Shown here in pieces: positions 1-64,000 of a DNA stretch of 64,000 nucleotides. This stretch comes from Tubiluchus corallicola (lineage: Eukaryota; Animalia; Priapulida). The position numbers were made by a program, and so were the translations under genes. The notes beneath the pieces are model-generated. The model was given only the letters and a program-made list of their open reading frames with translations. It made no database searches and was not told the DNA's origin. Numbering within the stretch: the first letter of the stretch is position 1; the number at the start of each line of letters is the position of its first letter. The stretch lies in assembly GCA_030141605.1 (NCBI GenBank), contig JAQGDQ010000052.1, positions 620,001 to 684,000 of the forward strand, in the 5' to 3' direction.

Positions 1-1755
1 TTGCATTGATACTATGTCAAAAGATTAAGGACAATTGACTTGCAAGGTAGTTGAAATTTAAATTAATGAAATTGAAATAAATAATAATAATTGGCATGTG
101 AGTAAACGTACAAAAGACAATACAAAAATAATAACTGCTTAGGTAATTTTAGTGGTTGGCACATGTTCATCAATATAAGTAATCAATATAGAATGTTGAC
201 ATGAATGGTTCATATGTCGAAAAAATTCGCTAGATAGTTTATATAGTTAGGTTCTCTCCTTCCTTGCCCATGGTGAGGAAGTGCAAAAGGTTTACACAAT
301 AAACACACTGAAAATGAGAGGCATGATACTAAAAAAGTTGTATGAAGCGATAATTTGACACATTGTAACAGTATGACATTAGTATTCATACTAATCTGAT
401 GTAGTAAACAGCTTCTAGAACATTCAATATAGCAACACATAATATAGATGAGATGAGTACTGTATGAAACATAATTCATACGTTTCATTATCTAGATAGC
501 ACATTGGTCCTGCATGGAGGAACAATGCGGTCCAGATCTCTAGGCCTAAATGCAATCAAAGACAATAAACAATTTGCATTTCAATTGACCGAAATACTTC
601 AGATACTAGCAAGGAGGTCCTAGGTAGAGGAAGCTTGGAGAGTGGTTTTAACTCCATGGGTTGCAAGTGCGTCTGACGTGTTTGTGGAGCAGGTGGTGAT
701 GGGTTGGGATAGTGTAGAAACTTCGTGAACATCACGTCGGCCATCCGCCATGGGTTCGGAAATGCGGAGCATAAAGTTTGGTTTGCGCTTGCAGTAAATG
801 AGTCCAGCGAATATAGTAATGATGACACCAGCAATCAAGAGGGGTAGTTTGCAGTTTAAGTGTTTTAGTTTTAGTTTAGTTTGATGTACTCTCACATTGC
901 ACAAATCAAGAATATCACTGAAAGCAAGGTTCCAACAGAAAGATGCATCCTCTATCTGCACACTGATGTAAAGAAAATGACGATCTACGTCACATTTTTG
1001 AAAAAAAATAATACAACCGACGAAAGTTGAGCGTTTTACTGTAATATTTACATTTTCGCTCTGCGTGAAGTAATTGCTTTTATGTACTGCTGTGCGACAC
1101 TAGATAGAATCAAGTAAGTTACCGTAAAACAAATAATATTTTGAAATTCACTGCAAAATTAAAAACGCATTGTACGACAAGGCGTTTGACGCCATCATTT
1201 TGTAGCTTCTGCGTTTACTGCCAACTGGTGAACTCTAGGGGCGGTTTTGAGTGATTGAACGAGTTACGAAGCTCAGCGGCCTTCCCACCTCTCTCCCGAA
1301 AGTGACCGTCTACTGTTACAGACAGGGTGCAGTTGGGCTGGAAAAAATTCGTCTAGAAATGAAATATTGAGAAACGGCGGGAAGTTGAGGGTTCCGCCAT
1401 TTTTATTTTAAATATTTTATTTCAGAAAATATAACTGGAAGAGATGATAAAACACAGTGATTAGATTAACAGTTGTTGAGAAATAAACTGTATTAATTTT
1501 TAGCATTCACAGTCATTATGTAAATACTCCTACGGACTAAAATTTACGTGGAGCACTGGTAGGAAATATCAAGGGCATAACACTTCCAAGCTTAAAGCTT
1601 TGATGAAAGCGTCTGTTTGTTTAAGCTTGTCTACTTGTGTGATCAAGCAGTGTTTTTTTTATAAAAAGCTTTACAACCTCGCCCAAGTAATAAATTTTAA
1701 AAATTTTGTTTCGATTTTTCTATCACTAGAGATAGGTTAAGCGGTTTTAGGCATA

Positions 1756-2110
1756 AGTAGTGTGGTATGTCTCTTTTCAGGTGATTTAACTGCCCATTAA
1801 TTGGGCAGTTAAGTCCCCAGCGCCGCGAAATGCAGTGGTCCCGGGTGGAGGTATTTCCTGTGTTTTTTGACTAATTGAGGGTAATTTGGGGATTATACTG
1901 GAGCTTTGAATCTCCTCGTGGTGGTGGCACGAATTAGGTACATGCCCGGGGGGGCCTAAGGACCCCGAATTGGGTAGCGAACACCCCCGCACAGCTGGAA
2001 TGCAGTGCTCCGGTAACGGCTAATTGGGGATTAGCCTGCGCGCCGTTGACTAACGGAATTGCACCCACAATGAGTCTATTGAAATTGATAATACCATAAT
2101 TACCTCACGC
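1756..2110 (+). mobile_element. Solo terminal fragment of a related Maverick family
   Basis: AGTAGTGTGGTATGTCTCTTTTCAGGTGATTTAA matches the TIR start at 34020; similarity continues (aaatgcagtggtcc, gcccggggggg, taattgggg, cataattacc). Confidence 0.8.
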
Positions 2111-4439
2111 CGTCAACAGTTGCTGGTGGTGGTCATCATCATCAAGGATATTAACTGAGTAAATGAGTAACTGCCTGCTTTATTGTTTAAGACTTCATTG
2201 AGATTTATAAAAACTGACCAGAAAAGAAAACATTTTGCTTAAATGTGGGTAGGTTTCTACAAGTGTGCTGCTCATAATCATGACAATTGTCACGAATTCC
2301 GGTGAGCTCAACTCTGCCGCTAGGCCCCAACTATTGCTGACCAAACCAGACTACCTTATTCTCAAAAACCTATGCAAACCATTTAGAGGTGCGCTGGCTG
2401 TATTTTTACATGCAAGTTAACCTTGAAACATTTACACTTGCTAATTCGGGCTTAATTATCCGAGGTTATAAATTTCTTCTCAACTCAACTTAAAGCAGGG
2501 CCACGTGATCGGCCTAGCATAGTTAGGTTAATTTGTCACTTTTAGTGTAGTTGTTTTTATCGAACCTGCAAAGTCAAACTAAACTAAACTGCGTATTTTA
2601 CTGATAGCAAAACAGTTTAATCAGCAACTGATGAACGTAAGCGTTGTGCATTTTCTCGTAATTCTATAATAGGGGAAACTCTATAATAAACATGTTTTAT
2701 AATAAACAAAGCTAGATGATACATTTCCACTAACCCACTTGCTTTTTCAATCAACAACAATAAAGTCTAGAACCATACTCATGTTTTTCCCGCTAACTGC
2801 GGGAATTTTTTTTAACAACAGTATTAGATGTCAGGCAAAGCGCATCCTACAGCTGCAGTCCCGAAAGTACTGATGTTAAAGAAGCTTTGCAGGGGTCACG
2901 CTCGCATGAATACGGTTCACGGATCACGTACACAAGCAGAAACGCCCAGCCTTTTTAATAAAAACTACTGTATTGTTATTGTTATAGCATCTCTGCTATT
3001 GCATAGGGTCTTTGCTTTTGCACAAAAGCACAATTTAATGAATAATTGCAATATCAAATACCAAGTAAAAATGTAATACAAAATAATTTTATTCATGTTA
3101 CTTTATGAAAAGTTACAAATAATTGCTCTCACAAGAATGTTAGCTGTAATAAAACGAAAACAAGATGTTTTGTAAAAATGTGCAAATAACTGGGCTGTAA
3201 ATTGAATAACTTTTTACAAAATTTAACATTCACACTGAAATTTTAACAAACTTTTAGTCATAACTGTTAACTACTTTCCTTTTTTTGTAATTTTCCTTTT
3301 TTCAGAGAGTATATATAGTGTAAAAGATAAATAAAACAGGTAAATAAAAACACTATAACTTAAGTTAAATCACTAAAATAAAAATTCAGTTCAGACAGAA
3401 GTTGCCTTCGTCATAAGTCGAAAAAATAAATCTAAATACTTGGTAAAGAGATACGGCATCCCGGCAAATAAAATAAATAATGGTCTTACAGATAAAACTA
3501 AAAATTAAAATATAGGAAATAAATAATAAAATTATACATAAAAGGCTAAAATAACATGATCAGCTATAAGGAGTTAAGAGTGAAGATTGCTGCTGTCAAA
3601 AATACCATGACTGCTGCACTATATCGGCAAATACCTGTAAAAAATGTCACAGTTTGTACTTTGCAGAAAATGGATAAAGCATGTAATAAAACTTAAGTTC
3701 GTTTGTAAATCAAAGTAAAATGCGTAACACATTTTTAATTTTTGCTCCTGCCAAATTTGATCAGTGCAAATGCCTTAAAAACTTCTGTAAATATTTTATA
3801 AATAATTATGTTTGTCAGCGAATATTTAAGAAACTCGTGAAATTTGCAACATGTTCTTGATTCTGATAGAATAATAAAATAATGTTCACTTGTGCCATTT
3901 ATGTTTCAAATTCCAGTTACAATTAAACTATTCAAGTTTTGGTTTTACATTATTTAAAAAAATAAAATATTTTTAGTCAAAAATGCACGCATATTTAGTG
4001 ACGATTTGTCATTTGTTCCAAAAAATGTGTGAGTATTATGCATCGCTAAAAAAATTAAGTAATTTAAGAACATGTTTAACCACTAAAGTAATATTATTCG
4101 CTACTTAACAAAGTGGTAATGAATCCAAGTCTAAATGTGTGGTGTGCAGTAATATGTGGCACGAGATTGCATGCAACTAGCTTGTGTGTGTCTGTAATAA
4201 TATGGCTCACTGACCAAGTTCACAAATGCTGGATTACAGGTTCAGACACTAGATGTCGGCACTTGTATTACATAGTACAAATTTCAATCACACAGACATT
4301 TAGGAGGAGAATCAGTCTGTCAGTTTAGTTTGTAGCTCAACTCCATAGATTATCTAGCACATATGAGTTTGGTAAAATTTGTGAGTCCTCATTTAAAATC
4401 AACTTGTTTTGGGTCTGCGTGACAACAATCTGAGATTGC

Positions 4440-6450
4440 AGTAATACTTGTGGCCATGAAGCATCCACTCATCGAATCAAGTACTGGCACAGCAGAAAAA
4501 GTTGAGGCTGTGAAATACAAATATGTGCAGAATGCTACAGGTAAAACTAAAATAGCAGACTGAAAAAACGAACATAAAATGCACTTATGTGATAAATGTG
4601 ACAGAAGTGCTCACAAAAAAGATGAAAAATGTCCTGCCAAAACGGTGTAGGAAACATGGTCACTGGGCTATAGTGTGCAAGAAATTGAGAACACGAAAGA
4701 CGATTCTTCATGATACTACAAAGCTATAAGAACATTACAAAACTTTCAACCAAACAAGAAAATCATAGTTCAGGACAATGATGGACTGATTACTGACCCA
4801 TATCAACAGGCGCAGGCCATTGCAGAGTTTTTTCAAAATGTATTCATTGATAAAAATGCAAGAAAAATTAACAAAGCTGAACCTCATCGCATGAACATAC
4901 CTTTTAAAACAGATGAAGGTAAATCTGCAGCTAGGTCAATAAAGAACAACAAGAGTCCAGGGATTGATGAAATAAATGCAGAATTACTTAAATGCGGAAC
5001 AGATGCACTTTATAAATCAATAGCAACAATATTAAACAACATTGTTGAAACAGGAATATTTCCAAAAGATCTTTAAAAAGGCATTCTTATACTTCAGCCA
5101 AAACCTGGAAAAAAGAGAGGACCAATAGTAAATTGAAGACAACTGATGCTGTTAACCATAATAAGAAAAGTTCTAGCAATATGTATGTTCAACAGAATCT
5201 ATGACAGACTGCATCAGTGTATTCCTAAAAGTCAAGCAGCTTACCAACCTGGAAGAAATACAAAAGAACTTGCTCAGAAATGCAAGATACCAGCAGAAAG
5301 GGCCATCTCCTTGGCAGATTATTTAATATATATATTATTCATGGACATGTCCAAAGCATTTGACTCAGTTCGAAGAAAGACACTGCTACACTACTTACTA
5401 GAAATACTTAATCCTGATGAAATTCGTATCAATATTATTGGAAGATCTTCTAATTAGTGTTAGATGTGAAGGCGGACTGAATGATTCATTTTCCACGAAT
5501 AAGCGAATGCCTCAAGGAGATTGCCTAAGTCCTGTTCTCTTCATTTTTTATCTAGCTACAGCATTAATGGACAGGAACAGTACACCCACAAAAGAACTTT
5601 GCGACCACAATTATACAAATCTGTATCCAGAAAAGCTACCACCTGGAACAGAATTAGAACACAATTATGCTAATAAAACGAGATTCCCTACAACCATAGA
5701 CTTGCAATATGCTGATGATACTGCATGGATAGCAAGAACCAAAGATGAAATAGATGAAGTCAAAATCAAAATAGAAACAAATTTAAAAGAAATGGATCTC
5801 ATACTAAATAAAGATAAAACAGAAGAGTATCACATAAAAAGGAATGGAGATGATGCGTGGAGGAAATGTAAGTACTTAGGCAGTCTTCTAGCAACAGATG
5901 AAGATATATCAAAAACAAAATAGAAAATTAAGAATCTTTGTTGCACTTGTGGAAACTGTGTTTCTCTGTAACTCAGAATTATGGACAATTAAAGTACAAT
6001 ACGAATCAGAAATTAAAGCATTTCAAAGAAGAACTACAGGAACATTTTAGGAATAAAATGGCCAAACAAAATGTCAAACCGGGATCTGTATAATAAAGTC
6101 AAAGCAGAGGAATGGACAATTAAAATCAAAAGAAGAAGATTAAGATAGATAGGACATGTTACACGACTACCAGATGACAGTCCATTAAAGTTAGCTTTCA
6201 AAGAAGCACTGCAGAAAGAAAAAGAAAACGCAAGGAGCACAGCTGCTGATTTATATCAATTTCATCCAAAAAGATCTTATCAAGTCACCATCAACACACC
6301 ACTCTGTTTCCTCAAAGGTCGTACGCACACAATAAAGCTGAAAGAGAATCCAGAACCACATACAACTTTAGCATGTTCTGATTGCTTTCAAACCACTGCT
6401 AAGCTAGAGCAAATGGAAGCATTAGGCGTTGTACAGAAAGTCCATTATAC
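4440..6450 (+). mobile_element. Gypsy LTR retrotransposon remnant interrupted by the LINE
   Basis: Gag zinc knuckles CDKCDRSAH...CPAK...GHWAIVCK (4587-4682) and start of RT LKGRTHTIKLKENPEP...LEQMEALGVVQKV (about 6310-6442) flank the LINE. Confidence 0.6.
4700..6245 (+). mobile_element. 5'-truncated LINE RT pseudogene (RTE-like)
   Basis: KSPGIDEINAELLK, QAAYQPGR, FMDMSKAFDSV, PQGDCLSPVLF, LQYADD, KYLGS, NILGIKWP...SN.DLY, GHVTRLP; multiple stops and frameshifts. Confidence 0.9.
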
Positions 6451-6857
6451 CATTTTCAGCTGACATTATAAAGAAATCACAATGTCCAAAAAACAATGCA
6501 AGGTGCTGTTATTGTTTTTCAGAACAAATTAAAGGTTTATATTTCAATGTAACAGCTTTTAGAAAAGCCTGCTTGGGCTAATTTTAAAGCTTTAGTTAGC
6601 ATAGTGATATATGTCTAAATGCACATGTTTTTAAATTTCGGGACAGTTTTTAAGGTTTGTCAAATAACTACACAAATGAGCGTAATCTTAAGATGAGTGG
6701 AGACACGTGTTCCTAAAACTAAACCTAGCAGAAAATTTATCCGTGTTAGTATCTCATTAAACCTCCAAAGTACGAAAAGCTGTAAAAAGTTTTTTTCACC
6801 ACACCCTACTGTAAATTGTTAACTGTATATGCTATATATAGCAACAGAAGTTAGTAC

Positions 6858-7728
6858 CTGTACTATCAGTTATCACAGTCGTTGTTTTCTCAGTCATATC
6901 TGAGGTCTTCGTGACATCTGACATTGTTGTATCCGATGTCGTTGTATCTGAGGTCACCATATCATCCGAAATCGTCGTATCCGAGGTCATATCTGAGGTC
7001 ATACTATCATCTGAAGTCATATCTGTTGTCATATTTGTCATATTCATATCTGCACGAGGAGGTTTCACAGCTCCAGCAGGTGGTATTTTACCCGTTGTTT
7101 TTTCATCTGTAGTTACTTTTTTCCGAGTAGTTGGTGTGCCTTCCCATAAGTCATCCCAGCGAGTAGTCTGAGTGGAATGTCGGGATGTTGTAGCTGGGCC
7201 AGCTGTCTTGATTACAGTTTGCTCAGTACTCATGACTTGATCTGTCCAATCAAATCTACTTGCTTCCCTGCTAGGTGCCTCAGTAGGCCATTCTGGAGAA
7301 GTTGCAATAAAATTTGTTGATGTTTCTCTGGATGGAATGACAGTAATTGTACTTCTTGTTGATGACTCGGCAGAAGTAACTTCCCCGCCAGACACATCAG
7401 TGCGTGATGCAGTTTTCCCTTCTGCTGTTGTGTTGGGCATCACTGTTGTATTAAACAAACTAGGTCCCTCCCCTTCTACTTCCACACCTCCTTCATCTAT
7501 ATCATCGATTTCTTCTTCCACATCAGGCACACCAGGTATTTCCTCCTCTTCACCCGTCGCTCCGACTTCTTCTCCTCCCGCCATACCTGGCAATACCTCT
7601 CCTTTACTTGGATCTGACCAATTTCCAGAAAGTGCCATTTTTTGCTCGTCATTTAGTAAGTCTTGCTTGTCTGACAGAAGACGTATAACCTCAGATGGAA
7701 ACTCGCTTAACTGTTGTGGTGAAAATCC
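6858..7728 (-). CDS. Large exon: end of stereocilin-like domain plus acidic and Ser/Thr/Asp-rich mucin-like stalk
   Basis: Acceptor tgcag|GGATTT, donor ACAG|gtact; 871 nt (phase 0 to 1); lies within ORF 6832..7734. Confidence 0.85.
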
Positions 7729-10700
7729 CTGCATTCAGAAAAGTGGTAGTAAATCACCTTACCAATAAAAACTATGCAAAAATATATTTCAAAGAATAGG
7801 CTAAATAGTACTGCAAGTCTTGCAACTTCTCACAAACCACTTTCCACACATATTTTCTCTAAAAAAAGTAACCAACAGTTAAGGCAAAAATATGTCATGT
7901 TCAATGGATACAGTTTCATTAATCAACAGAGTAGAACCATCCCTAGGGCACTTAGATTGACTGTATCAGAACAACAGCCATAAAGATCATCTATGCAGGC
8001 TTATAGGACTGAAAGCCTTTCACACATGGTTTACGTGTTAAGTGAAATGATAATAAAGTTACAAACTAAAAATGAAATAGCTTTATATTTTCAGTTGAAG
8101 TTGAAAAAACTGACTAAAGATACCTTAACAAAAATCAATGTTCTAGCTGATGAAAACAAAAAAGTTCCAGTAGGATTAATGAAATAATTATTAAGTTCCT
8201 AATTTTTTGCACATTTACAACCGGCTTCAAATTTGTAGCTGGCTGTTGTATGTAGCAAAATAAAACATAAAATCTCAACTAAAAACCATTATATTTTTAC
8301 GTGCTCTTAGTAACTTATAATCTGTAAATATTTTAGTTGTCTGGAGAAATTTTTTAGACTTATCTTGATTGTAATTTGTGTAAGGTAACATTCTTGCTCC
8401 TGTGATTTTATTTACATGTATTTTAAACTGCATAAAGCCGACAAGCTATTACCAGAGATCAAGCTTAATGCATTATATTAATATACTAATTAAAACAAGA
8501 ATTATATTTGGTGGCCTGCATTTCACCATATATGTATTAAAACCAATGTTGCAGTTTCTCTGAAATGTATGTACATGTAGTGTGCATATAAGGAATTGTT
8601 AATGTATTAAAATAAACGAAGACAACTAGCTTTCTTGGGTAACTTTACTTTACTAGTGATGGGACTAATTGCAACTTAAATACAGTTATGCTGATGATTA
8701 ATAAAGCAAAACACGTGTGACTATGTGTATCTGCAAACTTACTCGAACTTAAGCACATCATGAGCATGTGACTAGGAGTCACCGAGCTGGTTAGTTGGTT
8801 ATTGCATTCTCACAATGTTGTAATCATAAGAAATTAGAATATACACGCTGTGCATGTGTCTGATGCACGAGTCATAAAATCGTTGCATAAGATATTTTGA
8901 AAGCCTATTTGTCTGACAGATGCGAAAGACTTCAGCAAAAATTGCACCCTGCAGATAGGACTTTATTGTTACTATCTTCAACATGTTGACTGATGTGCTC
9001 TTTGATTTACCTAACCTTAAACTATATTTTTGAATTTTAATTAATTCTTTTCATATAACCTGTGCATAAAGATCAGGCCTTAAACACTACTATCAAATTC
9101 TACCTAAAACATACAGAATTGTTCTACCTTTGTAACAACTGAAAAAATTCTTAGTAATTGAAAAAATTTGCGCGGATTGGTAAAATGCCACTGATTCACA
9201 TCCTCATTAAGCATCACTTACCAAAAACGCATTTTTAGTCTTATTATTTTACGTTTGAAACTTTTATTTATGCTTTTGTTTAGGTAATGAAGTGTGAGCT
9301 GCAAATACTCTTTAAACTTGACTCAGCGTTACTATACTTGTTGAAACGACCTGCAGTTAAAATAGCTGCACCCAACAAACATGTTGAGAGATTAAATTTT
9401 CAAATTTTATACAGTGCTGCTGCTAAAACATACTTTGTGCGCAATAATGCAGGATAAAAATGATTCAACATTTCAAAGTGAATTTTCCTGCTTTTACCCA
9501 GGTAAATAGTTTTCTGGTGCTTCGAAGAAAAAATTTGTAAATGTAATATGTAACTTACGTGCAATTTTTTTGTGATTATCATGTTGAAATGATACATAAA
9601 TGCCATTTTCTTTCAGATAAATTAGTGGATAAGTACAAAAGAGTACCTTGGTATGGAAACCAATAACATTTAGTGATGTTTATATTAAACTTTCAAGATA
9701 CTTACTCTAAGCGTTTCAGGTGACATTACTACAGCAGTAGTTGGCTTCAGCTCATTTAAAGCATCTACAGGCAGCTTTGACGCTTCTTCTTCAGTGAGAG
9801 CCCCTAGCAACATAATATTAGGTAATTATTATTGGTTTTTGATTCAAATATTCCTACTTGATTGTCAGTGTTTGTATTTTAGAAGGCACTGTACTTTTGG
9901 TGGAATCTTCTAGCAACAACTATACAGTTTCAATCCACAGCAAGTTCTTTAACGCAATAAACTAAGTTGCAAATGCGTGTTTACTTTTCAGAGATAAACA
10001 TGCATTTTATGAGAATATTATGTGCTGGGTAGAAACTTAATTTTTAGTTCTGAGTTTCTCCTTGAATTTGAACATTATTTTCCTACTGTTGATAATTAAT
10101 TTTAAGTAATTAAAATTCTGCATATACAGCAGAATCTTATTTGAAATCAACTGTTTTTGTTTTTTGTTGCTTCTCCAATTTTGAAATCATAATAACTTCA
10201 AAACTAAAACAGCTAAAGTTATGAAACTTATAGGGTAAACACCTGAGGATGGAGGACTAACATTGGTATAGTGACCTCAGCTCAATGGGGGGTCAGGGAC
10301 ACTGGACATCGGTTGGTTTTTCCTTTGTCGCTCAACTCCTCGTAGGGCTTCGAGTTTAACTCAAAATTTTTTTCACGGGTATTTAGGTCCTAGTGAGGTA
10401 GGACCTGTGCATTAAGTATTTTTTGAAAACTTGAGTCTAGGGAAGTTCTGAGTTAGGAACCAAAATGTGAAAATTGGGGCAAACAGTTTTGTCACTCAAC
10501 TCCTCTTACAGTTTTTTACTAGTAGTCAATGTATATGAATGAGTGGTTAGTCGGTGGGTGCAGATGTGCATTAAGTATTTTGTTAAAAGTGCACATGGCC
10601 ATTACACGTGACATAGGTAGGTACCTAATATAGGTAAGCAGAAAATGGTAAAAGAATGGTGACTGCTGAATCAAAGGTTCACAGAAGTAGAACCCAAAAT

Positions 10701-13700
10701 GTGAAAATTAGGGCAAACAGCTTTGTTATTCAACTCCTTTTACAGCTTTGGACTAGCAGCCGATGTTATTGCACATCTAAGTAGGCGGTCGAGCACAGCC
10801 ATTTACTAAGGTTTTTTGAAACGTGGGTGTGGCCAGGTTACGTGACATAGGCGAAAGTGTTAAAATGGGATTGCAATAAAATGGATTTCCTAGGTAATGT
10901 AGCATGCAGAAGTCAGCAATAGCTAAATTATGATCTTGCAACAAAGATCAAGTCAGCAAAGATCAGTCAGCAGTTGCAATTTTGGTCATAATGTAGAATC
11001 TTAAGTTTATGACTTTCTAGTTGACAATGTTTCTGACGTGGTCAGAAACTGCAGATTTTACAAAGAATAATTACAGAATTAGGCTTTGAAAGAATGCCAG
11101 CCAGCCCTTTGTTTGAAATTTCTAATTCAGATTTTATTGATATACATTGCTTGATTACATAGGAACTGAATTTCACAATGAAATCTCAACTTTAACGCTT
11201 GACCCGTGTGAGTCAGGAATCAATCTCATTGTAACTTATACTATTTGATTCGTCTCACTGAGCCATTTCATTTTATATGTCACAATCTAGGTTTGAACGA
11301 CATTTGTCAGCTCCACCATTATTATTATTATTGGACACTCAATGCATTTCAGTTCCCGACACTCGTTTTTCGGTTTTTGACTCCTTACTAGGGTCAGAGA
11401 TCAACCGAACTCTCACATAACTTATATAATTCAGTTTGTCTCATCGAGACATTTCAGTTGATATAGTACAAGTTAGTTCCCCTTGACAATGGATGGCATT
11501 TGTTTCCTTGACGCCTATTTTCCCCTTTGAGTCATAGCTTAACGATTCTCATTGAAAAATTTTTCCCCTCCAAATGACTCATATTCTGCCGCACCAAGGA
11601 CTCAGCCACAGGTAAACGCATGCCAAAAATTGTAGCCCTAGCTAAAAACTATAGAAGCACATGGAGCCTAAAGAAAAATAAATAAAACCTGCTCGCTCCA
11701 TGACTCTTGACTTGGCAATTCGGGTCACTTGTATGCAAGATTTTCTTTTCCCAGAGAGTGTACCCTGTATGTTTTGTGTTCACCCAGCATGTAAAAGGTC
11801 ACAAAATAGGGAACACACCAATTTTGCATTTTGGGCCCTCCAATGGACATTTAAAATTTGCTAGCTTTTTATAACCCCAGATGAACTTCTATGCCACAGT
11901 ACCCAAATCTTGTTAAAAAACAATTTCGAAAAACCGAAAGCTCTAGGTGGAGTTGTGACCTAAGGAAAAATAGACCTATGCTCAATGCCCTTCCACTCTT
12001 GACCAGATGTCAGAGGTCACCAAACTGTTGTTCATGCTTCACTCAGGGCTACCCACCTATGAGTTTTGTGACCCTAGCTTGTAAACGTTACAAGTTATTA
12101 AGCGTTAGGTTTATGGAGAATGAATATTAATAAAGTAACTAGTTGACAATGTTTCTGACGTGGCCAGAAGCTTAAAATTTTGCAAAATTGGGCCTTAAAA
12201 AAACAGCCTTTGGTTTGAAAATTATAATTTACATAATTTTCAAACATAATTACATAAGATGATTCCCTTGATTACATAAGAACTGCACTTCAAAATGAAA
12301 TCTCAACTTGTAACTTGTTAACACTTGACCCGTGGGTCAGGGATCAATCAATCTTAGTGTAACGTATACGATTCGATTTGTCTCACTGAGACATTTCGTT
12401 TAATATATTACAAACTAGGTACACCTCCACCCCTATTTTGCTTTAGTGGGGTCGCAGCTTAACAAATCTGATGCTTTTCTTTTGTTATGCTGCAAGATAT
12501 TTGCTCGACGCAATGCATTTCAGTGCCTGACCCCCATTTTTCGGTTTTTGACCCCCTACTAGACCTAAAAAATACAAATCTCTTTATACCGCCTACTTGG
12601 GACAAAAAACTTGGTGTTATAGCGAGTTTGGCATTATAAAGAGGTGTGTTGAATTTTGCTATAGACAAATCACTAAACAGTCAGGGGAGTCACAATTTAC
12701 ATTACGAAGCCAAAGTTTAGCTCGAATATCAGTGTGAAATGGTGAGCTTACAGATTTGGTGTAGTAGGTTAGCAAGTAGGTTAGCAAAAACAAGGAAAAA
12801 AATGGTGAGCAAATATTGTTAAAAAATTATCATTGAATTAAAAGTAGGAATATTTATTACAGAACTTAACTAGTTCATTCATGCTGTTTATAGAGAATGG
12901 AACATCTATGCCACAACAGATCAATTTTCTGCATTAGAACGTGACAGCAACTGAGCATATTTATTTATCAGTGTTTTTCTTACATAAATATTTAAAACAA
13001 GACATACCAACAACGATACCCATTTGGCCAACATGACTGCTGGTCCATTCAGAAACATCTCCATAAAGTTGAATGGCCTTTTCCTTGAACCTAGTCAATA
13101 CTTCAAGGTCACATGACTTTAGCAGTCCAAAAGACACAACTGTTGCACTAAAACGAGAGGAGATATTTTAATAGTAGAACAAAAAAAGATCAACACAGGT
13201 AAAATTGCCAATAATAAAAGCTTAACAGAAAAGGACTTTATATAGAATCATGTTCAGAAATATAAATTCATTTATTATTTCCATTTTTCTTTATACAAAT
13301 TTGTATAAATTGCAGTTATGAGACAAGGGAAAGGAATCAACCCAAGTTATTATTTTCCAGTAAATGCGGCGGAGTACTGCCAGAATAGCCACTAAATAGC
13401 TGAAATAATTTTCAAGAATTTCTGAGACAATTAACTAATAAACTAACACTCAGAGAATATAAAGAACACTGTACTGCATAATGGTGATGTACAAAAAAAA
13501 CACTTCACAATAGCAACAAGTAAAGGATCTTAAGTTATCAAAAGTTCATAAATCAGAAACAGAAGTTTGCAATAAGACCTTATATCACAAAAAACTACAT
13601 GGAAAATATAAGTAATGAAATAATTCCAGTTGTCAGCAACCATGGGAAAGAATGCCAGCCCTTTGTATTAACTCAGTTTACTTATCAAATGTCCAGTGCC

Positions 13701-16700
13701 ACCTGGTGTTTTGTAAAATCATCTATGGAGTGTATTAAAAACATTCCACGTATAGGAGGCTAAAGGCATAAACTGAAGGGCCGATGCAACACATCTTCGA
13801 AAAACTCATAACTTTGGAGTAAACTAACTGACTGCCACTTCACCCATGTCTTAACACGAGGGATGTTTACAAAATGCCTCATACCTATTAGGGTGATGTC
13901 ACCAGAAACTGAAATAGCCAACAAAAGAACTACTTTGAACTTTTTGCTGCCAAGAATGTAAGTAGTTGAACTCTGTCAAGGCATTAAAGTTGAAGCAGAA
14001 AAGTCAAGTATCTTCTCCGAATACTACCTCTCGAGTGAGTAATGTGACAATAATAACGATAAACACTTGTTAGTTTGCAGATGTTCACGAAGTAAGTTTA
14101 CTTAAAGCTGAATAAACATTATACCAAATAAATTTAAAAATCTCATTCAAATTAGTTGAGTATGAAAATAGTTTCTCAGTATGCTGCTTCAACTGTAATT
14201 AAAGTAATGTGTTAATGAATCTTGAACAAAATGATGGTTCTTTTATATGGAAATAAGCATCTTTTAAAATAGGTACTCCGAAAACTGAAAGTACAATAAT
14301 GACAACTTGAATTTTCCTCCTCTTGCTTAAGGTAAGGTGGTTCCTCAGCAACTTTATCTTTATGGCTCCAGTTCATATAGTTTTTAAATTTTGGAAAGTT
14401 TTACGTGCACATAGTCCAATGCCTAGGATTTAGATAACTTGCATGAATATGTACTGCAAAGCTGCCTATGAAAGCTCTGATCTTGGTTACAAGATACTAG
14501 TAACATAATCTTACATACTTATTTTGGGCAACAACATGCTTCTTGCCGGATGTAGGTCATAGTTTTATACACTACTTTGGACTTTGACATTTTGACCATA
14601 TTAGATAAGGGAACTTTGTCTCTGACTCAGATAATGGAAAATCTCTTATCTATATAAAGACAGACGTAAACCGATCTGCTTGGCTGTTGATACATGGGTC
14701 CAGAATTTGAATCCTGCAATATTCTACTCAAACAGGACTTTCTGGTGCTTTTCTTGGTTTAATTAGCCTTAAACAAACAGCTGGTCGTGCACTGGGGAAG
14801 AGTGTTGGAGAAGTGACAGGCTAGCCACCTGTCAACTTTGTGCGCCGAAGCTTTATAACTAGATGACGCAACCATCTATCCCAAACATGCAATGAGGAGT
14901 ATGGGAACATCGCTTTTTTTCTCTGGAAAAACTTGTTTGTGGTGATTTACATAAAAACATTTTGATAAAAAGACTCCCAATGCTAATGTGTTATTGGCAA
15001 ATAGCATAATCGAAAGATTTGTTTATTATTCATAAAAACATGTATTCAAAAATTACCATGTTATATTAGTACATGCTTGATCACCTACCCAGTGCAAAAT
15101 CATAAAACAACAACATACTGAATAATAATCATCAAAAAATTGCACTTTGTCATCAGTCAGAGTAACTTTACAGCAATATACCTATACACAGCAGGAGACA
15201 CAAGATTACGAATGTCTTCTGGGTCAATACCACAAACAAGGTGACCAATCATCCGTAGAAATTCAGATGTCATCTCTTTAGGCCGAGCGAAGTTATATTC
15301 TACCCTGACTTTCTCAGCCAGATTCTGTTGCTGTAAAAAACAAACGAGTTTTAGTTTGACAAATATTGTGGAGAGAAAATGTGCTAAGTTCAGACTGCAA
15401 TAAATTTAGAAGCAAGTGACCTAAAAAGTTGAAATCTCACAGCATGATATTACAATATATTGAATTTTGGCTGGGAAAGGTTTGTGGCTTCAGTAAGTTT
15501 TGTGTTATGGCCGAAAAGCTTCTGCTATTAAAAATTTAAATGCAGGAAAAATAATAAAGCACTTAACACATGCCAACAAAACAATAAAGAAATCACCCCA
15601 AAAAGTTTACATCATGGTCTTCACCATAAAAGTTGAAGCAATGATAAAAATTTGTTATTAATATATAATATTGAATTTAATGCCACAGACAACAGTACTT
15701 GGAATTCACTTAAAGAGAAAGTGTATGACAGTTGCACTGAGCCATTTAATGCAGAGGAACTAAAGGCAAAACCCGTTGAGCGCTAGGACCAAATACCCCT
15801 TAAGAAGTGAAAAAATGTTAGCTGTTAGAAGAAATACCTTCATGTGGTTTGTAGTGAAAATGGTGGACACATAGAGCACTTCTTGTAAATTTTAACAGTA
15901 GTGAAATGCAATTTTTTTCTGGTGTTTACTTTTGCGCCACTTAATGTATTCATATCCTTATTGAGATCAGGAAAAACAACTTTTTTTGACTGAAGGCTCA
16001 TAATTCTTAGCTTTCAACAAAAAATTTAATTTAGTCATTTGATCTTTTCTACTTACAACTTCTTGTGATAACTCAGATAAGTCTCCCAACAGGGTTACTA
16101 CTTGGCTGTCATTTAGGAAAGGTAGCTCATTCACGTGTTCCACTTTCAGGCCATTTAAGAGATTGTTTGCACTTTTCAATAGGGCAGCTGTCATGTTGGA
16201 AACTGTTCCTCCATTGCTCTGTAAGAAAGTAAATAAAAAATTAGATTTATCATTCAATAATAAATAGATAAAATAGGTGACAATCTAACCTTATAAAGTT
16301 GCTAATAAAGATATACAAAATAGTAATTGGTACATTAAGGTCCAATGAGAAAACTAATAAGAATGGAAACTTTATTAAGAAACACTTAATTAACTTGCCT
16401 TGAGACTGCAAAACAAAAATATCTATGATAAACTTTTTAATTACTATTTGTCCTGCACCCCTGACACACAAAATTAATGTAAATGCTAAACTAAAGGCTT
16501 ATAAATTTGCAGATGGCTAAGAGTTTTGCCCAATCACCACATTTTTTTACAAATCAAAACTAATTGAATTAAAAGCTAGAACATTTAAAAATGAGCAAGA
16601 TGGACAGAAGGAAATTATTTTCATTACACCAAATTTATATTGTTATACTTTAATCATGCTTTTCTTTTTATCTTCTGCATTTCATTTCTTTGAAACAACA

Positions 16701-19700
16701 TGTAATAATGACGAATCATTACATTACATATATCCCAAATATGATGATGTGAAAACAATATCCATTTTTACATACTCACACATTATTTTTACATAATATA
16801 TTAGATTTTTGTTGTTTTTACAAGATATTTGATTGGATCAAATCATTGGTTATTTTCTTAAACAACTGTTCGACTCTATCATTGCGACAGTGGTCTCCCT
16901 TGAATTTCGGCAGCAAATAAGGTACGGATTGATCAGTACTCTATCGTACCGCTTGATGGTTAGTAGATTGTCTTCACCAGAGCCTGGTGTTTTCAAGTAT
17001 GATCCTATGGCATACTGCAAATGGAGGGTTGCTTTCGATGCATTAGTTGCTGATCAACCCATACCACAGAGTCACACCTGCATTATTTAAGTCAGTACCT
17101 AGGTGGTAGTGCTAAGAAGACAGTAGAAGGACTGCTGTTATTGGGTGGAGAAAATGTGTATAGGCAGGCGAGAAGACTATTGGATGACATGTTTGGTGAT
17201 CCAGCTAGTATGGTTTTTGTAAGAATTTGGAGTCCTTTCTCAAAATCCATCCCCAAGTCCTAAATTGTCGAGAGAGTATGCCTGGTATGCTAAACCAGTG
17301 TGCAGCAGCGATGCAGACTACAATTGATCTCGAAATCCTGAATGACTATAATGAAAATCGCAAGCTGTGTTCAAAACTGGCTGAACACATGTCTAAACAT
17401 TGGGCTCGCTATGTGACCAAAGGTAGTGAGAAACATCCGGATATCTTTCCCACTTGAGTTTACTAAATTTGTATAACAAGGGAATTCAAAATCAAAAATG
17501 TTCCTAGAACTGCTCTGTACACATGTACTGTTACACCATCTAAGGAGCAAGAGCCTATGGTAAGATTCAGAGGTGTTCTACATTCGGTAAATGCTAGTGA
17601 GAGGAAGCGTTCTTGAATATGTAGCTATGTAGAAGAAACCACAGAGGTGCTTCGGAAAAAATAGATCTTCGGCAGAAATACTTCCTGCATTGGATGGATG
17701 TTCTGAAAAATATAGTTCTTTGAAACTGCCAAGGTGTGTGTATTCTGAACCAGTAGATCCTAAAGTGAAATGTACTAATTCTCCTCTTGTGATATCTATG
17801 CATAAGTTAATAGATGATTTGACTGTAGATTCAGAAGCTGAAGAGTTTAGAAACAGTAATTTAGGAAAGTTTGTTGAGAAACCAATAGTTAACCAAGTCT
17901 GCAAAACACCTTAGTGTGATAGTTGCAACAGAGAGAAAGGTAAAGGTAAGAGAAGAAAACGAAAACATTAAGTTTTAAGCCCTAGAGAGGACACTAAGTG
18001 TCCACCAGTAATTAGCACAGAAAATATAGTTGGGGAAAGCTCTTATTGGGCAAAGGACTTAAGCAAAATTATAAGTGTGAGTTCATAATAGAAATTTCTA
18101 AATGACTCAACACACTGCTATTGGGAATGCTTATGGCATTCATTTTATGGTTTATTTGGATTCCGGTGCGATATTTCATTAATTTTATGTACAAGAGTAT
18201 TAAAGGGTTGAATACATTATTATTATTGAAGTATTAAAGGGGTGCGGATAGTAGTGACTTACTGCTAAAGTGGATGGCTTCACATATAGTGCCTATTATC
18301 ACTGTGATAAGCCTAAGTATGTTTATTGAGCATATGACGTCACGCAGTTAGAATGTTTTGCAAGTAAGGTCAAGATGCGTCTTAAACTGTTTCTTACTAA
18401 GGTAATGAGATTTGTAAAAACGAATAAAGAACTGCACTTTGAAAGGTGAGGCTTAGTTCATAGACTAATTGGTTTCTTCAGATTGTTTGCTTGTTTGAAT
18501 GGCTTATTCTGCTCAGTTAAAAATAAGATCGAAAACAGAAGTCTCATTTTGTTTTCTTCAAAGCAAATAGTGGTTTTTCTTATAAGCATGCTCAGTGGAG
18601 TATACTGGTTCAAATGCAATTTAAACTCGTCACATTAAGTTGTTTGAAATTTGCAAAGCTTTCGGAAATTCACATAGGTACTTGATTTAAAGTTTCGTGC
18701 AATTCGCACGAATAGCTGTGATAAAAAGTAATAATGTAAATGTGCCAAATCATGTAAGTTGCAATAAATTATATTTTGGGTGGCTACTCTTTTAATCAAA
18801 TAGTTGTGCGGTTTTCCTTACAAAGTCATGAATTAATCTAAATTACGTATTTCAATAACAGCAAGACATTTTAATTAAGCACTCGTAGACGTAAGCGTTA
18901 TGCATCTTTTTCTATAAAAACAAATTAGACTATATATATTCCCAAGCGTTTGTTTGAATTCTAATCAACAAATTTAAAACCAGGCCGATGTCTCTTCCAC
19001 AAATTTCTGAAAAAAAGAGCCATTTTTCACATACTTGTCCTGCTTATCTTTGTGATTTGTTACCACGAAGTACTTCTGAAAGGACTGACTATTATAACTT
19101 ACGGCATTCTAATACCTTAACACTGATAAGGTATAACACCATGTATTTTCAAACAAGTTTTACTTCTTCTTGCATTAAACTCTGGTTTCAATTAAATGCT
19201 AAAATACGAAACTCGGCTTCTCTGTATAGTTTTAAAAAAGCTCTAATCTGTAGCCTTCACCCCAAATATCGACTCTACTACTTTACAGGGCCACATTATG
19301 CAGCAAGTTTGACATGTAGAGTACGTCTTGATCAAAATGCTTTAAACTATTCTCTATATGAAAGTAACTTGTGTCCTTCACCTGTCTGCAGTAACTGTAA
19401 ATTACGTATTGAAAATCGTACTCATTACCTGTTCTATTGCTTATGCCAAACTTAGCATCAATTATATTAATAATGTTATTTTCTTTACTTCAGCCTTCTT
19501 TTAACTTTTATAGCTTAACTGCTATGGAAAAGATGAAATTACTTATGTGTGGTTCGTATGCCTTACCAGTATTAATGAAGTTTTACTGACGAAAATAAAA
19601 AATTTTATTACAGAAGCTAAGAGACCACTTTGATATTCTATGTTGTAATGAATTGTAAAATGCCATAGCTTACCTATGTAATTTCACCTTTAGCTGTTAA

Positions 19701-22700
19701 AATTTGTCTATGCATCATTATGATATATTTGTGATTTTTCTTGTGTGTCAACTTCAGTTTATTACCTCAGAAGAAACTTTAGTTAAGCATTGTAATGCTG
19801 TATTGTTAATCCCGAGATTAATAAAATACGTTTATACCTTTTTTTAAAAACCTTTTTAAAATTTGGTTGGATATAAATGTACTAAAACTCAATTTTCTTT
19901 TGTGAAATTGTTAGCTGCTTGCCAATATTACTAATTAACCTGGAGTGATAAACTGGGTGAAAGTTCCTAAATTTAGTGGCTTCATATATCAAAAACGTTG
20001 CGTAAATCACAGAATATTGTCTTTAATCTGTCCCGTGGCATCAGAGCAGCTAAGTTCAGTGGCGCACTACACTTCCTGTGCTACCTGCTGGGTTCCCAAC
20101 CAATTTTTTCGCGTTGTCTAGCACGTCAGTTTGCGCTTCTATTTCTTGCAAAGGGAAGGGAAGTTCTATCTCACTGCGATCTTGTTTATGCTTGTTAGAT
20201 ATTATAATGATAACCTGCATAATTGATAGCCTGTCGTGTGTGGCGTGGCCTGTAGTGATTCCCTGTCAAGGAACCTTTGACACCGTTATTCAGATTGTGT
20301 AGCGGGTGTACGTACACTTTTCATAAGGTAAATTTGAACAAATTTAGGGGAGCCATGTAACTGCTACTGAAGCCATCTTGCTATTCATGACCTAAGACTT
20401 AGTTTTCCACATATATAGAACTGGGATAGATACTTGTAAATTCGTGCTGGATGTCTGAAATTGGCCAAGTAATTAATCAAATTTTCGGTTAGATTAGCCC
20501 CTTTCTCAAGTCCATGACCTCACTTTGGCGGCAAGTTTTTGCAAGCAACAGACAAACGGCAACGAATTTACCATTTAGTGTTAAATCCATCATTTAACGT
20601 AAAATCTTCAGGTTTTTATGTTGGCTTTATGCTTATTTTGAGTTTAACATCATAAATATTTATGAAGACATGTAATTCCATGGTTACATATCACGGAATG
20701 GTAGTTCAGTGAAAATAAAGTTTATTATACGACACAAGCTTTTCTTGTGTCATCTTAATAAACACTGAAAGTGTTGAATTCTGGTTTGTTTTCTGCCTCA
20801 AAGTCTATAACGGTTGACAAGGGCATTACTAGCCGTAGAAGTAAATTTCGGGCAAGAATATGGGTCTTCATCACCAGTAAAATTAGTGGAGACTATACGC
20901 AGTATCCTGATTAACACAACCAAGCACAACTGAAATAGTATCATAGGTTCAGTAAGAAAGTAGCAAAGCGACTGTCTAAAAATGCTATGGTTTGTCCTGT
21001 AAAAAGAGCACACCCTTTCCTGCTACCACTAGTAGCAGCAACTTGGCATTAGAGACTGACAAAATGATGCAAGGAAAAATTGACAATTTGAAAGAAAAAC
21101 TACATTTTAGTCTTCAAGTTATTTTATTCGTTTGCTAAAATTTTTTCATTAGTTAGAGATTTTACTAAATTTCTTTGTGAACGCAGAATCTTTACTAAGC
21201 AGGTAGACCCATAAAAATTAAAAAAATTCAAAAGAGTGTCAAGCATGAACTATCAAAGAGAAATTGAGCCTTAAGCTCAGTGGTGATTTCAATTCTGGAC
21301 CCAAAGTTTAGTGGCAACATAGATATTAATCAAAACTGAAATGCCAAGATAGTTTTGTCACACACCAGTTAAGAAAGAATTAAGAAACAATTAATAAGAA
21401 AACGAAAACAGCAAATGGGTAACCAGGTACTCACAAAATAACCAATGAATTATTACTGAGAATAGATTTATACATTTTTTATTTAGACAACAAACTTTTG
21501 TTAGTATTGACACAAAATTGCAATAGAAATTAGCAATAAGGAAGGGAAACACTGTCTTAAGTGTGCTCCCATATGACTCCAAAATGTCTTCAAATGCAAC
21601 AAAGTGCATTAGCGACCACAAATCCCACTGGGAGAGCTTATACAATTCTCCTCCAGACACCCTAACTTGGTTAGTGGCTTCTGCTCTGTACAGTACACCT
21701 TGTTAAAATTTAGCGATTTGAGCAGTGGTTGTGTGTATTAAAAATCTTGGTAATAGACTTGCAATTAATCTTGCTTCTTCCAACCTCGGCCCAAACCCTG
21801 TTCCAATCTTCCGAACTGTTTGAAAATTCCCTCAGTTTGAAATCCCAAAAATTGTGTTTAATCCAAAAATCTAATCAATTACCTTGAAATTAAGACTGTA
21901 AAGAATCATTTACGCTCTAAATTAAATGCAAAAAAATTAAATCAGCCTAATCAGTAAGTGAGAGTAAACCGGCATAAAAATATTCTTGGTAGGTTATCGG
22001 GATTGAATCTAGGCCTGCCTTTAAACCATGGGCTATATGACCTGAAGGAAGTGACCAATTCACATTACAATGCAAGAGATCTTGCTCAAATTCTGTTCTA
22101 ACTGTTCAAATCTTTCTCTTAATCAAACTCGGTTCTAACTCTTCAAATCTTTTTCTTGATCAAATTGAGTTCTACCTGTTCAAGTATTTCTATTTTGGTT
22201 AAGCCTATTTACAAAAATCCATTATTTGTTTCATCAGTAGAAAATCATGCTGTAGCAATGGAAAATGAATATTAAAGTGTCCAGACTGAACTAAGTACAA
22301 AAACTGTCCAATAACTCTTGAGTACCAACAGCTTGTTTAGAGTATCGGAAATAACAATGAGAAAAAAATTAACACGAACCTTTATTACAGCTTCCCAAAG
22401 AATCGTCACTTTCTCTTTTTGCATCCAATCCATTTCTCCCACTTCATCTAAGCAGTTTTGAATATCTTTTAAGGTACCTAACTCCTCCACCGAATATGCA
22501 ATTGACAGCTCCATATTATCTTGTATGTCAAGGCAAGTCAGATTATGTTGCAAGGTTTCATCAACGTCTTCGGCTATAAAGATATGAAATAAAACGGAGT
22601 CCGGAAGGAAGCAGTACTGTCAGCCATATTGTCTACCATATATCTAGATGAACTTTTATTAAGATTGCATAATTATGGAGGTAGTGATGGGCGCAAGCAG

Positions 22701-25700
22701 GCAGATGCACTGATGCATGTGCATCCAAAGAATTTCTTAAATTAGTTTTTTATGGCTAAATAAAACTTTTAGCAGTAAACCAAAGAAACATATAACTCTT
22801 GGTTGTTTTCGCAATAATGAGTTTTGAACTAATGAACTTGCCTGAGGAAATAGCTTCTAGCAACTGCAAAATGGGATAAAATGCAATGATGCATAAGTGG
22901 GCGAGACATTTTGCTGTTTAGCTGTGTCTGGTGGGAAAAATTAGCACGCACACAAACTTATTAAATTTTGTATGAACAGTGGGAGGGCTGTAAACTTAAC
23001 AGTCTCAAATAAGTTTTATGTTGACTATCCAGATTTTGCTGGGTAGATAATTTTTGCACTAAATAAATTGAGCTTAAGGGGTCATCCGGACACTAATGGG
23101 TCATCCGCAGTTGTGTATTACGAACTTGCTTTTAAGAAATATGAGTACTGCAATAGAATACAATCAATGTTACCTAGGGAAATGTAGGTAAAATATATTT
23201 ATTAAAGCAGAATTTTTCACATTTGAAGAAGTCTATATACCAGAATTTAAATCTCATTTGAGGTCACCAAAACATACTTAAATACTGGAAAAAGCGTTGA
23301 AAAATGTATCCGGACCTCACTGACGGAGCTTACGGTACTATACCGAACCCCCTAGCTGTTTGTGCATCAAAATTTTAACCTCTGGCAGAGCCAATGGAGT
23401 TAGTTGTTACACATGAAATGTATTTTGCAGATGTGTTGGGCTACAGAGATGATTTGACGGTATTAGTTCCATCAGTAAAATATTTACAAAAGATGTTGGA
23501 GATATGTGAAAACTATGGTCTTGAATATAACCTAAATGTTTTAAACACACAAGGTAAAAAAAAATCAAAAACAAGTGCATAAAATGCAAAAAACAGCCAA
23601 ATCCATCTGCGGGTCCTACTGTGTATTTAGGCAGACACCCTTTACCCTAGGTATCTAGGTATCTAAAAACCAGATATCTCATTTAGGACATATTATTAGT
23701 GAAAATCTATCTCGTGAAGCCGATCTAATGGCAAAGAAAGGTTTGTTCATTAGCCAACAGACTTATACACGGTTTCCACAACCTCAACAGGAATCTGAAA
23801 ATGAGATTGTTGCAAGCATTTTGTTCTTTCTATGGCTCATTACTATGGCAATTAACATCATCCACATTAAGTACTTTAGACCTCCTCGAATGATGCTATA
23901 AAAAGCTGCTTAAGCTGCCAAATACAACACACACACTTGATTAATACCAGCAATAGTAACCTAAGCACACCAAAATCCAGATTATTAGCAGGTTTATGAA
24001 ATTATATGCTAAATAGTGGTAACAACCAGTTAGTATTTTCCAGTGTAAAGAACTCGAAAATGTTTTTTGCAACTGTTATTGGAAGAAACTCGAGTTTTCT
24101 AATTTATAAATACAGTACAAGACTTAATTAATAACTGTGTTGAGGCCAAATAATTGTTTATAAAAAGCTTGTTGAAAATTGATCAAGGGAACAAGATATG
24201 GCACATGTACATGTGATTATTAAAACTTTGGACTGTTTAGACAAATTTTCCTACATTCCACTGTCTCACTATGAATTAACAGAATTTATAAATCATGTAT
24301 GTAGGCTGTAAATATTGTAATCACTAACCATATAAATATTATTGTTACATGTTAACTACTACGTAAATTATGATATACTACTGCACAAATGATAAACAGA
24401 TAAAACGATAATAATAATAAAATAAAGGGAAAATACAAATTCCACTTTAATGTTCTATCGGATATTTCAACAGCAAAATAGCATTTCTTTGTAACTAGTA
24501 TAGACTTACCCAAAGCATTTACTAATTTTAAGTGTAATAAAATACGGCATTTAGCAGTTGAAGCTTGAAAGTTGAAAGCATATTTATTAATGAAGTTATG
24601 TTTAGCAGGTACATGTACTAATTATCTTGAAAATAAATTATCAGTCAAACTGCTACAGAGGCGAAAGATGTTTTTTGGTGGATGGTATAAGTAATATCTT
24701 CTACAATGGAGTGAAGAGATAGCATGATTGTGCTTTGTTGTCAGCACCACATAATATTGCGATCACCTTTTTGAATCTCTAACATTGCCTGTTTTTTGCT
24801 AGAAGAGGAGAGTCAGAAGGGAAAATGTTTATTAAAACAGCTCAGTAACAACTGATTAACTTGCAATAAAGTGACTTAAAAGGCAGCACTGCAAATATTT
24901 TTAATGTTCAGCTCAAATCATAGCCACTCAAGCCAATGGCCACTCAGGTTAAAAGGCCAAGATTAAAATTCACTAAAAGCGTTAAAAACAACAAACTTTG
25001 TCAAATCCAAACTGGATCATTACAAATTGCCATAGCTACACCTGAATGAAACCAAGACTTGACTTATTGCAGTACGACAGACTCTTTGAAATTAATAAGG
25101 TTACAGAAAAGTTAGTAGTGCCGATAAGCACCCCATAATTAGTTTTCCAACACATAGACCTATAATTACATAAAACAACACTGTAGGCAGGTTTTCTAGG
25201 TCTGTAACACATACGTCACTATTGGGCTTACAAGAAAGAGGGTTAGAGGGCTACGTGATCATCAATACCAGGAAAATATTTTTCAAGTTATATTTAATTG
25301 GCAGGTGTACTTGCTATAAAAGCAAAGGTACTCCTTGCGTAAGCAAATGTACATGTACTTCTCACAGAAATAACCGTGCTGATAACAAATATTTTGTAGT
25401 TATTTGAGCAACAATAAACAATTCCAGAGTTGCTTACATCTTTTCTTTCGTCCTGGTGTAAAAAATCCAACAAAATCTTCATCTGAGAGAGTAATATCAT
25501 GCAACATATAATCCACAAGGTTAAGACCAAGAATAGCGACCATTGTATCGACGTTTGTTTCGTTATTTTTATTTTGTACGCATTCCAACAGAGACTGAAT
25601 AAATCTACCCTTCCATTCAAAACATTTTACGAACTCACGCTTCAATGGAAAAATACTTTCCTATAAAAAACAAACAAATCAAAGCAGGTAAGATAAGAAT

Positions 25701-28700
25701 CAACAGTGAACACTTTTTTTTTAAAAAAATCTTGCTTAATACATTTGAGCCTTTGTAATTTTGAAGAAACTAGCTCACAATCTTGCTCACAAATTGAGGC
25801 TACTCAAGACATGCAATTATACTAGCAACATTAGACTGTTTTACTACAAGACTAAAATTTGCAAAAACTGCATAAAGTTTTAGCAGCACCTATTCAAAAT
25901 TTACAAAGATTGGTAAACCAAGATGAGCTGTTTGCACCCGAGCTGTTATAACCAATTCACATTCACTAATCCTTAAATATTAAAACCAAAAACAAATTGA
26001 TAGTGGAAAGTTTTAATTAAAATGAACAAAAAATAAATTTCTACTTACTTTTGGAATTTGATTCAGTTGTGATCTATCAAATACAAAGAGTAAGCATCGA
26101 ACTTTCATCAATGTAATTTCATCCCAAGTGGAGAGTTCACTGAAATAAATAAATTAATGAAATCTGCTAAAATGTTAATAAAGCTCCTAACACAATATTA
26201 CACAGTATTCTCAATGTGTTTTAATAGAATCATGGTTATCACTCAAATTAGTGCTAATTCACACAATAAATTTGTAATATTAAATATTTAAAAGCTTTCC
26301 TAAGTTGAACATATTGTTTCAGTGAAAATGTTTTATAATATTATACAGTGTGAAATTGGCTGCAAAAATTATAGGATCAAGGAGACTTGACACTCAACAA
26401 AAACACCCCATAAAGTCGTCTTGTGGAATTAATCATCATTTTTTATACAATTCAGCACATTGCAAGCTACAGTTCTGCACATTGCAAGCTGCTAGTCCTA
26501 CTTAATATGGGACTGTTGTAGCAAGACTGTAATAATCTTGTTAAAAAGGATAATCCCCCAAGATGAGACACTAATTAGCAGAGGTTTCTTAGCCACATTT
26601 GGACACATCGTCCCTCAACTAGGAAATCTGCCACAGTCATTAAATTGAATGAAAGTTAACACAGCTTTTGTAAATGAATGTACTAATAATGTTAACATTC
26701 AATACTATGTACAATGTTACAAATGTTTAATGTAATATTTAGACATGTATAGAAATGATGATTTTGGAATCAGAGTTGATTAATCACAAATACTTTGTTG
26801 TTGGCATCCTTCTGTCTCGGAAGACAATGGAGTGTGCGCCAAGAGAGTCAGTTATTGATTGCATTGATGGAACTGCAGTGTTGACTGTGGCTGAGCAGTC
26901 CGATCCTTGAACCACTGGAGTGGCCTCTCCAAGGCGCATGCCTGGGCAAGGTGTATGGAGATCCTGAGTTGCCCAAACAACAGGAACCCCTTTTCTTCTT
27001 CCCTGGTGTAGTCCAAACAAAAGGGGAGCGATACGTTTGGCACCAGGTTGGCAGCAGGAGGCTCCACTCCTGATTTGGAAGGTTTACTCTTCTACACATG
27101 GCCGTTGGGTCACTTGACCTCCTCTGCCCTCTAGCTGTTGGCTACTTATGCAGCTCCTCCGCCTAGTATCGAGATACAGTGTGGGCAACCCGCAAGCCTA
27201 CAGCACCTGGTATTCCTAGGTGGTCACCCATCCAAGTACTAACCAGGCTCTATGTTGCTTAACTTCGGCGATCAGACAAGAACCGGTGTTTTTAACGTGA
27301 TATGGCCATAGTTTATAGTTTAATACTTATTAGTTTAATAAATGTGTGGTTTAATGTGATCTATTTTTTAGAAAAGGAAAAATTACATGCGTGCTACGCT
27401 TTCTAAGAATAGTAATAGATATAATAGATGCTCAATTGCTTATGCCATTACAACATGTACTACAATAATTTAATAACATTAAAATTTATCAGACAAATCG
27501 TAAATTCAACACGTAATTGAAGCTATAAGCAAAAACGTACCCAAATGCATCAATAAGCTTTTCTTGCCACAGAACTTGGAAATCGGCATCATAACAAGCT
27601 GACTCAAACTTTTCCACATTTTCAGCAACTTGTTCTTTGGTCAAACTCTTCACCATTGGATATGGCAATAAAGCAGACAGTTGTCCTAATGCATCAAACT
27701 GCTCAGCTGTAATGCTTGCAGGTGACGGTGAATCCTATACAAACGAAAACAGATTGATGCCTTGTTTCTGAGTCAAAATTTTGAAACTTCAGCACCTTTC
27801 ACATCAGTAAGTTTTTCGTGCAATTATAAGTGTAACAAGTCCAATGTTTTCAAAAAAATTTCGATTCATCAAAGAAAGTCTAAAAAGTACAAGCTCATTT
27901 TTTATTCAGACATGTCGTGAAATATACTTCATAGCTAGACATATGAAGAGGTAAGCATTTGTGTAAGACTACCATACTTGCTTTCAAAATTGATGACTGC
28001 AGTTGTTTCTGCAAAATTTCTATTCTGAGGTGAGTTAATACCCTTAAAGAATCAATCAATATAGGTTTACCTACAGATAGGGTGACAAATGTCCCTGCCC
28101 TGACACTGTCGCATAGCCGGATGGGAAAGGGGGGTATAGAAGTAAATCTTCCCATAGTCATGGCAGGTTGGCAAATCACTTTAATATTTTGTATTGTTAA
28201 CCAGTTTTTAAATGTTTGTGTAAGTGGTTTATAGTAATTATAGTAAACACATGACTGGATTCAGAGAGACCATTCAGGTATCTGTGAATGTGATGTATGA
28301 TTGGTGGTGTGTGATTTGCCATTTTAGAATTTACGAAAAATATTTTTGAAATTCTTGTCTCTTTTCAGTATAAATAATGCCCTAGCAGATAATCCTTCCT
28401 AGTGAGTGTGCATAATTATTTTTCCAACAATTATTTTAACATTATAACAAAAAGATTATCATTTGTATACTTTGCATTCATTTATCATATAACAGTAAAG
28501 TATTTATTTCAAGCATTTAACCAATTGATTTTATCACTCTTGCAAAATAGGGTATGATGATGCAACAAATTCGGAAATAAGTGCTCTAAAAAGGAGAAAT
28601 CTCGCGGCATGACATTACAATACATAAAAATGCTGGAACAATGTTAGCACAATTATCAATTGAAAAACCGCCACGCGAAGGTATAAAGCACATTATACAT

Positions 28701-31700
28701 GCCAACAAAACAATAAAGATCTCAAATCAACCAATTAAAAGCATAGTCTTCACTACAACAGATAAAGTATTGACAGAAATTTGTTATAAATGTAAAGTGG
28801 GGCTTAATCATATGGACTACAGTAACTAGAATTCTATTAAAGAGAATGTGCATTTTAAACATATTTATTTTACAACTTTCAGACACACGAGTAAAACTGA
28901 CGCAAAAGTCCTCTAGTTACAGAGATAACACAAATAAAAAAAAAGTGTAGGATGGGGGCACAAATCTGTTTGATGCAAAGGAACTAAAAGCAAAAATTGT
29001 TGAATGCTATGGCCAAATACCTCGTAAAGAAGTGAGAAGCTGCGTCGGCTGTTGGAAGAAACGCCTTCATGTAATTTGTATTGAAAATGGTTGACACACA
29101 GTGGCACACATAATTTTTTTCGGCATTTATTTTTTTCACTTGTTGTTTAAAGTTCTGTACCTTTGAAATAATCTAAGGGAAATGACCTAAAATTTTTGGT
29201 ATTTATACATTAGTGTCTGTGATATTAATAAATGGTGGTTTCTGAATCACAGCAATGCTTCTGAGAAAACATCTCCAGTGTGGCAGTTAGCCTTTGAGAA
29301 ATGCATTACCAGTCATAATAACGATATTCTGTGTACATTTATACTAATCAGTTAATGAGGTAACGTCTCTAAATAAAATGTTCACTGTACACTGCAATCA
29401 CGGAATTACTATTGCGCATTAAATATAAACAATTTGAAAATTTGCCAATCAACCTGCTACAATTCCTGTAAAGAAAAGGTTTGTTTGATATAAAAGAGCA
29501 TTAATGTATCTTTCTAACAATGTAAAAACTTATTAACAATACCAATCTGTAAAAACATACAAGTAGAACAACAGATCAGTTATAAATTAGACTTATACAA
29601 CAAATAACCATTGCAAGACTCACCCAGCAATCAAGAACATTTGACAGATACTTTTGCCTTATCTTTAGGGGTTGCTCAATAATATTTTTGCTATTTTTCG
29701 GGCCATTTAAGATAATCTTACATAAGACACCCTCATTTTCTTCCGAAAGCGAATGTAATGGATTAACTGCATCGTCAGCGAAGGGCCTTGCCATCCTAAA
29801 AATAAAAAAATGTTAAAACCTACATTAAAATATCATTTGTTAATCAAACAGATCTCAAAACATTTTATACATTGTTTGGAACATTCAGGCTAACATCCAG
29901 GCATGGGACATAATAAAACAAAACTATTACCTTTAGATGTGAAAAAAAGAACAAATGAATATATATTACATACAGTTGCACACAGGATCAAGATTGCAAG
30001 CACTCGAACATGCAATTTGTAGGTTAATCACGGGCAAGAATATTTCAGCACCATTTTTATTTAAAATTAGGACTTTAATTTACTCATAGGAAGGCATTTA
30101 AAAAATTAGGCACAGTCAATTACTGGTTATTTAAGTCAGCAATGACAATGGAAAAAGGAAAAAAAGGAAAAGAAACATTTCTAGAAACCACTGAAAGGGA
30201 AAAGCAAAAATCACAAACTAGTTTTTTCAAAGAGCTTTCTACTAAAACTAAAACTACTATAACAACTCTATGCTCAGACAATTTTCTGCTTGTAGATCTG
30301 TGAAAGGTAAGTTGTGGTATTCAGGAAATGTAAGTGATAACAAGTGTTTGTACAGTTTATGAAACAAGGTAAAATAAAATACCAGAAAACTTTTGACATG
30401 TGGTGCAATTTATGATCAATCTAACTGCCAAAGAGCTGCTTAATGAGGACAAAATATTAACTAATTTTACAATATTTCTGACATAGTTTTGGTCGACAGG
30501 CATTTGGTCTCCTCTATCCCTGTTTTGCCCCCTAGCAGGGTCGCGGGTTAACTATTTTCATTGTAACCCACCTCATTTGATCCGTCTTATTGACTTTCAT
30601 TTGATATACTACAATATACTTTTGGTCGACCCTGGAAAGCATTTGTCTCTTTAACCCCTATTTGGCCCCTAATGGGGTTAAAGATTAACGACTCACATTG
30701 TAACCCTATACCTCATCAAGACCTTTTATTTGATATGCTACATAGTACTATTGCTAAAAACTTGACACATATCTGTTCCCAACTCCTATTTTTTGGTTTC
30801 TATACCCCTACTGGGGTCAGAGATCAATATGAGTAAATATCAAATATTGTGGCCTTAGCTTAAAAACTGTGGGAGCAGCGGGAAAAATAAATGAAGACTC
30901 GTCCTTTCCGTGGCTGTTGACCTGGCAACTCAGGTCACATGTATACATACATAACTTTCCACAGAGAGTGTACCCTATAAGTTCTGTGTCCCTAGCCTTA
31001 GCATGTAAAATGTCACCAATTTGCATTTTGCATTTTGGCACCACCCTCAGGCATTTAAAGCTTGTCAGCTTTTTAAAACCCTGGTGCACATCTACCCCAT
31101 AGTATGCAAATACTTGTGAAATTTTTTTTTCAAAAAACCGAAAGCCCAAGAAAGAGATGCGACTAACAGGAAAAACTGACCAATATCCACTGCCCTTAAC
31201 CCCTTGACCAGTGGTCAGTGGTGACGTTACCCCACCCAGGGCTACTCACCCTGGGAGTTTGGTGACCCTAGCTGGCAAGGCTTACGAGTTATTAAGTGTT
31301 AAAGTTGCGGAGAATAAGTAAATAAAAAAGCTGGACGAAAAACAGTATAGCGAAATCTTAATAATTGACTGTACAAAAAACAGTAAGATTTTGATATGTC
31401 AAAATCTTAATAAAGCCATTCTTCAACTTGAAGCAACATTCAGTTCCGTGCAATCAGTTGTAAGGCGGTTTGGATGCCAGGCTATGTATGTATATTAATA
31501 TATTTCAGTCTGCCTGTATTCTAAACATATAAGATGTGATCGTGGTCGAAAAGCCAATCAGTTGCCAGTCGCATAGATTGCAAACTGACGGCTATTTGTA
31601 AAGCTAGTTGTAACAACAATAATAATAGTAATAATCAATATGGGGCGCAAGCAGCACTTACCACTTCATAAGTAATTCATTTGGTACTGAATCAACAACA

Positions 31701-34700
31701 CTTTCAATCTCTGTCACATTCATTATGGTTGCAGCTTCATCTATAAAATCTGTCATTTTGCTTGCTAAGCAATTGCGCTAAAAAGATGAAATTGAAAATA
31801 GATAAAAAAAATAATGGCTGTGATAAAAAGTCACATCACAGCAGTAAAACTGAAAAAATGTGTAAATAAAATCAAAATTAAGAGTCGTTGCATTTCAAGA
31901 TAAAAATTTGGAGGAATGACAATACAAAGTCAGTAAAACAGTTCAAAACCAATTGAGACAACAAATCTTTCACTATAATTTAGAAAGAAGTGCCAGATTA
32001 CTATTTATAGTTCTAATTACAAATTACAACAGGCATTGGTATTTAAAAGGTAGGTTCGCAATTGCAAGAAGTAGTGACCCAGTGTTGCAGGTTAATGTTA
32101 CAATTAAAACAGAAAAAAATATATTGTAATAATATTATATTAATTATTATAATCTTAAGTATCGATAACATTATTAACGATGGTAAGAACCCAGAACCCT
32201 GATAAGAAAGGCAAGAAAAGTAAAAAATGTTGCTACATAGCCTAGAATTGAACTAGCTTTCTTTTTTCTTTTTCTAAGACAGACAACTCACACCAAAGGA
32301 CCACTGAAAATTCACAGAAACTTTAGGCTCAAATTAAACTTTGCCTGCTATAAAGGATGCTACAATGACCACTTGAATTGTGTCCTGACCAACCATACAT
32401 AAAGAGTACAATCTCACAATATATTCCCATTTAGACGATGTCAATTGGTCAATTGACATGTCAAAGCCAGCAGTGCATAGGAAACGTTATGCATACTATA
32501 TTAGCTATACGGAGAAGAAATATAGGTATACAGCAAAATATGTCAATTAAATTATGACTGATAATTTGTCCAAGCTGGATAACAGAAATGAGGCAAAATA
32601 CAGGCGTCGATACATAGTAGTAAAGAAGTGGAGAGTAGAGAGAAAGTTCTTACAATCAAACAAGAAATTCTTCTCAGTAATTTAGGATGTCTGAGGTTTA
32701 TTTTTGTATCATTAGATATGTCAACATTTATTTCCTTGCACTGAAATGTATTGGGTGGAGTAACTGTGTTACTCTTCCTTGCCTGTCTATTTTTGAGGAA
32801 TATAGTCATTAATCAAAAGTGTGTTTTCGTTTTGCGTGAATTACGTATCTTTAGAAAATCAAAACACAGGCAAGGTAAATACAAAAACAAAACAGGTTAA
32901 ACATTGCATGGCTACAATTTACAAAAGTCTTAGTAAGTTACAAACACTAAAAATTTTGAGAGGCATACAAGTAAATTGTATTGGAACAGAATACAGAATT
33001 ATGAAGAAGTATTTCGCTAACTAAGAGAAAAATTTTGCTTTGTGCTTTTACCCGCAGACAGTAAGCCTGGTTTAGTGACTCCCTGCTTGGCGACGTATCG
33101 TTTTAACGACGACTCCATTTGACAACTTTTTCGCTTAACGTCGCATGTTCCGCTTTAACAACGATTTTTTGCCTTCTTTAAACACTAAAATCTTATTTAC
33201 TGGGCTTGTACTCTATATCAAGAAGCCGGTCACTCAACCCGTAGTGCAACTAAGCTGTCAGCAGACAATCAGCTACAGCTATAGGCAGGCTACGATGATT
33301 CATTGCTTTCCCACATTTAGATTAAATTCTTCTTGATAAAACACAAAAGTTTCAGCTGATAAAACTCTCTCCTGTTATATGGTTAATTGCTGCGTTAACC
33401 TCATTTGCATTTTAGCTATTACAAACACAACATTAGCAACATTTCTCAGGTGTCATGGACAGTACTAAACAAAAAAGATAAACAATTATATTAGAGACAA
33501 AATTGGATATTGTGAGCCGTTTTGATGCTGGTGAAAGAGCAGAAGACGTTAGCAAGCTGAAGCAGCAGAGAAATTTACAGAAACACTAAAAACTATGATC
33601 ACAGACAGCAGTTATTCAAGCAAAAGTTTCTAACGTCGATTAACTCTTTTGGAAAAGAATGCCAGCACGCACTGATATATCGAGGGAAGAAAGATCAGCG
33701 CACGGTTTGAAAGCTGCAAAAGACAGATGCAGCAGGTGATATGAAAATGAACCCAGCCCACGAGCATTTAAGGGTTATTCAAAAAACTCCCTGCCTGTCA
33801 TTTGGAAACAACAAGAAAGCATGGATAACAGGTAAAATTTTCAGTGAATGGCTGACTGAACATGGTATCTCTGCGTGAAAAAATACCGTGCTCAGCAAGA
33901 CATAGATTTCAAAATTCTTTTGCTTGTTGACAATGCAACCAACAAATTTTGATGACCTTTGTGGCAATGTAAAGATCGTTTTCCTGCTACTAAATACTGC
34001 AGCATTAAAACAGATGATGAGTAGTGTGTAATGTCTCTTTTCGGGTGATTTAATTACCTTTAATTGCTCAATTATGTTCCCGCACTGTGAACTGCATTGG
34101 TCCGGAGTTGAGACATTTCCTCTGTTTTTTTGGGTAATTGAGAGTGATTTGGGGATTAAATTGGACCTACCGATTCTGCTGGAGAGGTGTGAAGGATTAG
34201 AAGCCTGGCCCCATGGGGGTTAGATACCTGCCCGGGGGGTTGGGTAGCCCAAATTACGACCATCACCCATTTGTTGTCAAAAATGCAACGCTCCGCCAAT
34301 GCGTAATTGGGGTGAATTACTGTTTGCTCAAGGGCTGTATTGTCTGCCAATGTCATAATTACCCTAGCTGTACACGCGCTCGGAGGGGATTATCTATATA
34401 ATTGGGTGGCTAACGAGGCGTACAAGGCATCGCCTCTGGGCTTACCCAAGTAGCTGTCTGTGTGTGCCTGTTTCTAAAAGAAAAGTGGAAGTGAAATACT
34501 GTACTTAAATCATCCGCATTTCTAAACTCGTGTGCATGTGTGTGTGTTTCTAATCAACCAGTTGAATTAAACTAGATACCAGAATTTGTATTTACACAAA
34601 TTTTATTTATTGAAGAATCTACACACATTTTAACGTTAGAACAATTATTAAAAACTAGATTAATACAGATTTAATTACATTTATCTAGATTTTTTTTCCT

Positions 34701-37700
34701 TTTTTGTTTTATCTTTTATCCAGACTGCATTTACACAAATGCATTTAGTTGCATTTACACAAATGTTTTTACATATTTAATTAGATTAAATCTACATTTA
34801 TCTAGATTTTTTCATTTTTTTAATTTTATCAGGTCAAAAAAAGAAAACTTGCACTAACTAACAGAGACGCCTTACTAACAGACTAGACCAATGAGACACG
34901 AATGACATTACCTTTTTTTGGGAAATTATATTTTTTATAATATAAAAAAATCATTAACATTGTTAAATGCACGTGTGTGTGCGCTTCCCTTTTTACAGAT
35001 GATTCGTGCTAAAACATGTTTTTTTCTCTTTTCAGTGGACACGAATTCCATCTAGCGGATAATTGTCATAGTGGCTCATTGTACATTTGGAGGTGTCAGA
35101 TTTCAGGTATAGGTATAGAATGGATTTTGGATGATATTACCGATGCTATTGAACTGTTAGCACAAGCGCATTTAGAAACTGGAGTTGGTATGCGCATACA
35201 AATAATTGACAATCTGCTCGGAGATGGATTAGTAGAGAGAAAAGAAATTCATATTTCAATAGCGGATTTCACGATTTCTGGGACAGCGACATGTATAGAG
35301 ACATCATTGTGGAAAATCACTGCCAGAGACATCATTGTGGAAAATCTGGAATCTTGTTCAGTGAATAGATATCTCTGGCTTTGTCATATCTGCCGTCCCA
35401 TTTATTGAAATTCAGCTGTCGAAGTATAAACGCTTGTCACGTCTCAAAGTACATGGCGGCTTCTGCCAATTACCCAGAGATTTAGTGGACAAAAGGGTGC
35501 TGCTTAATATTTCCTCTATGCAAGATGCACATTGTGTCAAATATGCCATTTTAGGCTCTTTGTATCAACATTTATTAACGAATTGGACCAGACGCTGTGC
35601 TCACAATTATGATCAGTTTGCTCACAATTTGAATTGGCATCATATTGAATTTCCCACCAAACCAATTTCCGCTGCCAAAGCCTTTTCCGAAATTTAACCC
35701 TGAGTACTGTTTAAACATTTTCATGTACTCTGCCAAAGATGCCAAAAACAAGCACATTAAATTTATATACAATGCCCCATGCAGGATAGCGCAGGGCAGA
35801 AGGTTTATAAACACTCTACTTTATAATCCCTTCTCGTCAAGTCAAGCCGATTATACCCAATGTCATTATCTAACGATCTCTGATCTTAACCGCCTACTAA
35901 ATAAATCCGGTCAAAAGCGTCATTATTGCGAAAGGTGTGTACGTCCTTTTTATATATATATGGCACGTCTTTCGAACATCATAGACGCGAATGCTATCAA
36001 GCCGACGGATGCATGCAAGAAAACTTGCCCCCTCCACCGACACTTTAATTCCTCATTTTCTGGAGAAAGGAAACGTGATTGACACCTCTAATTATCCCGA
36101 AGATCACGTTTTTTATTGCCAGGAAAATCGTGCACTTTAGGTTGTTCCAAAGACGAAACAAAATGCGCGCAAAAGGTGTTGATAGACAGGCAATTACCCA
36201 CGAAATAACGCATGAAGATTTTTTGCGAGCATTTTCCGAACAGGTGGAACAAGTATACGTTTCACCTCCGTGCGACACTACCCCTTCACTAGGTGCGCCG
36301 TCAAAAGATCACTATCTTTTTTCCATGACAAAAGATGCTGGCTATCAAAAAATTTCTCTTTACCTTATGGTCATTTGTTAGATCAAAGAAAACCTCTTGT
36401 TTCTGCTATCACTCCTCCAGTTGAAAACCAACCCTTCTATGGACCCGCTAAAGCAGTAGAGAGACCCATATTTGTTGCCAATGACGACAACAACGATGAT
36501 GTTGATGAGGATAGCGATGATGACAATGGTGGTGAAATCATCATTGGTGATGAGTGGTGAAATCATTATTGATGATGATGATGATGTCATTGTTTGATGA
36601 TATGTCTAAATATTGTATTTTACAAAGTGTAAAAATTTCCCTATAATTATCTGTGATCTACAACCACCTCCCTTGCTAATTTCTCCACTATTTCCCTCTA
36701 TAATAGAAAATAATTTGAAACATGTGCCACATTTATGTGAATCCCTATATCGTGATCTGCACCCACCCTCCAGGATCACACGATATATAGGACGTAATTT
36801 CTCTCAAGTACTATTTCTTTTCTATTTCTCATCTTGCTCAAGTTAACTTTAATTTTGTCGTGATCTGCATCCACCCTCCAGGATCGAGCTAATGTCTCCC
36901 CATCTATCTATCGATATTTATATAGGTTGTCCATCTACCTCTCCTGGATCACGATATTTATATTTCCACCTCTCCAGGATGTAATTTCTTGCAAATTTTC
37001 CACCACTATACCATCATAATGCATTTGTACAGAACTTCCTGTCAGATGAAAATATAAAGTTGGCCTGTTCTTCGCTGCTTTTCACCTCTCTAGGATGTAA
37101 TTTCTCGCAAATTTCCTACCTCTCCAGGATGTAATTTCTCGCAAATTTCCCACCTCTCCAGGATGCAATTTCTTGCAAATTTTCCACCACTTTGATGGCT
37201 GATATAATACATTTCCTTTCGTTTTGTCGTTTGTTCCGTTGCGCTATTAACACAAAATATCATATCAGCTTTGTCGGTTGAAACATTAGAGTATTAAACA
37301 ACTTTCCAATGTCGATGTTATCAAAGGGTCGTATCCCCCTTCTCCATATACGATATTATCTCAATATACGATATAATGCATTTCCTTTTGTTTTGTTGTT
37401 CGTTCCGTATTCCTCCTTTTCAGGATGTAATTTTTCAGTGATTCTGTGTATTACATCATGTCAATTTTTTTCTGACTTGACAATGTTAGGTTTCTCACTG
37501 TAATTATGCGCAGTGAAAATACATTATTTATATATATATATACAAATGTACATACATATGTAAATATTGAGAATGTAATTGATATTGTTGTTGCTATTGC
37601 TGTTTGCTGTTTTGAAAATATTGTACTAAATTCAAATATATTATATGAAATTCTAATAAACTGTTTTCAAAAAAAATCATTTTTGCTGTTCTTTCACATG

Positions 37701-40700
37701 TTGCATTTATATATATGTAGTGCAACTAGTTTTAAAATGTAGAATATGTAGTGGAAGCACTAGTCTATGTAGTAGCAGTTGGAAAAGAAATTAACATTAA
37801 AATATAGTCTATCATTTTTTATTTTTTGCACACATTACACACGGTGACATCTATTAAAATCGATACTACGAATATATATATTTGTCAACCAACCTTCATT
37901 TTAACGATAAGCTGGTGCAGCGTGTTACTCATAGATAGACAGATATTAGCAATCACCCAACGTTACTAGGTCAGGAAGTTCACTCACGTCAAACATATTG
38001 CACACTAGGTGGGCATGACTTACAGTGTACAGCTTGACTGCAAGAGCAGATACTCATATACATATATATATATGTATATATATATATAGGTAGGTGAAGT
38101 GAGGCATTTTTACCAACAGGTGGCGCTAGCATACAGCATTTATTGTAGAGCGAGGAATTTGTTTTGCAAGCCAAAATTACATAAATCATTTTCTCGCGTA
38201 GATGGCGCTAACATACAGCGTGTTAGTAGACAAGCTTTTGCTCCCATACATATCTACATGTAAAAGATCTATTGTAGAGTGAAGAATTTGTTTTACAAAC
38301 GAAAATTATATAAATCATTTTCTCCCGTAGATGGCGCTGGCCTACAGCATGTTAGTAGATACGCTTTTGCTCCCACACATCTACTTGTAAAACATTTATC
38401 AGTGAGAGAACAATAATAAATGGTTGTAATTCAGAAAAGAAATAATAAGCAACATCAAATTAAATTTGAAAGGGGAGTTCACCTCCAGGGAGAGGATAAC
38501 CCCCCAGGGGAAGCAAGTGAGACCTTACATGTGGGTTATATTGCACCAAGCGAGAGTATTGAGACATACGACTTGCACGGTGTTGCCACCATGCTTAAAT
38601 TTGTTGTCATCGCCATCAGCATCACTGCCGGTGTGGTTTGTAGCGATCATCATTATCATCATCATCGTCACGGCTGTCGCCAATGGAAAATAAATGTTTC
38701 ATCAATACCATTTCTCTGTCTAGAAAAAATGGTTGGAAATTTACACACCAGCTGCTGCAGGGAGTCGTAATATTGTCGTATGCAGCAAAACCGCAAAACG
38801 TATGCTCCGCAAGTAAGTAGGATGGGTGATTGTAGTGCTTTTGTCTTGAAAGTCCATGATGCTGACGCCGTTGATGCTAGTCACCAACCTCTTTCTGTAA
38901 TTCGCTCGATGCACAAAAAGGTGCCATTTTTTGTTTATTAGTTATTATCAGTGCTATGTCGGTCTAATTAAAGTGTAGATTCAAAAGCATGTGGCCCCAG
39001 TGAAAGTTCATCACAAACCCGTGTCATCACAAACGTACACCTCCAAGCTTTTTATCTCACTCTTATTAACTTTGCGATAGTAGATGTGTCGAAATTCTCG
39101 CATGACCATGTCGCCGTGCTCTGGCTCGATGGTTACTGCTCGCAAGAGGGGTACGGAAGTGTAACCCACGGGGAAGTGCCCGATGCAGTCTAGATAGATG
39201 TACAGCGTCTGTTGACCTCTGTTCACTTTGCAGGGGTGTGGGGATTCGTATTCGCCTATGGTGAGCAGCACAGAAGGTATATTCCAGAAACCCATCATGT
39301 CAGGTTTGACCGGTAAGACCAGGGTGGAAAGATCTCCCTTAACCATCAACTGGGAGTGCCTAGATATGGGGTAGAAGGAGACACTGAAGGAGAAGGCACA
39401 CTTCTTCGCCATTGTGATCGGATATGCGATAAGTGGGTGGCCAGCCACCTTCGGACACTGCACTAACCGTGAACAGTTCTTCCGTCCAGTTGGGAAAGTA
39501 GGACTTTTTGAATCGTCCCTTGACTTTGGAAAGATGCACTAAATTGCTCACTGCTAATTTTGGAGGCACTCTTAAATCTTTTTTTCTTCGCCTCCTTCCT
39601 TCACCATACAATCTTCTCCTCAAAAGCATCCGTACACCAGATCTTGGAGAAAATCGATCCATCTCAGGGTGTTGCAATGAGTGTAAACTTTGTAGCACCT
39701 AGATTTTAAAGTTCCGTTAAAATGTTCCACCAAAGCCACCTTGTAGACACTTTCCTTGGTGAAAGAATGTACGCCATAGTCTTTCAGCAATTTTTGCACA
39801 TGTCTATTTTGAAATTCTCTACCCTTGTCGGTGTGCAATTTGAGTGTTACCCGTCCCTTCTCCTCGGATATGGTGCGTAGAGTCTCGGCAGTTTCGCATC
39901 CACCTTTACTTTTCAACGCTCTCGCCCAAGCATAGCGACTGAAACAATCCACCACTGTTAACATGCATTTGTAGCTATCATTATAATTGGATAGTGTGTC
40001 CATAATTACCAGATCGGCTTGCCATTGATAATCGATTCCAAGAGTCAAAGTTGGGCAGGTGGCATATTTACTGTGTCTGGCATCCTTGTGGAGGGTATAA
40101 GTGGGTTGTGCACTCAACCATTCGTGGACACGACGCATCATGTCACCAGTGGCATGTTTCAAAGCACGCACTGCCATAACCGGCCGGATGACGCAAATCG
40201 TAATAGATCTCACCTAATCTTCTGCCCCTAGTCTCACCCATTCTCTAGCTCTGGACGAGAATTGCCATCGCCGCCGCTGTTGTTCCTGCTGCTGTTGAGG
40301 CAGTAGTTTTCCAGTGGTTCGTTTATTAGAAGGTGGTGGCGGTGACGTCGTTTCGATATCGGCTACTAGGCGTCAATGTGCCAGAGACGATGGGGGCACT
40401 GCCACTCCCAGCCTTTCGCGCTACTCTTGCTGCTGATGCCCCCTCTCTAAATTTGTCTTAGCCGTTTTACCCAACAGAGCCATAGTTACACTTATTTCTT
40501 TCAGATGACGAAAAGTCGGACCATCCACGGGGCGGAGACATCTTCTCGCTAGTTGTGGCATATTTTATCAAGTCCACCAGGTGTGTGCCACTCACTGCTC
40601 GTCCCTCATGCACGAAACGCCCCATTTCGTCCCAACGTGTTCAATGGGCCTTCAAAAAGGAGAGAATTTTTTGACCCCTGCTCTTGTACTTGGCGGGTAA

Positions 40701-43700
40701 TGCCTCGATTATGTGAGTGTCTTTCAGTCGGGTTCCGGTAGCACCGCCATCTTCTTTGCCCGTAGAGGAGATCGTTTTCATATATTTGATCTCCTCATTT
40801 CACTTCTCATCTTATTTTTCACATCGGGTGGTAAACCTCGAACGGACAATTAGGCCATTTTCTGTTGAATTTCCACAGTTTTCTGCTTGGCAGGCGTGTC
40901 TAGAATGATGCGCGCATGTTTTAACCTGTTATACTCCGCCAATGGTAGTAAAAACATCTGAGAATACATTTTCTGTTTCTTTCTTTTTTATCGCGGAATG
41001 TCTTGACCATCCTGGCCACGCTGGCGGCAACAGAAGTGGCACCAAATATGCCGGCCAAGAGGGGTATGATTGGAAATATTCCACCTTTTTGCATTAACGC
41101 ACGTCTTCTGGCCTTCAGTGTGGAACCGGCACGTGCCAATTTTGCGATGATCCCTTAATGCCTTTACCTGTTTGGGTTTCAACTTTACATTACCACGTAG
41201 TATGTTGAGAGCGCATCTGCTAAAAAATTAATTGCATCGGCATCGGCCCACTTTAACATCTCTCTCCTATCTTGAGGTTTGGCAGAAGCCAGTTGCTTGA
41301 GAAAAGGCTTGTGACGTCTAATACGAGCTTGTGCCATTTTTACCGCTGCTATTGGTTAGATGACTCATGCAGCATGCGTCATTTTGGTTATCTCATTTTT
41401 GGGGAAGAAAAACCAATTGTGGTGCTTCGTGCGGAAATATGTTACTTCTCATGCGAGTGCCATCATTGGTTTCCTGACACAAGTCGAATAGCATGTAAGA
41501 AAAGGGTGCTGCAGTGGCACGCTCGAAAGCGTCCACAAAAGATTTCGATTTACCCGGATACATTTGTCTACCCAACACTTCCACCTGCATCTTGTCGCGT
41601 CGATTTTTGAATAACACCAAGTAGTGGGTGTTTATACTGCACGTTCTCGATTCTTTTCTCTGTTGAAAAGGATTCTGCGTGATGAAAACCACGAAACACA
41701 GTTTGTGGTGTACTAGCTTTGTGAACCAATCGGTCAGTCGCTTGGAAGTGGCTAGTTCCGTCATCATGTCGTCCACCTCCACCAGATCTCCCACAGGTAT
41801 TCCAACGTTTATGTCCTTGCAGTACTCCACTTCTCGCAATTCTTCGTGACATGAGGGTCGTGGGGGAGGTGTTTACGAAAGCCACAACACCCTGTCTGGT
41901 TTAGTGTCGAACAACACATTCCGATGGAGGACTAAATTTTTTACAAAAGTGGTTTTCCTGGCACGACTGGGTCTGGCCACCAACATAGTGCTACCAAATT
42001 TCAATCTCACATCGTAAATTTGATCAAATTTACGAATAATCAACGAATAAATTAATCGGCCTTCCTTTATATATGTTTATCAAAAAATAAATAAAAAAAT
42101 ATCACGCGGCTTACAGAAAAAAAAAACGGTTGCAGCACTTGGAAAAATATCTCCCTCCAGGCAATAATTAAGTTGTCATTAAAAAATAATCCCAGCCAAT
42201 AAAATTAAATCGTTGTTTATCGACAAACCGAGGACTCGTCATCGTTGCAAAATAAATCTAGACAATAATTAAATCGTCATTTATTAACAAAAGGGGATTT
42301 GATGACACGAGAAGAGAAGTGGTCGTGGAGAATTTAGTGATGCCCCCCCCGAGAGTCCCAGAAGATCTCCCTCATTGAGAAAGCAGGACGATTCCATTAT
42401 CCTCATCCCGAAGGGTGAGACGGGACGACTGGGGGTACCCAACCCCGCGGGCAGGGTCGTAATTCATCCCACCCCTCCAGCAGAATCGGTAGGACCAATT
42501 TAATCCCCTAATCACCTAAAAACAAAAGAAAATTAAGGCAATACAAAAAAATACGGACCAATGCATTTCACAGTGCGGGGGACATAATTGGGCAATTAAA
42601 GGAAATTAAATCACCCGAAAAAAGACATTACACACTACTATGATGGACGAAGGTGTAGTTGCTGCTTTTAAAGTGTGTTCTCTGTGCCGCACTTTTGACC
42701 AATTGATTGCTGAAACTGATGGTGAAGAAAAGCCGACTATTCGAAAGTACTGGCACGCGTACAACACTTTGCACTGTTTACAATACGTTAAAGAATGCAC
42801 AAATTTTTTATAAAAAACAAAAGAAAGAAAACGAGGAAGAGGAAAAAATGACTGAAGGAGAGAAGGCTATGTTTCATATTTAAAATTTAAGGTACAGAAA
42901 TATTTTGTTTTAACATTTTAGCATTGTAGCATTTTAATTAAAGAAACGCTGCAGAATTGTAAGCATAAAGCCATATAGTGCTTAATTCATGGGCCAAATG
43001 TTATTTATTTTTATCCTGTAAAAAAACAGAACCTTTTAAGACAGCCAGGCTTCAGTGGTTTTCGCCACCTTGCAAGCAACTGAACGTTTTTACATAGCCA
43101 AGCACTATCGATTTTTGCTCCTGGAATGCAACTGAATGCTCTTACATTGTTTCTAATGGAAAACAATGTTTCATTTTGCTACGTTTAACAACGCCTTTTG
43201 CCGGAACTCACTGTAGCAGCGAACGATATTTTGGCTCGCACTCATTAGTACAGGTTAATAGGGTTAAGCATTCTTTTACAAAAAGCAAATTCTAATCGAA
43301 TCATAATCGTTACTGTAAATCTCGAATCAGGTTGAATTTCGAGATTGCAAATCCAAGTCGAATTGTAGTTCAGTTTCGAAGATTATAGAATATTTTTTAG
43401 AATCGATTTTGAATCTCTAATAAAAAGCTGCCTCCCAAAAATCATGAAAATTACTTGACTTTATTCTGCAGTGAAAACACTAATGATTTGTTTTTTCTAA
43501 ATTTATGCACAGAAACCACAGCTAAACTGTGCTGGCTGCATGATATTTCAAACGTTTTAATAACAAACAACATACTTAGTCGATGGGCTGAATTATTAAA
43601 ATCCATACGTTTGAATCGAGTTTCAAACTAAAAAGCTCGATCGAATCGAATTGGCTATCATTAGCACGCTCACATAATTTTTGTTGCTTCTAGGTGTGTG

Positions 43701-46700
43701 ATCAAAAATGTAACAGCAGTAGGCACTGTCCAATGAGCAGTGAGAGATTATGTTTTGAATGTACCATAAAAAAGAAAACAAATACAGCTTATTGCTTTTT
43801 TTAATTTGGAGCAATTTCAAAGTTGCATTTATCACAAGGACAGTAACCAGTTACATTTTACGGTGGAATATTTTTTGTATGTTCTACTTGTTGGTCAACC
43901 TTTCAGCCGGTGCAAAATCTGTTGCAAGTATACAAATTCATACAACAATATTGATGTGCATCAAGTTACTATACAGCTACAGAGTGCAGAGGCAGTTGAT
44001 TTACAATCTCGTAATGCCTTAGCATATTTGAATAACTACCAAGTGTAAACACTTAGAGTGTTTGAATAATTTTTGCAAATTTTACACAAAATAAATTTTC
44101 TGCAGTTTTATGTTGAACAGTTTTAGATACAGGCATACGTGAAAAATTTGCAAATCACCTTATTAATTACTCTATTGAATAAAAAATCTAAATGTTATAT
44201 TTATTGTGCTAGAAAGAATATTTGGCGTTCTTTCAGAAAGTACTTAGGTTAAAACTAGTATCTTAAGCAGTTAGGCCGTTGTGAGCACTTTTGTTCCGGG
44301 ATGACAAAACTATTAAGTTTTTCTGAAGGAGTTAAAGGAAGACCGGATGATTGTTTAGACTCAATCTCATTTTAATTTACTGTCCAAAATATACATTTTC
44401 TTGCATATAAAAGTTAACAATTGTTTCTTATACTTGAATAATTAGCTTAGAAAGTTAATTAATGGTAACCGAACACAGCTATTGCTTACGTCAGAAACTA
44501 ACCACAGTTTGTTTTTCTCTTGCGCATCAAGTGCATTGGTATAAGTGTTACAGTACTGTTTAAACACACGATGTCACGAAGAATGGGCTCTTCATCATAT
44601 GGTGTCAGAAACTAACACTGCAGTTCATGATCATGCTTATCACGGTACTGCCTTATATTTGTCGGCCACGCGAATGTGACAAAGAAGCGCCGCTGCCAAT
44701 CTTCATTGATCTGAGCGTAGCTTTGAAAGTTTAACGAAATTTGAGTGTCCGAGGTAATTATTATTTAATCTAAGCTTTGATTTAAAAAAAGGTATTGTAG
44801 TTTTCAGTACTTTAGAACATTCTTTGTTCTGAACTAATGTTTACATAATCATCCGGTTTTCCTTTCAAACAAGTGGCTCTTAATTTTGTGAAAAAAAAAC
44901 AGATTATTACCGTTTTGGGAGAAACTCCCTCTATTTTCTCACCCATATGAGCTACAAGATCTACTGACAGGGTAAGTGGCATTTTCTTTATGAATTCGCA
45001 TGTAATACCACTCAAAAAAGGGGATGCTTTTCCAATGGATACTTTATCCCACACACCGACCTGTCTCAGAAAGTAGGTATTCTGCAACAGAAAAAAAACT
45101 AAAGCATTAAATGAGTTTATTGCTGTACCAGAAATTGCTGGCATCAAAGAAGATTATCTTTGTATCAGCTCTAGCCTATACTACTAAACGTTTTTGTCCT
45201 CTTACAGTTGACTCTTTATTTGAAAGCATTTGGTTATGGGTCAGCAAATCTTGGCGTAAGTAATAACATTCAATTTGTCTCATGGAAATAATACATTTCA
45301 ATGTACAACAACTATATTTCTCGACATAGGTAGCATTCGTCTTCAATTCTCACTGTCGGTTTTTGCCTCCTAGTGAAGTCAATGATCAATCAACAAGGAT
45401 GTAACTCACACTATTCAGTTTGGTTCACTGAAACTTTCCATCGGCCACATACAACCACAGTTACTCGACACGGAAAGCAATGGTGTTCTTGACACTGCAG
45501 CACTGTCATTTGCCCCCAACAAAAAATTTTCTCATCATGAATAACTCATGCTCAACTATTTACTAGACCTCGATTCCATCTAGCTACACATAAAATTGTG
45601 ATTCAAGAGCTGTAGGAGACCCTGCCTAAAGAAATAAGAAGCCTTACCTACTATGAGGCCATTGTGTATCCTGTGTGTTTCATGACCCCAGCCCATGACC
45701 ATATTAAAGAAACAAAAAGGCTCAGAAAATAAAATAGTAATAACTAGTGAACATTTTTGAGTAAGTCAAAACCAAGGACAGACTCTGTTTGTATTTACAA
45801 ATACAAAAACTTTTTCAAAATAATTAACAACATGGTTGTGCATGCCATTAATACTATATATGAAATTAGAACTAGCCACCTTTGACCTATGGGTCAACTG
45901 TTAACCAAACACAGGCTAACATGCACCATTCAATTTGCCTTATTGTAACACTTTCATTTGATGTGCTATAAAATATTAAAATTTCACTTTTCACCTGTGA
46001 CTTCTTGGATAATGCGGGCATGACCCACAGCACTCACATCACTCACTGAAATCATTCTCAGTTGTCAGTAAAAAATTTTGTGTTTTGTATAAAGAACTTT
46101 TCTCCCAAATGGCATTATAAAAGAAAAACAGTTTCTAAAACCAGATTAGACATTTGGTCAGCAGAGTTGAAAGAAGCCATCTACATTAAAGTCAATGGTG
46201 ACAAAGTGTTAGGAAAACGGAAACTTTCTGTTAAGTGTTTCAGCAGAAACATTTTGACACTTATAATTGTCTCCATTGTAGCAACACAACTACGCAATAT
46301 AAGTTTGAGAAAGAACAATATATATTTTGCAAGAACAACTGACTAACAGGACAATATTAAAATTCTGTGAAAATAGCTTGTGTCTCCCCCAGCGAGACGT
46401 TAGTAACGAGTGCGGTGTATTGTGAGGGTGCTAGAATGGAGATGAGATAAATTTTTGTAGTCTGAATAGAAGATTGCATAAAGACGTGGTTAAAATGACT
46501 ATAATCATATTTGTTTTCAAATTTAAGAATAAGTAAAGCAGTTAAACTAATAAAGAATAAGTTATTTCTATCTTTAATAAACTGACCACGATATCATCAC
46601 AAGTGTGATGGCTTTGTAAAATTTAACCCAACACGGGAAGCAATATAGAATGCTTCTTAAGTTTATCTTAAGTTCTTAAGTTTTGACATGATTTTGCATA

Positions 46701-48641
46701 TCGTATCGTCCCTTGTAATTTATAATTAGTGGGCACTATTATAGGAATGCTAACTTTTGGTTAAATCTCAAGCAGGGTGATTTAATAATTCCAGCAAAAC
46801 AAACACAACATTGTTTTCCTGCACTTCATGTATGAAGAAGCAGTAGCATAGCTTAATTATCTGCACACAGTCCATCATATTTGGTTGTGCGAGAAATCCA
46901 ATTTGGTTTGCACCACATCTCCTGTCCTGTAGCACTCTTTTGTCCAGTTAAAAGGCACTACTTTTCTATTGGCTGCATTGGCGCAGAACAGTCACTGATG
47001 AACTGTTTAAAACAATTTACAGGGCCTAAAAATGGACGTATGCCTTTAACTGTTGTAGATGGCGAAATTTGGCTCATAGCTTTCATTTTTTCCTCATCAA
47101 CTTTAGCTGCAAATGGCGTTAAAATATGCTCTAAAATTGGGCTTTAAAAACACGCATTTTGCTCTACATTTTAGGTTAGAAAATAAGTGAATGAAAATTT
47201 ACTAAAGGTCTTGCGGGTGTTTTACCTGTACGTCGTGTCTACTTGTTTTGTTTTTCTAAATACCTATTCTGCGCTCGTAAGTTCTTGATCTTGCTTGACC
47301 TATTAATGCCATTACTCAAAAATCATGCATCTGTTCTCCTTGCAAATTATAAACGGGTGTTAGGTCTGCCATTTGTACTACTGCTAATTAGTACATGATT
47401 GTATAGTGCATTTAATTAGTGCATTGTGTACTAGTAACTGCAAGGAGTAATTCACCACTTTTTGAAAGTGTAATTCCAATACCTCTACAATTTTGCTGCA
47501 ATAATTTTAGTATTTTGAGCCAACAGTTCATCACTGGAAGTACATTTTGAAAGTAATTTACATGCACAATTTTTATGTATATGTACAATGGGACATGCAT
47601 CAAAACAAGCATAGAAAAATAGTAATAAATTTGAAAATTTTCCAGCAAAATAAAAAAATAGAATGTACTATAAATTAAATGTTAACCTGGTGTTGAGCCA
47701 AATTCAAGTTGGGGATGGAACCTATATCCTCCAAAGAAAGGCTTTGCAAATTTTCTATAGGCTCAAGTCCTATTATTTGCTGTGAGGTGGCAACATCTGG
47801 ATTTTCCTTTATAGCCTGCTCAGTAGTGCTATTTTCCTTAAGCTGTAATATAAAATCTAAGATAAATTTTTATTGTCAAAATCTGATAAATTTTCTTTTT
47901 AGCTTACAATACATTGAAGATGCCAAATTTTGAGATTCAAAAAAATTTAGTAAACCATTTTTATGTTATTGTTTGCTATATCTTGCAAAAGATAATCCAC
48001 TTTAATTTATAACCTTAGTTTAATGCGCATAACGCAGGACTTCTTTGTACGATATGAATGAACACGTCTTTTTTATGCGATAAGCTCATTGCCATTGGCA
48101 TTGTATTAAGAAAGGTAAAAAGACTACGTGATGCTTGTGAATGGGAAAATTGGCAGAAATATCTTATGCAAGCTTGAATGCATATATATCTTCCTCATAG
48201 AGAGAAATAGCTGGCCTGAAGAATTATACCCAGAAGCAGTTTTTCCAGCAAACCTCGACTTAATTTCTGTTGCAAGTCAGCTATTCTGCTTGCTCGTGGT
48301 TTCTTTTTTTTAACTAATTAAAGAGTGATGCTCTTGCTCCACAAAGTCTAACCAAACAGTCCTAAAATACTGCCATGACAAATAAGAGCAGTGGAACAAA
48401 AAATGACAAAATTGCATATTTAGGACATGCTTTTAATTTTTTAATTTACTTTGGCCTTAAAAAATGGTAAATACCAAAACAGTAGTTCTGCATGTTGTCT
48501 ACCTTTTGTAAAATTGTGGCTCCAAGCACTTGGTCTTGCGTTCTTGGTAGTTGATTCGGAATTTGTTCAGGATTCTGCAGAAGTGTTACCTGGTCTGTCT
48601 TCTCTTTTTTAAGAGCCGTTACAATATGTCCTACCATTTGA
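6858..48641 (-). CDS. Multi-exon gene encoding a stereocilin/otoancorin/mesothelin-superfamily extracellular protein (5' and 3' ends not located)
   Basis: Exons 48503-48641, 47687-47842, 44911-45081, 31662-31777, 29624-29795, 27541-27734, 26049-26139, 25438-25660, 22380-22573, 16057-16218, 15182-15330, 13008-13147, 9706-9803 and 6858-7728 all have polypyrimidine-AG/GT boundaries and join with matching phases into one open frame. Motifs typical of the family: AFGELSTWDEITL, LTCLDI, IGHLVCGIDPEDI, LKSCDLEVL...LYGDVSEWTSSHVGQMGIVVGAL, FSPQQLSEF. Confidence 0.8.
9706..9803 (-). CDS. Exon of stereocilin-like gene (GALTEEEASKLPVDALNELKPTTAVVMSPETLR)
   Basis: ctag|GG...AGA|gtaagt; 98 nt, phase 1 to 0. 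Confidence 0.85.
10130..12570. repeat. Cluster of an interspersed non-coding repeat family with internal sub-repeats; homologous copy at 30480-31420
   Basis: Duplicated units (aacc(c)aaaatgtgaaaatt...caactcct x2; tagttgacaatgtttctgacgtgg x2; aatgaaatctcaact...cttgacccgtg...tctcactgag x2-3). 11740-12130 resembles 30950-31320 (cagagagtgtaccct...gcatgtaaaa...ttttgcatttt...cagggcta...gtgaccctagct...gttatta). Confidence 0.7.
13008..13147 (-). CDS. Exon of stereocilin-like gene (ATVVSFGLLKSCDLEVL...YGDVSEWTSSHVGQMGIVV)
   Basis: ttttag|...|gtatgt; 140 nt, phase 2 to 1; family-typical C...G.VS.W motif. Confidence 0.88.
15182..15330 (-). CDS. Exon of stereocilin-like gene (QQNLAEKV...IGHLVCGIDPEDIRNLVSPAVY)
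   Basis: ttacag|...|gtatat; 149 nt, phase 0 to 2. Confidence 0.88.
15555..15930 (+). repeat. Interspersed repeat with a second copy at about 28685-29140
   Basis: Shared blocks catgccaacaaaacaataaaga, gtcttcac, atgca.aggaactaaa.gcaaaa, ccaaatacc and gaaaatggt.gacaca in two different introns. Confidence 0.7.
16057..16218 (-). CDS. Exon of stereocilin-like gene (SNGGTVSNMTAALL...LGDLSELSQEV)
   Basis: ttacag|...|gtaagt; 162 nt, phase 0 to 0; inside ORF 15967..16257. Confidence 0.88.
16950..18480 (+). mobile_element. BEL/Pao gag remnant with probable 3' LTR
   Basis: LSSPEPGVFKYDPMAYCKWRVAFDALV...HYLSQYLGGSAKKTVEGLLLL...ARRLLDDMFGDP...LEILNDYNENRKLCSKL (DUF1759). Purine tract aaaggggggtgcgga at about 18236 precedes an AATAAA-containing LTR-like segment. 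Confidence 0.7.
18990..19835 (+). mobile_element. CR1/L2-type LINE 3' fragment
   Basis: PAYLCDLLP...YNLR...SFTSSCIKLW...CRVRL...SPVCSNC...ENRTHYLFYC, followed by a 3' UTR with AATAAA. Confidence 0.75.
22380..22573 (-). CDS. Exon of stereocilin-like gene (SEDVDETLQHNLTCLDI...LWEAVIK)
   Basis: ttatag|...|gttcgt; 194 nt, phase 1 to 0. Confidence 0.85.
22592..24310 (+). mobile_element. LINE RT fragment split by a ~0.7-kb non-coding insertion (22681-23399)
   Basis: GVRKEAVLSAILSTIYLDELLLRLHNYG stops at 22680 and resumes as YFADVLGYRDDLTVLVPSVKYLQKMLEICENYG...HLGH after 23400; atggag is repeated at both junctions. Confidence 0.7.
25438..25660 (-). CDS. Exon of stereocilin-like gene ending in GRKKR (furin-type site)
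   Basis: ttatag|...|gtaagc; 223 nt, phase 0 to 1. Confidence 0.85.
26049..26139 (-). CDS. Exon of stereocilin-like gene (ELSTWDEITLMKVRCLLFVFDRSQLNQIPK)
   Basis: tttcag|...|gtaagt; 91 nt, phase 2 to 0. Confidence 0.85.
26794..27313 (-). mobile_element. Candidate 5S-derived SINE (SINE3)
   Basis: The 5S head runs directly into a ~400-bp GC-richer body that ends in a short (AAC)n-like tail (GGATGCCAACAACAAA); flanks are AT-rich intron. Confidence 0.65.
27194..27313 (-). rRNA. 5S rRNA-derived sequence (pseudogene or SINE head)
   Basis: Reverse complement reads CTATGGCCATATCACGTTAAAAACACCGGTTCTTGTCTGATCGCCGAAGTTAAGCAACATAGAGCCTGGTTAGTACTTGGATGGGTGACCACCTAGGAATACCAGGTGCTGTAGGCTT: full-length 5S with the internal control region. 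Single copy, no T4 terminator. Confidence 0.9.
27541..27734 (-). CDS. Exon of stereocilin-like gene (DSPSPASITAEQFDALGQL...EKLIDAFG)
   Basis: gtatag|...|gtacgt; 194 nt, phase 0 to 2. Confidence 0.85.
29624..29795 (-). CDS. Exon of stereocilin-like gene (MARPFADD...LSNVLDCW)
   Basis: ttttag|...|gtgagt; 172 nt, phase 2 to 0. Confidence 0.85.
31662..31777 (-). CDS. Exon of stereocilin-like gene (RNCLASKMTDF...PNELLMK)
   Basis: ttttag|...|gtaagt; 116 nt, phase 0 to 2. Confidence 0.82.
35016..36380 (+). pseudogene. Maverick protein-primed DNA polymerase B remnant; N-terminal region joined to the extreme C-terminus, catalytic core deleted
   Basis: ISGFVISAVPFIEIQLSKYK...GGFCQLPRDLVDKRVLLNI...DAHCVKYAILGSL...IEFPT...HYLTISDLNRLL...HYCERC (pPolB N-terminal region), then directly RAKGVDRQAITHEITHEDF...KRSLSFFHDKR...SLPYGH (pPolB C-terminus). 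Several frameshifts. Confidence 0.85.
36750..37190 (+). repeat. Tandem and dispersed repeats inside the Maverick with a CCTC(T)CCAGGAT core
   Basis: ~34-bp unit cacctctccaggatgtaatttctcgcaaatttc at about 36967, 37083, 37117 and 37151; cgtgatctgca.ccaccctccaggatc at 36751 and 36860. Confidence 0.85.
38113..38385 (+). repeat. ~125-bp direct repeat in the Maverick carrying three CTCF-like motifs
   Basis: Copies at 38143-38256 and 38272-38384; motifs ccaacaggtggcgcta, gcgtagatggcgcta and cccgtagatggcgctg. Confidence 0.75.
38965..39330 (-). pseudogene. Maverick minor capsid (penton-like) protein, C-terminal half
   Basis: GQQTLYIYLDCIGHFPVGYTSVPLLRAV...FRHIYYRKV...LEVYVCDDTG, then a degenerate F.G...L.LHF terminus. 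Confidence 0.72.
39400..40213 (-). pseudogene. Maverick retroviral-like (rve, c-integrase) integrase
   Basis: WLSAQPTYTLHK...QWQADLV...LTVVDCFSRYAWA...LHTDKGREF...VEHFNGTLK, then after a frameshift RFKKSYFPNWTEELFTV...YRISDHNGEEV. Confidence 0.92.
40250..40915 (-). pseudogene. Conserved Maverick uncharacterised ORF upstream of integrase
   Basis: Manual translation ...IIEALPAKYKSRGQKILSF...RWDEMGRFVHEGRAVSGTHLVDLIKYA...PPRGWSDF resembles the orphan gene usually found next to Maverick integrase; disrupted. Confidence 0.6.
40921..41338 (-). pseudogene. Small basic Maverick core-like protein with MQKGG|IFP protease-cleavage-like motif
   Basis: MAQARIRRHKPFLKQL...CALNILRGNVKLKPKQVKALR...RRRALMQKGGIFPIIPLLAG; Arg/Lys-rich, followed by a hydrophobic tail; frameshifted. 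Confidence 0.7.
41393..42025 (-). pseudogene. Maverick packaging ATPase (A32/FtsK-like)
   Basis: YDVRLKFGSTMLVARPSRARKTTFVKNL (degenerate Walker A), VDDMM (Walker B), FITQNPF...RTCSINTHYLVLFKNRRDKMQ...GRQMYPG...RMRSNIFP. Confidence 0.9.
43259..43662. mobile_element. hAT-like MITE rich in TCGAAT repeats; related end at about 62285-62325
   Basis: Starts TAGGGTT; contains many (t)cgaat/attcga motifs; similar ttcgaattcgattcgaa...caaccccta at 62290. Confidence 0.45.
44336..44863. mobile_element. Non-autonomous TIR element (Kolobok-like MITE)
   Basis: ttaa|AGGAAGACCGGATGATTGTTTA ... TTTACATAATCATCCGGTTTTCCT|ttca: imperfect TIRs with a TTAA-like target site. Confidence 0.65.
44911..45081 (-). CDS. 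Exon of stereocilin-like gene (NTYFLRQVGVWDKVSIGKASPFLSGITCEFI...SPKT)
   Basis: ttgcag|...|gtaata; 171 nt, phase 0 to 0; inside ORF 44812..45147. Confidence 0.78.
46920..47135 (-). mobile_element. Gypsy RT/RNaseH-connection fragment
   Basis: ILEHILTPFAAKVDEEKMKAMSQISPSTTVKGIRPFLGPVNCFKQFISDCSAPMQP...PFNWTKEC. Confidence 0.7.
47687..47842 (-). CDS. Exon of stereocilin-like gene (LKENSTTEQAIKENP...LNLAQHQ)
   Basis: ttacag|...|gttaac; 156 nt, phase 0 to 0. Confidence 0.72.
48503..48641 (-). CDS. Probable exon of stereocilin-like gene (QMVGHIVTALKKE...GATILQK)
   Basis: ctacag|...|gtagac; 139 nt, phase 2 to 0, compatible with the next exon. Confidence 0.62.
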
Positions 48642-49229
48642 CTGTAGGACAAATCAAATGAAAGGCTAGCATTTAAATATTCAGAGCTTTTCAAAAAGTG
48701 TAAAGAAGGCCTTAGTATCATTTTACAGCAGACACATTAGCTTGTTATGCACACTACCCACATGCACGCACATACACACGCAAAATATTGGTACAATGTT
48801 GTGTCCTGCTTAGACACACCCTACATATTCTAAGGCAAATCAAACCAAAAGCAATAATTTTCCTGTACGTTCCAGAAAAATTACACCTGCAACTACAAAA
48901 TTTAGGACACAATTTTGTTTTTAATGTTTTATTTGAAAACATCTCTCTTACGTTTGAAGTATGATCATTTTGTGTATAGCGAAAAATAAATTCCTCTTTA
49001 ACCTTACTTCATCATTACATTACTCTCTCAGCTGATATTGTTTTTATTTAGTTAAAATAATGATTCTCTATTCAAACCTATGCAGATGCACAGTCCAAAA
49101 TCATACAGTACTCTTCAGTTAACACTAAGTCTGCATTACTGTGAGACTGAATAAGTGGATTTAGTAACCTTTTGAAATTATAAATGTAAGAGTAACACTA
49201 GGGTATGTAACATACTATGTTACAAACTA

Positions 49230-52200
49230 TGCTGCACATTGTTCCAAGCGAGGAATGGTAATGATTTTCATTGATGCTAACCTTAACTTTATCAGTACGG
49301 AAGATGTATTAATGTTTTTGAAAGTCATCTTCCCAGCAAATATATGTGACTGCATCATATGCTGTGTGAGATGGTGTGGAAATAACTTTCCCAAAATTGG
49401 TTGGAATAATACAACGATCCAGGTAGAAATCTTCCAACAGAAGACGACATTCACTTTTTCACTTCAATCATCGACAATCACTTTTCACACTTGGTTCCAG
49501 GTTAGCATCCTTGGCTTCCTTGTATTTCTACATTTTTCTTCGAAGATTTTCAAAATAATAGCTTGCCTTTTACTACTATGGATTGACCATTCCCATGGGA
49601 GCATAGATTTGACCTACTGAACTTAGAGCAAGCTGGGTATGTAGTTTTGTTTTATACTTGCCAAAATTTGTCAATTTTTATTTCATATTTCATTTCCAGT
49701 GCTCTCTCATCAGGCAACAAATCACAGTCTAATTTAGGTTTTTTACAGCTTTTCCTCTGTGCTATATAAGAACAGTGCCTATTACTCTTCAATCAGTGTT
49801 CATCCACTTATTTACAAAAAAATCCACAGCTGGCTCAAAGTTTACGTAATTGCTGGATGAATTCTCTGGCTTTATCTACTGTATCAACAGACTTGAAGCA
49901 TTGCAGAAATGCAGAAATTGTTAAATGTGATGTTCACTACTTCTTAATTAAAATATCCGGCATTGTCAAGTGCCAACCTCTTAACTGTAAATGAAGTCAT
50001 TCTAAACGTTTGCAAAGGTTGAATCTACCTCTCCATTTGACCACCACAAAAAAACGAAGTAATGTTCAATCAAGCTTTTGGGTGCCACAAACACTTGATT
50101 AAACATTTTGAAAATGTCTGCCATCAAAGCCAGTGGCTTCTGCCTAAAACAAAGCGAAGGCTGATAAACCTGTTCGTGAGATCTTGGCCTTGCAATATAA
50201 CTGAATTAAGTGATTCTCACTTGCAGGTGGCTGCACAATCAAATACTGGTCGTGTTTTTCCAGGCTTATTCTCATTGAATACCGGAAAGTGTGGCAAATA
50301 CCATATCATGAGTCCACTCACCTCATCACATTCTTCATTGACTGCCTCAGCATATTTCTTATGCAATAAATCATCCATGGCATCAACATAATTAGTGTGC
50401 AGCAGAGGATTTTTACCAAATCTTGCTTTAACCCATTCATCTGTTGAAGTGCCTATTGGACAAATCATCATGCATACGTTTCACTGTAATTTACAATTCA
50501 TAATGTCCATCGCAATGCGTTATTGAGTTTTCCCAAATACCAGTAGCTCTCATATAGTCATGTGACATTTATATTTCATCCGGATTAGCTTTGAATATCC
50601 AGAATTTTTCCACTTGTTTATAGAGTAAGCCTTCTTGATTAACTGACTGATTCACATGTAGGTTGTAATTGTGACTCACCACTGTTTGCACTCCCCCTAT
50701 AGGCTCATGTAATGACCTAATCAATCTTGTTTTAGCAATCTGTATTCATTGGCCCACTTTGAACTTCAAGGGAAATAAGTGTGTCTGTAACATCGTGTCT
50801 TATCAATAAGCCGAGCTCTAGATCTTATTTTGTCTTGCAGTCAACCAAGTGCAACTCCAGTCCCTTTAAACTGTCCTAATTTTCACTGTTCCACAAAGTA
50901 GCTAGACCTTGAGCATCTAACATCGATGCTGGTCTAATGAACACACAGAATATTGCATTATATCCTATGACATCAGTGACAGTAAAGCTTGTTCTCAGAG
51001 AATCATACAGCACCTGGGAACAAAATGTATTAATGGAGCAGGGATCTTAAAGTGCTAGCATTGTAACTGGACTTCTTCCCTCAACCTGGACTTGTACAAC
51101 TACCACCGGAAGCACCATCTTTTTGGCTTCTTTACTGTCTATGTTTTTGTCTTTATTTCCGCGTCAACTTGATTAAATTTGTTCTCTTCTCAGAAAACAA
51201 TCCAGCTATTCAAGGCATTCTGCAGCAAACTGGAATGTTTACGCCCACACTCACTGATATCGCATCCACGTTTGCGGCAAAATGCAGCCGTATGACACCT
51301 TTTAATAAGGTAATTGAATCACAATTCAGTGGTAACTTCAGTCTTTCTTCTCCCAAGCCATTAAATTGATTACATTGAGAGGCCAAACAATTATCACGTG
51401 AATTATAAAAAAGGCAAAATTTTTCCAATGACTTCGCTTCATTTTGCATTCTTTAGCAGCCAGATTATGCACACCATTACATGCCCTGTTTGTAGCCTCA
51501 CCAGCATTACCAAGGTTTGGAGTTTTTGCCAAGGTGGCTCTTGGCCGTGTTACCCCGCCTTCCCCTACTTTCACACGTCTCCAAAGTCTAGATGGTTTAC
51601 ATGGTCTGCTTGTAAGGGTTCTTGCTGGTTTAACAATTTTCCTTACAACATCTCTTCAGTTTTTTTAAATCTATATAGCAGTTTTCTGACTATTTGAACA
51701 AGACTGGCTTGAGTATTAATTTCGCATAAATTATTCATAGATGTAAGAGCTTCTAAAAAGCCAAAGATAAGTCTGAAAATTCCCAAAGTTCTTCAAGTTT
51801 ATGGGCTTTAATGAAGTGCCAATCATTAATCTTTTTAGCCATGCCTGCATTACTAGGAATGGACTGCCAAAATGCTCCCTCAGTAACTCTTTAGTCTGTA
51901 TAGATGCTACAGCTGGGTCCATGTAATAACAGCTATCTACTACAATTTATGCCCTTCTAGTGCATCACTGAAGCAGCCTCGGATATCTAGCAGCATCTTC
52001 GTGCATATAGTTCTCAACTCAAGCTTCAAACCTTCTTAAGAATCTCCAAAAATTTAAAACATCCCCGTAAAATATTTCCAATTCAAAAATAGGTAATTGC
52101 GTTGCATTGTACATTCGAAGGTGTTGGCACTGACTTTACATCGTGATGTCCATTACAGAATGTAAGTCATCGCTATTTCTTTGACATTTCGGTGGCAAAA

Positions 52201-53684
52201 ATTTCTGAGCTTGAGCATAAAGCTGAGGGCCTATGTTTATGTTACCATGTTGTATACCTGAAGCGCGAGCAACTTGATTTTGCAGCTCTTTTTGTTGCAA
52301 AATTTTAAGTTGTACCTCCATAAAAATTTGCCACCAGTCGTTTAGAATTTCCAATCCAAACTCACACATTACAGGAGTAGTATGCATCATATTTCTGCCA
52401 TTTGAATTCTGAATACAAACCCACGGTTTGCGAGTGCCATGGAAATGAGTAATTTTTACCTGCAGAGGAAAATTCTCAACTCCATGGATTCCTGTATAGT
52501 ACCTGTAGGGGAAATGTTTGCAAAATGTAAAATACAAGTTTAAACGTCCTTGGTCGCTACTGTCGCACACATGGGCCTCCTCTGCACTAACGAATGCAGT
52601 TTGGTATAGGCGCTAAAACTTGGGTGAAAATTGCCATTGAACGAATCTGGCCATCCTATGTCTGGGACTGCGGATAATTCATCCCTGTTAAATAGCTCAT
52701 CAGTGTTTTCCAAAAAAAACAAAAGTGTCAGCATCCAAAAACACACATTTGTTGAACTGTATTAGTCGTCAAAAGTGCAATTTAGTGAAAGTCACTTTTA
52801 ACTCCGGTCGCCTTAATAACTCCAGTTGTGTACAAATTCAATATAATCAGATATGTTGCATATTAGTTTAAAAAATATGTCAGAAATGTCTGTGGTAATT
52901 ATAGCTACCAAGCTTCTAGCAGTTCCAATTTGCCATAGATGGTATGCCAAAACAAGCGCTCCTATTGGATATTTATCATTAGTCGCCAATGTAATGTCTT
53001 TTAAAGACTGCTTCGGTTCCACTGCTGATGTCATTCCTTGAGCCATGTCAGAACTGTGAATCCATTCAGTATCCTTATTTGGGATGGACTGCACTTCGGT
53101 GGGTTTTTTAACTTTCTCTGAGACTGAACTAACTGGTGCCACATTTTGAGTCACATTCATACTCCAAATGCAGTTGTTTGATCTTCATTGTTTCTAATTT
53201 CAATGTTTTGCTTTTTAATTTTTAATTCATTTAGCCACACCTTAGAAGACGTAATACTCACTGATTGATTACTTAGTTTAGGTTTCTTGTCCGAGGTTCC
53301 TCTTGCGATGCTGTTGTGTGACGACAATTTATCACCCAGGCCTCCATTGGGAACTTTGACCGAGTGTTCCTTTCCATATAGTTTGTCATCTTTTTGGAAC
53401 TCTCTGCTGGAATGTGCTGATTCCGTAACTCCCAGCCTCTTTACTAATCTCGCTTTCAGGCCAGCAGCAGATAAACCTCTATCAATGCTAAATCTGTTTT
53501 AACACCTGAATGGTCTTTTCCTCTAAAATGGTTTCCATAAACAATTCAGTCACTAACCAGGATGCATCAATTATATTGGCTGCTTGTTTGCTGGTTGGCT
53601 TCACTGATTGATTCCAGCATACACGTTGCCGTTGTGGATAGGTTTGAAAACTGGTCAGCGTTTCATATCTGTATTTTCACCAAG
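49230..53684 (-). mobile_element. Degenerate BEL/Pao LTR retrotransposon
   Basis: DUF1759 Gag (LPIFELEIFYGDVLNFWRFLRRFE...LREHFGSP), protease-region VLPVVVVQVQ...LAL*DPCS, RT WYLPHFPVFNENKPGKTRPVFDCAA...LRFRQKPLALMADIFKMFNQV, and a weak C-terminal integrase-tail remnant near 49.3-49.6 kb. Putative LTR end and PBS-like junction ggacaCTTGGTG at about 53684. Confidence 0.88.
52320..52995 (-). pseudogene. GYG1: Intronless glycogenin (GT8) catalytic domain embedded in the BEL gag ORF
   Basis: ITLATNDKYPIGALVLA...RPELKVTFTKLHF*RLIQFNKCVFLDADT...NTDELFNRDELSAVPDIGWPDSFN...DSSDQGRLNLYF...KHFPY...HFHGTRKPW...WWQIF, collinear with animal glycogenin. Contains frameshifts and a stop. Confidence 0.93.
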
Positions 53685-56600
53685 TGTCCGAAAGAAGCAT
53701 ATTAAACTGTTGCATCTATAAACTAACATAAATAAAAACTCTTAAATTGACTTTTAACGTTTAATATGTGATTTCTCTCCAACGTATATGTGACGGTTTG
53801 TGGGAATAAACTAATATATTATAATTGATCTAGGGTAATTTAGTATCAAAGTCTCAAATTTAAATTTACTTACATGTCAGGGTAATTATTTCTACTAATT
53901 TCATCACCAAGCGTTTGGGTTCATGTTGGGGCAATTCTCCTATAGGACTCGATTATTTTAGTAAATATAATCATTGAGTTGTTAATCGTAAAATGTTTTC
54001 ACAAACTTTGAAATAGAACTAATAAACACCTGGACACACAAATTATACAGTATATTGTTGAACGAGAACAAGGCAAAGAACAATTGTACTTATGGGAGAA
54101 AATAATACCTACTGGGCCCAGATTTAACAAGTAGCAAGGAGTATACTCATGTTTATACGTAGTTCCTGATGGCCGGCTCTTCCAGGATGCACCAAGGACG
54201 GTTCACAGTCCCAAATCCACGAACCTCTACTGGAATAAGTAGGATTCTCCACTATGTTGCCGATCTATGAGTTCTGACGCTCCACAAGGAGTTTAACCTG
54301 GAATCGTAGTCGTATCTCTGCGTCTCCTCTACCGCCGAATAGCGTAACCAGGAGGTTGCGGACTCCACCACTATGTAAACACTCCACCAATGTTCCGAAA
54401 GTTTCAGAATCTCTCACAGGGTGGGTTATCCAAGAGCTCCTCTAAGTGAAGAAGTATGACGAGGTAATTACCTCACTCCTGAGTCGTGCTGGTGCTATGC
54501 AAAGGTTGTCGATACAACATTGTGAATTTAACTATTGTCTCTCACAAAACATCACCTCGTCATTGAGGCCAAAATAAAACTCATAGACAAAACGTGTCTC
54601 AAACATATGACGAACAGAAGAAAGGTACCAACTATGTCGAGCAGGTAAAAACGGCCTGGATAGACATCCGTTCAACACAAAATTCGGTACCTGAATGAAG
54701 TCGGCAAACATTAGCCTAGATAGAATGACCTTGTATATAATGCATAATATCCAATGGCTTCTATACTGTTCAAAATCTTATAGTGATGAATGGCCCTGTA
54801 TATCGGCCAGTTAGCTAGCGGTCATGCATCGCATGGCCGTGGCAGTATATTTTATAGATCTATCATTGCTCAGCATCTGGTATTAACTGCCTACCTATTG
54901 CTTAGTTAAATTTAGTTTAACTATTTCGGGCATGTGGCACCACAGTACTGTAGTGTTTAATTGTGATAAAATTAATAAAGTCAAAATCCTCAACACAGGG
55001 GTACAAACTGTAATACAATTTTGATTTTCCAGTACAATATGGTTTCAAGTACCCTCAACCAAAAATCGACCAAAATCGGAATTGGTACTTTTGAGGTAAC
55101 GTACCTAAGTTACTCCTAAACAATCAAGCCTAGATAAGAAATATGTATTACTGACCGAACAAAAGGGACAAGACAGGATTCCAAAAAATGGTCATTTTTC
55201 ATCTATGATATCATAATAAATAATATTGCTACAGCACTGTGTGCCAGTCAAGGTGGTGACCAACTTCATCAATGTAGTGGTTGACTATTAATTGAACATG
55301 ACTCTGACCTGTTGTCCTTATGTTCACCTCTACTATCAAGAACTTTTTATCGATCTCTATTTAGCAGACAATGTTGAGACCTTCGCGCCAAAAGATTGCC
55401 ATGGTCAACTACCAATAGAACTTTGCAGAACTCTCTCCTCTGCTGGATTGGGATCCTGAGAATATGGATGCAGTCTGTGGTGGAATGTCATGGAGTAAAT
55501 CCAGCTTGTTTAGATACAGTAATCAGGTACGAGATTAGATGAGATGAGTATGAGAACCTTTGTTTTTTTCAAAAATGAGGAGGTGAAGCCATATTTCCAG
55601 TTGATAAAAATATGCAGAGTGAGAAGACCATATCAATCTGCAGAAGAATAAATCAACTGGACACTGGAATACATCTTATAATATCAAACAGTCAATAACT
55701 CCAAAGACAGTCAATATCAGTTAAAAGCAGACTTCATATGTAACATATGATCAGTGTTGAGATTGTCCTCTCCAATCATTTGGTTTAAGTCGCATTCATT
55801 GCTCAATATTGAGCCCGTACAAATGATGACTGGAGTATTTAGTTGCAATGCTAAAATAGAGACTTGCACTGAAATGACGCCTGCGTGTGGCTTTTCGGAC
55901 TTTTTTGTTTACTTATAGATGATGCAAGTCTTCCTTCCGACTGCTACAAAGACACGTAACGCCCTTTTTCTGCCTCAGCTAATTGTTGCTAATTCGCATT
56001 AGGTTCTACAAAAAATAGCCCAGTGTCATCTAGCTTATTGAAAGTTACAGCTAGCTTCCAGATAGTGCCAAACAGATGTGATACCTAATCACAACAAATA
56101 ATTGCTTGAATGAACAGTATCGGATCAGCCACCCTGTCACCCAAGTGTCCTCTAATATTAAAATGTCCCATTGAATCTTTGCACAGCAGAATATAATTGT
56201 GTCTGCAGAGATATATCATACACCAACTCGTCCCACCTGCTCGAATGTGATCAACTGTACTGTCAAGTCAGTGGAAATAATGTGAATGAAAATGAATGGA
56301 TATCAATATGTAAGTGACATTGAAAGTCATTGTAATTGATATTTATTAAGTACTGATATAAAAAAGTTCCAGTTCCCATTTTCGACAACAACAAATCAGT
56401 GATATTCTTAAATACATCATAATAGTATTGAAGTCACAATGACATCATAGGTGAAAAATGACAACATTTTTGGAATCCTCTGGTGCATTTTCCTATCAAT
56501 CAGTAATACATAATTTTCACCTGAGCTCAGTGGTTTAATCGTTTAAGAGATATAACAGATTTTTAGCTCCTTCAGGAATCGTCTTGAATTTATGCATATA

Positions 56601-57499
56601 TCTCAAAAGTACCAAACTCAATTTTGGCTGATTTTTATTGATGGTACTAAAGCCACATTCTTATAGAATCCATTGAGAAATATTCTGTTACAATTTGTTC
56701 TAGAGTACTTGTTATCTGCCTATTAGAAGAAATCAACGAAGAATGTGTCCAAGTGTCTGGCGCGCAAACTGCTGTGACCAAGTTGCCTGTTCCTTAGCTA
56801 ACATCTCTTCGCTGATCATAAATTTCCTTGCAACAATGGATATGCCGAGAACTATGCCAGTATGGCATATCTTGAAGCAAAGTGTTTTTTACCCAATTAG
56901 TATCGTAAGCATTCAACCAAACAATTGTCATTCAAAGTCTACAGTACAGCTTGTGTACAACTAGCCATGTAATTAGCTGAATTAGGCTTCCTTTGTGTGC
57001 GTGTGTATAATAACTTTTCTGTGCCAAAGTCTAGCTAGATAGCCAGATGTCACATAGCGCTGACAATTGCTATGTTTCTCCCTTGATCCATTCATTATTG
57101 AGGATGACCATGAGGACGATAATTTAGTATGACTAAAGTCTATCCGTATTGCACTTAATGTATAACGTATTGGTGTGCGTGCGTGCAACCGTGACCGTGT
57201 CTTGTGTTGTTAACAAGCTCTGCAGATTTTGCTAATTTTATAAAGTAATTTTATGTTTAACATGATAAAAGTGATACCATTTTGTGTGTAAATATCTACA
57301 GAAGAAGAAGGTAATAAACGTTTGCACTTATACAGTTGGATTTAGATATTAAAAGTGAAAAATTGTTGAAATTCTTCAAGTTCTATTGCAAATCGACAAT
57401 TCATGGTCACCGTACCTAGTTGAGGCTATTGTGTCATTGATTAGACCTTAATTGGTCTATTCACCTGTCAACAAGAACATTCAGGTAGATAGCAACGCA

Positions 57500-60400
57500 A
57501 ACTGGTCCTACAATGGGAGAAAGGAAAAGCTGCGCTCTATGTAGATATGAGGATACATATATTTGGATACGTTGCATGCTGCAGATGAGTGAGAACATTT
57601 CTTTTATTGTTTTTACAAAGTACTTTTGCTAATTTTTGCTTTTGAAAACTTTGAAGGTATAATAGACTGGTTACCATTTGCAACGTATTTCCCATATACC
57701 TGCATATACTAAGGTCACGCTGAAATAATATAGAAATAGACTGGTTCACTTCCCCTATTTCTGATACCTGCATTATTTGTTGAATATGTCTGACAAACCG
57801 AAGAGTATCGATGAGCTGTGTGCATGTGACCGTAAGAAGCTGAAAGCCATTACGAAGGACGATATGATAGAAATCATACTGGCTGCCCCCCCTTCGGCCG
57901 CTTCTGGTGGTGCCGATTCAGCTGTGTTGAAACGCCTGGATGAACTATCTAATAATATTAACACTAAATTTCAAAATCTGGAGGAAAAATTGTCCCAAAA
58001 GATTGAAGACAAACATTCTGAATTAAAGACTGAAGTGAATGTCTTGCGTCAAGTTGTTAAAAATCAACAACGGTTTTTGGAGCAGGTTGACGGTCGTCTC
58101 CGAAACCAGAACTTAATTATGATGGGCTTAAGTGAAAATGAGGATATCGATGGTGCTAATTCCGACGATGATAAGATAAGGAAAATTCTTGATGTAGTGG
58201 ATGTGGAAGCTGCTGTCGTCTCATACAAGAGACTCGGTACAGCTACGAATGGCCGTGATCGTCCTGTGTTGGTCATTGTTGAAAATCATGACCAAAGGGA
58301 CAATGTCGTGAAGAATGCTAATAAGCTTCAATCGTCTGCCAATGCTGCTGTGAAAAAAGTCAGAGTGAAGCGAGACACCCACCCTGCAGTTCGTGCCGAA
58401 TGGAAGCGGCTATTTGACGCTGAGAAGTGCGAACGTGACAAACCTGAAAACCGGGGATGCCATATTGAGTTTGACAAGAAAAAGCGTAAGATCACCCGGG
58501 ACGGTGTTGTTATTGATAGTTGGCAACCAATGTCTTTTTTGTAAACAATCGAGATAGTTGCACTGAACTCCGTATTACACATTGGAACATTAATGCTGTG
58601 AAAAATAAACTGGAGATCGACTTTGTTCGCCAAAGTTTATGTAAATCTGATATGATATTCTTAAATGAAATCAAAACTCCGTTGAAGTTCACAATGCCTG
58701 GGTATAAAACTCTCCGAACTAATCAAGCAGCTGGTCACCGTGGTGGTTGTGCTATACTGATTTCAAATGTGCTAGCCTCTTCGATTCAATCGGTCGAATT
58801 TGGTTCCGATGTTATTGTGCTACGCCTCAATAATATACCTGCTATTGTTTTTGTATGTGTTTATCTCACGCCATCTGACTCTCATTACCACTCACTTGAA
58901 TGCTTAGCAAAAATCAACGAAGTTATGATGTCCAACCCTCATGATCAATTTGTGATACTTGGTGATTTGAATGCCCGTTACGGGCCTGCTATTAACAAAT
59001 TTTTACGTAATGTTAGTGACAGTGGTGCATGATATCTTGCTTCCGAGGATTCGATTGGATCCCCGAATGAAAATGCCAAAGTTGTTTATAATTCTTTTAA
59101 CTCTTTAATCGTTGTAAATAACATTCAGTATAAAGGCAGAACATTTAAAAGTAATCTAACGTATAGAAAACGTGAGAATTGGATTTCTGAATTAGACTAT
59201 TGTCTTATTTCTCCTGCACTAATCGATAGTGTTGTCAATTTCACTGTCAATCAAGACTTATGATTACCTTCGAATCATGCCCCTCTGTCTGTGATTTTTG
59301 ATATCAACATGTTATCTCGTGGACCCTTACCTCACAATCTTCTTATCAGATCCGAAGCCTTAGGTGCTCATGCAGCTGAAGTTAAAACTCCAAACCGCAA
59401 ACATTGTAGCCGTCAGATCCGTATTGCTGAAACAGACTGTGTCGAATTTCAGAGAGTGATGTCTTCAGTTGAACCTCCTGATGATGTGGATGATGTAAAT
59501 AGTTGTGTTACTGATATTAATAATGTTTTCCGTGACAAACTGATTAGATGTAAAGCTCCGAATCGTCTCATCAATCGTTATCAGCCGACGGATCGTTGGC
59601 GCCGTATGCTCGAGCTCAATGATTCTAAGGAAATATGGAATGCCACAGACTGGAAAGGAAACACGATTGAATCTGAATCCTTTGAATCTCCAACTAGCGA
59701 AGAATTCAAACGTCATTTCGAGGATCTTCTCAACCCAGATCGTGATGGTCCAGAGGACTTATTATCACTGTGCGATGGTCCAAGTATCCTGTGTTTTGTT
59801 CTGAATTTCATATTCTTTTCGCGATCTTTCCCAATTCCGTGGTGCTTTAGCCGCCTTGTTACTATTTTTAAGAGAGGATCTCGTAAGGACTGCGATAATT
59901 ACCGCGGTTTGTCAATCATGGATTCCCTTGCGAAAATATACGATCGAATTTTGTGCAAACGTTGAGAGATGTGGTTCAAACCCGATAGGGAGCAGGCTGG
60001 CGCCCAAAAGGGTAGATCCTGCATTGAGTGGATTGTGACTCTAAGACTATTAATGGACTATGTACTGTTTAAAAAGAGGAAATTATATATCGTTTTCGTA
60101 GACTTCTCGAAAGCTTACGATAGAGTTCCACGTTCTGGTTTGATTAGGGCCTTGAGAGCTCTTGGCTGTGGTCTTGTGATGCTTTCTGCTCTTGCTGCCA
60201 TGTATGTGAATACGCAGCTGGTCCTTGGTGCTGCCGTTATTGGTGTTACATTAGGTGTGAAGCAGGGTTCTCCGTCATCCTGTTTCCTCTTCACACTGTA
60301 TATTAACCCTCTTATTCGTGAATTAAAGTCTAGATGTGGTCTCGATGGTTTCCTAGGAAATTTACACTGTTTGATGTTGATGGATGATACAATCTTATTG

Positions 60401-60860
60401 TCAACATCTAGAGAAGGTATTATTCAAAAACTCAGTATCCTTATTGAGTTCTGTGATCAATCCGGTATGAAGGTGAACTTAAAAAAGACTAAATTTATGG
60501 TTATTAATGGCGATGCTGTTGATCGTCTGGACCTCGTAGTGAACCCCCTTACTGTTAATCACTGTGACTATTACGTTTACCTCGGTGCTGTCTTTAGCTC
60601 AATAGGAAAATTTAAACCCGCTCTGGAAAAACACTGCGAAGACAAATATTGTCACGTACTGAAGTTCGTGTCATTTATTTCTAAGAATTCAGCTTATCCT
60701 TTTGCAGTTAAGAAGTTAGTTTTAAATGCCGCGCTACTTGCTGCAATTACTTACGGATGTGAGTCTTGGCTATGCAATGTCCTTAATCCTATTCAAGGGA
60801 TGTATATTAGTGTTATTAAATGTTTACTCGGTGTGCGACGTACAACTGCTATAATAGGTA
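57500..60860 (+). mobile_element. Near-full-length LINE: ORF1 plus disrupted APE-RT ORF2, 3'-truncated
   Basis: ORF1 57777-58544 (coiled coil, RNQNLIMMGLSE, RLG...RPVLV). APE domain (HWNINAV, FLNEIK, ILGDLNAR, SELDYCL, SNHAPL). RT (NYRGLSI, EQAGAQKGRSC, FVDFSKAYDRV, GVKQGSPSS, LMDD). Stop at about 59030, frameshift at about 59966. 5' boundary approximate. Confidence 0.9.
57777..58544 (+). CDS. LINE ORF1 nucleic-acid-binding protein (intact frame)
   Basis: 255-aa ORF with a coiled coil and RRM-like motifs, overlapping the ORF2 start. Confidence 0.8.
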   Translation: MLNMSDKPKSIDELCACDRKKLKAITKDDMIEIILAAPPSAASGGADSAVLKRLDELSNNINTKFQNLEEKLSQKIEDKHSELKTEVNVLRQVVKNQQRFLEQVDGRLRNQNLIMMGLSENEDIDGANSDDDKIRKILDVVDVEAAVVSYKRLGTATNGRDRPVLVIVENHDQRDNVVKNANKLQSSANAAVKKVRVKRDTHPAVRAEWKRLFDAEKCERDKPENRGCHIEFDKKKRKITRDGVVIDSWQPMSFL

Positions 60861-61515
60861 AAATGTTGATTGCCAACGCAATTTTATATTTTCTTTGCTG
60901 ATTAAAGAATTATCTACACCTATCTGATGGTTTAACTCAGGGACGTTAAACGAATTTACTCAAATGTAACTTAACTATATACGATGTGATACAATTTCCA
61001 ACAGACTCCTTTATACACTTTGGTACTGATGCGCGGATATTAACTACACTGTACTGTATATTTAATGTAACTTTCCCGGTCATGTGCACCTCGTATAGAT
61101 AAATGTTTTTACTGTAGTAATATGTTTATCGATCGCAGCTTAGTTATTTATGAATCATTATGATAAACAAATTTGTGTTCCGTAACTAGCAGCCATCTAT
61201 GTATACAGTACTGAATGCACTGAATCACTTAATAATTTTAATTCTTAAGGATACTTTTTCTTTTATTGCATAAATTGTGTATGTCCAGTGTCGTTTTTGT
61301 GAATCAAAATAATTTATCGTATTGTATTGTGTCGTCTGTTGGAAATTGTATCACATCGTATAGTTGTCATATCAGTAAATTCGTTTAACGTCCCTGAGTT
61401 AAACCATCAGATAGGTGTAGATAATTCTTTAATCAGCAAAGAAAATATAAAATTGGTGTTGAAAATCAACATTTTACCTATTAATATTTGACAGTATTCC
61501 ATTTGTTTAATTCAG

Positions 61516-63159
61516 TATGAGGGTGATGTTGCACTGTTAGATTGGAGCTATGCAATTGCTGGAATATTTTTTGTGGCTTGCAAGCATGAAGATAAAAAAT
61601 GGATCTGGGAAATTTTGGTTGTCAGCTATAAAGGACAACTGACGGGTTACAGACTAAGGTAGATAATTTATTATTGACATCCTTTGCCTTATTGCAAATT
61701 TTTGTTCTGGTTTTAAAACATCTTTTTCTGTGAAACAAAATCAAGTTTGCTTGTATAATGATCATTACTTTCATTTATATTATGCAAATGCTAATGCAAT
61801 TTAGATGCCAATGAAAATTATGGTTGGTTTTTGGATGAAATTTGGCATATTTGCATATTTAAATTTTTTGGCTTAAGTAATATTCACTGGCATATTTACT
61901 AATATTCTAACTTGGCTGTATCCTTGTGTGTCAAATTTTGAGGGCGCCAGATTTTAGTCGCACAGTGTTAAAAAAGTCTTCGGAAAATGCTCTTCCCGTT
62001 ACTTTCATATAAAGTGCATATTTTGTAACACACCACAAGCAGTTACTGCTTCCACTTTTACATAAGCGCTGTATCATAAATAAGTGTAGTCATTACATAA
62101 ATGCTGTGCCTCATAAGCAGTTGTGCAGCCTGCTGTGCTGCTTAACGATAAGTACATTGGTACTAGATAACAGTGCTACTATTATATAGTGTACTAAATA
62201 TTACCTGCACTAGATAATAAGAAACTGTTTTAATAATAGAGCACGTATGTACTTGAAATGCTAAATTATTCAAATCTATAATTTTAGGTTCGAATTCGAT
62301 TCGAACGTTTGATACTCAACCCCTAATGTACAAACAAGTATTTGTATGTTTCTCGTCAAATATAATCGACAATAGAGATATGTGGGCTGAACTAACAGCC
62401 TAGAACATCGTAATGTCATGATATGTTCCTGGTAATAATATAGCATTATTATTAGTTAATTTGATAAACATTGTCAGTTTATCTGATAATCTGTCAAAAG
62501 GCGACTTGTTGCAAATATTTAAACAGTATTTTTTTTAGTTTTTTTCTAACTAAGTTTTATTACAATTTGCTTATGTTACTTAAATTATTAATGAATATTA
62601 TGTTGCAGTGAAGATGGGCAATTTGAGAAAAGCTGTGCATGTAACTTTGCTGGTGTTTATCCAAGAGGTATTGGTGCCTTGGCGTATGATTCGCAACACA
62701 GCATGCTTGTGCTTGGAGGCTGCGCTATTGAAGGAAATCATCCAGGTTTGTTTTGTTTCAACAATTTTGCTGATGTAAATTTTTAGTATTTCTGGAAATT
62801 ATTCCACAAACTAATGCTGCAGTTTGTAGCAGTGTTACACGTTTGTAATTAAGGCACATGACTTTTCTTACGTAATAATTATAAATGTTAATTATATGTA
62901 AAATATAAAATGTAAGCAATATGTTTTAAAACGGTTCTGTAACTGTCACACCTGTAAATATTGAGTTACTTTTCATTTTTCTGTGAATAATATGATCTGG
63001 TTTGACAGATATCTAATTAATGCAGTTTTATTGAGTTTGTAACCAGAAACAAAAATTTGATTGTATACAGGGGTGGAAGTGATCGCTTGTTACGCGTTTT
63101 GTGTAATAGCAGTCTCCCTCATGTTCTTATTGTTGAAACGACAGAGAATGACTGTTTTG
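61516..63159 (+). CDS. NBAS: NBAS (neuroblastoma-amplified sequence, Sec39-like), internal exons 61516-61658, 62609-62745 and 63071-63159
   Basis: Spliced translation YEGDVALLDWSYAIAGIFFVACKHEDKKWIWEILVVSYKGQLTGYRLSEDGQFEKSCACNFAGVYPRGIGALAYDSQHSMLVLGGC matches the NBAS N-terminal segment as I recall it (DLSYAIAGLIFLE...WSAELLVINYRGELRSY...HYPHGI...YHPGHRLLLVGGC). Canonical AG/GT sites. The third exon has a frame ambiguity. Confidence 0.8.
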
Positions 63160-64000
63160 GTTAGTAATAACTGGGTTAAAATATTTTGTTAATAGTGTGG
63201 TCAAATACATATTTATTGCTGCATTTTCATTTACATTATCATAATAAATAAAAATCTAAGTGTGATGTAAAAAGTGCTTATGCATTATATATTAAAGCAC
63301 AAGAAAACCCTCCACTTACATAAAGCTTAAAAAATTCGTCTTGAAGTTCTATACCACTTATATATTGCTTTTTTGCATACACAGCTTGCGTCGCAGTAAA
63401 GCTGTATAAAACTTTTGAATTTAAGCTCCTGCGATGACCGTTAGGTACAACCATTTTGACATTGCATGAAGTTTGAAAAAATAACTAGAGCATGTGTAGC
63501 ACACATGTTACTAACTGAGTAAAATTTTAAATTACGCTACCTTGTCAGTAGGATAAAAGAATATGTTTTGGCTAGTGAGTGGTGCACCCTGGAGGGTGGA
63601 CTAGCAACATTTTACCAATTTGCACGAGCATTTTAAATTATTATTTCTAGTTACATAAGTCTTTCCAGCAGGCAAGCAAAATGTTAATTGACAATGATTT
63701 GCATGGATAGTTTTTGGGACATATTTGCACATTGCTGTTTTCCTTCCCCTGATTTATCTTAACGAAAGTGGCATCATGTAATGGTGAATTCGGAACAGTA
63801 ACGTGGGTGATTTAAAATGAAAACAGACAAAAATTGCTTTTACCACGAGCACGATATACGCGTAAAATTGTTGCAAAGTAATATGATTTTTTAAGGGATT
63901 TTTCTGAAATCTACTTTTGGTACCCCTTTTCTTGTCCTTTAACTAGCAATTAACTAGAATAATAACACAATAATAACATGCTAATACCATATTTGTGACT

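Follow-up and report, generated by a model that had tools for sequence, protein, structure and literature searches.

The window, by which we mean the whole 64,000-nucleotide stretch of DNA analysed, contains a decayed BEL/Pao element of about 4.3 kb on the minus strand, extending from about 53540 to 49220. Its domains, all read on that strand, occur in the order SAP, linker, glycogenin GT8, linker, DUF1759, protease, reverse transcriptase (RT) and RNase H. At the N-terminus of Gag is a SAP-like domain (53440..53538), broken by a frameshift and weakly matching Pfam SAP (E 0.026). It is followed by a Ser-rich, coiled-coil-like linker (52996..53439; ORFs 53157-53498 and 52813-53184) made up of two overlapping stop-free frames, the second of which continues into GT8. 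As judged by eye this linker resembles those of SAP-bearing relatives, and a tblastn comparison of the relatives' N-termini with the N-terminal region of the window gave no usable match. The GT8 catalytic domain, which is derived from glycogenin, occupies 52290..52995 (its end lying at ~52290). The first-pass annotation had described a SAP-glycogenin-Gag arrangement beginning at the 5′ start of the element. The order is as proposed and GT8 is upstream of DUF1759, but GT8 lies inside the Gag N-terminal region and not at the 5′ start, and the SAP domain, besides being weak and broken, is native to some BEL Gags, being present in four of the 150 best Gag relatives.

To the 3′ side of GT8 is an in-frame Gag linker (52118..52289) interrupted by one stop at 52136, as defined by six-frame reading and by motif spacing in relatives. 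A likely LNPxAxEFxP-type motif, recognised by eye, lies ~42 residues before the LP motif of DUF1759, within the 34-58 residues that separate the two in eight relatives. The DUF1759 capsid-region domain itself (51679..52117) contains three stops and two frameshifts; homology searches with relatives place it at about 52170-51680. Pfam applied directly to the window makes no DUF1759 call in the decayed Gag. A HMMER search with 51731-52612 returned 788 matches; the best 150 all fall on the Gag part and 116 of them carry PF03564 (DUF1759), the long ones among these also having Peptidase_A17, RT and integrase domains. The DUF1759 label of the window is a transitive assignment, made through the PF03564 of its relatives. 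Further along the element are a decayed Cys/His knuckle region (51220..51440; an unscored by-eye reading against P0007, which together with P0014 is the nearest full-length relative), an aspartic-protease-like region (50740..51121), and a heavily broken RT and RNase H / Peptidase_A17 region (49224..50538), the last two located by searches with relatives. Protease, RT and RNase H stand in order and match Peptidase_A17-bearing relatives. Searches with the full-length relatives found no integrase after RNase H, and BEL homology stops at ~49224.

There is no direct repeat pair around the element. A solo LTR-like high-copy repeat beginning TG and ending CA (53789..54844, without strand assignment), identified by contig depth and repeat comparison, was considered as the LTR of the element and rejected because it has its own GTATA target duplication on both sides and is present at 30-45 times single-copy depth; it is a separate insertion. 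We read the missing paired LTRs as a loss, and with no LTR pair, no integrase and a separate neighbouring repeat, the element is a truncated BEL/Pao remnant of ~4.3 kb. Given three frameshifts and a stop in GT8, and three more stops and two frameshifts in DUF1759, the window copy is, as had been proposed, a dead BEL/Pao retrotransposon, with a glycogenin catalytic domain in frame in its Gag.

The glycogenin domain and its junctions with Gag

All of the GT8 motifs listed in the first-pass annotation are found on the minus strand, spread over two frames in a six-frame reading, and include the DxD, DQG and HFxGxxKPW motifs of glycogenin. Two frames of 52290-52999 match solved glycogenins with E values of 2.6e-17 and 1.4e-16 and jointly cover residues ~7-263. 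A frameshift-aware alignment, with X at the breaks, gives 47-48% identity to mollusc glycogenins (Mya P0162 and Liolophura P0163) and places 24 deleted and 3-4 inserted codons in the domain along with its frameshifts and stop. With so few inserted codons there is no intron-sized insert, and the description of the domain as intronless holds. The 5′ end is complete and the 3′ end of glycogenin is missing; the glycogen-synthase-binding tail motif is absent from all three frames of 51001-52400. The boundaries of GT8 coincide with the catalytic domain of glycogenin, the only portion that the first-pass annotation considered to be retained. Nor is a poly(A)-like stretch present close to the 3′ junction, again as that annotation stated in arguing against an independent retrocopy.

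The junctions are in frame on both sides. Downstream, ORFs 52136-52612 and 51731-51946 share one frame, such that the stop at 52136 is the only one between the end of GT8 and the start of DUF1759, as noted originally; upstream, GT8 is in frame with 60 linker codons (ORF 52813-53184). The 241 N-terminal codons outside GT8 contain one stop compared with 15.3 expected from the flank (P 2.4e-6, an optimistic value, as the frames tested had been picked as ORFs). The distance from SAP to the LP motif of DUF1759 is ~481 codons in the window and ~246 codons without GT8, and the LP motif is at residue 198-244 in three SAP-bearing relatives. On this basis GT8 would seem to have been placed within the flexible N-terminal portion of Gag, as an addition to an N-terminus of normal length and not in exchange for part of it; the comparison is an indirect one, made with three relatives in place of a GT8-free parent.

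These features bear on two alternative origins. One is that GT8 is a LINE-made processed pseudogene, a single chance insertion in an already dead element. It would account for a GT8 without an intron-sized insert, but processed copies of this type are poorly reconciled with a complete 5′ end, a missing 3′ end, no poly(A) and in-frame junctions on both sides; it is also contradicted by the GT8 pieces present at other loci (see below), and we regard it as very improbable. The other is a passive LTR-mediated retrocopy, in which a template switch placed part of a glycogenin mRNA, perhaps from a divergent host paralog, in the element, which then spread as a non-autonomous passenger without use for the domain. 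The accessible part of Tan et al. 2016 (PMC5131818) describes how LTR elements, BEL elements included, copy parts of host mRNAs by template switching, without poly(A) or target-site duplications (TSDs), and then spread. The element-flanked, 3′-truncated retrocopies described there, one of them in a mosquito BEL element, keep retrotransposing, and they resemble the window in that element sequence flanks an incomplete mRNA on both sides, poly(A) and TSD are lacking, and additional copies exist. However, the Drosophila cases in that part of the report replaced part of the element ORF, whereas here GT8 is added with Gag length preserved, is in frame at both ends, matches the boundaries of a catalytic domain, and is old, with a constraint-type pattern of divergence. 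We consider the passive origin rather unlikely, with further evidence on both sides of it given in the next section.

Sister copies, probable constraint and relatives

Contigs of four public sequencing runs were aligned to 47000-56000 at 80% likeness; X1 and X2 are from one sample, which may be the source of the window, X3 is from another study, and X5 is almost without element sequence. The comparison rests on 30 of 925 pieces and 40 of 431 differences, with copy structure partly inferred from depth. Depth in X1 is 185.6 over 47602-49106, corresponding to single copy, but reaches 556 over 52719-53019 and 504 over 53020-53320; the SAP region, at a depth of 208.5, is unmatched by sister copies at 80%. 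Segmental duplication was considered as a source of the additional copies, and is argued against by the single-copy left flank. One contig, present in X1, X2 and X3 at single-copy depth, covers 52952-53158, which takes in linker and ~40 nt from the start of GT8, and resumes at 51833 in mid-DUF1759. Its first piece is six letters shorter in total, so the frame is kept, and its DUF1759 differs at 24 of 174 letters; the junction gaps recur in a second X1 contig. The region of the KPW motif is covered by two contigs, which differ from the window at 52417 and 52419; in one contig 52542 is joined to 53211, and in another 76 of the 444 letters over 51717-52160 are different. In our reading these represent some three additional, dispersed loci at which GT8 was formerly present, and its occurrence in the window is consequently not a one-copy accident. 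Two visible sister copies have lost much of GT8, as a passenger might be expected to do, and all of those visible among the 30 of 925 pieces are fragments or deletion derivatives, none being intact.

In each run one further contig matches the window over 52718-52760 alone; beyond this stretch, to either side, its sequence looks like that of an ordinary glycogenin. Roughly a third of its 60 flanking letters differ from the window, in a by-eye count that is biased high by loose ends. This contig is probably the host gene, and is farther from the window than the sister copies are. None of the marks by which the first-pass annotation would have recognised a chance retrocopy, namely occurrence in a single copy, a poly(A) or TSD, and near-identity to host mRNA, is seen here.

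Using 74 host glycogenins as the reference, the divergence of GT8 shows a pattern with several aspects. First, 56 of 79 invariant residues are kept in GT8 compared to 68 of 101 in DUF1759, protease and RT together (Fisher p 0.63), and GT8 is therefore no more eroded than the element core; a passenger reading does not lead one to expect its invariants to have fared as well as those of RT. Secondly, at variable sites GT8 matches only 12 of 88 positions, and its variable-to-invariant ratio is 0.19. None of the 74 host glycogenins goes that low (minimum 0.24), and neither does any of 66 simulations (minimum 0.26) that let host mRNAs decay neutrally, gave them comparable indels and put them through the identical realignment. 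Neutral decay of a host-like sequence thus gives the observed site pattern in none of the 66, which also argues against a passenger. Thirdly, in a tree of 45 rows (loci after L040 left out) GT8 is a very long, unplaced branch, of length 2.78 compared to a median of 0.16. The site pattern has the signature that long constrained evolution, followed by death, would leave. The same pattern would arise if a divergent host paralog was captured, and evolution in the element or in the host before capture would both fit. We think it probable that the family carried GT8 as a translated, constrained protein.

Losses within GT8 are unevenly distributed. Of the 56 invariants in the N-terminal half and the last HFxGxxKPW-WW segment, 47 are intact, including 9 of 9 in the final segment; the middle segment retains 13 of its 28 and has six deleted columns besides. 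The segment boundaries were chosen after inspection; once this is corrected for by scanning, clustering as strong as that observed occurs in 9 of 491 simulations, giving modest support for the clustering of losses in the middle segment. The retained motifs serve nucleotide-sugar and metal binding, and the changed segment contains the acceptor loop. Glycogenin is a dimer, and part of the dimer contact falls in the remodelled middle segment. Both observations bear on the alternative that GT8 was kept as a non-catalytic module, for example a scaffold for Gag dimerisation or a sugar or glycogen-granule handle steering particles in the germ cell. The dimeric state of glycogenin and the acceptor-side loops, which lost 15 of 28 invariants together with the six columns, are what such a module could have; but the best-kept motifs (DxD, PD, DQG and HFxGxxKPW) are the sugar- and metal-binding ones, and the segment that contributes to the dimer is the one that changed. 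This makes a non-catalytic module improbable in our estimation. The acceptor tyrosine of glycogenin is Tyr195, according to the accessible part of PMC7046021; in the window a Tyr aligns at this site under one gap placement, the seven preceding residues are missing and the following residues differ. The acceptor-side loops of GT8 look remodelled, being shortened and diverged.

Fused relatives were sought elsewhere. GT8 is present in none of the nearest Gag relatives (0 of the best 150 of 788), and two word-based protein searches for the junction found fused proteins among neither 402 candidates of 516-2000 aa nor 613 of 753-2398 aa; a third gave 16 of 726 candidates at 232-741 aa, none of them fused and each a regular glycogenin. 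A DNA pattern for the junction, with one 30-nt spacing window, had no metagenome matches; BEL homology was not found at 80 of 303 metagenome glycogenin loci; and two scans of viral contigs gave no fused locus either. Because the query is decayed and the collections are poor in animal repeat DNA, these blanks carry little weight. The want of relatives in other species (in protein searches and the best 150 of 788 HMMER matches) speaks for a passenger. The SAP-GT8-Gag family is known from one organism. Occurrence of the fusion beyond a single copy, which the first-pass annotation anticipated, is seen, in pieces, at about three other loci, but in the collections searched not in other organisms. 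Its proposal of an active ancestral family with a Gag-fused GT8 agrees with the constraint-type divergence and the several loci, but finds no intact copy among the visible pieces.

A putative Gag-tethered sugar transferase and related captures

Because diverged sisters share parts of GT8, the ancestor, when active, is likely to have produced a fusion protein, putatively a sugar-transferring one. A bolder reading, to which we give a probability of roughly one in three, is that a BEL/Pao family domesticated the glycogenin of a host as a glycosyltransferase joined to Gag, gave it a new acceptor, and used it to glycosylate the cytoplasmic particle of the element itself or a protein of host defence. 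In the reading we favour and hold probable, reverse transcriptase would have switched to a glycogenin mRNA packaged alongside the element RNA and then returned, leaving the catalytic domain within a flexible stretch of Gag. Throughout, the polyprotein would have stayed open while GT8 drifted at variable sites and kept its donor and metal motifs, and the domain was likely under selection during the spread of the family. We suggest only tentatively that the domain was active as a transferase and that its acceptor had changed. The C-terminal tail of glycogenin binds glycogen synthase, and with this docking tail gone GT8 would not recruit the synthase or prime glycogen in the usual way. The prediction is of a Gag-tethered UDP-sugar transferase whose acceptor differs from that in glycogen synthesis; given remodelled acceptor loops, the sugar would most likely be added to neighbouring Gag or to a bound host protein, possibly shielding the particle or blunting host defence. 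A tethered transferase acting on Gag or a host protein is, we infer, the simplest functional reading. If true, such a cytosolic enzyme would suggest a part for glycosylation or glycogen granules in element-host conflict, and would provide a natural example of glycogenin switching acceptor and of a retroelement bringing its own sugar-transfer enzyme. A passenger origin would still make this a clear and old example of in-frame LTR-mediated exon capture.

The element shares with Belpaoviridae a DUF1759 Gag, protease, RT and RNase H in the usual order, with an N-terminal SAP in the four relatives noted above; it differs in the glycogenin domain of its Gag, present in none of those 150, and this copy is without integrase and LTR. 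The Belpaoviridae profile (PMC8742986) mentions env as the only extra gene, as does the accessible part of a BEL/Pao survey (PMC3118150), whose sequence supplements could hold elements with a GT8. Compared with animal glycogenins GYG1/GYG2 (PDB 1ll2, 3t7m and 4ueg), GT8 retains the whole catalytic domain with donor and metal motifs, but lacks the tail, has shortened and diverged acceptor loops and a very long branch, and is embedded in Gag.

GT8 seems to behave like other accessory-domain captures by LTR elements. The accessible parts of the respective reports describe AlkB in orchid Gypsy elements (PMC9289625), GDSL/DEDDy ORF3 in bdelloid LTR elements (PMC5408684), many extra domains in planarian Burro (PMC6431247) and SF1 helicase in insect LTR elements (PMC6338049). 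As in the window, each has a foreign enzyme domain in an LTR element family; these are nucleic-acid, lipid, or ubiquitin/apoptosis-related domains, with RNA-modifying, nuclease, esterase or helicase functions among them, mostly in Gypsy elements and often in separate ORFs, and no glycosyltransferase is mentioned in those parts. According to the accessible part of PMC9289625, LTR retrotransposons are considered to acquire an additional enzyme for good only rarely, and where they do it tends to be a sign of some host pressure to which the element had to respond. Within the literature covered, mostly at the level of titles and abstracts and outside Repbase, Dfam and subscription papers, no glycogenin or glycosyltransferase domain was found in LTR retrotransposons. 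GT8 is likely a new accessory domain of an LTR retrotransposon family, with a putative enzymatic role; what is likely new is a glycogenin catalytic domain in an LTR retrotransposon Gag, as the capture route and accessory enzymes in LTR elements are already known. A changed GT8 acceptor may have a precedent in the UDP-galactose:glucoside-Skp1 galactosyltransferase, presumably a cellular enzyme of protists. This glycogenin-related GT8 protein (PDB 6mw5) by its name acts on the glycan of another protein, and it matches the window weakly (E 0.0026); it is a stand-alone enzyme, far less similar to the window than glycogenin is.

A second glycogenin sequence and BEL-type Gag pieces

In contigs of three public runs (X1 and X2 from one sample, X3 from another study) a distinct glycogenin sequence is present at loose ends, where contig sequence runs on past its match to the window, and this match is confined to 52718–52760. 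The sequence continues for about 100 nt without an intron in all three runs; it is probably the host gene and possibly another copy of the element. An N-terminal SAP domain is carried by four of the best 150 of 788 HMMER relatives of the Gag part, the BEL Gag proteins P0049, P0061, P0073 and P0099; the main text of the BEL/Pao survey (PMC3118150) makes no mention of SAP. A short DUF1759-like fragment, the second in the window, lies at 17054–17200 (+) and is matched by about 20 relatives.

LTR-like and inverted repeats

A solo LTR-like repeat of 1056 nt (53789–54844) has TG...CA ends, is flanked by a perfect GTATA duplication, and has a depth 30–45 times single-copy in contigs of the public runs. 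It is surrounded by a second multi-copy repeat, with loose ends at 53741 and 55095. Two short inverted matches of about 80% (55048–55214 and 56439–56648) probably represent one DNA repeat in two copies, and a MITE-like inverted repeat pair with 88 nt arms (98%) is located at 60879–61455.

Other elements and a probable host exon

Reading by eye suggests a LINE-like element at 57765–60901 (+), with a 259 aa ORF1-like ORF followed by endonuclease and RT ORFs containing a few stops, and additional LINE RT fragments at 4714–5923 (+). Polinton/Maverick-like fragments occupy 35300–41900, including an rve integrase (39620–40213; Pfam, E 4.4e-14), near which ATPase-like and polymerase-like ORFs were noted, also by eye. 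The ORF at 6832–7734 (−), encoding 300 aa that are acidic and Thr/Ser-rich, is likely a host exon.
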